A stretch of DNA of 64,000 bases from Armatimonadota bacterium (GTDB lineage: Bacteria > Armatimonadota > SYMT01): the NCBI GenBank assembly GCA_046292385.1, contig JBKBRF010000015.1, positions 32,001 to 96,000 of the forward strand, read 5' to 3'. This document shows, piece by piece, positions 1 to 64,000 of this stretch (the first letter of the stretch is position 1; the number at the start of each line of letters is the position of its first letter). The position numbers and the translations under genes are program-made. The notes beneath the pieces are model-generated. The model did not search any database. It was not told the DNA's origin and worked only from the letters and a program-made list of their open reading frames with translations.

Positions 1-1460
1 GGGAACTGCTCATGGACGGCGCGAAGCGGCTCGCCGGCGACCTCATCGAGTTGGTGAAGGTGAGCTGGGGCTGGGTTGGGGACGCGGCATCCGGCTGGCA
101 GACCTACCTTCGCGACGTCTGCCTCAAAGCGGTTCAGGCGGAGCGGACGAAGCTCCGGAGCGTGGCCGCGGAGGAGGACCGGATCGCCTGCCGCACGACC
201 TATCCGCGGGCGGGAAGCATCGCGGAACGAGAGTTGTTCCGGCAAATCGTTTCGCAGCTCGACCTCGTCCCGAGCGCTCTCCAGCTCCTGAGCTGGGAAC
301 TGACGGATGTACAGCCGACCGGCGATCCCAAACGCGACCTGGAGGGATGCCAGCTCCTCCTCCGGAGCGGGATCATTCCTCCATCCGAGACGAACCACCA
401 GATGGTGGTCACTCGAGACCTCATCCAGGGCGACACCCGGAAGGTTCAGCTCTCCACCCACAGTCCCGAGCATATCCGGGCTTATGGGGCGCAGCACATC
501 CGCCCCCACATCAGCCAACTGTCCATCTGGGATGGTCTCTACGTTTCCTACCGGCACGGATGGCTGCGAAAGCGAGGTGCACAGGATGACGCACAGCTGC
601 GGCACGAGTTCATTCAGAAGTCCGTTCAGTGGCTCCGGGACCAGAGCGGTGTCCTCCTCCGCAACGCACAGGGTGCCGACCAGCCGGTCTTCTGCTTCTC
701 GAACTTCATTTCTGACGATACCGAGGTCGGGCAGTTCGCCGCGGCATTCGAGCAGGAGCTGCAGGCCTCAATGGGCGGCGTTCACCGGTTACCCGAATTG
801 AAGCGGGAACTGCGGGTCCTCAATTTCCAGCACGGCCTCGACTTCACCGCTTGGAGCTATCTCGATTCGGCTCGCCAGAACTATGAGGCGCACAACACCG
901 CCAAGGAGCTGCCGCCGGTTCACATCTACTGCAACGAGCGCTATGCCTACGAAATCGAGGGCACGATCGCGACGAAGATCAAGTTCGCACAGCGCGCACC
1001 ATTGTCTCCCAAGGTGACGTGTCTCATGACCGATCCCGCGGCACTGGAAACGTTCCTCCTCGGCTACGCGGCGGATCTGTTCGACCGGCTCGACGATCCG
1101 CAGTACCCGAATACCTTCCCATACCTAGGAATCGAACAGCCGCGGCGCATCTCCCTCGGCCGCCGAACTCACTGGGACGAAGTACTGCGCCGCTATCTCG
1201 CGAAGGCGGGACAGTCCGCACAAGATGCGCGAACAGTTCGCGAGACGATCGATCAGCGGCTGAAGAATAAGATGATCACCCTGAAAACGGCCGACGAGCA
1301 AAAGCAGTTCTTCACGGATCTGCTCGCTAGGGCGGGTGCACCCGATCTGTTCGCGACGGATTCGGCCACATCGGACGCGAATACTCCCTGGGACGAGTGG
1401 CGGGATGTACTCGCGGCAGTCGTCCACGGCCGAGCCCAGATGTACGGGATTGCCCTCTAA
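1..1460 (+). CDS. 3' part of a large protein, possibly the C-terminal region of a tubulin-like-domain protein
   Basis: Frame is open from the window start to TAA at 1460. The segment VHIYCNERYAYEIE...LSPKVTCLMTDPAALETFLLGYA recalls C-termini of tubulin-like domain proteins (from memory; no GTPase motif visible). Confidence 0.5.
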   Translation, partial: ELLMDGAKRLAGDLIELVKVSWGWVGDAASGWQTYLRDVCLKAVQAERTKLRSVAAEEDRIACRTTYPRAGSIAERELFRQIVSQLDLVPSALQLLSWELTDVQPTGDPKRDLEGCQLLLRSGIIPPSETNHQMVVTRDLIQGDTRKVQLSTHSPEHIRAYGAQHIRPHISQLSIWDGLYVSYRHGWLRKRGAQDDAQLRHEFIQKSVQWLRDQSGVLLRNAQGADQPVFCFSNFISDDTEVGQFAAAFEQELQASMGGVHRLPELKRELRVLNFQHGLDFTAWSYLDSARQNYEAHNTAKELPPVHIYCNERYAYEIEGTIATKIKFAQRAPLSPKVTCLMTDPAALETFLLGYAADLFDRLDDPQYPNTFPYLGIEQPRRISLGRRTHWDEVLRRYLAKAGQSAQDARTVRETIDQRLKNKMITLKTADEQKQFFTDLLARAGAPDLFATDSATSDANTPWDEWRDVLAAVVHGRAQMYGIAL

Positions 1461-1512
1461 AAAGCAACGGTCTCTCCGAACCGAGGGCCGCGTTAGGCGG
1501 AGAGATGAAGTT

Positions 1513-1544
1513 GGGCAGTCTCAGGCGTTCGCCTGAGACTGCCC
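1513..1544. terminator. Perfect inverted repeat, terminator-like or REP-like hairpin
   Basis: GGGCAGTCTCAGGCG-TT-CGCCTGAGACTGCCC lies about 50 bp after the upstream stop; no U-tract follows. Confidence 0.55.
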
Positions 1545-1859
1545 CATGGATGAGGCGCTGTGCCGCCTAATTAGTCGTGCTCTTCATTTTCTTACGCGAA
1601 ACCGGGATCCCGCTGCCAGCCGACCGGTAACCGGGCGAGCTTCCGCAGGTGGTTCCGCGCTGCTTGCGCCGTACGCTTGTATAGCTAAGCGTCTTGGATC
1701 CGCGGTCGCTTGGCTGCTACACACCTCTCTGCCCGTCCTATCTTGAAGTCGCAGGGGTGCGCAAATCACGCCTCACGTGCGCCATCGAGCACTGGCGCAC
1801 CCTGGGGTCCGTGCCTGGTCGGCTACTCCTGAGAAGCAAGTCAGGTGGCAAGAGGCAAC

Positions 1860-2440
1860 AGTTCGAACATCGTCCCACCCGGGCCGCCAGTTGGGACGAT
1901 TCGGGAATTGGGAGGCCAGGTCGAACGGCTTTACAGCTTCGAAATCGAGTACTCCCCTGCGAGTCGGTAGTTCGAACCGACAATTCTCAGCAGCCGGCGA
2001 ACTTCGACGTCTGCACCATTCCGCAGTATCTCCGAAGATTTATTACAGGGGCGGATGAACCGGTCACCACCTCCCTGGTGTCGATCAGAGGGAGTTCGAA
2101 CGCCGCCAGGTCCTGCTGACTCGTCATCCGCTGCAGCGTCAGCTCTTCTCGTCCCACCGTGAACTCCAGGTCATCGATCTGCCCGGAGAGCCGGAGGTCG
2201 AGCATGGTCTGCTGGCGGCGCTCCACTTCGGCGGGTCGCCTTGCGAGCAGCGGACGTAGATCGACGGCGCTCCCGCGTTTGCTTCGGGAGAGTGCCTCGG
2301 GGGACTCGCGGAGCCACTCAACGAGGGTAGGGTCGAGCCGGAGGTGCTCACTCACTCCAAGAGCAAATCGCTCCTGCCGATGCTCTTGGCGGAGGTAGCG
2401 CTCAGGGCAAGGACCGCGACTATGGCTGCAGTGGTAGTAG
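1860..2440 (-). pseudogene. C-terminal remnant of a large serine recombinase, paralog of 16013-17578
   Basis: YYHCSHSRGPCPERY...MLDLRLSGQI...RRLLRIVGSNYR...LDFEAVKPF aligns with YYRCSRRRGDCQEPY...LLDLRLGGHL...RELLRMVGSNYR...VDFEPVEPF across two frameshifts. The 5' part is lost at the IS66 junction. Confidence 0.8.
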
Positions 2441-3518
2441 TGACGAAGTATCAGCTGCTCCCCCGCCGGTGTGGGTGCTGCCGACGGCGGACCTGGGCGA
2501 CGTTCCCTGTGGGCGCGGGCCGGCGCTGCGTTGGCCCGCGGGTGCAGGCGGTCGCGGCGCTCCTCTCGCGCGCTTGCCGGCTCCCGCGGCGTCAGGTCCA
2601 GGCGCTCCTGCACGACCTTTTCGGCGTCCGGCTGTCGCTGGGCACGCTCTCCGCACTCGAGAGGGACACCGCGCGGGCTCTCGCCGCCCCGTACCATGAA
2701 GTAGCCGCCGCGGTGCCGCAGGCGGAGGTGGTGGGCGTCGACGAGACGAGCTGGCGCGAGGCGGGGATACTCCACTGGCTGTGGACGGCCGTGACGCGAG
2801 ACTTCGCTTGCTATCGCCTGGACCGCCATCGGAGCCGGGCGGCGTATGAAGCGCTGATGCAGGGCGGGAAGCCACCCGGAGCGGGCGAGCGCCGGAAGCC
2901 GCCTGCCACACGCGGCGGTCCGGTGGTGATCTCGGACCGCTATAGCGCCTACTCCCACCTGCCGCCCGCGCGGCGCTCTTTGTGCTGGGCACATCTCGCG
3001 CGAGACTTCCGGGCGGCGCACGAGCGCGGTGGGATCGACGCGGTGGTGGGCGGCTGGGCCCTGGAAGTCGTGGGACAGATCCTGACGCCGTGGCACCGCT
3101 ATCGGGCGGGCGAGCTGACGCGGGAGGCGTTCCTCGCCGACATGGCGGCGCAGCAGGAAGAGCTGCGGACGCCGCTGCGCTGGGGCAGCGAACACGGGTC
3201 GCGCCCGACGCGGGCGCTCTGTAACGACCTGCTGGACCGGTGGGAGTCGCTCTGGACCTGGCTCACCGTGGAAGGCGGAGAGCCCACCAATAATGCCGCC
3301 GAGCGCGCCCTGCGCTCCGCGGTGCTGTGGCGCAAAGGCAGCTTCGGACACCAGTCCGAAGCCGGCGCGCAGTTCGTGGAGCGCATTCTTACCACCGTCA
3401 CCAGGCTCCGCCTCCAGGGCCGCCACGTCTGGGACTATCTCGTCCGCACCTGCGAAGCCGCCGCCCACGACCAGCCCGCCCCCAGCCTCTTACCCCAAGC
3501 AGGTAGCTGAACGATTAC
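2441..3518 (+). mobile_element. IS66-family element, 5'-truncated (transposase ends at 3510)
   Basis: Motifs DETSW, VISDRYSAY, CWAHLARDF and PTNNAAERALR. Right end GCTGAACGATTAC (3506-3518) reads GTAATCG... on the reverse strand. N-terminus and left end are missing. Confidence 0.88.
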
Positions 3519-3616
3519 CCCGTGAGCGCGAGGATCTCTTGCGGCCGCTGCTCCAAATGTCGTCGCAGTGAGGCCAAGTGTCACCGCCTGTGAAAAAATG
3601 GCTCTCCCGCCATTTT

Positions 3617-5641
3617 GATACTGCTGGCGAACCGTTAGCCCTCGGTTGGTAAGCTCAAGTTACCGCCGTCATCATCCGGCTAAAGGCGCTCCGTCGGGTC
3701 TTTGCCAAGGGCACTTCCGCGAGCCACTGGGCCACCCGGTAGAAGTTCAGCGCGGTCGCGGTGAGCAGGTGTTGGAGCCGCGTCTTGGCGAGACCCAGGT
3801 AGCGACAGCGCCGCAGGCCGCACCGTCGCAACCCTTGGGAGAGCGTTCCTTCTACTCCGGCGCGGAGCGCGTAGGTCTCTTTGAAAGTTGTCGTCGTCTC
3901 TCGGACCCGGGCCGCCCGCAACGCCTCGTATTCAGCTTGCGTACGGAGCGTCACGGTCCGGCGAGCGACCTTGGAGCGGGTGCATTGCTCGCGACACGGG
4001 CATCTCCCACAGTCGCGCGTCGCGAAGCCGATCTTGATCACGGGAGTGCCCCGACGATCCACCACCGGATTCCACTTCGAGCTCCGCTTCCCCTGGGGAC
4101 AGGTCGCGTACTCTTCCTCCCAGTCCACGACGAAGTCGCTGGCGGCGAAGCCAGCTCCGGCCCGAGCTTGCCACCGGTAGTCGCCGCGGGTAGGTCCGAC
4201 CAGGTCGACCCCGAAAATCTCCCGACTGCTGATGAACAGCCCCGCATCGAGGTAGCCGGTATCCACGATTTGCTGGTCCGGGAGCAAGTCGCGGGTTTGG
4301 AGCTCCGCCTGGATGACGGGCGTGAGGTCCCCATCGGCGACGGGAGCCGGCGTCGTCTGCACTGCGGTAATGAGGTGGGGTGCATCGGCCTCACAGGTCT
4401 CGGTCAGATGCACTTTGTAGCCTTCCCACTGCGTCGTGCCTTTCACGCCGTAGCGAGCATCCGGGTCATAGGGTGTCCCGAGGAACCCGCTGGCCGGAGG
4501 GATCTCCGCATTGGTCCGCCAGCGCACCGAGCATTCTGCGCCGACAGCGGGGGGTTCGCGGTGGTAGTTCTGGACCCATACCTGACGCAGCGTCTCCACG
4601 GCGGGCAACTCCCGGAGCCACGCCGGAGCCGTCTCGGCGGTCACCGCCAGGAGTAAGGTATAGCCATCCCGACCGATGCGAGTGGCCAGCACTTCCCGTG
4701 CGGCGGGCTCCTTCGGCAAGCGCTCGTCATCGAAGCGGCGGGCGTACGACTGCGCCCACTCGGGCGGACAGAGCGGCCGCAGCCACTCCGGGGCCACGGT
4801 CGCCAGCACATTCAGGGCATGCCGCAGCGTCTCGCCGACCGCTTCCAGGCGGTTCATGGCCCGGGCTGCGGCCAGGACGTGCGTGGAATCGGTCCGCTGC
4901 CGGCCTCCCGCCTTCAGCAGATTGCGGGCTCGGAGATGATCCAGGAGGGTTTCGAACAGCAGTAGCTCCGCGGAGCCGGCGATCAGGCGAGTGCGGAACT
5001 CAGACAGGACGGAGGCGTCAAAGCCCGGATCGTCGAGCTCCAGCCCGAGCAAGTACTTCCAGTCCAGGCAGCGGCGGACGGCATCCGCCGCCTGCCGATC
5101 CGAGAGCCCTTCGATGAATTGGAGGATCACGACCAACGCAAGCCGCCAGGGGGCATGCGCCGGTTGACCACAGGGCGGGAACAGCGCGGAGAATTGGGCA
5201 TCGTGAAACAGGGTCCCGAACTCGTCGCGCATGGTGAGATAGGGGTTGCCCTTGGGAAAGGCGGCTTTGGCTACTCGGGCAGTCGCGGCGGGCACGGGCG
5301 TGAACTGGTCTGGGCGCAGGCACATCGCAGAACTCCTTCCCCGGCCTCGGGCCTCCGGGCATCCGGGCCAAGGTAGTCTTTCCCAAAACCTGCTCCGTGC
5401 CCGTACCGGCTTGGGGTGTACGCGTGCAGCGGGCGAGCTGCCAACCACGAGCAAGCGAGCGATAGGCTAGCGTCAGGGGCGGGAGAGCGAACCGGGCGCG
5501 GGGGTGTGGAAGAGCACCCAGCCAGCCAGAGCCACCTGAACCGGGGCAGCCACGTCGGCGCCTCGACCGCCCCGCGCATGTCGCTGCCAAGCACACGAAC
5601 CCCGCCTAGCAAGCACGCGGTAACGGTTCGCCAGCAGTATC
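3617..5641 (-). mobile_element. IS1182-family element with perfect IRs and target duplication
   Basis: GATACTGCTGGCGAACCGTTA (3617-3637) and its exact reverse complement (5621-5641), with CATTTT duplicated. Alternative reading: 20-bp IR with 8-bp CCATTTTG duplication. Confidence 0.92.
3655..5325 (-). CDS. IS1182-family transposase
   Basis: ATG at 5325 after AAGGAG. Motifs LSDRQAADAVR, DASVLSEFR, QRTDSTH, GYKVHLTETC, VDTGY and YALRAGVEGT. Confidence 0.92.
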   Translation of the reverse strand: MCLRPDQFTPVPAATARVAKAAFPKGNPYLTMRDEFGTLFHDAQFSALFPPCGQPAHAPWRLALVVILQFIEGLSDRQAADAVRRCLDWKYLLGLELDDPGFDASVLSEFRTRLIAGSAELLLFETLLDHLRARNLLKAGGRQRTDSTHVLAAARAMNRLEAVGETLRHALNVLATVAPEWLRPLCPPEWAQSYARRFDDERLPKEPAAREVLATRIGRDGYTLLLAVTAETAPAWLRELPAVETLRQVWVQNYHREPPAVGAECSVRWRTNAEIPPASGFLGTPYDPDARYGVKGTTQWEGYKVHLTETCEADAPHLITAVQTTPAPVADGDLTPVIQAELQTRDLLPDQQIVDTGYLDAGLFISSREIFGVDLVGPTRGDYRWQARAGAGFAASDFVVDWEEEYATCPQGKRSSKWNPVVDRRGTPVIKIGFATRDCGRCPCREQCTRSKVARRTVTLRTQAEYEALRAARVRETTTTFKETYALRAGVEGTLSQGLRRCGLRRCRYLGLAKTRLQHLLTATALNFYRVAQWLAEVPLAKTRRSAFSRMMTAVT

Positions 5642-5693
5642 CATTTTGGTGACGCAGGTGTCAGGAAGTGCCAGGCGCGTGTAGTCCCAGGGC

Positions 5694-7370
5694 ATGAGCA
5701 TTCCTGCTTTGCTTCCCGACTCGGCACTGGTCCGCGTCGACTACCTCTCGGCCACGGACGACGGGATCACCCTCGTCGCCAGCGCGGTGCAGGAGCGGCC
5801 CTTCTGTCCGGACTGCCAGGTTCCGGCCACCCGGATCCACAGTCGCTATCATCGCCAACTCGCTGCCTTGGCGTGGCAGGGGCTCCGAGTACGGCTGCGG
5901 CTCACGAGCCGGAGGTGGTTCTGCGACCGGCCGGAGTGCTCCCGGAGGATCTTCACGGAGCGCTTTCCCGGCCTGCTCTCCCGCTCGGCCCGTCGGCTGG
6001 ACCAGCTTACCGAGACGCTCCGCCACCTGGCTTATGCTCTCGGGGGCGAGCCGGGAGCCCGCGTAGCGGAGCACCTCGGGATCGGCACGAGCCCCGACAC
6101 CCTCCTGCGCTTGCTCCGGGAGCGAGGACGGCAACGCGCTCCCCACGTGCCGCGGGTCCTGGGGGTGGATGACTTCGCCTTCCGGCGCGGCCATACGTAC
6201 GGCACGCTCCTCCTGGATCTGGAAACCGGGGCTCCCGTCGACCTACTACCGGACCGAAAGGCGGAGACGCTGGCACGATGGCTGGAAGATCATCCGGGCG
6301 TGGAGGTGATTAGCCGCGATCGCGGCGGGAGCTACGCCGATGGGGCCCGGCAGGGAGCTCCCCGGGCACAGCAGGTGGCGGATCGCTGGCACCTCCTCAA
6401 GAACCTGGTCGAGGCGCTGGAGATCACCCTCACGTCGGAACAGCGGGCGCTGCAGCAGGCAGCGGAACTCGGGGAGCCTGCCACGGAAGAGGCGGTCGGG
6501 AAGGCCGCGGACCCCGCCGGGGAAACAGTCGACGTGTCCGCTCCTCCGTGCCCCGCCGCGGCGGAGCCCTCCGGCCGCGCCGAACGGGACCGCACGCGCC
6601 GGCGAGACCGCCGGCGCGTTGCTTACGAGGAAGTACTGCGACTACACCGCGCCGGTTACTCCCTGCGAGAGATCGCAGAACAGACCGGGAAGTCTCGCTG
6701 GACCGTCTCCAAGTACGTGCGCGCCGACGCCTTTCCGGAGATCAAGCAACGCCAGCCGCGACCCACGCAGTTGGATCCGTTCCGTGCCTACCTGGAGCGT
6801 CGGTGGGAAGAAGGCTGCCACAACGCCGCGCAGCTGTGGCGAGAGATCGAGGCGCAGGGCTACCGCGGCGCGGTCTCGCTCGTCCGGGCTTATCTCTCCC
6901 AACGTCGGGCTCGCCTGCCGGCAGAGGAACGGCGCACCAGCGGCCCGGTGCCGCGAAAGCCACACGCGACCCGCCCCCCGGCTCCCCGGGCGCTCGTCTG
7001 GTGGCTGGTCGGAGCCCCGGAGAAGTTGACGAGTGAGCAGGTAACGTTTCTCGCGCGGCTGACGGAGACTTGCCCGGCCGTCCAGGGTTGGCAGGAGCTC
7101 GCTCGCGCGTTCTTTCGCCTGGTGCGGGAGCGAGATGTGGAAGCACTCCCGCCGTGGGTGGAACTCGCCCGCCGGAGCGGGAGCAAAGAGCTGGCGAGCT
7201 TCGCGACGGGTCTGCGCCGGGACTGGGAAGCGGTGGTGGCCGGCGTCTTGTTGCCGTGGAGCAACGGTCCGGTCGAGGGCCAGATCAACCGCTTGAAAGC
7301 GCTGAAGCGCCAGATGTATGGCAGAGCCGGCTTTGAACTGCTGCGCGCTCGCGTCCTCCGGCCGGGGTAA
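5694..7370 (+). CDS. ISL3-family transposase
   Basis: Zn finger CPDC...C, LGVDDFAFRRG, ISRDR, VADRWHL and SNGPVEGQINRLKALKRQMYGR. Confidence 0.95.
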   Translation: MSIPALLPDSALVRVDYLSATDDGITLVASAVQERPFCPDCQVPATRIHSRYHRQLAALAWQGLRVRLRLTSRRWFCDRPECSRRIFTERFPGLLSRSARRLDQLTETLRHLAYALGGEPGARVAEHLGIGTSPDTLLRLLRERGRQRAPHVPRVLGVDDFAFRRGHTYGTLLLDLETGAPVDLLPDRKAETLARWLEDHPGVEVISRDRGGSYADGARQGAPRAQQVADRWHLLKNLVEALEITLTSEQRALQQAAELGEPATEEAVGKAADPAGETVDVSAPPCPAAAEPSGRAERDRTRRRDRRRVAYEEVLRLHRAGYSLREIAEQTGKSRWTVSKYVRADAFPEIKQRQPRPTQLDPFRAYLERRWEEGCHNAAQLWREIEAQGYRGAVSLVRAYLSQRRARLPAEERRTSGPVPRKPHATRPPAPRALVWWLVGAPEKLTSEQVTFLARLTETCPAVQGWQELARAFFRLVRERDVEALPPWVELARRSGSKELASFATGLRRDWEAVVAGVLLPWSNGPVEGQINRLKALKRQMYGRAGFELLRARVLRPG

Positions 7371-7467
7371 GGGGAACTGCGACGGCGAGCGGCCGAGCAC
7401 CTGTAGGGCTGATCTGCAGGGGCAGGAGTGGCCACCACGGCTCACCAGAAGTGCGGGAGAGCCATTT

Positions 7468-8646
7468 TCACTTCGGCGTTGACACCAAGCTCTTCCACCC
7501 TTCTCGGCGCTGCTGATAGTGGAGGAGCGTGAGCGCCGCGCAGCGAAGGCCGCCGAGCACCTGCACGAGGGTGGGGTTCGCACTTCGGCTCTCGTCTTCC
7601 CGCAACAGCGTGTCCCGCACCCAGTGGGAGCGGTTCTCGATCTGCCAGTGCGATCGGATCAGCGTCAACAACTCCCTCGCTCCCGCCTGACGGCGCTCCA
7701 AGCTCGTGATCCCGTAGACCAGCGTGCGCTCTGCAGGCTGCTCCTGACCGGCACGCGAGACCCAGCGCACCCGCTCCAGCAAAAAGTACTGGCGAGCCCG
7801 TCCCCAATCCAGCCGCTCACCGGGCGGGGGCGCGACGAGCGTCAGGCGTCGGAGCTCCCGCCGGCCATGTCCCCGCTCATACTGCTCTACGGCTTCGGGG
7901 TGCCAGCTCTTCGGGAGCGCCGTGGCGAAGATCTCCTGTAGCGCCCCCTGCAGACCGGGTTGGTTTCCCTTCACCGGCATCACGTAATCGGCTCCCGCCG
8001 CGACGAGGCCGAGGGCGATCTCTTCTTGCGTGAGGAGGGCATCCACGACCACGACGCGGCCGCGCACCGGCAAGCGCAGGAGCAGCTTGGGCACGGCGGG
8101 AATCTCATTGCTCTTCCGCGAGACGGGCTCCAGGTCGAGGGTGATCCCCAGGTCGTGCGTAAAGGCCGAGAGCAGGTGAGCCACCTCTGACCCTTCCCGG
8201 AGACTGCCCTTAACCGTCTTTCCGTCACACGAGAGCGCCGCTTGCCCCTCTGGATCGAGATACGCCAGCAACGCCAGCGCCCAGGCCCGCAGTTGGGCGG
8301 CGAAGCAGGTCCAGTCGAGGGCGGAGAGCACTTCGTGCAGGGTGCTGGCCGCGGGCGTCTTGCCTTCCCGGAAGCCCAGAGCGCGGCGCACGGGCTCCTC
8401 TGCCCCGCGCCCCCACTCGTGGATGCCCTGGCGGTGGGTCCGCCCTGCCAGCGTAGCCACCACCACGAGCAGGAGAATGGCCTCCAGCGGGTGGCGCTTG
8501 CCTCGGGCCTGCCGCGGATCGGGGACTTGGCACAGATACTCGCGCAGCTTGGGCGATTCGCCCGCAGAGACCGTTGCTTCGGAGACGGAGCGAGTGGGTA
8601 CAGGAAGCGGCCCAGCGGGCGGCGAAGCGGAAAGGGCGGCAGTCAC
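7468..8646 (-). pseudogene. ISAs1-family transposase, C-terminally truncated by insertion
   Basis: PDPRQARGKRHPL, DGKTVKGS, KSNEIP, DALLTQ, VKGNQ and RSHWQIENRSHWVRD; the tail is displaced to 3519-3578. Confidence 0.88.
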
Positions 8647-8873
8647 GATCTCCTCCTGGGGTCTCTTGGCGGAAACTCACAGAAGGACTCGGCGACTGCC
8701 GCTCAACTTACCTGCTCGCTTGAGAATCGAATTGCCCTGGTCACCACCGAATCAGCGGGAGAGCCGAAAATTCATGAAACCGAAGGATACTGCCTGTGTC
8801 TTGAATTAGACACACTACGTCGCAACCCGCCAACCTCTGCGACACAGTACCAAGTGTCACGTGGAGATATCAG

Positions 8874-9071
8874 ATGCGTTCAACGTCTCAAACGTCGCCT
8901 AGCCACCGTGCAGCACCAGTGAGCATCTCGATCGGTAACCTCCGAGATGGAACCCTAGGCATCTACCACCCTACTACCACGGCCAGTTGTGGCAGCGGAA
9001 CAGGAAGCGGCACAGGCAGCGGTAGTGGTACAGGCAGCGGTAGTGGCAGTGGTGGAGCCGGCACCACCTAG
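8874..9071 (+). CDS. Putative RiPP precursor peptide 1 (Gly/Ser/Thr-rich core)
   Basis: GGAG before the ATG. Leader ISIGNLRDGTLGI and core ASCGSGTGSGTGSGSGTGSGSGSGGAGTT; lies upstream of radical SAM genes. Confidence 0.7.
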   Translation: MRSTSQTSPSHRAAPVSISIGNLRDGTLGIYHPTTTASCGSGTGSGTGSGSGTGSGSGSGGAGTT

Positions 9072-9098
9072 GGCCGTCTCACGCTATCTAACCCACCC

Positions 9099-9344
9099 AT
9101 GCCCATCCACCTCAAAGCTCTGATGAAACCACGCTTCGAAGACCATTTCTATCGTGAACGGCCATCCTTCGAGATAGGCCATCTCTCTGATGGTCACCTT
9201 CTCATCAGGGACCGTCCTCTACCCGCGCCTTCAGCCAGTGGCTCGGGCAGTGGCTCGGGCAGTGGCTCGGGCAGTGGCTCGGGAACTGGCTCAGGCAGTG
9301 GATCCGGCACCGGATCCGGTAGCGGCTGTGGCCAGTTGGTGTAG
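9099..9344 (+). CDS. Putative RiPP precursor peptide 2 (Gly/Ser/Thr-rich core)
   Basis: Leader FEIGHLSDGHLLI matches precursor 1; (GS/GT)n core ends GCGQLV; stop is 5 bp before the rSAM start. Confidence 0.75.
   Translation: MPIHLKALMKPRFEDHFYRERPSFEIGHLSDGHLLIRDRPLPAPSASGSGSGSGSGSGSGSGTGSGSGSGTGSGSGCGQLV
9236..9283 (+). repeat. Four perfect 12-bp tandem repeats (CAGTGGCTCGGG) encoding SGSG
   Basis: Read directly from the sequence. Confidence 0.9.
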
Positions 9345-9349
9345 GCGAG

Positions 9350-11542
9350 ATGGACGCAAATTCGAATGCTCGTCAACGTCCGGCCGCAAATCAGCGTGTC
9401 CAAGTCTTGTATTTCAAGACCGTTTCACGGCTACTGCCCCACTACTTCTCGGTCGATCATGCGGATATTCACACCCACTGGGACGCGGAGGTAGGCGCTA
9501 ACGTTACGAGCGTCGATCTCGGAGCAATGTTCTGGCGGTCCATCTTGGATACTCATAAGCTGCGCGATCTTCTTCGCACCCGTGAAGTGGACGCCGAGGA
9601 GTCCGACCTGGTCCAACGCCAATTCGATGACGCTACCGTAAGCGCCCTGCCCAAAGCACTAGCGACCCTTGGTTCCGTCCGAGAGCGCGTGCCCGACCCA
9701 AGGGATCTGTGGTCGGCTTTCCACGTGGTGAGCCGAGCAACCGACATCGCATCGGGTCTTTTGGCTGACGAACTCGACGCGCACCTCGCGCGAGGACTTG
9801 TGAGCACCGGCTTCCGCCAGTATGATCTAGAATCCATCCTGGACTCCGTAGAAGCCAATCCGAACATCCCACTCGTCGTTACGATTCAGCGGCTGTGCGA
9901 AAGAGCAATCGCAGAGATCAATGGACCGGACTGGTTGATTCCAACGGTGGTTGTAATCAATCTGCGCAACGATGGTGAGATCGCTCAGGTACTATCAGTC
10001 GCATCCTTCTTCAAGCGACAGCGCATAAATGCGACGATCGTCTTGGATGCGTCAGGCTCTAATGAGCAGTTCAGCTTTAAATCATGGACGGACGCTTTCT
10101 TAGCGCAACGTGCACGAGTGGGGAAGTGGATCAACTACTTTCTCCCGCAGCAGGACTATAAAGCCTCGCTCAAACGTGTTATCTCGTCGTTGGCTGCTGC
10201 TAAGCGTCCCTCCCAAGAGAGTGTTTCGGGACTTGTTGAGCTCGCCCCTGCGCCTTTCCCCCCCGAGTCCGATGCGGTGCCGGCCAAGTCAGTTGACGCA
10301 GCGTTCTCGGATTACATTAGTAACTTACCAACTTTCAAAGTCGCAGGACTGAAGACGGTCGTTGCTCGTCTTCTACCCACCCGTTGTCATTGGTCCGCCT
10401 GCACCTTCTGCACGATCAACTCACAGCACCCTTTGCCTCGCGGCAAAGTGTATATGGACCTAAATGACTTGGGACATATGAATGCGCTGCTAGACGTGTT
10501 GGAACGTGATCAAGTGGAGTCAGTTATTCTAACAGATGAAGCTTTGCATCCGACGGTATTGAACACCTTTGCCTCGGCCGTGTTGCGCCGCGATCTTAGG
10601 TTTGTCTACCGTGCTCGAGCTCGATTCACCGACGAGTTTACACAAGAGCTCTGTGATCAGTTATACGCATCTGGTTGCCGGTACCTTGGTCTCGGTCTAG
10701 AGGCAGCTTCACCGCGGGTCAATTTAATAGTGAACAAGCATCGAGGTGCGTCACCCAATTACCTGCATATTCTGGCGAACCTTGAGAACGCCGGGGTCCG
10801 CCCCCACGTCTATGCCATACTAGGGTTCCCTACAGAAACCCTAGAGGAGATTAGCGCGACCTCAACGTTGCTCGCCTCAGCAATCCGAAACTCAAAGTAC
10901 GTTACCACGAGCCCGAATCTGTTTTATTTAATGCGTGGCTCCAAGATGGCTGCAGAGCCTGACAAGTATGGAATCAAGTTGCTCCCTACCGATACCATGG
11001 CACTCGTCCACAACTTTACGGAAGAGCAATGGTCGCACAATCGCAGCTATGCAAGCGAATGCGTTTCAGCGTTACATCGCTTGCAGTTTTCCCCTGATGT
11101 GGAGAATTCAACCGAGGCGGAGAGCTATTGGCACTTCATCGATCAGACCGGCATATTCTATCTTGAGAAGGTGAACTACTCTAACAATCCCTATCGGCAA
11201 TTGGCTGCCGATGCTGCACGAATCAGCGGGGATGAAATTCGGACAGGCTTGCTGCTCGAAGGCGAGCTCTTTGAACTTGAAGGCGCCAGTCAGGACGGAT
11301 CTCTCCTTCTCTGTGATTGGGTAACCAACAACTACGCGCGTATCGACGAACGCTTCCGGAGCGTTATCTCTGCCATCCTTTCGGGCTACGATAGCCGCGA
11401 GGCTGTTCAACTGGTCGAGCCGCAATTGCGAGAGGATGCCGTGCATCTCGTCACCGCTTTGTGCCAGAGTAGAATGTTGTCGCCGAGGCGCGAGGTGAAT
11501 CACCTGGAGGAACGACATGGCTATTACGCTGGAACGCATTGA
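9350..11542 (+). CDS. B12-binding-type radical SAM protein with possible C-terminal RRE/PqqD-like domain
   Basis: CHWSACTFC (CX3CX2C), LTDEAL, SGCRYLGLGLEAAS and YAILGFPTET. Confidence 0.85.
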   Translation: MDANSNARQRPAANQRVQVLYFKTVSRLLPHYFSVDHADIHTHWDAEVGANVTSVDLGAMFWRSILDTHKLRDLLRTREVDAEESDLVQRQFDDATVSALPKALATLGSVRERVPDPRDLWSAFHVVSRATDIASGLLADELDAHLARGLVSTGFRQYDLESILDSVEANPNIPLVVTIQRLCERAIAEINGPDWLIPTVVVINLRNDGEIAQVLSVASFFKRQRINATIVLDASGSNEQFSFKSWTDAFLAQRARVGKWINYFLPQQDYKASLKRVISSLAAAKRPSQESVSGLVELAPAPFPPESDAVPAKSVDAAFSDYISNLPTFKVAGLKTVVARLLPTRCHWSACTFCTINSQHPLPRGKVYMDLNDLGHMNALLDVLERDQVESVILTDEALHPTVLNTFASAVLRRDLRFVYRARARFTDEFTQELCDQLYASGCRYLGLGLEAASPRVNLIVNKHRGASPNYLHILANLENAGVRPHVYAILGFPTETLEEISATSTLLASAIRNSKYVTTSPNLFYLMRGSKMAAEPDKYGIKLLPTDTMALVHNFTEEQWSHNRSYASECVSALHRLQFSPDVENSTEAESYWHFIDQTGIFYLEKVNYSNNPYRQLAADAARISGDEIRTGLLLEGELFELEGASQDGSLLLCDWVTNNYARIDERFRSVISAILSGYDSREAVQLVEPQLREDAVHLVTALCQSRMLSPRREVNHLEERHGYYAGTH

Positions 11543-12299
11543 CTCAGATGGGCTGGAAAGGGCTCGTGCTCTGCCCTTCTACGATTTTGTAGAAACAGCT
11601 GCAAAAACCGGAGAAGCCTACTCCATCAATGACAACGGCTACTGCATAGTGGCGCACTCCGACTCACTTGTACCGAATCTCGTTGTTGAGATTAAGCTGC
11701 CTCGGCTTCGGTTTCCGGATGATTACGTTGAACTCAGCTACAAGCTGAATGACATCAGTAGTGGCTTCATGTGGTTTGATACATCGATGAACGACGCCTT
11801 CGATTTCGCATGGCGAATGCGATTGCCTCTCCGGGCGCAGTCACCGTTGTACATCAGCGATGGTCATTCGTTGCCAGATTCCATCGATGGCTTGGATGTT
11901 GTCCAGGCCGATGACGACCATCTGGACACCGCAGTTGCACTTCTCGGTAACATTCCAGATTATCACGGCGGCCTTCGAGCAGAATTCGTCGAACGCAAGA
12001 TTGCGTCACGGAATGTACTCTCACTCGTCCGGGGCGATCAGGTGCACGGGGTTGTGGCCCTCACCGAGCAACCTAACAACTTCGTGACCGCTAGCGCACT
12101 GGCGGTGCTCCCAGAGGAGCGCGGGGCAGGCCTCGGACAGCGATTTGCTCAGTTGCTGCTGCGAAGGATCCATGGCGAAGGAAAGCGGCTCGTAGCTGGT
12201 ATGGCTAATGACGTTCCTGCTTCCGCCCGTATTGCTCGAAGTTTGGGGATGACTGTGCAGAGGCACGCTTTCACTGCCCAGATCTGTTCTGGCTTTTAG
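11517..12299 (+). CDS. GNAT-family N-acetyltransferase
   Basis: Acetyl-CoA motif LAVLPEERGAGLG and PASARIARSLGM; overlaps the rSAM stop. Confidence 0.85.
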   Translation: MAITLERIDSDGLERARALPFYDFVETAAKTGEAYSINDNGYCIVAHSDSLVPNLVVEIKLPRLRFPDDYVELSYKLNDISSGFMWFDTSMNDAFDFAWRMRLPLRAQSPLYISDGHSLPDSIDGLDVVQADDDHLDTAVALLGNIPDYHGGLRAEFVERKIASRNVLSLVRGDQVHGVVALTEQPNNFVTASALAVLPEERGAGLGQRFAQLLLRRIHGEGKRLVAGMANDVPASARIARSLGMTVQRHAFTAQICSGF

Positions 12300-12314
12300 C
12301 CGGACGTTGAAGTA

Positions 12315-12361
12315 AGCAAAACGCGCTGCCGGAGGAAGACCCTGCGGCAGCGCGTTTTGCT
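12315..12361. terminator. 17-bp perfect-stem hairpin, possibly a bidirectional terminator
   Basis: AGCAAAACGCGCTGCCG...CGGCAGCGCGTTTTGCT, with A and T tracts at the stem base. Confidence 0.7.
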
Positions 12362-12413
12362 GTAGTTACACCTGACCCCCAGGTGCGGCGCGCTTTGGTG
12401 GAACTAAGTAGCG

Positions 12414-14252
12414 GTGGATAAGACTGTGTTTCGACTTGTTTCCATGCCGTTCGTCTCAGCCCGGCGTCCATCCATTCAACTTGGGCTACTGAAGTCGATA
12501 CTCGCCCAGCAAGGAATAGAATGTACCACTCACCACTTGAATCTCTATTTTGCGGAGGACATCGGTCTGCCTCTCTACGAGGCCATATGCGAACACCGCG
12601 GCACACAGATTGGTGACTGGGTCTTCGCACGTTCTGCATTCGGAGGAGACGCTCCACCTATCACCTCAATGACCCGGGATGTATTCAGCCCAACGATTGA
12701 ATCTATAAATCGTGAGGTGGAGTTAGCTTTCGAGGAATTGGTCGAACTACGAGATCACGTGGCTCCGCGGTTCCTTCGCGAAATGGCCAGCCTACTGGAC
12801 TGGTCAGACAGTCTTGCCGTCGGTTTCACCAGCACTTTCCAGCAGAACGTAGCTTCTCTAGCTATGGCTCGTCTTATCAAGGCTACCGCCCCAAACGTCA
12901 AAATTATCTTCGGTGGAGCAAATTGTGAAGTCCCTATGGGGCAGGAACTGCTTCGGAGTTTCCCTTGGGTCGATTACGTTGTCGCGGGAGAAGGGGACGA
13001 CGCACTTCCAGGGTTGTTACGCTGTTTGATGCACGGTGAGGACCCCGAGAACATTCCTAACGTCCTGAGGTCTGGGGCGTTACCTCAACTGGACTTTGCC
13101 CCGGAAGTGGTGCAATCCCTGAGTCAGTGTGTCCCGGATTACGATGAGTATTTCTCCACTTCGATTGCTACAGGAGTTCTCAGCGCCGAGGCGTCCGTAG
13201 ATGTCACTTTGCCGATCGAAACTGCTAGAGGCTGCTGGTGGGGTGAGAGGCAGCATTGCACGTTCTGTGGTTTAAATGGGTCACACATGCGCTATCGGAG
13301 TAAGCCGCCGGAGGCCGTGCTTTCGGAGGTTTCGGCGCTTTCAACTCGCTACAAGAGCTTCTTTTTTGCGGCAGTCGACAACATACTAGATTTCGGTTAC
13401 TTCGATACCTTGGTGCCGATGCTGGCCCAGGCGGGTCTTGGATACTCGTTCTTTTACGAGACAAAGTCGAACCTTTCAAAGCAGCGTATTCGGCTATTAT
13501 GGCAATCAGGGATAAGGATGGTGCAGCCTGGCATTGAATCCCTCTCGACTGACATTCTGGCGCTGATTAAAAAGGGGGTGAGTGGCCCTCAAAATATTTG
13601 CGCACTGAAATGGCTCACCTATTATGGTATTCGAGCTTATTGGAACCTTCTCTGGGGTTTCCCAGGCGAGGAAAAGGCGTGGTACGATGCCCAGGCGGCG
13701 CTAATCCCCCGACTGACACACTTACAGCCACCGCAGGGCATGGGGCGGATCCGCTTGGAGCGATTCAGCCCACTCTTCCGTGAGAGAGGACTGTTTAAGC
13801 TAATCAAACACGAGCGTAGTTATGCTGAAGCGTATCCGATTGGCGTTAACTTGGACCAGATAGCCTACTTTTTCGACTATGAGTTGAGAGATGCAGTTCC
13901 ATCGGAGGCATATGAGAATACAAGACTCGCTGGAGAAACCTGGTCGGCCATGTGGGCGGAAGCGCCCACACCGCCATATTTGAAATATCGGGCCTCCCCG
14001 CACTATATCAGGTTTTACGACGGCCGGGATCCTGATAATCTTAGGACAATCGGGTATTCTGGCTCCGCATCATCAGTTTACCGCATCGTTGACGAGAAGC
14101 CGATATCAGTACGGGAGCTTATGAATCGGATCGAGGGCACAAGTTCGTCCGAAGTTCTAGGGTGGTTAGATCTTTTCGAAGAACAGGGGCTGGTCGTGCG
14201 TGAGAATGGAAGGGTCTTTGGGCTCGCCACCCCAGACCTCGAGGGGCGTTAG
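12414..14252 (+). CDS. RiPP maturation radical SAM C-methyltransferase (B12-dependent, TIGR03975/PoyC-like)
   Basis: LVSMPF..RPSIQLGLLK, VGFTSTFQQN, GGANC, ETARGCWWGERQHCTFCGLNG (CX7CX2C), QPGIESLS, WNLLWGFPGE and RFSP. Confidence 0.92.
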   Translation: MDKTVFRLVSMPFVSARRPSIQLGLLKSILAQQGIECTTHHLNLYFAEDIGLPLYEAICEHRGTQIGDWVFARSAFGGDAPPITSMTRDVFSPTIESINREVELAFEELVELRDHVAPRFLREMASLLDWSDSLAVGFTSTFQQNVASLAMARLIKATAPNVKIIFGGANCEVPMGQELLRSFPWVDYVVAGEGDDALPGLLRCLMHGEDPENIPNVLRSGALPQLDFAPEVVQSLSQCVPDYDEYFSTSIATGVLSAEASVDVTLPIETARGCWWGERQHCTFCGLNGSHMRYRSKPPEAVLSEVSALSTRYKSFFFAAVDNILDFGYFDTLVPMLAQAGLGYSFFYETKSNLSKQRIRLLWQSGIRMVQPGIESLSTDILALIKKGVSGPQNICALKWLTYYGIRAYWNLLWGFPGEEKAWYDAQAALIPRLTHLQPPQGMGRIRLERFSPLFRERGLFKLIKHERSYAEAYPIGVNLDQIAYFFDYELRDAVPSEAYENTRLAGETWSAMWAEAPTPPYLKYRASPHYIRFYDGRDPDNLRTIGYSGSASSVYRIVDEKPISVRELMNRIEGTSSSEVLGWLDLFEEQGLVVRENGRVFGLATPDLEGR

Positions 14253-14469
14253 CCGCTCGGGACGTCTCCCGCTCACTTCGGGGCCGCCGCGGCAGCGTTC
14301 ACCACTTTGATGCACCACCGGCGAATTGAGTAAAGCATAGCTCGCCGGGTGTTGAGCACTCGGGATAGGCGCCGGCGTGCGGGGCGTCCCCGCGCGTCGC
14401 TTGGCCGTGCCGAAAAGCCGTGGGTGAGCGTCGGGCTCGGCAGCAGAATCACCAGTTGCGCGTCTCCAC

Positions 14470-15649
14470 TGCCGCATGCCGTGTACGAGCGAGTGCTTCC
14501 TCGACGGCTTGCTTCAGGCGCCCAAGACCGGCGTAACTCCGGACCGGCATCTCGCGGTGCTTCGCGTCCTGCCAGATGGGTTCGATCCGGGAGAGCTCCG
14601 GGCAGTAGGAGGGCAGATTAGAACAGGTGCACGTCCGCCGCAGCCAGGCGGACCGCCTCTGCCTGGACCCGCGTGCTCCGATGCACCGAGTAATTGTCGA
14701 TCACGATCGTCAGGGGACGCTCGCGCCGCCAGTGGGGTGGCGCGTCTGCTGGCCGCCCCGCGAGCAACCAGAGAAAAGCCGGGAACACCGCGGCGCCGAT
14801 GACGCCCACTTCCTCCGGGACCAGCCCGTGATCAGCGGGCTCGTTCCGCTTCGCTCTTGCGTGCCTGCTTGGCCCGGCTACTCGGCAGGCTGGCAAACGT
14901 CAAGAAGGAGAAGGTGTCGGCGAGCGGGCCGTGGGAGAAGTAGCCGCCGATAGCATTAACTCTCCGTCCCTGGGGTGCCTCATACGGGACGGTGACCCGC
15001 TGTCGCACGAGCCCCCATCTGTAGCTCGTCGGCGCGGTGGGAGCGAAGCCGGCTTGATCTACGTGGCAGAGGTCCAACCGACCGGCGGCTCCCCCTTTTC
15101 CAGCTCTGCCAGCTCCGCCCGCTTCTCTGCCACCTTTGTGGGGTCCTGCTTGTGCTTCAGACGGCGCTGGGTGCGTTTGTACAAAAGCTTCTCCCGCTTG
15201 AGCAGGCGGCCCAGCCAGTCCGCCGAGAGCCGGAGGCCGTGGTGTTCTTCCAGCCAGTCCGCCAGTTGCGCCGCGGTCCACGTCCGGTCTCCTTTTGCCA
15301 ACTCGGCGCGGAGCGCTTGCCGCAGGGCGGGAGTGAAAGCCGACGGCTGCCCCACGTGTGGTTGGTCGGGGAGCCCGGCGAAGCCCTCCTGGAGAAAACG
15401 GCGGAGCCAGAAGCGCACCCGCTGGGGAGACTGCTGCAGATGTTGGGCGATGCGGGTGGCACTCCACCCCGCGTGGGAAAGCCGCACCATCTCCGGGCGA
15501 TCCCGGGTGCGCGGCTTGGTGCCGGGGTCGCGGGTAAGCTGCCGTAGCTTGGTGAGTTGCTCCCCAGTCAGACGGACGCGATACAACCTCTGTCCCTCCC
15601 ACGGAGGATTACGTGTCCGAGCGTGGCACTTACTCCCCCGGACCGCTTA
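14470..15649 (-). mobile_element. IS630-family element, degenerate
   Basis: HTH ORF 15059-15586, slippery GAAAAGGGGG near 15095, and a broken DDE part (VDQAGF, IDNYSVH, PELSRIEPIW) with extra frameshifts and stops. One end is at TA 15648-15649; the other is unresolved. Confidence 0.82.
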
Positions 15650-16012
15650 GAGCAAAGCGCACGCCGGACTCCGGGCTCCAGAAGGTGTCGAACTGGGAGA
15701 GATCCCGCGTCAGCGCCAGGTAGAGCCCGTCAAGAGAGAGGAACGACACGAGGAACAGCCATCGAGGAAGGTTGGCGGAAAACATGCCGATGCCTCTTCG
15801 GATGAACAGCATGAGCTGCATACATGAGCCGGGGGAGTTGAAGTGCAGTCGGACGCGATACGGATGTCCGACGGACGTCATTGGAGGTGTCGGTTAACCG
15901 AAGGCAATGTGCGGTATGCGTACCTGCTGGGATCACAGATGCGAGGGCAACGAACGAGCGGCGAGATCGGAAGCTTCTCGAGGTCCTAACGATTCTATCT
16001 TGTCCCCGCTCC

Positions 16013-17578
16013 TTACCAAGTCCTCCCGAGCGCGGACTCTACCGGTCTTGGCGCGATGCTCGGGGCAGGCGGTGGGGAGGCCCGGCGTATGGCTTCGAGT
16101 GACGCCCTGCTCACCTCAAGGTCGGGAAGATGGCGCGACTGTGCCGCGATGGTGAATGGCTCTACCGGTTCGAAGTCGACCTTACCGCCGCCGTAGCGGT
16201 AGTTCGAACCCACCATCCGCAATAACTCCCGCGCTTCGCTCGGCTCTGCCTGCGCCAGCAACTCCGGGAGCGTGTTACAGGTGGAGATGAACCACTCCAC
16301 CGCCTCTCGCGGGTCACCGGGATCGAGTTCGGACCGCTGCACCTGCTCGGCGACCTTCGCTTCGTCGAGCATGAGTGCCTCCTTCTTGGCGAGGTACTGC
16401 TCGTCCGTGAGGTGACCGCCCAGGCGCAGGTCGAGGAGCACCATAAGACGGCTACGGACCTCCTGCTGCCGCCGCTTCAGGGCAGCGAGCCCGTCGTCGC
16501 CACGCCGCCGCTCCGCATGCAGCACTTCGGCCGCCTCCCGAAGACTGACAGCCAGTTCCGGCCGGAGCTGAAGACGGCCATCCAGCGCCGCCGCGATCAG
16601 CGCCAGGAACCGCGCTTCAGGGACATAGGGCTCCTGGCAGTCGCCGCGCCGGCGGCTGCAGCGGTAGTAGATGTACTTTCTCTTCTTGAGATCCCCGACG
16701 ACGGCGCAGCCACACTCGCGGCAGACAAAGAGACCGCCGAATCTGAAGTCATGCGTCTGGCGGCGGGGCCGCGACCGGCCGGCCAGCACCTCCTGGACCT
16801 TCTCGAAGAGGGCGACGGAGATGAGCGGCTCGTGGCTGGCGGGGTGCAGCTCTCCTTTGAACCGGAGGAAGCCGCAGTAGAACGGGTTGGTGAGGATCCG
16901 GTCCCGCAGGATGCTCTTGGTGAGCAGCTTGCCGGTCAGGCGCCCGACCAGGCCCGCTTCGGCCATCTTCCGGGTCAAGGTGGCGAGCGAGTACTCGCCG
17001 GTCGCGAAGAGCTCGAACGCCTGGATGATCAGCGGGCCGAGCACCGGATCGATGATGATCCGCCGGGGTGCCGTCGGGTCCTTGACGTTCAGATACCCGA
17101 GCGGAGCCCAGCCCGGCCATTCGCCGCGGGCGAGCTTCTCCCGCAGCCCCTTCCGGACCTCCTCGGAGAGATTGTCGACGTAATACTTGGCGAAGACGAC
17201 GTTGATCCCGAAGATCATCTTCCCCTGGGCGTTGTTCTCGTAGGAGCCGGTGACGAAGAGCAGCTCCAGGCCGGCGTCGATCAACTCGTTCAGCCGCGCC
17301 CAGTCGGCGATGTTGCGCAGCAGCCGGTCGGGCTTGTGGGAGAGGATCCGCACCGCGGTGCCTTGCCGGAGCAGCTTCTCAGCCTGCTTGAGCATCGCCT
17401 CGAAGAGCGGCCGCCCCGGACGGCGCGCCGAGTGAGACTCCCGGATCAACTCGGTGATCGGGGTAGCGTGCCGGTCTGCGAAGGCGCGGCACTCCTTCTC
17501 CTGGGCGTCGAGGCTCAAGACCTGGCGGTCATCGTCCTCGCTGGAGCGGCGAGTGTAGAGGAAGGTGGCACATGGCAT
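16013..17578 (-). CDS. Large serine recombinase (resolvase, recombinase and Zn-ribbon domains)
   Basis: YTRRSS, SARRPGRP, KPDRLLRN, PLGY, LTNPFYCG, HEPLIS and CRECG...YYRC; AGGAGG RBS. Confidence 0.95.
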   Translation of the reverse strand: MPCATFLYTRRSSEDDDRQVLSLDAQEKECRAFADRHATPITELIRESHSARRPGRPLFEAMLKQAEKLLRQGTAVRILSHKPDRLLRNIADWARLNELIDAGLELLFVTGSYENNAQGKMIFGINVVFAKYYVDNLSEEVRKGLREKLARGEWPGWAPLGYLNVKDPTAPRRIIIDPVLGPLIIQAFELFATGEYSLATLTRKMAEAGLVGRLTGKLLTKSILRDRILTNPFYCGFLRFKGELHPASHEPLISVALFEKVQEVLAGRSRPRRQTHDFRFGGLFVCRECGCAVVGDLKKRKYIYYRCSRRRGDCQEPYVPEARFLALIAAALDGRLQLRPELAVSLREAAEVLHAERRRGDDGLAALKRRQQEVRSRLMVLLDLRLGGHLTDEQYLAKKEALMLDEAKVAEQVQRSELDPGDPREAVEWFISTCNTLPELLAQAEPSEARELLRMVGSNYRYGGGKVDFEPVEPFTIAAQSRHLPDLEVSRASLEAIRRASPPPAPSIAPRPVESALGRTW

Positions 17579-17720
17579 AGGCCTCCTTTAGTGGGTAACT
17601 TTGCGTACGTACCCTAACTCAGAGATCGCTCGTTCGCAATAGGGCTCCTAAAGGCAGGAAGTCGATGCCGCGCGCAGCACGCCGGTTGCCGGGACCGCCC
17701 TGCGCACGTACGCTCGGGCC

Positions 17721-18005
17721 ATGTCTACTTCAGCTTCCCGCCCCGCCCACACCCCACGCCAACTCCTCACCGCCGCGCGCGTGAAGGCCCTGCTGACCCT
17801 GGAGGACCCCGGCTACGGCAAAGAATTCGCTCCCGAAGAGTGGGAGCGAATTGCAGAGCGGCTCTCCGCCCTCACCCGGCTCCTGTACCGGATGCGCACG
17901 CGCCAGCTCGCCCAGCCCAAAGCAGAGGCGCGAAGTGGCTCCTCCCGTAAGGAAAACGGCGTTGATCCGCCTGCCCTGCCGGTTGCCTCTACACAAAGCC
18001 AGTGA
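17721..18005 (+). CDS. Small hypothetical protein divergent from the recombinase (possible directionality factor)
   Basis: 94-aa ATG ORF filling the gap; function inferred from position only. Confidence 0.5.
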   Translation: MSTSASRPAHTPRQLLTAARVKALLTLEDPGYGKEFAPEEWERIAERLSALTRLLYRMRTRQLAQPKAEARSGSSRKENGVDPPALPVASTQSQ

Positions 18006-18061
18006 GAGTGCGGACCTCCCGCTCGTGACGGGCCTGTGGGCCGGTACGGGCGTGCTGTCCG

Positions 18062-18448
18062 CTATGGGTCGTCCGGGCGGGACTCTGTCGGCCGGGGCTG
18101 TTTATCGTGCCGGAGCCGCCGTGCCGGCTCTTCCAGCTGCCCCTGGAGAAACCCGGCGGGGCGCTTTTTCGCCTTCGCCTGATCGATCAGCTCCAACAGA
18201 CCTTCCCGGACCTGCTCGTCGCGCACGCCGTAATCGAAGAGCAAGACGTGCATCAGGCAGCGCGCCGCGTCCGTTACATTCAAACCGAGACCCCGCTCCA
18301 GGATACGCCGGGCCTGCTTGGCGGTCGGGACCTTACGTCCCGCTTCGAGATTGGCGATGTAGCTCCGCGGAACGTGAAGCCGTTTCGCCAGCTCCGAGGC
18401 GGCCATCTTACCTCGCAGCTTCTTGAGGAGAATTCCGAAGCTCTCCAT
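18062..18448 (-). CDS. XRE-family HTH regulator
   Basis: FGILLKKLR...SELAKRLHVPRSYIANLEAGRKVP. Confidence 0.85.
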   Translation of the reverse strand: MESFGILLKKLRGKMAASELAKRLHVPRSYIANLEAGRKVPTAKQARRILERGLGLNVTDAARCLMHVLLFDYGVRDEQVREGLLELIDQAKAKKRPAGFLQGQLEEPARRLRHDKQPRPTESRPDDP

Positions 18449-18604
18449 TCGAGAGGCTCCCTTTCTCCCGCTCCTTCTTGCCCTCCCTGCCGGAGCACCG
18501 CCACGCGGTGCTTTTGTTGCGGACTCATCGTACCAAAGCCGCTTCCGTTGTCAACAGCTGCGCTCCCGGCGCGAAGTGCCACGAGTGACAGGGCAGTTGC
18601 GGGA

Positions 18605-18625
18605 AGTTTTCCGCAGTGGAAAACT
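18605..18625. promoter_or_regulatory. Candidate operator palindrome between divergent HTH genes
   Basis: AGTTTTCC-N5-GGAAAACT, a perfect 8-bp inverted repeat. Confidence 0.5.
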
Positions 18626-18669
18626 GGAAGCTATCGGGCCCGCGAGCATGGGCCTGGAAAGGAGGCGCG

Positions 18670-18900
18670 ATGAACAACCATCGCAACCACTTACAAGAGT
18701 ACCTGGGGACGATCGAGGAGTACTGGTTCCACGGGCCGCAGCGGAAGTTCGCCCGCGACGCCGGGATCCCGGAGACGACCCTCTCCCGCATTCTCCGCAA
18801 GGAGAGCACGCCGACCTTTCCGGTCATTTGCCGGATCGTCCGCGCGCTGGAGAAGAAGCTCGGCCGCAAGATTGACCCGCGGGAGATCTTCGAGCCGTAG
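18670..18900 (+). CDS. XRE/Cro-like HTH protein
   Basis: AGGAGG RBS; QRKFARDAGIPETTLSRILRKESTP. Confidence 0.8.
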   Translation: MNNHRNHLQEYLGTIEEYWFHGPQRKFARDAGIPETTLSRILRKESTPTFPVICRIVRALEKKLGRKIDPREIFEP

Positions 18901-18928
18901 CCCGGCTCCCGACCCTGAAAGGAGGTCT

Positions 18929-19465
18929 ATGTCCTATCCCCCTCATCGTTCCTGTCGCCGCCCCGGCGACCACTCTGACCCCTGGCAGCCGGCCCTCGCC
19001 GAGCTGCGTAAACTTCCCGTTCCTGCTCTCGACCGGCTCGTCCGCGCCTGGCTGCACCGGCTCGGAGCGTGCGCCGCCCGTCCATCCGGCCGCTGCCCCG
19101 GCGCCCGCACCTACCACGTCCTTTTCACGGCGACGCCGGTGCCCACTCCCATGCGCGTGCGCGTGCATCAGCGCCGAAATCGGCTCCAGCCGCAGCACGT
19201 CGAAGCGTTCGCCGGTCACCTCACCCGGATCGGCGTCGCCGCAGGGCTCCTCGTGACCACCGGCGAGATCAGCCGGGAAGCGGCGAGTGTCGCCGCCGGC
19301 TTCGTGATGCCGCGAATCCGGCTCTACAGCGGCCTCGACTGGGCCTCCGAGCTCGTCCGCTGTCGGCCGGGTCTCCGGCTGCGTAGCGTCTGGCGCTACC
19401 TGCTCGATCTCGGCGGCCGTGGCGAAACCGACCGGTGCTCCCGCCAACCAGGAGGCCGCCGATGA
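18929..19465 (+). CDS. Mrr-like restriction-endonuclease-fold protein, catalytic motif degenerate
   Basis: AGGAGG RBS; VEAFAGHL...GLLVTTGEISREA...IRLYSG resembles the Mrr catalytic-domain C-half, with no GID/QxK. Confidence 0.6.
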   Translation: MSYPPHRSCRRPGDHSDPWQPALAELRKLPVPALDRLVRAWLHRLGACAARPSGRCPGARTYHVLFTATPVPTPMRVRVHQRRNRLQPQHVEAFAGHLTRIGVAAGLLVTTGEISREAASVAAGFVMPRIRLYSGLDWASELVRCRPGLRLRSVWRYLLDLGGRGETDRCSRQPGGRR

Positions 19466-20580
19466 GCCTTGCACCCCCCTCCCGCCGCGGCGACCTCGCG
19501 TCCCTACCGCTCAACTTCTGGCTCGTGGGGCAGGAAGGCGCCTCCACCCAACGACGAGGCCGCTACACCCCGGCCTCCCTCCGCCACCCTGGCAAGATGC
19601 TCCCCGCGCTGGCGCGGGAGATCCTCGCCGCCTACACGCAGCCGGGCGACTGGGTCCTCGACCCGATGTCCGGGATCGGCACGACCGGCGTGGAAGCACT
19701 TCACCTCGGCCGGCACTACGTCGGGATCGAGCTGGAGCCCCGCTTCGCCGCCTGGCAGCGGCAGAACCTCACCCTCGCCCGCCGCCAGGGCGCTGCCGGG
19801 ACGGGGGTCGTCTACCAGGGCGATGCCCGCCGCCTGGCGCCGGAGCCCGGTTCCTTGCCGGAGCCGTCGACGCCCGGCTCCGCTGCCGGCGGTCCGATCG
19901 ACGCCGTCATCACCTCGCCACCCTACGGAGACCGGCTCGCCTCCGTACGCACTCCCTCTCGCACCATGCAGCGCCTGATCGAGCGCGGTCGGTTCGGGGG
20001 AGATATCGTGCCGGGGATCTACGGCCGCGGGGCAGCGAACCTCGGCAACCTGCCGGACGCCGAGTACCTCCGAGAGATGCGGGCGGTCTACGCCGGCTGT
20101 CTGGAGGTCCTGAAGCCCGGCGGCATTCTCGCGGTCGTGATCCAGCCCGGACGCGACCGGCACCGGCTGCGACCCCTCCACCATGAAACCGCCCGGATCT
20201 GCGTCGAGCTCGGCTTCGAGCTACTCGACGAGCGGGTCGCGATCCTCTCCCGGATCGAAGCGGAGCGTGGGCGGCCGCCGACGGTCTATGCCCACAGCCA
20301 CTTCTTCAAGCGGCTGGCCGCGGCCCACCTCCGGGACGCCGGCTACCCGGTGTCGCTGGGGCAGCTGGAGTACGTGCTCGTCTTCCGCAAGCCGGGCTTC
20401 AAGCGGCCAGGCGTGCGGACCGGACAACCCAAAAGCGGCCTTTCGACCGCTCTTGGCGGCGACCCGCGCGGCCGGGGGGAGGAGGACTTGTTGCCGGCCT
20501 TCCTGCGGGTGCCTGTCGCCAGCGTAGCTCAACCGGCCGCGTCCCGCAAACCGGCTGCCACCCACGAAAGGAGCGTATGA
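19462..20580 (+). CDS. DNA N4-cytosine/N6-adenine methyltransferase
   Basis: HPGKM, VLDPMSGIGTT (SAM binding) and ITSPPY (catalytic); ATGA overlap. Confidence 0.88.
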   Translation: MSLAPPSRRGDLASLPLNFWLVGQEGASTQRRGRYTPASLRHPGKMLPALAREILAAYTQPGDWVLDPMSGIGTTGVEALHLGRHYVGIELEPRFAAWQRQNLTLARRQGAAGTGVVYQGDARRLAPEPGSLPEPSTPGSAAGGPIDAVITSPPYGDRLASVRTPSRTMQRLIERGRFGGDIVPGIYGRGAANLGNLPDAEYLREMRAVYAGCLEVLKPGGILAVVIQPGRDRHRLRPLHHETARICVELGFELLDERVAILSRIEAERGRPPTVYAHSHFFKRLAAAHLRDAGYPVSLGQLEYVLVFRKPGFKRPGVRTGQPKSGLSTALGGDPRGRGEEDLLPAFLRVPVASVAQPAASRKPAATHERSV

Positions 20581-21194
20581 CCCGTCGATCTAACCCCGAT
20601 CCCCAAAACCGAGTCTCCCCCGACGCCTACCTGCTCGGGCGCTGGTTTACCGCCGCCCGGCGAGAGGGACTCCTGACCGCTCTCACTCCGGAGGCCTGGC
20701 ACACGCTCTCGGCCGTCCTCTCGTTCACCCGCCGCGACGGCGGGCGCTCCTTCACCCTCGATCAGCTGGCGCTCGCCACCGGCCAGCCCCGGGAAATCGT
20801 CGAAGCGCGGCTCCGGGAGCTGGCGCGGACCGCTTGGAACGGCGAGCCGCTCCTCCAGCCGGAGTGCGACCCGGCCGGCGACCTCTGCGGCGCCCTGCTC
20901 GCTCCGCTGGAGCTACTCGCGCGCGTTACCGGCTCCTCCCGGGCGACAGTGCCCGAGCCGACGGTGGCACAGCCCGCGAAGTCCGCCGAGGCGGCCGGCG
21001 ACGCGGAGCTGCAGGCCGACCTCCATAACCTGGGCTTGAACGAATCGCAAATCGGCTCCCTGCTACGCAGCTACGGACCGGCGCGGATCCGGCGGCAGCT
21101 CGGCTGGCTGCCGGAACGGCACGCCCGCAATCCTGCCGCCCTCCTCATCCGGGCGGTCGAGCAGGACTGGGAGCCGCCCCGGGAGGCGCCATGA
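20577..21194 (+). CDS. Hypothetical replication-associated HTH protein
   Basis: ATGA overlaps on both sides; TLDQLALATG HTH-like segment and C-terminal RNPAALLIRAVEQDW. Confidence 0.6.
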   Translation: MTRRSNPDPQNRVSPDAYLLGRWFTAARREGLLTALTPEAWHTLSAVLSFTRRDGGRSFTLDQLALATGQPREIVEARLRELARTAWNGEPLLQPECDPAGDLCGALLAPLELLARVTGSSRATVPEPTVAQPAKSAEAAGDAELQADLHNLGLNESQIGSLLRSYGPARIRRQLGWLPERHARNPAALLIRAVEQDWEPPREAP

Positions 21195-22036
21195 TCGCTC
21201 CGGACTTTCGCCATGGCTACCTGCGGGTGCCCCTCTCCCTCTGGAAGCTCGCCTACTGCCGGACGCCGCTCACGCGGCGCCAGCTGCAACTGGTCTCCGT
21301 CGTCCTGCGAGAGAGCTGGGGCTGGCAGGAAGGGAGAGGCTCGGTCCGTGCCTGGACCCGGCCCCTCACGAGCCGCCAGTTTGCCGAGGCGACCGGCCTC
21401 TCAACCGATCACGTCGCCCGCGACCTCCGGCGGTTGGTCGAGCTGGGAGTCCTCGCGGAGCAGGACCGCCGCTACCGGCTCGAGGCTGGGGTCAAGCTGT
21501 GGATAACCCTGGGGATAGCGCCGCCGAGGGAGCGGCACGCAGCGCCCAATGAGACGGGTTCCGGCGCGGAAAAGGCGCTGCTACCAGGCTCCTTAAAGAA
21601 AGAAAAGATAACTCATAGTAGTACGCTGCCACCGGCGGGAGAAACCGTCGCGCGTCGTCGCGCCGGTTCGCTGCTCGTCACGCGGCAGGCGGTGCCGCTC
21701 GTGGCTGCGTCACCGGCGGCGGAGCTCCCCACGCCGCCGGGCTCGTCGGACCCGTCCGCCGCAGCCTCCGCCCCGGCATCGTCCGCCCTGGCACGGGAGC
21801 GCTTCGCCGACGTGGTGGCGGCGTTCGTCGGCACCCTCTCCCCGGAGGAAGCGGACCAGCTCACCCACTGGATCTGTGCCGAAGGGATCGCCGCCGTCTG
21901 GGGGGCACTTGAGCCGGCCTTCCGCCTCGGCGCCGACGCGGGCCGAGCGCAGCTGACGGAGCTTCTCCGGGAGCACGCTTCACCCGCGCCGGGTGGCGGC
22001 CGCGCCGGGACCGGAAGGGCGGGCACCGATGCCTGA
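21191..22036 (+). CDS. Phage-O-like replication protein
   Basis: LTRRQLQLVSVVLRESWGW...FAEATGLSTDHVARDLRRLVELGVL resembles the lambda O N-terminal wHTH. Confidence 0.65.
   Translation: MIAPDFRHGYLRVPLSLWKLAYCRTPLTRRQLQLVSVVLRESWGWQEGRGSVRAWTRPLTSRQFAEATGLSTDHVARDLRRLVELGVLAEQDRRYRLEAGVKLWITLGIAPPRERHAAPNETGSGAEKALLPGSLKKEKITHSSTLPPAGETVARRRAGSLLVTRQAVPLVAASPAAELPTPPGSSDPSAAASAPASSALARERFADVVAAFVGTLSPEEADQLTHWICAEGIAAVWGALEPAFRLGADAGRAQLTELLREHASPAPGGGRAGTGRAGTDA
21498..21506 (-). promoter_or_regulatory. Perfect DnaA box (TTATCCACA) inside the rep gene
   Basis: TGTGGATAA on the + strand, followed by an AT-rich patch at about 21592-21623. Confidence 0.5.
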
Positions 22037-22517
22037 CGCCCTGTTACTCCCGGGAGAGCAGGTGCTCCTCATTACCCGGCGACACCTGCTGACCCTGCTC
22101 TTACCACTCCTGCTGCTGTTCGCCGGAGGGGGTGCCCTCGCGCTGCTCGCCTGCCCGACCGCGCTACACTTGCGGCTCAACGGTCGCTGCCCGCTGCTGT
22201 TGGGCGTCGCCGTCGGTACCGCGGCGCTCGTCCTCTTCGTCGACTGGTACTTCACCCGCTTCGTCCTGACCGATCAACGGCTGCTCCGGCTTCGCACCCC
22301 GCTCTGGCAGCGAGTCCACGCGCTGTCTCTCCCCGGCCTGGAGAGCCTGACGGTGGAAGTGGGCCTGCTGGGGCGACTCCTCGGTTTCGGCACGATCCTC
22401 GCCGACACCGCCGCCACCCAAGGCGGGCGGCTGGTCCTGGACACCGTGCCGGACCCGGAGGGCATCGCCCGCGCCATTGCCGGGAGCGCTGCCGCGGCGC
22501 GACAGGCGGTAGGATGA
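22029..22517 (+). CDS. Membrane protein with bacterial PH (bPH_2-like) domain
   Basis: Two hydrophobic helices; DWYFTRFVLTDQRL...LLGRLLGFGTI...VPDP. Confidence 0.8.
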   Translation: MPDALLLPGEQVLLITRRHLLTLLLPLLLLFAGGGALALLACPTALHLRLNGRCPLLLGVAVGTAALVLFVDWYFTRFVLTDQRLLRLRTPLWQRVHALSLPGLESLTVEVGLLGRLLGFGTILADTAATQGGRLVLDTVPDPEGIARAIAGSAAAARQAVG

Positions 22518-24829
22518 GCTTCGACCCCGGCGCACTGCTCCATGCTCTCGTCTTCGCCCTCCTCGCCACTGCCGGGGCCGGACTGCTCTGGCTGCTGGCG
22601 ATCCGGCCCGCGAAAGGAGTGCCGCTGCGAACTTGGCGGCTGGTGCTGCCCCGCGGGGCCTCCTTCGATCCGTCCCAGGCCGCGGCCTGGTTTCTCTCCT
22701 TCACGCCGCTGCTTCGAAAGACCGCGACCTTCCCGGCGGTAGAGATCCGCCGCGACCACCGCGAGCTGAGCTACCGCGTCACGGCCCCGGCCGACTGGGA
22801 AGGCCACCTGCGCGGGCAGCTGGCCGCCTGGTTTCCGGGGGCCAGGCTGGAGCCGGTGAAGCCGCCGGAGCCGGAGCGACCGGTCCATGTACCGGCCGTG
22901 TCCCTGCCCCTCCGCAGCGAGCGGGCCGGGCTCTACTCGCTGCGACTGCCGGGTCAGGAGACGACCGATCCGCTCCTGGGAGTGCTGGGCGCGCTGCGCG
23001 CTGCTCCCGGCGACTGCGGGCTCCGCCTCGTCTTCGGTCCGCCGCCGCGGGAATGGCGCTGGTGGTCGGCAGCGGCGCTCGACGCGCTGCGCGCCGGCCG
23101 GGCGCTGCCGCCGAGCGGGTGGCTCTTCTGGCTCTCGCTTCTGCTCTCCACGCTGCGGACATCAACCGGAAAGACGGCGTCGCCCTCCGAATTGCGACCC
23201 TCCGTCCCGGAGAGCGTCTCGCGGAAGCTCCGGGAGCCGGTTTTTGCGTGTGAGGTCCGGGTCTGGGCGGCGGCCGGGGAGGGGAGCACCGCCGGGCCGC
23301 AGGCGCGGGAGCTGGCCGCGCAGCTGGAGCTCGCGTACCGGGACCCGGTCGGCAATGCCCTCGTGCCCGCGCGACGGGGTGGGGACGCGGTTCAGGCGAT
23401 GGGGCCGGGCCGGCACGGACCGCGGCTGGTCCTCTCCGCCGCGGAGCTCGCCGCGCTCTTCCATGTGCCCGGCTCCGCGCACCCGCTGGTCGAGTGCGAG
23501 CCGTGCCGGCAGGTGGCGCCCACCGCCGGCACCCTGGCAGGAGGGCCTCTCGATTCCCGCCCCGTGACCTGGCTCGGGGAGGCGCTCGTCGGCGAGCGGG
23601 CTGAACGCTTCGGGCTGACCATTGAGGAGCGGCGCCTGCATACCTACGTAGTCGGCAAGACCGGGACCGGCAAGTCGACGCTACTCGCGACGCTGCTCCG
23701 CCAGGATCTCGCAGGCGGCCGCGGCGTGGGATTGATTGACCCGCACGGCGATCTGGCCGAGCGCGTCCTCTCCCTGATCCCACCCTCCCGGGCCGGCGAG
23801 CTGCTCTACTTCAATGCCGCCGACAGCGACTACCCGGTCGGGTTCAATCTCCTCGCCGCCTCCACGCCGGCTTCCCGTCCGCTGGTCGCCTCCGGGGTGG
23901 TCGGTGTCTTCAAGAAGCTGTATGGCGAGAGCTGGGGACCCCGGCTGGAGCACTTTCTCCGAAACGCCGTGCTCGCACTCCTGGAGGCGCCCTCGCCTTC
24001 GCTGCTCCTCCTGCCGCGGCTCCTGACCGATCGCGAGTACCGGCACCGCGTCCTCGCGCACGTGCGGGACCCGCTCCTGCGAAGCTTCTTCCTGGAGGAG
24101 TATGAGGCGTACGACCCGCGCTGGCGCGCGGAGGCGATCTCCCCGATCCTGAACAAGGTGGGGCAGTTCCTCGCCTCCCCGGTGGTGCGGCACCTGGTGG
24201 GGCAGAGCGGGCCAGGCTTCGACCTCCGACAGCTGATGGACCGCGGCGGGATCTTCGTGGCGAACCTCGCCTCCGGTCGGATCGGCGAGGACAACTGCGA
24301 CCTGCTCGGCGGGTTGCTGGTGGCCGGCTTTCAGCTGGCGGCGATGAGTCGCGCGGCTCAGCCGGAGGCGGAGCGGCGCGACTTCTTCCTCTGTGTCGAC
24401 GAGTTCCAGCACTTCGCGAACGACGCGTTCGGGGCGATCCTCTCGGAGGCACGGAAGTACCGGCTCTCGCTCACGCTGTCGCACCAGTACCTCGACCAGG
24501 TCGACGCGCCGGTATCGGACGCGATCTTCGGCAACACCGGCTCGCTCTGCGTCTTCCGCGTCGGCGCCGGGGACACCGGCCGCCTGGTGAAGGAGCTCGC
24601 CCCTTCCTTCGACGCGCAGGACCTGGTGAGTCAGCCGAACTTCCGGTTCTGCGCGCGACCGGCCCGGCTCTCCGGCGCGGGCATCCCGTTCTCGGCGCGA
24701 ACGGTCCCCCTGGAAACCCCCGACGTAGATCTTACCCCCTTGCTCGAAGCCTCCCGGCGCCGTTGGGCGCGCTCCCGGGTGGAAGTCGAGCTCGATATCG
24801 CCGACCGGTGGGAAGGCCGAGCGGAATAA
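22514..24829 (+). CDS. VirD4/TrwB-like (DUF87) coupling ATPase
   Basis: N-terminal TM; GKTGTGKST, IDPHGDL, VDEFQHF and EARKYRL..SHQY. Confidence 0.9.
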   Translation: MSFDPGALLHALVFALLATAGAGLLWLLAIRPAKGVPLRTWRLVLPRGASFDPSQAAAWFLSFTPLLRKTATFPAVEIRRDHRELSYRVTAPADWEGHLRGQLAAWFPGARLEPVKPPEPERPVHVPAVSLPLRSERAGLYSLRLPGQETTDPLLGVLGALRAAPGDCGLRLVFGPPPREWRWWSAAALDALRAGRALPPSGWLFWLSLLLSTLRTSTGKTASPSELRPSVPESVSRKLREPVFACEVRVWAAAGEGSTAGPQARELAAQLELAYRDPVGNALVPARRGGDAVQAMGPGRHGPRLVLSAAELAALFHVPGSAHPLVECEPCRQVAPTAGTLAGGPLDSRPVTWLGEALVGERAERFGLTIEERRLHTYVVGKTGTGKSTLLATLLRQDLAGGRGVGLIDPHGDLAERVLSLIPPSRAGELLYFNAADSDYPVGFNLLAASTPASRPLVASGVVGVFKKLYGESWGPRLEHFLRNAVLALLEAPSPSLLLLPRLLTDREYRHRVLAHVRDPLLRSFFLEEYEAYDPRWRAEAISPILNKVGQFLASPVVRHLVGQSGPGFDLRQLMDRGGIFVANLASGRIGEDNCDLLGGLLVAGFQLAAMSRAAQPEAERRDFFLCVDEFQHFANDAFGAILSEARKYRLSLTLSHQYLDQVDAPVSDAIFGNTGSLCVFRVGAGDTGRLVKELAPSFDAQDLVSQPNFRFCARPARLSGAGIPFSARTVPLETPDVDLTPLLEASRRRWARSRVEVELDIADRWEGRAE

Positions 24830-24868
24830 CTGCCGGCAGTCACCACGTCTATACCGGGACCGGAGGGA

Positions 24869-25408
24869 TCAGGCGCTCCCGGCTGCGGGCTTTGCCAGAA
24901 GCGTCCTCCCGAAGGCGACGGCGATCAGCGCTTCACCTACCTCGGAGGTCCCGAAGATCGCCGTGAGCTCCTCTTCGGGAAGCTCCCGCTTCAGGGTGGT
25001 GAAGGCGTTCAAGATGGTGACCGACAGGATCACCGAACGCTTCCAGAGCGGCGTCTCCGCCTCGCTCGCCTCGAAGAGTCCCTGGCCGGTGATCAGCAGG
25101 CCGCAGACGCGGGCGAGCGGTGATCCCTCGTTCGGGCTCTCCTCCGGCTCGGCAGCGCCAGTGCCATCCGGCGAGGGGGCCTGGATCCGCTGTCCGACCC
25201 GCTGGAGGATCTGGAGGGCTGCCGCTTCCCCGGCTAGTCCTGCCAGCCCATCCACGCGCTTGACGCGCGACAGCACGGCTTCGAAATTCGCGACCACCTG
25301 GCGGATGCGACGGGTCTCGCCTTCAGGGTCGGTCTCGTAACGCTGCCGGTAGTGCTCGATCGTGGTGGAGAGACTCTCCGTCAGCGGTGCGGGGTCGGTG
25401 GCACTCAT
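24869..25408 (-). CDS. Hypothetical protein
   Basis: 179-aa ORF with AAGGAG RBS, opposite strand to the backbone. Confidence 0.65.
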   Translation of the reverse strand: MSATDPAPLTESLSTTIEHYRQRYETDPEGETRRIRQVVANFEAVLSRVKRVDGLAGLAGEAAALQILQRVGQRIQAPSPDGTGAAEPEESPNEGSPLARVCGLLITGQGLFEASEAETPLWKRSVILSVTILNAFTTLKRELPEEELTAIFGTSEVGEALIAVAFGRTLLAKPAAGSA

Positions 25409-25703
25409 TCAGGGGCTCCTTCGGTCCGGAGGTGCGACGGCGACGACCAGAGACCGTAGCTCGTCGTGCGGGAGCAATCCCGCGGCATCCATCCTTGGCA
25501 GTTCGCGCGGAAGTTGTCGGGCAGTTCACCAGCTCCCGGAGCTTGTCCTCAATTGCTCGGGACCCGGCCTACCCGATTCCCGTCCGCGGCAGGGGAATTG
25601 CCGGCGTCCGCCAGCCTGGTACGGTGGGAGCAGTTCGTACGTTGACATCCCGCTTCCGAACGGTGCCCGTGGCACCGCCGGCGCGGCACAGGAGAACTGT
25701 CCC

Positions 25704-26183
25704 ATGAACCGCGTGGTCCTTTGCGGCCGGCTCACCACCCGGCCGAAACGCTCCTACACCCCCTGCGGCATCGCCGTGGCGGAGTTCCGGCTGCTCGTCC
25801 TGCGGGAAGACCCCCGGGACCCCACGTCCGGCGAGGAGGTCGACTGCATCGCCTTCCGACAGGTGGCCGAAGAGCTCACCGATTGGGGTGAGCGCAGCCA
25901 TCGCGTCAACCTGGAGGGGCGGCTGCGGCTCGAGCCCCTGCGCAGCGGTGATCCCCGGCTCGGGGACGCCCGGACCTCCAGGCTCCTCAAGGTCCTGGTG
26001 GAGCGGGCCTACTTCGTCGATCCGGTGAAAGACCTGCCGGCATCCGGGCTTCGCGCCCCGTCGGAAGGTCTGGCAGCCAGCACGGCACCTGGCACGGCGA
26101 ACCCGCGCGAAAAGCCGGAGCTGCCCGCCGCGAATGCTCCGGGGGCGGCTTCGCCCGCGGAGTCCGTCCGGAAGACGGCATGA
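25704..26183 (+). CDS. ssb: Single-stranded DNA-binding protein
   Basis: AGGAG RBS; MNRVVLCGRLT..P..YTPCG.AVAEFRL...IAF...EGRL. Confidence 0.8.
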   Translation: MNRVVLCGRLTTRPKRSYTPCGIAVAEFRLLVLREDPRDPTSGEEVDCIAFRQVAEELTDWGERSHRVNLEGRLRLEPLRSGDPRLGDARTSRLLKVLVERAYFVDPVKDLPASGLRAPSEGLAASTAPGTANPREKPELPAANAPGAASPAESVRKTA

Positions 26184-26271
26184 ACCGCGTCCTGCTGATC
26201 GGCCCGCTGCGCACCGGGGTTTCCCCCCGCACGCACTCTGAAGAGACCTTCCGCGAAAGCGAGGCTCCGTG

Positions 26272-26472
26272 ATGTACGCCCTGCAGCTCCCGCCGGCGAT
26301 GGTCCGGCGGCTCTACCACCTGCGTGAGACCCACCAGCGCGGCCCGATCCGGCGACAGGTCCTGATCGCGGTCGAGCAGTATCTTGCCCACATGGAGAAA
26401 GAGTATGGACCTTGCCCCGATGACCCGGGCGAAGAGCCTGGAAGGCCCGAGCGCGCTCGACGCGGTCGGTGA
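26272..26472 (+). CDS. Small conserved protein (RHH-like), paralog of 36506-36721
   Basis: MYALQLPPAMVRRLYHLRE...GPIRRQVLIAVEQY is conserved in the second copy. Confidence 0.65.
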   Translation: MYALQLPPAMVRRLYHLRETHQRGPIRRQVLIAVEQYLAHMEKEYGPCPDDPGEEPGRPERARRGR

Positions 26473-27424
26473 GCGGGTGCTCGCCGCCTCGCAGCACTGC
26501 CGCGATCACGCTAACGTGACGCTGGCCACGACCATGATGCGGCTCGACGGCACCTGGATCTTCCGCGGCGAGACGACACGGCTCTCCCGCCACGCGCTCT
26601 CGCAGCTCTGCGCCCGGCTGGAGCTTCCGTCCGGAGGCACTCCACCCGCCGGCTATCTCTCCCGCTGCCCTTCGCCGCTCGCGGCCCAGAACGTCAATCA
26701 CTGGCTTCGGGACTCGACGCGGAAGGAACAGCAAGTGCTGGTCCGGGTCCGGGAGGAGAGGGGCCGGCGGCACCCGATGGTGCGCGCGGTCCTCTCCGAC
26801 CGGTATGCGACGGTCGATCACCTGCCCCTCGTGGAGGCCCTGCGGGACCTGCTCCCGCAGCACGACCTCTACTTGGACCGCTGGTCGCTCGACGACGAGC
26901 AGCTCACCCTGCGGCTCCTGCTGAACCGGGACTACCCGGCCACGCTGGACGACCCGATCCGGGTCGGGCTGCATATCTCCAACAGCGAGATCGGCCTGGG
27001 GCGGATCTCGATCACCGCCCTCGTGACTCGGCTCGTCTGCACCAACGGGCTGGTGGTGAAGGTCGCCGACCTCGGCGGCATCCACCGCCGGCACATCGGG
27101 CGCGCCGGGGAAGATCTCCAGGGAGTCGCCCAGGCGGCGCTCCAGCGGGTCCTCGAAGAAGCCGAGGAGGCCGGCCGACGGTTCGTGGCGCTCCGCGAGC
27201 GGCCGGCTCCCATGCCCCTGGGCGAGTTCCTGGAGCGGACCGTTAAGCAGGTGGAGCTGCCGGAGACGGCGCTGCCGCTCGTGCGACAGACGCTGGAAGG
27301 TGAGAGCCTCTACGACGTGGTGAACGCCTTTACGAACGTGGCACAGCGCTACTCCGTCGCGGAACGCGTGCGAATCGAAACCACCATGAGCCGGTTCCTC
27401 CGAGACGAACGGAACTGGAACTAA
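26405..27424 (+). CDS. DUF932-like protein
   Basis: VRAVLSDRY, ISNSEIG and RLVCTNGL...H. Confidence 0.8.
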   Translation: MDLAPMTRAKSLEGPSALDAVGERVLAASQHCRDHANVTLATTMMRLDGTWIFRGETTRLSRHALSQLCARLELPSGGTPPAGYLSRCPSPLAAQNVNHWLRDSTRKEQQVLVRVREERGRRHPMVRAVLSDRYATVDHLPLVEALRDLLPQHDLYLDRWSLDDEQLTLRLLLNRDYPATLDDPIRVGLHISNSEIGLGRISITALVTRLVCTNGLVVKVADLGGIHRRHIGRAGEDLQGVAQAALQRVLEEAEEAGRRFVALRERPAPMPLGEFLERTVKQVELPETALPLVRQTLEGESLYDVVNAFTNVAQRYSVAERVRIETTMSRFLRDERNWN

Positions 27425-27432
27425 ACCCCTCA

Positions 27433-27466
27433 CCCCGACCATCCACCGGATGTGCTCGGGGTTTTT
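27433..27466 (+). terminator. Rho-independent terminator
   Basis: CCCCGA...TCGGGG stem with inner CATCC/GGATG pairing, followed by TTTTT right after the stop. Confidence 0.6.
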
Positions 27467-28705
27467 CATGTGGTGCCGCAGCTTGAGATCGCTAGGGGTG
27501 AACGACGACACTATCTGCATTCGGTTGGGAGTGCCGCGACCGGTAAGTCGATGCTGCTCGCGAGCGTCCTCCGGCAGGACCTCGAAGCGGGCCACGGCGT
27601 CGGCTTGATCGACCCGCATGGCGACCTGGCGGCGCGGGTGCTCGCGCTGGTGCCGCCGGAGCGCCAGGACCAGGTGCTCTACTTCAACCCCGCCGACACG
27701 GAATACCCGGTCGGTTACAACCCGCTGGCGGTCCGCTCGCCCCGGCAGAAGCCGCTCGTCGCCTCCGGCGTGGTGGGCGTCTTCAAGAAGCTCTACGGCG
27801 AGAGTTGGGGGCCACGGCTGGAGCACTTCATCCGCCACAGCCTGCTTGCACTCCTGGAGACGCCCGAGCCATCGCTACTGATGTTGCCGCGGCTTCTCAC
27901 GGACGAGAACTACCGGGAGCAGGTGCTCCGGCATGTCCGGGACCCGGTGCTGCGGAGCTTCTTTGAGGAGGAGTACGCGCGCTACGATCCCCGCTGGCGG
28001 GCGGAGGCGATCTCGCCCGTCCTGAACAAGGTGGGGCAGTTCCTCGCCTCGCCGGTGGTGCGGAACATCGTGGGACAGCGCGGCCCCGGCTTCGATCTTC
28101 GTAAGTTCATGGATGAGGACGGGATCTTCATCGCCAACCTCTCCGCCGGACGCATCGGTGAGGACAACGCGGCGCTGCTCGGCGGACTGCTCGTCGCCGG
28201 GTTTCAATTGGCGGCGATGAGCCGGGCCGATGTGCCGGAGGAGGAGCGACGGGACTTCTTCCTCTCGGTGGACGAGTTCCAGCACTTCGCGAACGACGCC
28301 TTCGTCTCGATCCTCTCCGAGGCACGCAAGTACCGGCTTTCGCTCACCCTCTCGCACCAATATCTGGACCAGGTGCCGCCGGGGATCTTGGCTGCGGTCT
28401 TGGGCAACGTCGGCTCACTGGCGGTCTTCCGGGTGGGGGCGCCAGATACCACCCGGCTGGCGAAAGAGCTGGCGCCGAGCTTTGACGCGCAGGACCTGGT
28501 CCACCTGCCGAACTACCGCTCCTGTGCGCGGGTAACTCGTGACGGAGCGACCCTGCCGGCCTTTTCCGCGCAAACCGTCCCGATACCCCGGGTGAGGATG
28601 CATTTGTCCGGAATTCTGGCCCGCGCCCATCAACGCTGGGCGAGATCGCGCGGCGCAGTCGAGCTCGAAATCACCGACCTATACGAAGGCAGAGAAACGC
28701 CATAA
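27452..28705 (+). pseudogene. 5'-truncated second copy of the VirD4-like ATPase
   Basis: Long near-identical stretches with the C-terminal half of 22514-24829; lacks the N-terminal region, and the Walker A context is altered (GSAATGKS). Confidence 0.8.
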
Positions 28706-28765
28706 GATCAAAACCACTGTGTTCGTCTATTTCCGGGAAGACATCCGGACCGATTCTAATCGTTT

Positions 28766-30253
28766 TCAGTGCCAATTACTAGGTCCACTATTCTCATCTG
28801 GATCCGGAGCGCTCCGAAAACATCGCAGCGCTCGCGAGGCCTCCAATGCCTCATCATAAGTCACAGGTGTGATCGATTTCAGCGACAAGACGTGGTTATA
28901 TCGGCGATGCGCTTCGCTAGAATAACCTTGCGTCTCGTAGATCCGTGCAAGCAATCCATTCAGGCGTGCGATCTGCTCCTCGTCCTTGGCAGACGAGAGA
29001 GCGATTGTTATCAGATGCTCTGCCTCGGAATAGCGTCTCTGGCAGAACAAAGCCGCGCAATATCGAAGGCACACCTCTGGATCGAAATGTGTTTCGATCG
29101 ATCGGCGGAGAAGATCGACTGATTCGCAATGCCGCGATTGCTGCTCTCGCACTAGTGCCAATTCAAAAAGTAGACCAGCGGCATCTCTTGGATCTTCTGC
29201 AATCTCAAGACCTGCCTCGCATACCGCTGAACTCATCCAGGCAACGTCCTGCTCCCGGCACATTTCTGAGGTCGTTATGAATACGTCGCCTATCCTACTG
29301 TTCTCGGAGCAGAAGGAGCCCCTCGCCACATGACGCCGGCAGAATTTGATCAAGGTCTGGCAGTCCCGCAGATCGATACATACTCTTCGCAATCCATAGA
29401 ACCCATGCACGTTCCAAGGACACCTATCAAGACCACGCAAGTAAATGGATCTAACCCTGTCACACTCGTCCAGCGACTCGCCCCAAGTGACGGGAAAGTA
29501 CGCCGGGGTCAGATCGGGATTATGATCTACAAGGTCTTCGAAAAACTGTAGGCCTCCACTCTTCCGGCCAGGAACTGATGCAGCAAGAAACCTGAAATAG
29601 GGACAGGTGCTTTGCTGCAGTGCACAGTCGATCAGTTGATCTGATCTCTCCTTCCACTCTGGTCCAAACGTTGAAACGTCTAGACCCGCGCACAGCAACT
29701 CCCAGGCATTCAGATCGAGTTCTTGGAGTTGCTGCCTTCCTGGTTCTCCGTACGACATTGCCTCTGGAAACCAGTTGACAAGCAAGCTCGTTGCCCCCGA
29801 GATCACTGCGTCTGCAAACCGGTTCCACCGGCTGCTCACCCTGACATGCCTGTTTGGAGATAACCTACACGAGGGCTCTCTGTCGGTTTTGGTGTATACA
29901 GTCAGGTCTGCACAAAACTCAACCGGATCGGCCTTACAGGTTCCGCCGATGATGATGTCACATGAAGAGGCACTGAATATGGATTCGACATGGTCCTGCA
30001 TAGAAGAGTAAGCGCCCGCAACGAGCGGTCGCATCAACCTTCGTCGTGAGATCCAATGGTGAGCCATATTGAGACATGGGTACTGCCACCAAGTCCGGCT
30101 TATGAGTTCCGCAATCATGGTCCCGAGTGCGGGAGTTGACGTGGTGCCGGGGGCTGGTAGGAAGCGAGAGACGACAACAAGGGGGTTATCTGGAATGCAA
30201 AGTTCCATGGAGATGTTGCCTATTCGTGGTGAAAGCCTATCCAGGTCCTCCAA
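28766..30253 (-). CDS. TPR-repeat protein, candidate Rhs immunity or accessory protein
   Basis: 495 aa, lower GC, C-terminal TPR-like helices; directly downstream of Rhs. Confidence 0.65.
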   Translation of the reverse strand: MEDLDRLSPRIGNISMELCIPDNPLVVVSRFLPAPGTTSTPALGTMIAELISRTWWQYPCLNMAHHWISRRRLMRPLVAGAYSSMQDHVESIFSASSCDIIIGGTCKADPVEFCADLTVYTKTDREPSCRLSPNRHVRVSSRWNRFADAVISGATSLLVNWFPEAMSYGEPGRQQLQELDLNAWELLCAGLDVSTFGPEWKERSDQLIDCALQQSTCPYFRFLAASVPGRKSGGLQFFEDLVDHNPDLTPAYFPVTWGESLDECDRVRSIYLRGLDRCPWNVHGFYGLRRVCIDLRDCQTLIKFCRRHVARGSFCSENSRIGDVFITTSEMCREQDVAWMSSAVCEAGLEIAEDPRDAAGLLFELALVREQQSRHCESVDLLRRSIETHFDPEVCLRYCAALFCQRRYSEAEHLITIALSSAKDEEQIARLNGLLARIYETQGYSSEAHRRYNHVLSLKSITPVTYDEALEASRALRCFRSAPDPDENSGPSNWH

Positions 30254-30344
30254 CCTGCGAGGACCTGGATAGGCCGCTTGATAGAGTGGCTACACACTCG
30301 CCTATGGCACATCTCTGTTCTGGGAACGTGCCAATATCAGCGGG

Positions 30345-33300
30345 TCAGTAGTTTCTTGCGTCCGACTGCTTGTGGATCATCTTTGGCTTCTTGGGCGGAC
30401 GTCCAATTCCCTTGCCTCCGTCGTTGTACTTCCAGTCCTCAATATCCTCGTCGTACTCCTTTCGCTTCTTCCTATCCTTACGACCATCATCCTTGTGTCG
30501 TTCCCTCCTCTCCTTGGCGTCCTGCCATCGGTCGAGGTCGGTCTGCGAATCGTCCACCGTATCGACGGGAGGGTTTCCGACGATTTCGTCTTCTCCCGAG
30601 TTGCTCTGGCTGATGGCCCATCCAACTCCGACAACAACTACTACAGCAAGGATTCCTAGGAGCACCCAACCTCCTGGTCCTGACACGACCAACGGAGCCG
30701 CCATGGTCATGTATGCCACAGCCCCCGCACCAGGGGCCAACACCGCTGCCCCAGGGTGTGTGCCACGTGGATCAGTGGCATTAACAGGGTTGTTGGATGA
30801 GTAGGCGTAGAGGTTCAGCCCTCCACTATAGCCGATTGGATCTCGGCTTATGAACCTTCCCACGCTCGGGTCATAGTACCTCGCTCCCAGCAGCATCAAC
30901 CCGCTGTCGGGGTCCTTCTGATATCCCTGCCCGCCGACAAACCCGAAGGGAGTCGGTAGCCCGGTGCCGGCGACCGTCATCCCAAAGGCGTCGTACTCCC
31001 GGCTGTGCGTGACGCTCTGGCTGCTGTTCGTCAGGCCCCGCGTGCTGCCGAGCTGGTCTCCATGGTAAGTTCGGCTGGTGCTACCCTCCCGCTCGCTCAC
31101 CAAGCCGGTGACACCACCCCGGGTGTAGTCGGCCCGGCTGTCCGCCACCACGTCATTGCCGTCAAAGACGTAGGTGGTGGTGCCCGCGCTGTCGGTCTTG
31201 CTAACGCGCTTGCCGAGATCGTTGGTGACGAAGCTGTTGGTGGTGCTGTTCGGGTAGGTGATTCCGGTCAGCTTCTGGTTGTAGTCCCAGGCCAGCGTGG
31301 TCGTCTGACCGCCCTGGATAACGCTCGTCAGGTTCCCGGCGTTGTCATACCCGTAGCTCTTGCTCCCGGCAGTGAGAAGTTGGTTGTTGTCTCCGTAGGT
31401 GTAGCTCTCCGTGACCCCACCGACCGTCTTGCTCGTCCGGTTCCCCGTGTCGTCATACGCGTAGGTGATGGTGTAGGGGCTGGTGCCGGTCCGGGTCTCG
31501 CCCGTGAGCTGGTAGGCGTCGTCGTACGTATACGCGACGGAGTGGTCGTTCACCTGCACCGACCCCGTGATCTCGCCGGCATTCCCGCGGGTGTACTCGT
31601 AGCGGGCGAGCACCGTGTTGTTGCTCTGGCGGTGCTCGATCGCGTCGAGCCAGCCCCGATCCGCGTTGTAGGTGAGGACCACCTTGGTCCCGTTGGCGTG
31701 GTCCTGCTGCGTGGTGCGGCCGGCGGCGTCCAGGGTGAAGCTGGTCGTCTCGCTGAACCGGTTCTGGATCGAGGTGAGCCGGCGCGCGTTGTCGTAGCCA
31801 TAGCTGGTGCTGCCGAGACCTGTGCGGGTCAGGTTCGAGCGCATCCCGGCCGCGTCGTAAAGATACTCCAGCGTCCCCTGCGGCCCGTCCACCTCCGTGA
31901 CCGCGCCGTTGTCGTCATAAGTCCAGGTGTAGGTGCCGGTGCGGTCTACCAGGCTATCCCGCAGGTCGTTGTCCAGGTAGCTGATCGTGGTGTCGGTGCC
32001 AGTCGGGTAGTCGATCCCGGTGAGGCGGTCGCAGTCGTCGTAGGAACGGTAGACGGTGTTGTTGCGACCGTCGGTGTGCGCTGCGATCTGACTGTTGGCG
32101 GTGTAGGTCCAACCCTCGGTCGTGCTATCCGGATAGGTGACGCCGGTGACGCGGTACATTCCGTCCAGCGTCCAGGTGGTCGTCTTGTTCCGCGCATTGG
32201 TGAGCGAGGTCCGCTTTCCCACGTCGTTGTAGCCGAAGGTGGTCTGTTTGAGGTTGGCGTCAGTTACCGAGGTGACCCATCGCAGCGCGTTGTAGGCGGT
32301 GGCGACGGTCTTCCCGTTCTCATCTTCCAACTGGGTTAGGTTTCCCTCGGCGTCGTAGGTGTGCTCCCGGTCTGGGCCATCGGTCCCGTTGGCCAGCACA
32401 TGGATTAACTTCTTCACGCGGCCGAGATCGTCGTGCGTAAAGCGGGTCCGTAACCCGGTCGGGTCAGTTATCTTCGTAACCCAACCCAGCCCGTTCACCT
32501 CGAAGGTAGTGGTGTTCGTGAGGGGGTCTTCCTCCGTGAGCACGTGTCCATTCGCGTTGTAGCCGGTCTCCCAAATTTTCAGCAGGGGATCGGTGACGTG
32601 GGTCCGCTGCCCGTAGGTGTCGACCGTGTAGACCCAGTCGTTGTTCAGCGCGTCCGTCTTGCCGGTGCAGTTGCCGTCGACATCGAAGCTCCAGGTGGTC
32701 ACGTTGCCGAGGGCGTCGGTGGCGGAGGTGCGGCGGTTCAGGCTGTTGTAGGTGTAGGTCCACTTCGTGACGCCCGGAAGCGTGCGGGTGATCGGGTCCT
32801 CTTCCGTCAGCACGTTGCCGTTCCCGTCGTACGTCCACTCCCAGATGTCGCCGGAAGGCTTCGTCATGCTCTCCCGGTTATGGTCGCTGTCGTAGGTGTA
32901 GGAGACGTTGGTGTAGGAGCCGCCGTAGGTCGGCTGCTGGCGCGTGCCGGTCATCTCGCCATCGCCCTGGATGAAGTAGGCGGTGACGTTGCCGGCCTCG
33001 TCGGTCACGTCGAGCTGGTTGTTGTACGGGTAGGCGTAAATCCGCTGCTCGGCCAGCGGGTCGGTAACGGTGGTGAGGCGGCCGGAGCCATCATACGCAA
33101 AGCTCCAGGAGTAGCCCCGCCGGTCCTTTACGCTCGTCACCGCCTTCACGCTGTCGTAGCCGAACTCCACGTAGTACCCGGACGTGCCGGGGTCGGTCAC
33201 CCGGTAGAGATGCGAAGGCGATCCCGCGTAGGACAGGTTCCAACTTCGGGAGAGCGGGTCGGTGATGCTGGTGATCACATTGCCCGTGTAGCTGAAGGTG

Positions 33301-34046
33301 AGGGTTCGGCCGGTCGGGTCGGTGACGGTTGTGAGCTTGCCGGAGGAGTAGGTCAGGGTGATCGTGTTGCCGTTCAGATCCTCAATGGAGCTTAGGGCGC
33401 CACCGCTCGTGAAATGGCACTTCACCTGGTTGTGGCGGGTGAGGGTCCAGGTGCCGTTTCCGTTCAGCACCAGCGTCTCGAACACGCCCGCCGGCCGGGA
33501 GTAGGTGCCGTTCACGTTCTGAGTGAAGACGTGCTTCCGGCCATCGCCCTCCCGCACGGTCGCCGTGCCGGATCCGGTGGTGATCGAGACGTTGTAGGTG
33601 TGGGTCCAGCCGTAGCCCAGCGGGTAGGGAGCGGTCCCAAACACGCCGCCGTAGATCGGCACATCGTGCCGGTTGTGGTAGAGCACAAGCCCGATGTCAA
33701 GCCCGCGCCCTTCCCACGCTACGATCGGAAGCTGCGTCGTCAGGTTCCCGTCGGAGCGCACCGCCGAGTACGGCGTGGGCTTATCGTTCACCATCCACGG
33801 CTCCGGTAGTCCCGGTGCCGCCCCCACAATCGCCTCCATCTGCTGTGGCGTCAGTTCCCGAGGTTGCGCCTTCCGGCGCGCTGACGCTTCCTGCCGATCG
33901 GCAAGCTGCTTTGCCGGTACTGCCGTAGGCCCGACCACGAAGCTGGCGAGGAAAGAGACCGCCAGCGTGAGGGCCAGGCGCGACCGGACGCGCGGGCGGC
34001 GCAGGGGTTTCAGAGTCTCGGGAAACTGTAAACGGTCACGTGGCAT
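30345..34046 (-). CDS. RHS/YD-repeat protein with signal peptide, DUF6531-like domain and C-terminal tip
   Basis: AAGGAG RBS; many YD repeats, LGYGWTHTY, core end ARYYDPSVGRFISRDPIG...NPVNATDPRG. Confidence 0.95.
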   Translation of the reverse strand: MPRDRLQFPETLKPLRRPRVRSRLALTLAVSFLASFVVGPTAVPAKQLADRQEASARRKAQPRELTPQQMEAIVGAAPGLPEPWMVNDKPTPYSAVRSDGNLTTQLPIVAWEGRGLDIGLVLYHNRHDVPIYGGVFGTAPYPLGYGWTHTYNVSITTGSGTATVREGDGRKHVFTQNVNGTYSRPAGVFETLVLNGNGTWTLTRHNQVKCHFTSGGALSSIEDLNGNTITLTYSSGKLTTVTDPTGRTLTFSYTGNVITSITDPLSRSWNLSYAGSPSHLYRVTDPGTSGYYVEFGYDSVKAVTSVKDRRGYSWSFAYDGSGRLTTVTDPLAEQRIYAYPYNNQLDVTDEAGNVTAYFIQGDGEMTGTRQQPTYGGSYTNVSYTYDSDHNRESMTKPSGDIWEWTYDGNGNVLTEEDPITRTLPGVTKWTYTYNSLNRRTSATDALGNVTTWSFDVDGNCTGKTDALNNDWVYTVDTYGQRTHVTDPLLKIWETGYNANGHVLTEEDPLTNTTTFEVNGLGWVTKITDPTGLRTRFTHDDLGRVKKLIHVLANGTDGPDREHTYDAEGNLTQLEDENGKTVATAYNALRWVTSVTDANLKQTTFGYNDVGKRTSLTNARNKTTTWTLDGMYRVTGVTYPDSTTEGWTYTANSQIAAHTDGRNNTVYRSYDDCDRLTGIDYPTGTDTTISYLDNDLRDSLVDRTGTYTWTYDDNGAVTEVDGPQGTLEYLYDAAGMRSNLTRTGLGSTSYGYDNARRLTSIQNRFSETTSFTLDAAGRTTQQDHANGTKVVLTYNADRGWLDAIEHRQSNNTVLARYEYTRGNAGEITGSVQVNDHSVAYTYDDAYQLTGETRTGTSPYTITYAYDDTGNRTSKTVGGVTESYTYGDNNQLLTAGSKSYGYDNAGNLTSVIQGGQTTTLAWDYNQKLTGITYPNSTTNSFVTNDLGKRVSKTDSAGTTTYVFDGNDVVADSRADYTRGGVTGLVSEREGSTSRTYHGDQLGSTRGLTNSSQSVTHSREYDAFGMTVAGTGLPTPFGFVGGQGYQKDPDSGLMLLGARYYDPSVGRFISRDPIGYSGGLNLYAYSSNNPVNATDPRGTHPGAAVLAPGAGAVAYMTMAAPLVVSGPGGWVLLGILAVVVVVGVGWAISQSNSGEDEIVGNPPVDTVDDSQTDLDRWQDAKERRERHKDDGRKDRKKRKEYDEDIEDWKYNDGGKGIGRPPKKPKMIHKQSDARNY

Positions 34047-34142
34047 GAGTCGTCTCCTTCGGGAGCGGCGCAGGACGGCCGCAGGTATCGCGATAAGTGC
34101 AATAGGCACAAACGCGTGGAAGAGGATGTTGGGAGCTTCAGA

Positions 34143-34970
34143 TCAGTCGGCGCCCGCGCGGCTGAGAGCCAGGGCATAGCCGTCCCAGCGCTTCCGGAAC
34201 GCCGGCAGCGGGCTCGTGAGCAGCTCGTCCGGCCGGGCGGGGTCGTAGTAGCGTACCGTTCCGCCACGGATCTCGGTGAGCAGGACGTAGTGGTTGCGAT
34301 CGACCCACGCGATGGCCGGGAGCGGGAGTTGCTCGACTCCGGCCGCGGGCACGGAGAGCCCCTGCGCCTGGAGCCCCTTCGTCTTGGCAGCCTCCGCCAG
34401 CGCGTTCAGAGTGGCGCCGCGGGGTCCCGGCTTCGCCAGCCGGACAATCTCCGGCAGCGTGGCGTCGATCCCGACCAGCTCACAGGCGCGGAGGAGGCAT
34501 TTCGGGCCGCAGTCGGGATCACGCGTGGGCCGCTGGGGTACGGCCGTTTCGGTCTTCGGCGCCAGCGCCTCGCGGGCCAGGGCGCCCTGATGCACGTCGC
34601 CGTACTCCCGCACGGCGAGCGTGAACACCTTCCGAGCTTCCTCTTCGCGGCCGGCGGTGCGCAGGGCGAGCGCCTGTTGGTAACGGGACCAGGCGCCGAC
34701 CGAAGAGCGCGGCTCGGCATCGGCGAGTACGGCGAGCTTGGCGGCAGCCGGGAGGTACTCCCCGCTCCGGCCAAGCTCCATTGCGGCCCGGTATTCCGGG
34801 TGCGCGGCGAAGTTCGGATCCTCGCGGAAAGTAGGCGTGTGGGAGCGAAGCGGCCTCGGCATCGCCCAGAACGCCACAACGAGCAGCAGAACTACAGAGA
34901 GGCCTGCTAAGAGGCGACGATGCTGGGTGGGTCTGAAGGGAGAAATGCGCAGGAGTTGCACGTTCGGCAC
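34143..34970 (-). CDS. Membrane-anchored or exported TPR + peptidase C39 protein
   Basis: N-terminal hydrophobic helix, TPR-like segment, and Cys/His/Asp motifs DCGPKCL, NHYVLL, YYDP. Confidence 0.85.
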   Translation of the reverse strand: MPNVQLLRISPFRPTQHRRLLAGLSVVLLLVVAFWAMPRPLRSHTPTFREDPNFAAHPEYRAAMELGRSGEYLPAAAKLAVLADAEPRSSVGAWSRYQQALALRTAGREEEARKVFTLAVREYGDVHQGALAREALAPKTETAVPQRPTRDPDCGPKCLLRACELVGIDATLPEIVRLAKPGPRGATLNALAEAAKTKGLQAQGLSVPAAGVEQLPLPAIAWVDRNHYVLLTEIRGGTVRYYDPARPDELLTSPLPAFRKRWDGYALALSRAGAD

Positions 34971-35059
34971 CTCGTAAGCGAGAGCTACCTTCCGTGGGTA
35001 GCGTTACTCTCTTCGAGGAGCTTACGGGCGTGGCGGTGCTAGTGCCCACCCCCCTTAGG

Positions 35060-35683
35060 TTAGCTTTCCCTACTCTTAGAGATAGTTTTGGAGGCGAGCG
35101 GAGAGAGCAGTTCTGTACCAGTCAGGCGTACGGCAAGTTGTGAGCGACGGGAGATGCCGAGCTTGCGGTAGCTTTGCTTGAGGTGGAACTTGATTGTCGC
35201 GAGGGTGACGTGAAGGGATTGACTGATCTCATCATTAGAAAGTCCCTGTACCGCCAGCTTCACGACCTCGAATTCACGCTCGGAGAGGGGTAGCGCACTC
35301 CCCCCACCTTCCGGCTCTACGACCACTGGTTGCGGGTTCGACACTCCCATGAGGCCGGGTGAGAAGTAGGACTGACGGTCGGCCGCCGCCGCTAGCGCGC
35401 GACAGAGATGAGCCTCGGTGTCTTCCCAGGAGACGAGCACCCGCACGTCCCGACGAAGCGCCGAGAGCATATCCGTCGGACTTCCCTCAGTCAGCAGCAC
35501 CACGCCGCGGTCGGTCGGATTCCGTTCCAGAGCCCGTTCCCAGGCATCACCCGCAAGCAACGTCACGCTCGGCAGCCGCCTAGCGCAAGCGATCTGGACC
35601 CGTCCGCACAGTAGCGACCTGAGCGCCCGCTCAATCAGGCGCGGCGCGAGGATCTCAATGATTACGAGCTCGTTGTTCGGCAT
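35060..35683 (-). CDS. LuxR/NarL-family regulator with degenerate receiver domain
   Basis: LSEREFEVVKLAVQGLSNDEISQSLHVTLATIKFHL. Confidence 0.88.
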   Translation of the reverse strand: MPNNELVIIEILAPRLIERALRSLLCGRVQIACARRLPSVTLLAGDAWERALERNPTDRGVVLLTEGSPTDMLSALRRDVRVLVSWEDTEAHLCRALAAAADRQSYFSPGLMGVSNPQPVVVEPEGGGSALPLSEREFEVVKLAVQGLSNDEISQSLHVTLATIKFHLKQSYRKLGISRRSQLAVRLTGTELLSPLASKTISKSRES

Positions 35684-36093
35684 GGCGCGACTCCCACTAT
35701 GCCAATCTCTTCATTGATTCAGTTGCTTGCGCTCCCGAAATCTATCGAGTGTACGATAGTTCGCTTCCCCCGCTACGGCGAGCGTAGGCTCGCCATTCTC
35801 CGCCGCGTTATCGCGGTCTGTTCACTTTGTAGCAACCGTTGTCTTAAGCAGTTCTTTCGCGACGTGCATCTCCCCTGCTTACCACTTGATGATCAAGTCC
35901 GAGAGAACTCGGTGAGGGGCTGGTATAGCCCCATCGCTGTGGATGGCTCCAGGTCGGCCCTACCTCGAAGGATTGCCTGGTCCGACCGCTCATTGCACGA
36001 GTGACAGCCGCGTTGCCTCTCTGCCCACACTTGCTACGGTGGGGACAGTTCGCACGTTGACATGCCTCCTGAGGAGGCACAGGAGAACTGCCC

Positions 36094-36504
36094 ATGAACC
36101 GTGTGGTGCTCTGCGGCCGCCTGTGCGGCCCGCCCCAGATCAGCTATGCCGCCTGCGGCATGGCGATCGCCACCTTCCGGCTGGCGGTCCCCCGCCACGA
36201 CCGGGATCCCGGCTCCGCCCCTACGAGCGGACACCCGAACGCCTCCGATGAGATCGACTGCCTCGCCTTCGGCACCCTCGCAATCGAACTGTCGATCTGG
36301 GGAGAAGACGAGGTCCGCCTCCACCTGGAAGGCCGCATCCGCTCTGGATGCGCCTCTGCCCAGGAGAAAACAGGAGTCGGTCCCGTACGGGTGCACGTCG
36401 ATCACGGCTACTGCGCCGATCCCATTCCCACTGCCTCCGCCGTCTTCCTGCGGGTGGTGACGGTGACCGGAATGGCGCTCGCTCCGGCGGAACGGGCGGC
36501 GTGA
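36094..36504 (+). CDS. ssb: Second SSB paralog (divergent)
   Basis: MNRVVLCGRL; upstream region homologous to that of 25704. Confidence 0.7.
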   Translation: MNRVVLCGRLCGPPQISYAACGMAIATFRLAVPRHDRDPGSAPTSGHPNASDEIDCLAFGTLAIELSIWGEDEVRLHLEGRIRSGCASAQEKTGVGPVRVHVDHGYCADPIPTASAVFLRVVTVTGMALAPAERAA

Positions 36505-36505
36505 G

Positions 36506-36721
36506 ATGTACGCCCTGAAGCTCCCGGACGAGCTGGTTCACCGGCTCTACCGCCTGCGCGAAGCTCACCGTCTCGGCCCGATCCGGCGACAGGTCTTGAT
36601 CGCGGTCGAGCACTACTGCGACGACCCGGAGCGGGAGTACGGCGTGGATGAGATGGCGGATACCGCCGCTCCCCGCCCGTGTTCCGACTCCCCCGCTTCC
36701 CGAAAGGAACGCACCCGATGA
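36506..36721 (+). CDS. Small conserved protein, paralog of 26272-26472
   Basis: MYALKLPDELVHRLYRLRE...GPIRRQVLIAVEHY. Confidence 0.65.
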   Translation: MYALKLPDELVHRLYRLREAHRLGPIRRQVLIAVEHYCDDPEREYGVDEMADTAAPRPCSDSPASRKERTR

Positions 36722-36910
36722 ACGCTACCGTGATGATCCACTGCGGCGGGCACGAGGCTCTCCGAGAGGAGTTGGGCCCACGCCGGCACCCCCGCCGCCA
36801 CTTGGCAGCCGATCCCACACGACGTGCTGCTCCGCGAAGTAGAGGACGCGCTCGCGCGCAACCGCCTCCGGATCACCTCCGAGCGGGACGCGCTGGAATA
36901 CCGAGGGCGA
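36718..36910 (+). pseudogene. 5' fragment of a DUF932-like gene (frameshifted)
   Basis: MIHCGGHEALREEL, then in a shifted frame ATWQPIPHDVLLREVEDAL. Confidence 0.5.
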
Positions 36911-37391
36911 GTCCTACGCCCGCTATAGGTGGATTCCTGTCAGACCAGAGGGAAGCAGCAAGAAAACAGCTTGATTTGCACTCGTCGTTCCCTACCCACG
37001 GCTGCAACGGCCGTCCTCGTTTTTCATTTGAAAGCGCGCATAGATTTCTGTCCGGACGACACCGGCGTATAATCTGTGATACGGTGGGACCGAGTGGCCC
37101 CGGGCGAAGGCCGGGCGTGAAGATGCACCGCACGCAGTAGCGGCCGCCGCTAGACCACCAATAAAAAGGGGCGGTGGGCTCGGATGGCGTCCGCATGGGG
37201 ACGGTGCGGTAGCGGAGAGTGTGCCGGACAACCTCCTGCCTACCGTCGGAGAACACCTCTCTCGCGATGGCCGGAGTGGCTTGCCCCCGGCTCTCGGCGC
37301 GAAGAGATCACCGGGTCTAGGTGGAGAAATTTCGCCAGTCTGCGGCATACGTTCCATCGGTGCCGCGTCGTTTGCTGATACGGGGGTGAAA

Positions 37392-38234
37392 ATGCTGATC
37401 AAACAACGAGGTTCCGGCGACGTACTGTGTTCCGTTCAGGCGGCAACGCTGGAGAGAGCGTCGCTAGAGGGACGGAACCTCCGACGAGCGAGCCTTAGAG
37501 GAATGGCTCTCACTGGGGCCAACCTGTCCCGCAGCTTGCTGTGGCAGGCCGATCTTGCGGATGCCGACGTCGCTCAGGCCGACCTGCGCGCGGTTTTCTT
37601 GGTTGAAGCGAACCTCGAACAGACCAATCTCGAAGAAGCGAATCTCGAGGGTGCCGACCTGAGAGGTGCGAATCTTCGCGCGGCTCGGCTCGGCCAGGCG
37701 AACCTCCGGGGGGCGGATCTCACAGGTGCGAATCTCGAAGGGGCGTCCCTGACCGGGGCGATCTTGGTAGGATGTAACCTTACGCGGGCAGTTCTAGCGG
37801 GAGCGGTATTGACCGGTGTCGATCTCACCGACGCCGACTTGAGTGCCGCGGACTTGACTCGGGCACGACTGGCGGATGCAATCCTCGTGAGTTCCCGTCT
37901 GGTCGGAGCAACCCTGACCGGAGCCGACCTGTCTAGCGCGATCATCGTCGATGCTGATCTTACGAGAGCCGGGCTTCAGGGCGCATTCCTGTCGGGCGCG
38001 AGTCTGCGGGATGCACGCCTCGGCGGTGTCGATTTCACCCGAGCGACCCTGCACGGTACCGTTCTTGCCGGTGCGGACCTGAGTTCGGCCGATTTGAGCA
38101 AAACGGACTTGCGAGGCGTGGACTTCAGCGCTGCGAACCTGCAAGGCACTTGCTTCACCCAAGCGGGCTTCAATGGCAGCACCGTTTGGCCGGAAGGCTT
38201 CGAGCCGGAGGCGCATGGTGCCGTGCGGGTGTAG
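37392..38234 (+). CDS. Pentapeptide repeat protein
   Basis: Dozens of A(D/N)Lxx repeats; ends TVWPEGFEP. Confidence 0.92.
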   Translation: MLIKQRGSGDVLCSVQAATLERASLEGRNLRRASLRGMALTGANLSRSLLWQADLADADVAQADLRAVFLVEANLEQTNLEEANLEGADLRGANLRAARLGQANLRGADLTGANLEGASLTGAILVGCNLTRAVLAGAVLTGVDLTDADLSAADLTRARLADAILVSSRLVGATLTGADLSSAIIVDADLTRAGLQGAFLSGASLRDARLGGVDFTRATLHGTVLAGADLSSADLSKTDLRGVDFSAANLQGTCFTQAGFNGSTVWPEGFEPEAHGAVRV

Positions 38235-38346
38235 ACGTTGGTTTTGGCTGGCGTCCGGAGCTTCGGATTCCATGTGAGTGTCGCGTCAGATTAGACGACA
38301 GCGGATGGAAGAGTGCCTCTCCCAACGCCCAAGCTCCGGTATTTGC

Positions 38347-39588
38347 TCAGCGTAGCAGAGCGGCGCAAGCCCGACGGCGGTCGCCCACCAGAGCTGCGGC
38401 TTCCACTTCCTGTACCCGGGCGAGCCGGTCTGCGTATGCCACGAACGTGGATTGCGCCCGAAACCAGCGTGCGCGCTCGGCGACAGCGTTGAGATCTCCC
38501 CGTGCCAGATCCAGCGCCAGCTCCACCATCGCCAGGCGGCAGGACCGGGACGTGCTATTGCCATCCGACATCAGTCGGCACGAGCGTTCAGAGGCTCGCG
38601 TCGCCTCCCAGCACCGCACTGCATTGCTCGATTGTCCGAGAAGAGCCAGACACTCGGCTCTGGTAAGCCTCGTGTCCAGCCACTCCTGCTCGACTTGCCG
38701 GTCTCCTTGCTCCGCAAGGAGTTGCTCAGCCTGATCGAGCACGACCAGGGCATCCCGGGACCGCTCGGGAACCGCCACCTCACTCTTACAACCGAGCGAC
38801 CACGCCACGTACACCTTCGCCTGGTCTCTCAGGATGGCGGCCTCTCCCGGACGGTGAATCTGGAACTCCGAGAACAGCCGGTGCGCCTGCCGGCCGTGCC
38901 GGATGCTGATGGCGGGCGCATCGAGCCCGTGGTGCCGGGAGACGACGGCCGCCGCGCGATGGACGCAGCCGATGGCGCTCAGGACGGGCCTTTCCACCCC
39001 TCGATAGCCACTGCTCATGCGCAGTAGCCGGGTGGTCACGGCGGCGGCATCCCTGGCACGACCGGCGTAGCAGAACCAGTTCACGAGTTGGCTGCCGGTC
39101 CGCAGAACCACGGCATAGCCCGGCTCAGACGGCTCCGGCGGCGCCGGGGAGAGCATTTCCCACGCGTAGGCAAGATGGCTGGTCGCAGCGAGCCACTCAT
39201 GCCGGTCGAACAGCTCTACGCCCAGTTCGCCCGCCTCCAAGGCTTCACGACGACTCTCCTTCCAGCTCTCGTCCGGGAGTTCGTACCCGCCGAGGGCCTG
39301 GGTGATCCGGCTGGAGAGGCGTTCCAACGCCCGAAAGCCTTCGAGATCGAGCCGCAGGCGTAACGCGACCGACGGTAGCATCTCTCTTCGAAGTGCCCAG
39401 AAGAGAAGCAGGGCGCGGTTCCGAAGGTGGCTGGGCGAGAGGTCGGCAGGGTTTACGCCCAACTCCTTCGCCAGAACCCGGAGCGACGCCCGGGTCGACG
39501 TTGCAAACTCTTCCAGCGCGCGGACGACCTCGACAGTACTCTCGGCGGAAAGCTGGCGCCAATCGGGCGGGTGGCGTCTAACAGGCAT
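38347..39588 (-). CDS. Hypothetical protein with possible N-terminal HTH and helical repeats
   Basis: SLRVLAKELGVNPADLS; divergent from the next operon. Confidence 0.6.
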   Translation of the reverse strand: MPVRRHPPDWRQLSAESTVEVVRALEEFATSTRASLRVLAKELGVNPADLSPSHLRNRALLLFWALRREMLPSVALRLRLDLEGFRALERLSSRITQALGGYELPDESWKESRREALEAGELGVELFDRHEWLAATSHLAYAWEMLSPAPPEPSEPGYAVVLRTGSQLVNWFCYAGRARDAAAVTTRLLRMSSGYRGVERPVLSAIGCVHRAAAVVSRHHGLDAPAISIRHGRQAHRLFSEFQIHRPGEAAILRDQAKVYVAWSLGCKSEVAVPERSRDALVVLDQAEQLLAEQGDRQVEQEWLDTRLTRAECLALLGQSSNAVRCWEATRASERSCRLMSDGNSTSRSCRLAMVELALDLARGDLNAVAERARWFRAQSTFVAYADRLARVQEVEAAALVGDRRRACAALLR

Positions 39589-39842
39589 CCGAGCCAGCTC
39601 TCCTCATTCGTCCAGTAGTTCGCCCGGCGGCGGTCGTTGCTCCTTAAAACGTAGCCGGCTCGGCCGTGGATGCGCCGGTTACTAGAATGTTCGGCCGGTT
39701 GGCGTCTATGCCAGTACCTAATCGGCTCCCGCCTGACGCACCTTTCAATGGCCCTATCAACGACCATCGTTAGCATGGGAACGAGACCGGTCGAGGCCGA
39801 GTGGGACCGCTTCTCGCACCAGACGAACACCTCAGCCCTGCG

Positions 39843-41384
39843 ATGGAAGAGCTCCTCATCCGGTTCCTGAATCACATCACGGCGCTGCAAAGGAAGCTCT
39901 CCCAGCGACACCCCGACTTGTGCGCCGGGGAGATCCAGGTCGGCCTGGCTGTACGCCCAGGGACAGACAAGGCTACCGGACCAGTTGCACTCGACCGGTC
40001 GGCCCAGGATCGGCACCTCTACCTGTTGGGGGCCTCTGGGTCGGGGAAGAGCCGGCTCTTGGAGCTCCTAGTCCGGCAACTGATCCGGCGGGGCGAGGGC
40101 TTCTGCCTCGTGGACCCGCACGGCGATCTCACGACCAACATTCTCACCTATCTCTACGATCGGAAGCACCGGCACTCCTCGGGTTTGGCCGTTGATGACT
40201 CGCGAGTTCACCTCATCGAGCCGTTCCGCGAGGAAGCCGTGGTTGGGTTGAACGCGCTCGATCCCGGGGGCGCCCCCCTCCATCCGCACATCGGTCAGCT
40301 AGTGAGCATCCTTCGCCGGTTCTGGTCCGGCTCCTGGGGCCCCCGGATGGAGGAATTGCTTCGGACTGGCCTGTTGACGCTCGCGTCCTGCAAACCGCCG
40401 CTCACCTTGGTAGAACTGGTTCCGCTCCTGGTCGACGCAGAATTCCGGGCTCGAGTCCTCACAACTGTCGATGATGATGCGGTGAGAGCCTACTGGCACT
40501 GTCGCTACGATCCGCTCTCCGGTGGCGGGCGGCTGGCGATGTCAGAGCCCGTGCTCAACAAGGTCGGTGCACTCCTGGCCGACCCGCGAGTACGCGGAAT
40601 GCTTGGACGCCGGGAGACAGGTTTGGATCTCCGGCGCCTGATGGACGCGGGCGGCTGGGTCCTCTTCAATTGCTCGCGCGGCCAGCTCCGGGACGCTTCG
40701 TATCTCCTCGGCTCGTTCCTCGTCGCCCAGATCCAGGCTGCCGCCCTCTCGCGGGCCGCAGTTTCCGAAGCCGACCGGCGGCCCTTCACGCTACTGGTGG
40801 ACGAGTTCCAGCACTTCCGGGCGGATGATTTTACGGAGATCCTCTGCGAGGCGCGCAAGTACCGGCTTCGGCTGGTGATGGCGCACCAGAACCTCTCACA
40901 GCTGGAGGCGCCGCTCCAGCAGGCGATCTTCAGCAACGCCGGAACTCACATCATCTTCGCGGTCTCCGCTCAGGACGCGGCGGCGGTCATCAAGCAGTCT
41001 CCGGAAGGGGTGATCGGCGTCGAGCAGCTCATCCACCAGCCGGTCGGGCACGCGTTCTTCTTCCGGCGAGGTCATCTCCCCGTCCGCACCCGTATCTTCC
41101 CGGTCGAGATCCCGGCGATTGCACCAGCCGAACTTGCCGTCTACGCGAGAGAGCTGGCGACCCGCCACGGGGTGCCGCTGAAGGAGGTCGAAGTCGAAAT
41201 CCGGCAGCGCGCAGGGGGCGCGGCCCCTGGACCCGATCCGGTTCCGGCAGCACCTTCGCCGCCGCCACCAAAGGGGAAACGGCGCCGGAAGGAAGCGGCT
41301 GGGGCGCCGCCTCAGCCGACCCCTTCAAGCCCTGCTGCTGGGTCCGAAGGTTCTGCACCGATCAAGGAGGCACCGGATGACTGA
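39843..41384 (+). CDS. Third VirD4/TrwB-like (DUF87) ATPase
   Basis: GASGSGKS, VDPHGDL, VDEFQHF and EARKYRL..AHQN. Confidence 0.88.
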   Translation: MEELLIRFLNHITALQRKLSQRHPDLCAGEIQVGLAVRPGTDKATGPVALDRSAQDRHLYLLGASGSGKSRLLELLVRQLIRRGEGFCLVDPHGDLTTNILTYLYDRKHRHSSGLAVDDSRVHLIEPFREEAVVGLNALDPGGAPLHPHIGQLVSILRRFWSGSWGPRMEELLRTGLLTLASCKPPLTLVELVPLLVDAEFRARVLTTVDDDAVRAYWHCRYDPLSGGGRLAMSEPVLNKVGALLADPRVRGMLGRRETGLDLRRLMDAGGWVLFNCSRGQLRDASYLLGSFLVAQIQAAALSRAAVSEADRRPFTLLVDEFQHFRADDFTEILCEARKYRLRLVMAHQNLSQLEAPLQQAIFSNAGTHIIFAVSAQDAAAVIKQSPEGVIGVEQLIHQPVGHAFFFRRGHLPVRTRIFPVEIPAIAPAELAVYARELATRHGVPLKEVEVEIRQRAGGAAPGPDPVPAAPSPPPPKGKRRRKEAAGAPPQPTPSSPAAGSEGSAPIKEAPDD

Positions 41385-42219
41385 ACGCCGCTCGCGATTC
41401 TCAAGGACCGTCGTCGTTCCTGGAACCGTGCTCACCGAGCGGGACGCGGCGCTGATCCTCGCCTGTTACCGGCACCAGTGGCTCACCCGGCAGCAGCTGC
41501 AGCTTCTCTTCGGGATGGGGGTCACGCGGATCAACCAGCGCCTGCGGCAGCTCTACGATTCTCGGTTCCTCGACCGGCTGCGCGCAGGCACGGTGGGAGT
41601 GGGGATGCAGCCAGTCTACGTCGCGGCCGAAGCCGCGGTGCCCCTCCTCAGCCGCAGCACCGATCTCCCGGAAGCCCAGATCCGGGAGCACCTGCGAGAA
41701 GACGCCAGGGCCAGCGCCGTTCTCCTGCCGCACGACCTTCAGGTCAACGACGTGCGGATCGCCCTCACCCGGGCGATCGACGGACACCCCGGACTTCGCC
41801 TCGATCTCTGGCTCAACACCCGGGAGTCGTATGATGCATTCGCTCCCGGACGAGTGCTTCGTCCGGATGGCTACTTCCGATTCTGGCAGGGAGACGTACT
41901 CTTCTCGTTCTACCTGGAAGTGGATCGAGGGACGTGCAACTTGCCCCGCTGGGAAGCCAAAGTGGAGCGGTATCAGGAGTACCGGGAAGATGGTCACTAC
42001 ACCGCTCGCCACGGGCTCTCCCGGTTCCGGGTGCTGGTGGCCGCTCCCAGCGCCGCCCGCCTGGAGAACCTCCGCGCGGCGACCGCGAAGGTGGTCAGCC
42101 GCAGCTTCTGGTTCGCGCTCACCGGAGAGCTGGGCGCCATCGCCGGTGTCGCCGCGCCGATCTGGCTGCCCCTCTCTGGCACGGCTCCCCGGCCTCTGAT
42201 CGAGTCTTCAGGAGAGTGA
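41377..42219 (+). CDS. Replication-relaxation family protein
   Basis: LTERD..IL, HDLQVND, RPDG and LEVDRGT...K...Y. Confidence 0.85.
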   Translation: MTERRSRFSRTVVVPGTVLTERDAALILACYRHQWLTRQQLQLLFGMGVTRINQRLRQLYDSRFLDRLRAGTVGVGMQPVYVAAEAAVPLLSRSTDLPEAQIREHLREDARASAVLLPHDLQVNDVRIALTRAIDGHPGLRLDLWLNTRESYDAFAPGRVLRPDGYFRFWQGDVLFSFYLEVDRGTCNLPRWEAKVERYQEYREDGHYTARHGLSRFRVLVAAPSAARLENLRAATAKVVSRSFWFALTGELGAIAGVAAPIWLPLSGTAPRPLIESSGE

Positions 42220-42221
42220 GG

Positions 42222-42656
42222 ATGCCCTGGTACTGCGGGTACTGCAGCGCCTGGAACAAGAGCACGCACCGGGTATGCCCGAGCTGCGGGCGCCCGGCGA
42301 AAGGGCGGCTCTGCCGGCGCTGCCGCGCGGACGTGCCGAAGGACGCGAGCTACTGCACCAATTGCGGCAGCTCTCGCCTGACCGAGGCTGCGGTCCGCAA
42401 GCTGCCGCTGCCCACCACGCTCCCTTTGCGCCTCGCGCTTCTGGCTGGCATCCTGCTCCTCCTCTGGTTAGCCATCCACCTGCTGCGGTGGGTGCTACAC
42501 GGCGCGCTCAGTTTCGCCGCGCACGCCCTTGTCTGGGTCGTGGTCGCGTGGCTCCTGACCGGCATCCTGCCCCGGCCGTGGGGAGCGAAGGCGCGCGGAG
42601 CGGTCTGGACGACGCTGAAGTACTCGGTCGAGTTCCTCCGCAACCTGTTCAGCTAG
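42222..42656 (+). CDS. Double zinc-ribbon membrane protein
   Basis: Four CxxC pairs followed by two hydrophobic helices. Confidence 0.78.
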   Translation: MPWYCGYCSAWNKSTHRVCPSCGRPAKGRLCRRCRADVPKDASYCTNCGSSRLTEAAVRKLPLPTTLPLRLALLAGILLLLWLAIHLLRWVLHGALSFAAHALVWVVVAWLLTGILPRPWGAKARGAVWTTLKYSVEFLRNLFS

Positions 42657-42966
42657 CGGCAGGAGGGGCAGTGACACCCCTTGCAATGGCCCGTGCACCG
42701 CTGCGCGTATCCGTTACTAGACGCTGCAGGCACGGGCGCGTGCCTGTACTTCGGGGAGAGTGTCGCTGTGGCTTCGTCGCAGCATCGGCCCGCTCCATCA
42801 CCTTCCAACGTCGATCTTCCCGCTGTTGTCCTCTTTGCCAATCCTCCACCGGCCGGCCGGTGATCTACTGGACCCCATGGCCGCCGGACGTCATCCTGAC
42901 AACGGGACTTGCACCGCGGCGGCCCAAGATGCGACGGATGGAGCCGCGGACCTGCCGGAGCGGGCG

Positions 42967-43932
42967 ATGAAACGTGAACTGACCCTTTCCCAGGCTATCG
43001 AGGCCTATTCCCTGCACCAGGCGGCGCGGGGCGACTCGGAGACCCACCGCAAGGAGTGCCGTCGGACCCTCGGAGCCTTCGTCTCCTGCTGTGGTGACTT
43101 GCCGGCCGCAGGGGTGAGGCCGGACGAGCTGCGTGTCTTCATGAACGAGCTGCGGTCCCGGCCCGGGTTAGGCGGCAGAGAGCGGCTTTCCGATCTCACC
43201 CTGGCGGCTTACCACCGGGTGCTGGCCGCCTTCTTCCGGTTCCTGGAGACGGAGGGGCACGTCGAGGCGAGTCCGATGCGGGCCGTGCCCAGGCCGAAGA
43301 CGCGCCTGCAGCTGATCCGGCCGTTCTCCGAAGAGCAGCTACGGCGCCTCATTGCGCAGCCGGACCCCGCGAGCTTCATCGGGCTGCGGGACCGCACCCT
43401 GATGGTGTTCCTCGCCGACACCGGCTGCCGGATCTCCGAGTGCCTGGGGATCACCTACACCGATCTCGATCTGGACGCCCGCACCGTCCGCGTGCTCGGC
43501 AAGGGAGCCCGGGAGCGAATGGTCCCCTTCGGGGAGCGGACCCGGCAGTGGCTCGAAGCCTACCTGGCGCGGCGCCGGGAGAGCGAGCTGTCCGACCGGA
43601 TCTTCGTCAACGAGTTTGGCGAGCCGCTGACTCGCGGCACGGTCGCCCGGCGGTTCGCCGGGTACGGCCGTCAGGCGGGGATCCGCGGCGTCAGAGTGAG
43701 TCCTCACACGTTTAGGCATACCTTCGCGGTGCAGTGGTTGCTGGGCAGCGGCGATTACAAGGGCGACGCCCTCTCGCTTCAACGCATCCTGGGTCACTCC
43801 ACCCCGGCAATGACCCAGCGGTACGTCCACCTGACGAGCGGCGATCTCGGGAGACTTCACGCGAGGCTTTCACCCGCAGACAAATTGTCGGAGGCGCCCC
43901 CGCAGGTGGGTCGACGGCGGCGTCTCCGCTAA
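42967..43932 (+). CDS. Tyrosine recombinase/integrase
   Basis: TGCRISE, GKG, HTFRHTFA and LGHS...TQRY. Confidence 0.93.
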   Translation: MKRELTLSQAIEAYSLHQAARGDSETHRKECRRTLGAFVSCCGDLPAAGVRPDELRVFMNELRSRPGLGGRERLSDLTLAAYHRVLAAFFRFLETEGHVEASPMRAVPRPKTRLQLIRPFSEEQLRRLIAQPDPASFIGLRDRTLMVFLADTGCRISECLGITYTDLDLDARTVRVLGKGARERMVPFGERTRQWLEAYLARRRESELSDRIFVNEFGEPLTRGTVARRFAGYGRQAGIRGVRVSPHTFRHTFAVQWLLGSGDYKGDALSLQRILGHSTPAMTQRYVHLTSGDLGRLHARLSPADKLSEAPPQVGRRRRLR

Positions 43933-44099
43933 CCGATAGTCACCGGCCTCTACGGGAACCGACCTATTCATTCTGGGAGGACGCCAGGGAGCTCTTCGCG
44001 AATCAGTCAGTAGCTGGCACCCCGCGATTGCCGCACCTAGCTCTTGGCCGGGTAGAGTTCGCGCCAGCCAGCCGAGGGAAAACAGTCGAAGGGATTGTC

Positions 44100-44290
44100 C
44101 GGTCCTTCACGCATCCGCTGCCGCACGCGCGGATGAATGTCGGTCCCTCCCGCCCCGGCGAAGTGCGGCATCCGTCCGCCACGGGAGGGCGCGACCAGAA
44201 TCTCATTGAGCTTCTCATCCGGGGTAATCACTTTCCATCGACGACCCGCCAGGATGGCTGGACTCAAAGTGGGGGACGAGGAAAGGTGCT
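44100..44290 (-). pseudogene. Possible fragment of an Lhr-like DEAD/DEAH helicase C-terminal region
   Basis: ILAGRRWKV...EILVAPSRGGRMPHFAGAGGTDIHPRVRQRMRE resembles such helicase tails (from memory). Confidence 0.4.
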
Positions 44291-44534
44291 CGTCTTCGAT
44301 GCCACGTCCTAGGGGGAGATCGGTCAGGCGTACCTCCGCATGTTCGGAGCGATGCCGGAGGCAGAGGCCTGGCCGCGCGCTTTCGCGGCAAAGCCCAAGA
44401 GAAATACGACGGCTTTCTGTCAGAGGCACTACAAGCTCAGGAGATTGCGCGGAACAGCCTCGACCTTCCGGGAGCCGCTGACCTAATCGCTACCCTAACA
44501 CGTGATACGTGAAATAGACGCCCCCGGAGAAACG

Positions 44535-45251
44535 ATGACAAACTCAAGGAAGGCGGTCGTTCTGCTGAGCGGTGGGCTGGACTCGACGACCACTCTCGCG
44601 ATCGCTCGGCAGCTAGGCTATGAACTGTACGCTCTGACCTTCTATTATGGCCAGCGCCATGGATCCGAGATCGAGGCGGCCCGAGAGATCGCTCGCCGAT
44701 ACAGCGTTGCCGAACACGTGGTCGTCGAGATTGACCTACGCCTCTTTGGCGGATCGGCGCTGACAAGTGAACTCGAGGTCCCCAAGGGGCGTGCGCTGTG
44801 GGAGATCGGAGAGGGAGTCCCGGTGACGTACGTGCCTGCCCGCAACACGATCTTTCTCTCCTACGCCCTCGCGTGGGCGGAGACTCTGGGTTCCAGCGAC
44901 ATCTTCATGGGCGTGAACACCCTTGATTACAGCGGCTATCCGGACTGCCGACCCGAGTATGTGGCGGCCTTCCAGCATATGGCTAACCTCGCCACCCGGG
45001 CTGGAGTGGAGGGACGGCAGGAACTTCAGATCCACACGCCGCTGATCCATCTCAGCAAAGCCGAGATCGTCCGCAAAGGCGTTGAACTCGGGGTTGACTA
45101 CGGCCTGACCCGTACCTGCTACGATCCCTCTCCTCAAGGCGATGCGTGCGGGGCTTGCGATGCGTGTCTCCTGCGCCTTAAGGGGTTCGCCGAGAATGGC
45201 ATGAACGATCCGGCACCCTACGCCGGCGCACTAGTTCCCGCATCCGCCTGA
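44535..45251 (+). CDS. queC: 7-cyano-7-deazaguanine synthase QueC
   Basis: [34 protein letters not shown] and C...CGACDAC. Confidence 0.96.
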
Positions 45252-46363
45252 GGCTGCTGTCCTTGGGCTGGGATACATGAGGTTGGGCCTCCCAGCGTCT
45301 CCGCCACCCGCTCAACCAGCGGCAAGTAGATGGAATTGTCCAGCCGGTCGCGGTAGTTCGCCTCGTACGTGCCTGCTGCGATCTGCTGGTCGATCCACTC
45401 CGCCTCTTGAAGCAGTACCCATAGGTTATGGGTGGCGCGGTGGCAGAATCCGGGTAGCTTGTCTGCCTTCAGGCCATCCACCCCGTGCTGCTGGCAGGGT
45501 GGGCAGACGCACTCAGCAAGCAGGTCCCACTCTCTCTCGTTGGGTTTACGCCCGCGCCAGCTTCCCATCTCGACTAGGGTGCGGTCGCCGCTTCCCGGCA
45601 ACTGCACGATCCCGCGAGCCGCGCGGTTGCGCCAGCCGCAAGAATCGGCTGAATCGAACCCCAGTAAGGCGGCCAGGTGGAGGGTGGCGGTGCCACCTAT
45701 GCCGAAGACGTGCAGTTGCTTGCCGGCCAGGACCTTCCGTGTATCTCCGAGCCCTTGAATCACCGCATCATATGCCATCGCCTTCTTGGCGCGGAGCAGG
45801 TTCGGCACGATGGCACCGAGAGCGACATCCCCCTTGCGTGCGAGGTTCTCGTCCCCAAGTAGCTGCTCCAGGTACTCAGCGAGCAGAGGGCTGATGTGGA
45901 TCACCGGAGCATAGCCGTCGTGTTCATGCTGCCGGTTCATGGCCATCGTCTTGGTCAGACACTGCTTCTGCTCCTCATCACTCATGCTGGGGAGCGGGAT
46001 AAAATCCTGGGCGATCGGCTTCCAATCCGGCCCCGCCGCCTCGACAAAGCGCTGGTACTGCTCCACGTCCGTGGTTAGGCCCTTGGAAGAGAGATTGAAT
46101 GCCCCGTTATCTAGAAAGATAGCCACGCCCTTCGGCACGCCAAGGAAGTCGCGCAGGCCCTCCTTCATCGCTTGCTGTCGTTTCGGGGAATCGATATGCT
46201 CCGGCTCCTGATCTGGCTGGGTGGGTCGTGTTTGGTTGCGGGGAAACTCCGCATAGGAGACCATCAGAGCCTTCAGTGCCTCCAGAAAGTACGGCGAGTC
46301 TGGATCCCATACGGGCGGATGGAGGTTTCTGAGACTCAGCCCGGCGACGACCTGGATGCCCAC
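45218..46363 (-). CDS. tRNA-guanine transglycosylase-fold protein (TGT/DpdA-like)
   Basis: [22 protein letters not shown] and Zn site CVCPPC...HN. Confidence 0.8.
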
Positions 46364-48111
46364 TACCGCCGCCCCTCGGCGTTCAACTGCTCTCGCGCCT
46401 CCTCAAGAGCGACGAACGCGTCCGTCTCCTCGTGCTCTCCTTGCGACTGGGGCTGCTTGATACGCACTAAGACGGGGAAGTTAATGAACTGGCCCGACAG
46501 GAGCGCCTCTCCCACGTCCAGGTCAGGGAGCATCTTGGCGTCCTCCGCGCCAAGACTCTCAATCGACTTGCGAACAAAGGATTGATCATCGGGGTTCACC
46601 ATCCGCATGATGATGAACGAGTTGCACTGCGACAGGGTGGTCTCATCCAGCCGAGATGGGCGCTGACTGATCATCACCAGGCCGACACCAAACTTGCGTC
46701 CCTCCTGGGCGATTTGCTTGGTCGTGGTGATCGCTTGCTGCTCCGCTGCCGAGGCAGCCCGCGCTGGGGCGAAGTTGTGAGCTTCCTCTAGGACAAGTAG
46801 CACAGGCAACTTCAGATCGCCAGCAACCCGGGCGCTGAAGATGGCGTCCGCAACGAGGCTGTAGATTGTCGCCTGAAAGTCGTCCGTATAGCCGGCAAGC
46901 GCGACGATGCTGATGCCTCCATATCGCACCAGATCAGTCCGATTTACCGGAAGCGGATTACTGTTCCGAGACACACGGCGGCTGATCTCTTCCATCTGCC
47001 GTAGCCGTTTCGCTCCACGCCTCAGGTTATTTGGGAAGCTCTCCAGCCAACCACCGGTCTGTCGGTTGATGCGCAGTTGCTCCCGTCCGCTCCATTCAAT
47101 GAGCCGGTCCTTCGCGTCGGAATCGTCGGTCCGGGCCGCCTTGGCAACGGCTTGCACGAAATCGGCTAGAAAGTACAGATTGGGGCTCGGGCGGTACTGC
47201 TTGATGCGATCGTTCCCGAGATACTCGCTGAGCCAGATGGTGCGCTCCTCCAGCGCAGCGGCATCACCGATGAATGCTTTGGCACCCTGGAATAGGTCAT
47301 CGAAAAGGCTGCGGTGGGTATTAGCCATCTGCCATCCCAACGCCTCGATAACTGAGGCAGCCGTTTCCGGTGCTTGCTCGAAGATTGGGAGTTGCGCGAA
47401 GTAACGCTGAACTCGCTGTGCGATTGCGGGAACATCCGCGAGTCCTGTGTAGTCGCCGTGGGGATCGAAGATCACCATCGGGTAGTTCTTCGCCGCCAAC
47501 TGCTCGATGACCCGGCGAGCCGTCACGCTTTTGCCGGCGCCAGTCATCGCTAGAATCGCTAGGTGCCGCGTGACGACTGCATGCCCGTCCACGCACACAT
47601 CAACCTCGGGCCGGTTGGAGAGCGTGGCGACGTCGAGCGCCCTCGAAGTGTGCAGTCGCAGATCTCCCAGAACAACCCGAGCAATGTCTTCCGAGGCCGG
47701 ACGGTAGGCACTGCTGGCGGGCTGTGGTGGGTAGCGAAGGTGATCAAGCCTCCCCCGACTCGATCCCTCGCATGGTTCGCTCCCCAACACCTGACAGACA
47801 GCGGTCACCATCTCGCGGCTCAGCGAGAGTACAGTGTCGAAGGGGTCCGTGCGCGTCGCTGCTAACTCATGTCCTGCTTCGGCGGGAAACAGAGGATTGA
47901 GCCGTTCGATGCGCTGGACCTTCGCCCAAACGCGGATAGTGGTTCCGGTGTCGCCGTCACCGACCTGACGCAATGTGGCGTCAACCGCAATGATGTCCTG
48001 CTCCTTGACCGCCTCGTGCGCGATCGCCAGTCTGAACTCGCGACTGGTGCTCTCACCGACAAGCGTTCCGACATACCGGTTGTTTTCTTCGTGCACTGGT
48101 TCCCTGGCCAT
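46363..48111 (-). CDS. herA: HerA-family ATPase (HAS barrel + DUF87)
   Basis: HLAILAMTGAGKS, FDPHGDY, LEEAHNF and EGRKFGVG..ISQRPS; alternative TTG start at 48156. Confidence 0.9.
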   Translation of the reverse strand: MAREPVHEENNRYVGTLVGESTSREFRLAIAHEAVKEQDIIAVDATLRQVGDGDTGTTIRVWAKVQRIERLNPLFPAEAGHELAATRTDPFDTVLSLSREMVTAVCQVLGSEPCEGSSRGRLDHLRYPPQPASSAYRPASEDIARVVLGDLRLHTSRALDVATLSNRPEVDVCVDGHAVVTRHLAILAMTGAGKSVTARRVIEQLAAKNYPMVIFDPHGDYTGLADVPAIAQRVQRYFAQLPIFEQAPETAASVIEALGWQMANTHRSLFDDLFQGAKAFIGDAAALEERTIWLSEYLGNDRIKQYRPSPNLYFLADFVQAVAKAARTDDSDAKDRLIEWSGREQLRINRQTGGWLESFPNNLRRGAKRLRQMEEISRRVSRNSNPLPVNRTDLVRYGGISIVALAGYTDDFQATIYSLVADAIFSARVAGDLKLPVLLVLEEAHNFAPARAASAAEQQAITTTKQIAQEGRKFGVGLVMISQRPSRLDETTLSQCNSFIIMRMVNPDDQSFVRKSIESLGAEDAKMLPDLDVGEALLSGQFINFPVLVRIKQPQSQGEHEETDAFVALEEAREQLNAEGRR

Positions 48112-48131
48112 GTGTGTGTCTGTAGCCGTTT

Positions 48132-49619
48132 CTAAGCTTCCGGGCGAAAGAGCCAATCCCGGTGCGTGATGTAGATCGCTTGGACCAGGATCCGGCGCAT
48201 CTCCGCGTCACTCACGTCGCCGCGTTGGAGACTCACGCCAAGGTGGTACTTGATGAGCTTGCTGTAGGCATCGGTTAACCACGCTGGGACATGAGCGTAT
48301 TTGTCAGCGGTGTCGAGACCCACGGGGAACCCATAGCCGGGGAGCAGCCGCGAGTAGAGATAGGCCCTGCGCGCTGCTTCGGTCACCTGATCCGTTCCCA
48401 GTTCCGGGAAGACCTCCACCCGTATCGGGAGAGTGTTCTCCGATACCTGAACATAGCAGCCTTCCACCCGCGGAAAGCCAATCCGCCCCGGCCGGAGGGG
48501 GCTGAAGTCTACCCGGCTGGTCCCGGCTTCACCCGTGAGCGACACATCCCCGTGCCGGAGCCCGTCGTACTTGGGAATCTCCCAAGAGCTCGAGTATTCG
48601 CCCGTCCGAAGGAGCATGGCTAGCAAGAGCGCGTCCGTATACCCGAGCCGATCCAGCAACGCCTTGGGCGAGGTGAGATCCTTTCGCCCGTACATCTTGT
48701 TGAAGTAGTCGGCCTTTCCCAACTCGCGGAGCTTTCGGAACACGCGCTCCAGGAGGATCCGCTCCGAAAAGTCCCGCAGTTCCCCCCGTTCGACCACCCC
48801 CGCGATGATCGGGACAGGACGCCGAGAACGGGCGACGTGAATGAGCCGACGGTATAGGAACGCAATCCAAGCCAACGGTTCGAACAGTCTCCGGCGCGTC
48901 CACTCCTCGGCGCGATCCGTCATCCGTGGGTAAATGTCCAGATAGGCCTCCCGGAGAAACTCCTCCTTGAGCTGCTGCCCCGCGACGGGATCAGGGGCGT
49001 AGTGCTTAAGGAAGAGATCGACGTCGGCTTCGGTGAAGGGCGTGTGCCCGGCATAGCCACCCATCAGGTAGACGAGCGGCCCATGGTACATTAGGGCGCG
49101 GAGGTCCAGGTTTCGCTCGAGGGCCGACAATCCGCCTAATAGCTCCGCCGTGATCCGGACGATATCGACGAAGTCCTTTCGGGTCTTGCTCCCTCCCTCG
49201 AGGTCTCCCAGGATGACAGGGTAATATCCAAACTGCTCCCGCTCCTCCAGGCGGCGCTCACCAGTACGCACGCAATAGGACCCAACGCGCAGCAGGATTG
49301 GCACCTGACTGGATATCTGGACCCGTCCCACTCCGCCGTCGATGAAGGACACCACCTCGCCCTGCACGGAGCCCCAGCCTACCTCGCCGATCTGCTGGAC
49401 CGGGAGCATTGGCTCAGCGGTACTCCCGCGGGCAGCGTTCTCAACGTCCCGGCGAAGGGCAGTGATGAATCGGGCGGTGTTCCGGAAGTAGTTGTCCCGA
49501 AGGCTCTCCGCCACGGTGAGCGCATTCTCGGCCAGCCGGAACATTAGATGCGGCTGGCGCTGGAGGTCTTCCCTGACGCCGTCTTCCGTCAGTCGACGAT
49601 CGCTGTGCGGATCACTCAT
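48132..49619 (-). CDS. nurA: NurA-family nuclease
   Basis: SFIDGG, HGPL, AGVVE and GFPVGLDTADKYA; directly upstream of HerA. Confidence 0.75.
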   Translation of the reverse strand: MSDPHSDRRLTEDGVREDLQRQPHLMFRLAENALTVAESLRDNYFRNTARFITALRRDVENAARGSTAEPMLPVQQIGEVGWGSVQGEVVSFIDGGVGRVQISSQVPILLRVGSYCVRTGERRLEEREQFGYYPVILGDLEGGSKTRKDFVDIVRITAELLGGLSALERNLDLRALMYHGPLVYLMGGYAGHTPFTEADVDLFLKHYAPDPVAGQQLKEEFLREAYLDIYPRMTDRAEEWTRRRLFEPLAWIAFLYRRLIHVARSRRPVPIIAGVVERGELRDFSERILLERVFRKLRELGKADYFNKMYGRKDLTSPKALLDRLGYTDALLLAMLLRTGEYSSSWEIPKYDGLRHGDVSLTGEAGTSRVDFSPLRPGRIGFPRVEGCYVQVSENTLPIRVEVFPELGTDQVTEAARRAYLYSRLLPGYGFPVGLDTADKYAHVPAWLTDAYSKLIKYHLGVSLQRGDVSDAEMRRILVQAIYITHRDWLFRPEA

Positions 49620-50353
49620 GGCCGCCGCACCTCTAGGCCGAGTTGAACGAGCAACCGGCGGGCGTCGTCGGAGTGGAAAGCACTCACCGGGAGGCCGGTG
49701 ATCCGGCTGACCAGCCACTTTGGCGCGACCCGCATCCCGTCGATTTCCACACACCACCCCTGAAAGCGTGCTGCTCCGGCGGGATCCTCTTGCAGCCCCG
49801 CTCCGGCCGCAGCCGAGACGAGATTCGGATTCCTGCTGACGTACACTCCCCGGAAGCGGATCGTGTCCGCCGCTGAGTCTACTCTCACCGTGGGAGGAAC
49901 CGGCGCCCTGCCGTGGAGCCAGTCGTGAAGCATCGACAATCTTCTTCCGGAGGAGCCGGTCAGAATGCGCACTGGCACCCCGGTTGAGGCTACCGGGAAT
50001 CCGGTCAGTGCGTCGAGGTAGAACTTTCCGACCGCGACACAGACCTCGTTCACCTCTTGCTCAACCACTACACGCTCAAGGGTCTCCACCGTCGTCCGCT
50101 GGAGTTCGTGGGCGCGATGGCGAGTCATCGTTCGATCGTACCACGGGATCAGCTTGTCTGCCGGGATCAAACCGAACTCCGCGGAGAGAATGTATAGCGC
50201 TGGTCGCCCGGTGCCGCCTGCACGTATACCCTCGCGCAGGAATCGACGGACAAGGCGGAAGGATGGCCCGTCGTATCGCTCGACGGCCGGCAGGAGCGCT
50301 GTGTCAAGCCGCTTGCGTTCGCTACATCCAAGGATCAGGGCAGAGCCAGGCAT
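49616..50353 (-). CDS. DUF6884/YaaA-like protein with C-terminal extra domain
   Basis: ILGCSERK...PAVERYDGPSF...YILSAEFGLI...WYDRTM; ATGA overlap with nurA. Confidence 0.75.
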   Translation of the reverse strand: MPGSALILGCSERKRLDTALLPAVERYDGPSFRLVRRFLREGIRAGGTGRPALYILSAEFGLIPADKLIPWYDRTMTRHRAHELQRTTVETLERVVVEQEVNEVCVAVGKFYLDALTGFPVASTGVPVRILTGSSGRRLSMLHDWLHGRAPVPPTVRVDSAADTIRFRGVYVSRNPNLVSAAAGAGLQEDPAGAARFQGWCVEIDGMRVAPKWLVSRITGLPVSAFHSDDARRLLVQLGLEVRRP

Positions 50354-50553
50354 CGAATCCTCTTGGCCAGACAGCAGGATTGTCGGCGTGAAACCGATCG
50401 CTCGTTTCTTCTGGGAGCAAAGGGGCCAGGGGGCTCCTCGGCGCACAACAAAAGAAATGGGCCGAGCGTGTAACACCCTGGCCCCTTCGCGACCATTCCG
50501 TAGTGGGGCCGACCAGGTGGCCCGTTTCAGGTCGTTGAGCGAGACAACTCCCG

Positions 50554-51192
50554 ATGCGTCCGCCATCCCTTCAAGAGCCGGATCTGAAGAGCGACACCCT
50601 CTCCCATGCGATCGAGCAGGAGATGTCCTCGCTCATGGCCGGCATTCGGGTCCTGGTGTCGCGTTCCGGCCTGGCGACAGGCGCGGCAGAGATCGAGTCT
50701 CTGGCCGAAGACACCTTTCAGGATGTCGTCCTCAAAGTGATGGCCCACCGGAACGCCTACAATGAGGGGCGTCCGCTCCGTCCCTGGTTCATGAAGTTCG
50801 TCGTGAACCATCTCAAGAACCTGCGCGGCAGCAGGAAGCGTCGGAGCGCCACGGTGACACCCGTTGCCGAGACCCGCCGAGTTCGAGCGGCGCTTGCCAC
50901 GTCCGAGGTGGGCGCAGACGATCTCTCAGAAGCCGAGATGTTCGACCTGCTCGCGCAAGGGTGCGGCTCGCAGCCCCCCGGGGACGCGGGCTGGAACATG
51001 CTGATTTCCCTAGCGCTGGAGCGGGATCGGGAGATCCTGACGATGCGGTTCCGGTATGGGTTGGAGTATGCGGAGATCGGGCAGGCGCTGGAGATCACCG
51101 CCGGGACAGCCCGCACGCGCGTCTGCCGCGTCCTGGAGCGCCTGCGTCAGGCCTACCGGGAGAGCGAGCGCTTCGCGGGAGGAGGGTCCTGA
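50554..51192 (+). CDS. ECF-type RNA polymerase sigma factor
   Basis: AEDTFQDV...RPWF..VVN (region 2); DREIL..RF..GLEYAEIGQAL...TARTR (region 4). Confidence 0.88.
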   Translation: MRPPSLQEPDLKSDTLSHAIEQEMSSLMAGIRVLVSRSGLATGAAEIESLAEDTFQDVVLKVMAHRNAYNEGRPLRPWFMKFVVNHLKNLRGSRKRRSATVTPVAETRRVRAALATSEVGADDLSEAEMFDLLAQGCGSQPPGDAGWNMLISLALERDREILTMRFRYGLEYAEIGQALEITAGTARTRVCRVLERLRQAYRESERFAGGGS

Positions 51193-51193
51193 G

Positions 51194-51805
51194 ATGCACA
51201 AGCCGATGGATGCAGATACGCTCCGACGTGAGCGGCTTGCCTACCGGTACGTCCGTGCGCTGGACCGGGGGGACCTCGAGGACGTCGAGGCGGTTCTAGA
51301 GGCGGCGATGGACGATCCGCTGCTTTCCCATGCGCTTTCCGAGATTGACCTCGCCTATCAGGACGAGCTATCCCTGGTTCCAGCTCCTGCAGACGTACGA
51401 TTGGTACGAGAGCTGCTGCGAAAACACTTCAATAGCGCCGGCTCGGATGAGGCTGAAGAGGAGTTAGCGGAAGAGCCGCTGACTGTGAGCGATGTAGCCG
51501 TGCGCCTGCAGCACGAGAAGCGCGTCCCTGCCGGAGATCGTGAGGCCAACCGGCGTCTCCTTGGCAGCCATCTCGTGGTCCCGGGCTTTCTGAATTTAGA
51601 GGCCGTCCGACAGCTTGCGCGGGAAACCGGTGTGGAGGCCAGCGAGCGCTTCTGGCGGCTCTTCCGAGAGACGGCCATCATGCTGGGCATCGGCCGCAGC
51701 CATCAGCAATCGCAAATGGCAGCGGCGCGGGAGCAGCGGCATAAGTCACAAGCAGCGAAGCCACCGTCGCAGTTGAGGTCCCAGTGCGAGGAGATACAGG
51801 AATGA
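51194..51805 (+). CDS. Hypothetical protein between sigma and ImmA (candidate anti-sigma or protease substrate)
   Basis: GGAGG RBS; tightly coupled to both neighbours. Confidence 0.7.
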   Translation: MHKPMDADTLRRERLAYRYVRALDRGDLEDVEAVLEAAMDDPLLSHALSEIDLAYQDELSLVPAPADVRLVRELLRKHFNSAGSDEAEEELAEEPLTVSDVAVRLQHEKRVPAGDREANRRLLGSHLVVPGFLNLEAVRQLARETGVEASERFWRLFRETAIMLGIGRSHQQSQMAAAREQRHKSQAAKPPSQLRSQCEEIQE

Positions 51806-52593
51806 GTCAAACTCTCGGCTCGCAGCCTCGGTGCCGCCGGATCGCCGACGCCATTCACTGCGTGTATGCCGATGCGGGCCTCGCCCCGACCGCCGGGCGC
51901 CCGGGTGCCACTCGGCTGATTGTGCCGTTGTACGAGCTGATCAACGCCTACCCTCTGCGGGTCGCGGAGATCCGCAATCTGACCTATGGGTCCGCCCGAG
52001 AGTTCCTGCTAACGGAAACCCAGCAGGAAGTGCCGGTTCCCGAGAACAGCGGATGCCCCCTGGCCGGTTTTCTATACATCTATCGCTACGCCGGGTTCTT
52101 CTACGGATGCGTGCTCCTGGAGCAAGGGGACCCTGTATCCAGACGGCGGTTCTCCGCGGCGCATGAACTCGGGCACTACCTGCTGCACTTCCTGCCGCTG
52201 CTCCGGGAGTTGGAAGGCCAGGCGGCACGCCCCTGCGTCATCACGGAAGGGCTCGCCGTGTCAGCAGACCCGGATGCTGCACCACCAGTGGGTGAGGTTC
52301 GGTTCACAGAGTCCTTTGGGGCTGCAGCGACACAGCCCGTTCTTGACCGAGAGGTCATGGAGGACGAAGCCAACGAGTTCGCCGCGGAACTGCTGATGCC
52401 GGAACCGGCCGTCCGGCTGATGGCGGATCGCTATCGTCGCGAAACCGGGGCGCGGCGCCAAGTGTTGGCGCGGCGGCTGGCACCCGAGTTCCTGGTGAGC
52501 CGCCAGGCAATGATCCGGCGGCTCGAGACACTGGGACTACCCACGGCCCAGCGTGTGCCGGGAACCGTCGGTTCGGGGCTGGCGGGAGAGTGA
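51802..52593 (+). CDS. ImmA/IrrE-family metallopeptidase
   Basis: RRRFSAAHELGHYLLH and EDEANEFAAELLMP. Confidence 0.92.
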   Translation: MSQTLGSQPRCRRIADAIHCVYADAGLAPTAGRPGATRLIVPLYELINAYPLRVAEIRNLTYGSAREFLLTETQQEVPVPENSGCPLAGFLYIYRYAGFFYGCVLLEQGDPVSRRRFSAAHELGHYLLHFLPLLRELEGQAARPCVITEGLAVSADPDAAPPVGEVRFTESFGAAATQPVLDREVMEDEANEFAAELLMPEPAVRLMADRYRRETGARRQVLARRLAPEFLVSRQAMIRRLETLGLPTAQRVPGTVGSGLAGE

Positions 52594-52597
52594 CGCG

Positions 52598-53641
52598 ATG
52601 GGCCTGAGCGACTTCATTCAGAACTACGGCGGTCGTCGGGTAGACGAATATGCTCAGCAGCCATCTCTTGAGGGGGAGCCTGCTGACGACAGCGAAGAGC
52701 CCGAGGATGCCGAAGGTCTGGACTACGAGGTTCCGCGCGAGGATTGGGACGCGGTGGACCTCGACCTGCCGGACGGCTGGAGGGTGGGCGACTGGGACGA
52801 CCGCCCGATCCGCTTCGTCGACGGGAAGGACATAGGGGAGACCGTCGCGTGGCTATGCGCTCCGGGTGGCTATCCCGTGCCGGTGCGGCTCTCGCAGATC
52901 GGCGGAGTGGTGGTTCGGCTGATCAATGGCGAGTGCCGACGCGAGTTCGTGGTCGTGGACAAGGTTGTTTCGATGGTGGCGGACCTCTTTCCGTGGGATG
53001 AGGTCGAGAGTTTCGCTGCCGAGCTTCAGGAGAACGGCTTCCGCCTTCTTCCGGCGCAGCCACCAGAAAACCGCCCTTCCTATGGTTTTGAGAAGATGCG
53101 TAAGGCAGCCCAGAACCGCTCGAACGACGAGATGGGGGTCCTCGAGGAGGCGGTCTTGGCGCAGGACCCGGGTGTGCCCACCATCGTGGATGGCCGCCTC
53201 GAGCCCCGCATCGGGGGTTTCGATCCGCACGAGCCGGTTTTCGGAGTGGTGAAGCGGCACCACAAGAACTACCTCCATCCGGTAGGCATGCAGCTTCTGT
53301 ATCAGTTGGAGCCAGGCCAGCGAACCCCAGTGTTCCGACTGCCTGGTCGCTTGGAAGTGGTCTCCTGGTACGTGCGCCTCGCCGGCGGTGCCGGGTCGAT
53401 GCCGAACTGGGGCCTGGTTCGGGTGGAGGCACCGCGGCTGTGGTTTGAACGGCGGGCAAGGGACTGGAGCCTGGTGGACCGGCTTTCGCACACGCTTCGC
53501 GAATACCGCTGCCGCGACGCCAGCTATGCGCGAGCGCCCGTTTCTCTCCATCCGATTGTGCGTGCGGAGGAGAGTCTTGGGTCTCTGTTCCATCCAGGCA
53601 GCTTGCTGACCCATCGGTTCTACCGACTGACAGCTCTGTAG
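52598..53641 (+). CDS. Second NurA-like nuclease
   Basis: RFVDG, IVDGRL, GVVKRH, GQRTPVF and RAPVSLHPI..E. Confidence 0.75.
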   Translation: MGLSDFIQNYGGRRVDEYAQQPSLEGEPADDSEEPEDAEGLDYEVPREDWDAVDLDLPDGWRVGDWDDRPIRFVDGKDIGETVAWLCAPGGYPVPVRLSQIGGVVVRLINGECRREFVVVDKVVSMVADLFPWDEVESFAAELQENGFRLLPAQPPENRPSYGFEKMRKAAQNRSNDEMGVLEEAVLAQDPGVPTIVDGRLEPRIGGFDPHEPVFGVVKRHHKNYLHPVGMQLLYQLEPGQRTPVFRLPGRLEVVSWYVRLAGGAGSMPNWGLVRVEAPRLWFERRARDWSLVDRLSHTLREYRCRDASYARAPVSLHPIVRAEESLGSLFHPGSLLTHRFYRLTAL

Positions 53642-53652
53642 ACGCGAGGAGG

Positions 53653-55566
53653 ATGACGATGAGCGAAGAAGTGCACGTCCAGACGCTGGATACGGTGGAT
53701 GGGGATTTCCGCAATGACGGTCGCTCGGACAACACCGGACAGGCTGCCGGAATGCCTGAGGAAGCCGCTGGAGGCCCCACGATCATAGTCCAGGCAGGCA
53801 CCCATGAGATCGGGAAGGTCGCCTCACCCCCGCAGCGGGAGTCGACGCCGGACCAATTCTACTTCTGGATTGACCGCGAAGAACTGGTCGAGCGGACCCA
53901 GATCGTCCGTACGCAGAGCCGGGTGGGCGGCCAGGAGATCGACTTCTACGGCATCGTGGATGAAGTGTACCGTCAGAGCCGCAGGCGGAGCATCGGGGAA
54001 GAGGCGGACGTATCCGATCAGGATGTCTCGTACGATCCTCCGTTCGCCGGGGAAGGCGTCACCTTCGCTCAGGCCAGCATCCTCCGTGCGGAGCCGCCGG
54101 TCCTGACCCCACCGCGCGAGCAGAGCCGCGTGTACCTCGGAGGCGAGTTTGAGGCACGCCTAGCCTACGGAGCCGATGAGATCGAGAATCCGCTTCCGGT
54201 AGGGCTGGTGAAGAACGGTGGGAGCGTAGTGGCAGGTCCTGGAGTAATCGACCTGGACTACCTGCTCGGCGTGAACGGCGGACACATGAACGTGAACGGA
54301 GTAGCAGGGCGCGGGACGAAGTCCAGCTTCCTCCTCTTCACCATCGCTATGCTGCTCCGCGAGGTGCGACAGCGCGCCGCGGAGGCGCCGTCCGATCCGA
54401 ACCCGCTGCTGGTAGTGCCGATCGTGCTTAACGTGAAAGGCTACGACCTTTTCTACATCGACCGCTGGAGCCGCCGTTACGATCCTGATCGGGATCTGGC
54501 GGATTGGAGAGCGCTTGGCGTGCAGACCCCGGTCCCGTTCCAGGGAGTCGAGTTCTACGCTCCCCAGCAGCCCGGTAACACGACGCCCGTGCCAATCCAA
54601 GGGAGGGGTGATGTCCAAGCGTATAGCTGGAGCCTGTCAGATGTCATCGAGAGCGGTCTGCTTCTCTATCTCTTTTCGGACGAGGACAGCCGGGATGCCA
54701 ACTTCAGTGCCCTCGTGCTGGACATCGAGGAGCGTCTGACGGTGGAGACGCCGCAGCCAGATGGGACACTCCGGCGGCGACTTCGCGAGGAGGGACTTCC
54801 AGCTACGTTTCAGGAGTTGCTGGATTGGGTCGCCGGGCCCGGACAGAGCCTGCTCGGAGGTCACCACGCTGGGACTTGGGGGAAGCTGCGCCGCCGCCTC
54901 GTGAAGTTGGTGATCGAAGGAGATGGGGTCCTGCGGCGCAATGACCGTACCGGCAACCCCCTGGCCGTGGCCCGGCGGGAGACGTGCGATCCGATTGTGG
55001 TGGACCTGAATGCACTCACGCGGGTGCCGTCGCTCCAGCGGTTCGTGGTTGCAACGATCTTACGGCAGCTGGTCGACGCCCGCACCGGGCCGAACGCGGT
55101 CCGTGGATTGGTCTATGTGGTCGCCCTCGACGAACTGAATCGATTCGCTCCGCGGGGCTCGCGCGACCCGATCACCCAATTGATCGAGCAGGTCGCGGCC
55201 GAGATGCGTTCCCAGGGAATCATCTTGCTGGGCGCGCAGCAGCAGGCCTCGAAGGTCTCTGAGCGGGTCATCGAAAACGCCAGCATCCGTGTTCTGGGCC
55301 GCAGTGGAAGCCTGGAGCTCTCCCAGCCGGTGTGGAGCTACCTCAGCAAGAGCGGACGCCGAAAGGCTGAGACGCTGAGCGTGGACGAGAAGCTCGTTCT
55401 TCAGGACAACTTCCGCGAGCCGATGCACGTGCGTGTTCCGTTTCCGTCCTGGGCGATGAACCCGCGCGAGACTGCGCCGACGCCTGCTGACTCTGCGACT
55501 CCAGCGCTGCCTCCCGGTCCAATCGGCGAGAGCGCTCAGGCGGAAGACGACATCGAGACGTTCTAA
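53653..55566 (+). CDS. Second HerA-like ATPase with variant Walker A
   Basis: HMNVNGVAGRGTKSS, LDELNRFAP and RSQGIILLGAQQ. Confidence 0.85.
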   Translation: MTMSEEVHVQTLDTVDGDFRNDGRSDNTGQAAGMPEEAAGGPTIIVQAGTHEIGKVASPPQRESTPDQFYFWIDREELVERTQIVRTQSRVGGQEIDFYGIVDEVYRQSRRRSIGEEADVSDQDVSYDPPFAGEGVTFAQASILRAEPPVLTPPREQSRVYLGGEFEARLAYGADEIENPLPVGLVKNGGSVVAGPGVIDLDYLLGVNGGHMNVNGVAGRGTKSSFLLFTIAMLLREVRQRAAEAPSDPNPLLVVPIVLNVKGYDLFYIDRWSRRYDPDRDLADWRALGVQTPVPFQGVEFYAPQQPGNTTPVPIQGRGDVQAYSWSLSDVIESGLLLYLFSDEDSRDANFSALVLDIEERLTVETPQPDGTLRRRLREEGLPATFQELLDWVAGPGQSLLGGHHAGTWGKLRRRLVKLVIEGDGVLRRNDRTGNPLAVARRETCDPIVVDLNALTRVPSLQRFVVATILRQLVDARTGPNAVRGLVYVVALDELNRFAPRGSRDPITQLIEQVAAEMRSQGIILLGAQQQASKVSERVIENASIRVLGRSGSLELSQPVWSYLSKSGRRKAETLSVDEKLVLQDNFREPMHVRVPFPSWAMNPRETAPTPADSATPALPPGPIGESAQAEDDIETF

Positions 55567-55596
55567 TCGGCGCCTCGGCCACTCCAGAGGGAAGTC

Positions 55597-56832
55597 ATGC
55601 GGATCCTGCACACAGCTGACTGGCATCTGAACAACCGGCTCGGCCGAATTGAGCTGCAACCGAACATCCGGGCGCGGCTTGAGGAGATCGCCGCCATCCT
55701 GCGGGGGGAGAAGATCGACGTCATGGTGGTAGCCGGCGACCTGTTCAGCCACTTCACGCGGATGGATGAACTGCGGACCGCTGTCCAAGATGTGAACCGC
55801 ATCTTCAAGCCGTTCCTGATGGACGGCGGGACGATCGTAGCGATCAGCGGCAACCATGACAATGAGGCACTGTTCCAGATGCTCCGGCTAGCGATGGATC
55901 TGGCCTCGCCGATCAATCCCAAGGACAGTGGACCGCGCCCGCCCGGGCGCCTCTATCTAGCGGCTGATCCGACGTATTTGCTGCTGGCCGACCGAGACGG
56001 AAACCCGGTTCAGTTCGTGCTGCTTCCCTATCCCACTGCCGCCCGCTACCTTCGAGACGAGCAGACGCGTTACGGGAGCCTGGACGAGAAGAATCAACGC
56101 CTCCACGGCGCACTGCTGAGCAGATTAGAGCAGATCCAGGCTACGCGCATCCGGCCCAAGCTCCCAAGCGTTCTCGTCTCTCATGTCCACGTGCGCGGCA
56201 GCACGATCCACACTACCTACCAGATCAGCGAACGAGAAGACGTGATCTTCGAGCAAGGGGAGATTCCCGTCCATTGGGCTTATGGCGCCTACGGCCATAT
56301 CCATAAGTCCCAGGCACTCGACGGTACAGGACACATCCGCTACGCCGGGAGCATCGAACGCTTCGACTACGCCGAACGAGAAGACGAGAAGGGTGTGGTC
56401 GTGGTCGAGGTGGGTAGGCAGGGTCGCGTCGGTTCGCCGCAGGTCATCCCCCTCGATGCAACTCCGATCCACCGCATCGAACTCGAGATCGAGGATCCAG
56501 AACGCGACCTTTCGATCCTGAAGGACCAGTACTCCGCGGAAGCCACTCGAGCGCTCGTCTCCTATCGGGTTGTTTACCGACCTGGCGAGCACGACCGAGA
56601 TGCTATCCGGAGGGAAATCGAGCGACTGTTCCCGTTTTGGTACGCCGGCGAAGCCGTGCCGGCCGGTTCGGCGCTGAGTGGAAGCCCGATCGACCTGCCC
56701 TCGCAGCCGCGCGATGTCCTGGGCACCGTCCAGGAGTATTTGCGCTCGCAGGTGCCTGCGGAGGACCGTGACCGCGAGGCGCTGCTGGTCTTGGCCGAGC
56801 AGTTGTGGCTGGAGAGGGGGGTAGAGGTATGA
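55597..56832 (+). CDS. sbcD: Mre11/SbcD nuclease
   Basis: HTADWHL, AGDLF, GNHD, GHIH and YAGS. Confidence 0.93.
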   Translation: MRILHTADWHLNNRLGRIELQPNIRARLEEIAAILRGEKIDVMVVAGDLFSHFTRMDELRTAVQDVNRIFKPFLMDGGTIVAISGNHDNEALFQMLRLAMDLASPINPKDSGPRPPGRLYLAADPTYLLLADRDGNPVQFVLLPYPTAARYLRDEQTRYGSLDEKNQRLHGALLSRLEQIQATRIRPKLPSVLVSHVHVRGSTIHTTYQISEREDVIFEQGEIPVHWAYGAYGHIHKSQALDGTGHIRYAGSIERFDYAEREDEKGVVVVEVGRQGRVGSPQVIPLDATPIHRIELEIEDPERDLSILKDQYSAEATRALVSYRVVYRPGEHDRDAIRREIERLFPFWYAGEAVPAGSALSGSPIDLPSQPRDVLGTVQEYLRSQVPAEDRDREALLVLAEQLWLERGVEV

Positions 56833-59800
56833 TCCCGGTGCGCGTGACACTTGAAGGCTTCCTAAGCTATCGAGAGAGGCAGACGTTGGAGTTCGACGGC
56901 TCCTCGCTTTGGGTACTGGCCGGACCAAACGGCGCGGGCAAGTCCGCGATCTTCGACGCGATAACCTTTTCCCTGTTCGACACCCATCGATTGGGCAGGC
57001 AGCGAGCGGACGAGCTGATCAATCACCACTGCGATAGCCTGGAGGTGGAGTTTGATTTCCTGGGTGAGGGCACGCTCTATCGCGTCCGGCGCACGGTTCG
57101 CCGTGTGGGCCGAGGACTGCGCGCCACCCGCGAGGCCTTCCGTCTTACTGCCACTGATGAGGGGAAGGTTTCCGTTGATCCGATCCCCGGGACTGACGCG
57201 GAAGAGGGATTCAGCAGATGGATCGCCAGGACCATCGGTCTGAACTACGATGCGTTCACGTCGTCCGTGCTACTCCTCCAGGGGCAGAGCGAAGAGCTGT
57301 TGAAAGCCGCCGGCAAGAAGAAGGCCTACGAGATTCTCAAGCAACTGATCGATCTCTCGCCCTACGAGCAGTTGCATGTGCTTACAGACGCTCGCCGGAA
57401 GCACTGGGATGGGCAAAAGAAGGGATGGACGAACACCCGCGACGGCATCGCTCCGGTAAGTGACGAGGCGCTGGAGGCAGCGGAGAAGGAGCTTCGAGCC
57501 GCAGTGGAGGTGTGGACGAAAGCGCAAGAAGCGGTCGAGCGGCTGACGGCGCTCGCGCAGCAGGCGAAGCAGTGGGAGCAGCTCTCCGGCGATCTACAGA
57601 AGCTCGAGGGAGAGATCCGAGTGGCGCGTGACCTTCTGGCGCGGGAGGAGGAGATCGTACGGAACTTTGCCCGGCTTGAGGAGCTGGAGCGGGTATTGCC
57701 GATGCTCGGTTCCATACTGGCGGAGCGCGGACGACTTGACAAGCAAGAGTCAGAATCTGAGGAGCTTGAGCAACAGTTACCCGGCCTGGAAAGTGCCCTT
57801 CAGCAAGCGGAAGCTGAACACCAGCAGACGACCGAAAAGGGGGAGCGAGTCGCGAGCCGGATCACTGATCTTCAAGCAAAGCGCGCGGAGGTCTCTCGGC
57901 GTGTCGCCGACATCGCGCCGCTGGTTACGCGGCTGGAGCACTGGGAGACTGTTCTCCAGGGTTTGAAGGAAGTCGAGGAGCAACTGGGACAGTTCCCGTC
58001 TGACTTGGCGGAGCAACTGGAGGCGGCGCGACAGAGGGACCGTGCGCTGGAGGAGGCCGAGAAGTCCTTCCCATGGCTGCGTAGCCTCACGGAAGCCCGT
58101 GAGGGGCTAGCAGGAGCATTGGGGCGGCTGAAAGCGGCGAGCGACCGGCTGCAAGAAATCGAAGCCGCCCTCAAGGGCGTGAAACAGGCGATCGGGGAGC
58201 AGTCTACACGGGTCGAACAAGCGCGAGCGGAAGTCTCGAAGATGGACGTGGTGGTTGGCCGTGCCAAAGAACGCTGCGATCAGGCACGCGAGCGCCTGGA
58301 GCTTTTCCTGGATGCCGCCACGGAACGCGTCTGCAGCCTATGCGGTCAACAGATCGACGAGACGCATGTAGCAGACGAGCGCCAGCGCCTGGAAACGGCC
58401 ACTGCAGCTGCTGCGGCCGAAGTCGAAGACGGAGAAGCCGCCTTGGTAGAGGCGCGGGGCACGCTGGGGACCGAGCAAGCTGCGCTAGCGGACCTCCAGC
58501 AGCAGGCCGATAGCCTGGAGAAGGATCGCCAGAAGGAAGAAAGAAAGCGTGACCGAGCGGAGCAGGACGCGCGGCAGCACCGCGGCCAGCTCACCAGCGC
58601 TTATGGCAACCTCTCACCAGGGTACCGCGCACGAGTCGCTGCTGCGGCTCCGCAGGATGACGCCACCTGGCTCGCCGCCTCGTTTTCGAATGAAAACGAC
58701 CTGCAAACCGCCGCGGGGGAGGCAGGCGCGCGGACGCACCACCGGCTGCACCTGAACGGGTTGGAACAGCAGCAACGCGGCAGGGAGCGGCTGGACGACC
58801 GGCGCCAGCATCTGGAAGACCAACGCCAGGAGCTGGAGAAGTCGGTTAACGTGGAGGGTATGCGAGAGGCTCGTGCCGAGAAGCCGTTACTTGAGGAGCG
58901 CCAGCAACTACTTGACGACGAGCTCGGTCGTGCCTCAAAGGAGCAGGAGGCCGCGAAGAAGGCGCTTGAAGCGGCAACACGAGCGGTTGACAGTGCTCGC
59001 CAACAAAGGGATCGTCATGCGCAGAAGCTTACGACGGCTATTGCGACCCGCGAGGAGATACGCCGCAACGTGACTGGGGCGGTCCAGAAGCTGGAAGAGA
59101 GCTGGAGGGACCTAGCCCTGGCAGCCGATGAGGCGAAGCTCAACGAGTACCAGCTCGAGAAGAAGGCCCTCGCACCGGCCCGCGAAGAGAAGCGAGCGGT
59201 GGACAGTGCCCGTGACGCGCTTGCAGGTTTGCAGAAGCGGGCTACCGAGCTCGAGGAGAAGATTGGCAGTCTCCCCCGTGAGGCGCGGCGGGCGTCCACC
59301 GAAGTGGATGCGGAGCTAAACGTGGCTCGCGCTGGGCGCGACGGCGCTGACGAGTGCCGCCGCCACGCGGACGGGCGCTACAAGGAACTGCAAGACCGCA
59401 AGCAGCGCCGAGAAGCTGCCGAGGAGAAGCTGCGGACGGCAGAGCGCCAGCACTATCTCCACAACCGCCTGACGCAGTTACTTGGTCGTGAAGGTCTGCA
59501 GCTCTCACTGTTGCGCCGAGCGGAGCGCGGCATCGTGGATCTGGCAAATGAGACCCTGGAGGGCTTGTCACGAGGTCGCCTGCACCTTGAATTGCGGAGC
59601 GATGGAGCATCCGACTCGGCGCTGGACTTGGTGGCCTACAACCTCGACACCGGACCCAAACCCGTTGCTGTGGCTCTGAACAGCGGTAGCCAAAAGTTCC
59701 GAATCGCCGTCAGCCTGGCGCTCGCCATCGGGCGCTATGCCGGGTTGGAGGCCCGCCGGATCGAGTCGGTCATCATCGACGAGGGCTTCGGCAGCCTCGA

Positions 59801-64000: not shown

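Follow-up and report, generated by a model that had tools for sequence, protein, structure and literature searches.

RiPP classes are defined by the enzyme that modifies the core of the precursor peptide. Lanthipeptides, linaridins and microcin B17 depend on Ser/Thr dehydration or on Gly-Ser/Gly-Cys heterocyclisation, and selidamides and lipolanthines are lipidated by GNAT enzymes. C-methylated RiPPs are made by PoyB and PoyC, the bottromycin methyltransferases and MpcB (clavusporin), all of which we take to be of the TIGR03975 type. Enzymes with the CX7CX2C cluster motif methylate the beta-carbon of Val, Ile, Thr, Gln, Met, Phe and Pro, and Gly and Ser are not listed in the available portions of the sources (PMC10849626, PMC5682303, PMC11285071). 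Class B radical SAM enzymes bind cobalamin through G-x-S, GG and GE motifs, and OxsB has a CX4CX2C cluster motif, according to the accessible text of PMC9204698. A review, in its accessible part, describes AprD4 as lacking cobalamin binding and names ArsL as the other cobalamin-free radical SAM enzyme of the Rossmann type (PMC12931638).

In a 64,000-nucleotide stretch of DNA from an Armatimonadota bacterium (the window), five same-strand ORFs of 65, 81, 730, 260 and 612 aa, all real genes, encode two Gly-Ser/Thr peptides, two radical SAM proteins (rSAM1 and rSAM2) and a GNAT. The locus is best read as a mobile cassette that encodes a RiPP family not yet described, and we put the probability that it represents a new RiPP family with rSAM1 as the maturase at roughly 0.9. 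The features of the locus and its borders are as follows.

2344-7370: IS66, DUF772-type and ISL3 transposases, further left of the DDE transposase
7468..8646, minus strand: DDE transposase (PF13808 and PF01609), left edge of the low-GC island
8874..9071, plus strand: precursor A, 65 aa (ORF, ribosome site, homologous precursors, leader docking model)
9099..9344, plus strand: precursor B, 81 aa from ATG 9099, start uncertain (ORF, related precursors)
9350..11542, plus strand: rSAM1 (P0001), 730 aa (PF04055, homologues, model, fold matches, motif comparison)
11267..11476, plus strand: putative RRE-like leader-binding domain of rSAM1, about residues 640-709 (model secondary structure, docking)
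11517..12299, plus strand: tandem GNAT-fold protein (P0003), 260 aa, start overlapping the rSAM1 end (PF00583, fold matches)
12315..12361, plus strand: hairpin with a T-rich end between the GNAT and rSAM2 genes (folding energy, shuffles)
12414..14252, plus strand: rSAM2, 612 aa (TIGR03975 B12-dependent RiPP C-methyltransferase, CX7CX2C)
15059-15586, minus strand: transposase-type HTH ORF, right edge of the island
16013-17578, minus strand: large serine recombinase, right edge of the island

The three enzyme genes have 53-54% GC compared to 69% for the genome, forming a low-GC island flanked by insertion sequences. The locus DNA was not found in 20 relatives, nor rSAM1 in 400 other genomes drawn from the phylum of the host; we found no confirmed loci in viral contigs and no plasmid match at E 1e-15. 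No RNA dataset was listed as containing the stretch. The only DNA run that contained it, X1, yielded contigs spanning the region without differences and breaking within the precursor B repeat; X1 may be the source of the stretch and is therefore not independent. The hairpin between the GNAT and rSAM2 genes (-43.5 kcal/mol, z -8.0, 21-nt arms that are 95% complementary, 0 of 200 shuffles equally stable) is a possible terminator or mRNA-stability element, and it was not among the calls of a terminator scan with a loop limit of 8 nt. A promoter scan performed at chance level (5 versus a mean of 3.0).

Precursor A comprises a leader with an IGNL motif (8931-8942), Cys39, 10 GS/GT dipeptides (7 GS, 3 GT) and a short tail; a GGAGA ribosome site lies 5 nt 5' of its ATG, and its Gly and Ser codons are mixed. 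Precursor B has an IGHL leader motif, 14 GS/GT dipeptides (12 GS, 2 GT) and a C-G-Q-L-V tail, and its start is uncertain because neither candidate ATG (9099 or 9123) has a recognisable Shine-Dalgarno sequence. A sequence-only reading of this DNA had described five co-oriented genes with two GS/GT-core peptides, which the ORFs and these runs bear out: elsewhere in the 7.04-Mb genome consecutive GS/GT dipeptides number at most five in six-frame translation, and in 300 dinucleotide-preserving resamplings of the region the longest run was 3, versus 14 observed. Across 19 core spans, of 5-16 repeats and without Lys, the 215 non-Gly positions hold 179 Ser, 32 Thr, 4 Cys and no other residue, and the Ser codons come from both blocks (103 TCN, 76 AGY), indicating that selection on the core acts at the protein level. 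The restriction to Ser, Thr and Cys points to the beta-heteroatom. Gly is kept as strictly as Ser/Thr, so it could also be the reactive site, and a Cys directly precedes or follows most cores. NCBIfam precursor families gave no match for the two window precursors and nine related ones except lipoprotein families below cut-off; these matches (FEA1 and YiaD, 13-19 bits versus cut-offs of 175-250) were rejected as low-complexity.

The same reading had proposed an undescribed RiPP class, a claim that survived its refutation test in related loci. In 11 of the 13 close loci, rSAM1 homologues adjoin a tandem GNAT and poly-(Gly-Ser/Thr) peptides whose GNL-type leader is conserved; the two loci without a precursor are 1-2 kb fragments. 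Relatives of the cluster occur in several bacterial phyla, including Acidobacteriota and Alphaproteobacteria genomes. Of five distant loci, two have GS precursors and a third has part of a GSG stretch; no precursor was seen in L006 or L018. All matches to a (G-S/T)4-G codon pattern in two genomes, G404 (15/15) and G403 (3/3), fall in the cluster. Searches of the literature and of NCBIfam/Pfam found no description of a poly-Gly-Ser/Thr system, the sole paper found with GSGSGSG plus a radical SAM enzyme being an engineered use of the sequence as a spacer. The best reading of the minimal unit is a GNL-leader poly-Gly-Ser/Thr precursor plus rSAM1, joined in the close family by the tandem GNAT.

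The cores resemble those of lanthipeptides, linaridins and microcin B17 in placing Ser/Thr/Cys beside Gly and in possibly yielding dehydro residues, but no LanB/LanM/LanC-type enzyme or YcaO was recognised in the island ORFs or the scanned close loci. Compared with proteusin-type systems, the close-family leaders are not nitrile-hydratase-like, and an epimerase, a DUF5825 partner and an S9 peptidase are missing. ORF inspection and a domain scan revealed no protease or exporter in the low-GC island of the window; related loci carry peptidases that are papain-like (L003), M50-type (L004/L005) or S8 (L007).

We predict that the leader is held by the C-terminal domain of rSAM1. In the model this domain folds as three strands followed by three helices, and in the modelled complex the IGNL motif of the leader is paired with residues 659-663 and touches residues 696-709. 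The docking score was 0.72 versus 0.00 for the best of three controls; 116 of the 157 solved complexes attain the mark used, as do 2 of the 215 mismatched pairs. The alignments here were our own, so these counts apply approximately, and likeness to solved RRE-leader complexes may have helped the pair to pass. Runs agreed in at least 58% of contacts, with a partner pLDDT of at least 52. The topology and docking suggest an RRE-like leader-binding domain, a label that we presume from known RRE complexes. The profile searches proposed earlier had mixed outcomes: rSAM2 passed TIGR03975, while none of 24 rSAM1 family members matched B12-binding (PF02310) and rSAM1 did not match PqqD (PF05402).

rSAM1 belongs to an uncatalogued radical SAM family. 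Pfam recognises PF04055 only, and every NCBIfam score lies below its cut-off, the best being TIGR04479 (PhpK family P-methyltransferase; 44.6 bits versus 600), with ApyD NF050148 at 26.3 versus 750. Homologues number 26 at E<=1e-80, after which E-values drop to 1e-8, and a sequence search gave no match to a solved structure. The predicted model (pLDDT 88, pTM 0.89) combines a class-B-type Rossmann domain with altered cobalamin motifs, a CX4CX2C barrel and a C-terminal RRE-like winged helix. The cluster motif, read earlier as CX3CX2C, is in fact CX4CX2C (C346-x4-C351-x2-C354), and only three Cys are invariant in the family; other invariant residues include R206, D208, E210, E239 and D269. Barrel motifs and Cys-loop spacing are shared with the CX4CX2C class B enzymes (PhpK-family, OxsB, TsrM, ApyD), but the cobalamin motifs of rSAM1 are replaced.

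The earlier description of two B12 radical SAM enzymes holds for rSAM2, with its intact cobalamin motifs, and is doubtful for rSAM1. The Rossmann domain and barrel are supported by the model and fold matches, and hhalign gives a probability of 99.2 to GG-bearing homologues. In the 24 members the beta3 G-x-S site reads V/I/L/F202-I-N204-L-R and the alpha5 GE site is an invariant P-x-Q-D-Y. At the beta4 GG site the first Gly aligns to D/E233 in 24/24; after a two-residue insertion Gly236 is kept in 20/24 and Gly237 in 8/24, which may leave some of the GG pocket in place. GG-like strings were found by regular expression in 4 of 58 NEQ-type rows (P0026, L014, P0027 and L010), that of P0026 lying past alpha5 and the L014 protein being P0026 or a near copy. 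Replacement of the cobalamin-tail motifs by conserved bulky or polar residues argues that rSAM1 is probably not a B12 methyltransferase, and we consider it likely to be cobalamin-independent, with closure of the pocket judged from alignments rather than coordinates. AprD4 (Z 16.3, rmsd 4.0, 376 aligned) is among the top fold matches, in a tie to within 1 Z unit with MiaB/MtaB (15.8-15.3) and cobalamin-binding TsrM (15.4), and with QCMT at 15.2; Foldseek ranked TsrM and OxsB first. AprD4 and ArsL share the domain layout, a single cluster and an altered or absent cobalamin site, but at 13% identity and with small-molecule substrates, whereas rSAM1 has an extra RRE-like domain and is accompanied by peptide precursors. 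Several of the nearest Atlas clusters are automatically named 'B12-binding', with PF02310 in 15-40% of members where shown. In a quick tree with long-branch warnings, the sister clade of rSAM1 includes TGA=Gly organisms.

Following leader binding, the intact SAM motifs suggest that rSAM1 would cleave SAM at a single [4Fe-4S] cluster and abstract a hydrogen atom from the core. With a cobalamin pocket that seems to be filled and no sign of an auxiliary cluster, methyl transfer would not follow; more likely, a redox-neutral radical dehydration like that of AprD4 on a sugar diol would remove the Ser/Thr beta-hydroxyl. The product would be alternating Gly-Dha/Dhb, and the Cys that flanks most cores could then add to a dehydro residue. 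That rSAM1 is the first of a cobalamin-free class-B-fold clade that processively dehydrates, or ether-crosslinks, every core Ser/Thr is possible at somewhat short of even odds, and the narrower claim that radical dehydration is the chemistry of a repeated, cobalamin-free action on Ser/Thr is the leading candidate, though tentative and well below even odds.

The sequence-only reading had favoured iterative C-methylation of Gly or Ser, and rSAM2 does supply a TIGR03975 enzyme. This enzyme appears to be a genuine TIGR03975 C-methyltransferase, as had been claimed, with 600.2 bits against a cut-off of 281.85, a CX7CX2C cluster motif and intact cobalamin motifs (V-G-F-T-S, I-I-F-G-G, A-G-E-G), although PF02310 scores 26.7 bits, under its cut-off of 32.1. 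In family cut-off, cluster motif and cobalamin motifs it is like the proteusin, bottromycin and clavusporin C-methyltransferases, and iterative work on a repetitive core is plausible for it too, but here the enzyme is accessory. It is present in 4 of 12 precursor-bearing loci (the window and 3 of 13 close loci) and missing from 8, and so cannot define the class; of the loci behind these absence counts, long flanking sequence to either side is present only in L001, L002 and L012. All four loci with the enzyme have a precursor tailed C-G-[EQ]-[VL]-x, the type of precursor B, found also in L003, L011 and L014; the Fisher p of 0.002 for this association overstates it, as the loci share ancestry (the positives make up about three lineages) and several of the negative loci lie on short contigs. 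From family knowledge, the enzyme would beta-methylate Val, Leu, Gln/Glu or Thr of the tailed precursor. The cores are almost without the Val, Ile and Pro that such enzymes methylate in the accessible parts of PMC10849626, PMC5682303 and PMC11285071.

One rival has rSAM1 as an atypical cobalamin-dependent or two-SAM methyltransferase, repeatedly C-methylating Gly (to D-Ala, in an alternating D/L backbone) or Ser (to Thr-like residues), which we regard as unlikely. The class-B fold, the presence of TsrM, OxsB, TokK, CysS and QCMT among the top matches, the partly kept Gly236 and three B12-binding proteins above cut-off in the host genome are consistent with it, and the strict alternation of Gly with X would be well suited to a D/L helix like that of polytheonamide. 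QCMT acts at C-alpha. Its C-methylation of a protein Gln, described in the available part of the source, is a further precedent. On the other side, all three cobalamin-tail motifs are altered in 24/24 members and PF02310 matches none, suggesting that cobalamin binding has been lost, and with Gly as the only target X need not be limited to Ser/Thr/Cys.

Crosslinking, from the Ser/Thr oxygen to the alpha-carbon of the next Gly or as Cys thioethers to the core, is distinctly unlikely. The first product would be a morpholinone, a ring of the TqqB/rotapeptide type. Crosslinks would account for the strict conservation of Gly and Ser/Thr and for the Cys beside most cores, and B12 radical SAM enzymes that form thioethers are known from the accessible part of PMC12931638. 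The reaction is an oxidation that needs an electron sink, however, and rSAM1 lacks a SPASM domain, keeps just three Cys invariant and probably does not bind cobalamin; one or two Cys, moreover, cannot account for 5-16 repeats.

Epimerisation of Ser/Thr to D-residues, without mass change, as by proteusin and epipeptide epimerases, would not need cobalamin, and PoyD-type enzymes typically work iteratively along alternating residues. The absence of a fourth invariant Cys as hydrogen donor makes it improbable, and since Gly is achiral, inverting every Ser would give little beyond a mirror-image chain. Transfer of a SAM fragment to the core, aminocarboxypropyl as by ArsL or adenosyl, with the GNAT capping the new amines, would supply an amine acceptor lacking in Lys-free cores, and ArsL is the other cobalamin-free enzyme named in the accessible part of PMC12931638. 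It is very improbable: ArsL needs a C-terminal CCxxC for arsenic, and PaArsL coordinates its cluster by C209, C213 and C216, so not CX4CX2C (10.64898/2026.04.29.721666, available in part); CCxxC is absent from rSAM1, which gives no positive sign of such transfer. That the GS peptides are linker-like stretches or non-coding repeats, and that the enzymes have another substrate, would fit the island's lack of protease and exporter and the unclear ribosome site of precursor B, but this is scarcely credible given a leader motif and core conserved across phyla, protein-level codon use and specific modelled leader docking.

Under radical dehydration, the GNAT would then acylate the peptide, either on a Ser/Thr oxygen, creating a better leaving group, or at the N-terminus. 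The GNAT assignment made earlier is upheld by a narrow pass of PF00583 (20.8 versus 20.7) and a tandem GNAT fold (3iwg Z 20.7, rmsd 3.0, 242 aligned; MshD 1ozp Z 15.1). Homologues occur in 11/11 precursor-bearing close loci, from which they were recovered, a GNAT-only search having returned only itself among 1874 candidates. The acetyl-CoA loop R-G-A-G-L-G is intact in the window and degraded in L001, L002, L010, L013 and L015. G403 and G407, which have GS precursors and a distant rSAM1, yielded no GNAT homologue (genome completeness not given), weakening the case for an obligatory acetylation step. A clustered GNAT is a likeness to GNAT-lipidated RiPPs (selidamides, lipolanthines and, in the available part of its source, lipolasso), as are the fatty-acid genes of L001/L002 (KAS, FabG, MaoC dehydratase, enoyl reductase, ACP, acyl-CoA ligase), a type II cassette whose acyl chain the GNAT may use. 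In contrast to those systems, the cores lack Lys/Orn, the GNAT is tandem with a CoA loop degraded in many members, and the window has no fatty-acid cassette.

rSAM1, the candidate core-modifying enzyme, matches no catalogued family, and its substrate is unusually simple, so the reaction should be readable directly by mass spectrometry. Because GS linkers are ubiquitous in fusion proteins, a Gly-Ser-modifying enzyme with a short portable leader would be a protein-engineering tool. If rSAM1 is cobalamin-free, the automatic label 'B12-binding radical SAM' may cover many proteins with a different chemistry, among them members of the sister clade from TGA=Gly bacteria. Processive dehydration or ether-crosslinking, if true, would constitute an ATP- and tRNA-independent route to dehydroamino acids and a new RiPP class, in which a standard flexible protein linker becomes a polymer-like modified peptide that is lipidated or methylated further in sub-families. 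The cluster may reveal both a new peptide class and new peptide chemistry.

The cluster consists of five co-oriented open reading frames, as the sequence-only reading had proposed:

8874-9071 (+), precursor A, a short peptide whose core is a Cys followed by seven GS and three GT dipeptides
9099-9344 (+), precursor B, a short peptide with 12 GS and two GT dipeptides, then C-G-Q-L-V
9350-11542 (+), rSAM1, a 730-aa radical SAM enzyme
11517-12299 (+), a 260-aa GNAT protein
12414-14252 (+), rSAM2, a 612-aa radical SAM enzyme

Across all reading frames of the 7.04-Mb genome, no GS/GT run matches those of the two precursors in length; the next longest is 5, and the longest run was at most 3 in all 300 resamplings. 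The three enzyme genes have a GC content of 53-54% compared to 69% for the genome, with four transposases on the left flank of the cluster and a transposase-type ORF and a serine recombinase on the right. As only the host among 401 genomes of the phylum carries the cluster, and none of 20 relatives does, it looks horizontally acquired. Elsewhere in the window, 16013-42216 resembles an integrative element, with genes for a serine recombinase, a DNA methylase, DUF932, an RHS-repeat protein (30348-34109), a coupling-protein-like ATPase (39801-41381) and a replication-relaxase (41377-42216). At 44502-59966, QueC adjoins HerA and NurA genes, followed by a metallophosphoesterase and an SMC-like ATPase, possibly an island for defence or DNA modification.

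Scanning GTDB genomes and JGI metagenomes yielded 18 related loci, 13 close (L001-L003, L008-L017) and five distant (L004-L007, L018), with named hosts including Acidobacteriota and Alphaproteobacteria. Small GS-rich ORFs, expected near homologues, were found in 11 of 13 close loci; the two without them are fragments only 1081 and 1806 bases long. Of 17 close-family precursors, 16 have the leader motif x-G-[NHK]-L 16-40 residues ahead of the core, and the sole exception is truncated by the end of its contig. Of the 215 non-Gly residues in 19 core spans, 179 are Ser, 32 Thr and 4 Cys. Ala, Pro and Asn never occur, though each is one base change from the Ser codons used (103 TCN, 76 AGY), which would point to selection at the protein level on the beta-hydroxyl.

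We found rSAM1 to fall below every NCBIfam cut-off and to match only PF04055 in Pfam; its cluster motif is CX4CX2C, not CX3CX2C as first read. Among the best 8000 candidates scored, at least 26 homologues share 35-47% identity (E<=1e-80), with the next matches only at 1e-8, and a profile search across 1.84 billion representatives places rSAM1 within a larger clade whose hallmark is an N-E-Q-x-D/N-F motif. The structural model (pLDDT 88, pTM 0.89) comprises a Rossmann domain, a radical SAM barrel and a C-terminal domain of three strands and three helices. In the predicted complex, the IGNL of precursor A is placed on rSAM1 residues 659-663, touching helix 696-709, with a score of 0.72 against 0.00 for the best of three controls (contact agreement at least 58%, partner pLDDT at least 52); 116 of 157 solved pairs and 2 of 215 mismatched pairs reach the score mark. 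We take this geometry to be that of RRE-leader complexes, and likeness to solved structures may have raised the score. The prediction supports leader binding by rSAM1.

rSAM2 is a clear member of TIGR03975 with the CX7CX2C motif. TIGR03975 homologues are confined to the window, L003, L011 and L014, which a quick tree sorts into about three lineages, with firm negatives only for L001, L002 and L012. These four loci have a precursor with a C-G-[EQ]-[VL]-x tail, found in none of the eight other precursor-bearing loci. Based on this patchy occurrence, the leader docking of rSAM1 and a strong hairpin separating rSAM2 from the first four genes in the window, rSAM1 is likely the class-defining maturase and rSAM2 likely a tailoring enzyme. 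Membership in TIGR03975 agrees with the first reading of rSAM2 as a RiPP C-methyltransferase-type enzyme; Gly and Ser, the proposed targets, are absent from the substrates listed in passages on CX7CX2C enzymes, namely the beta-carbons of Val, Ile, Thr, Gln, Met, Phe and Pro (PMC5682303, PMC10849626, PMC11285071). The precursor B tail and Thr residues would therefore fit rSAM2 better.

Both radical SAM enzymes had been read as B12-type, which is doubtful for rSAM1. Known structures locate the cobalamin-tail motifs on beta3 (G-x-S), on beta4 (GG) and at alpha5 (GE) (PMC9204698). rSAM2 and most of 18 GG-bearing homologues keep all three, whereas profile alignment (probability 99.2) places V/I/L/F and Asn at G-x-S in the rSAM1 family, D/E at the first Gly of GG, and an invariant P-x-Q-D-Y at GE. 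R206, N207, D208, E210, N238, E239 and Q240 are also invariant. Counting against cobalamin loss, Gly236 is retained in 20 of 24 family members, and fold comparison does not set apart cobalamin-free AprD4 (Z 16.3) from MiaB (15.6) and TsrM (15.4). AprD4 and ArsL homologues are described as having Rossmann-like domains without cobalamin (PMC12931638). We consider rSAM1 to be probably cobalamin-independent.

rSAM1 has a single cluster, lacks a fourth invariant Cys and probably binds no cobalamin. It is thus without an evident methyl carrier, electron sink or hydrogen-donating Cys, and redox-neutral chemistry is favoured. Together with the restriction of cores to Ser, Thr and Cys, this preference makes radical dehydration of Ser/Thr to Dha/Dhb our leading, if tentative, guess. 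C-methylation by rSAM1 is doubtful and ether or thioether crosslinking rather unlikely; epimerisation is improbable, and SAM-fragment transfer more so.

As modelled (pLDDT 89), the 260-aa protein is a tandem GNAT, with 3iwg as the best structural match (Z 20.7); each of the same 11 close loci has one to three homologues. It probably acylates a Ser/Thr oxygen, Cys or the N-terminus, since the cores lack Lys. As the CoA loop is degraded in several members, it may instead be a non-catalytic partner. Added fatty-acid-type genes in L001 and L002 (two KAS, FabG, MaoC dehydratase, enoyl reductase, ACP and acyl-CoA ligase, alongside a LeuA-like enzyme and a methyltransferase) suggest lipidation in these systems.

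Expanded Acidobacteriota clusters (L001:4558-14407 and L034:52-8012 on G404:C9; L002:7989-17814 and L036:413-6851 on G406:C18) combine a type II fatty-acid cassette with two paralogues of rSAM1, two or three precursors and two or three GNATs, with a CRP/FNR regulator upstream; in the precursor ahead of the second paralogue, two Cys bracket a short core and the follower is long and acidic. In L003, the precursor is preceded by a papain-like peptidase gene (PF12385/PF13529) and an unknown ORF of 215 aa (6429-7581), and a second, divergent GNAT directly follows the TIGR03975 gene (about 12700-13520). The L015 cluster is complete except that its rSAM1 homologue (728-2900) is split over two frames, through either a frameshift or a sequencing error.

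Two of the distant loci, L004 and L005, pair GS precursors of another leader type with an M50-type peptidase. L007 (6613-11911, Spirochaetota) combines an S8 peptidase, a distant rSAM1, two PapB-like SPASM enzymes and a precursor with a short GSG stretch ahead of a Cys-rich core, and is possibly a hybrid with ranthipeptides. No GS precursor was seen in L006 or L018, nor in the whole assembly of the L006 Margulisbacteria genome, where two distant rSAM1-clade genes lie in tandem (6793-10799). L018 (6133-11540, 25% GC) is open when TGA is translated as Gly (table 25); two YcaO-type genes, the first confirmed by PF02624, flank its 693-aa distant rSAM1-clade gene, near another radical-SAM-looking ORF. 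Several distant rSAM1 homologues from the profile search carry Trp where Gly is expected, consistent with a TGA=Gly code.

Full-text literature searches yielded no description of such a poly-Gly-Ser family, although a mention in a mining atlas or supplement is possible. A GSGSGSG match in a radical SAM paper was rejected as an earlier description, being an engineered spacer in the passage concerned (PMC12338566). The proposal, read as an undescribed RiPP family, is supported by the GS cores of the close loci and the lack of any matching NCBIfam precursor family. We put the probability that this is a genuine RiPP family, not described before and with a maturase outside the catalogued families, at about 0.9, and this cluster family could represent a new class with new chemistry.
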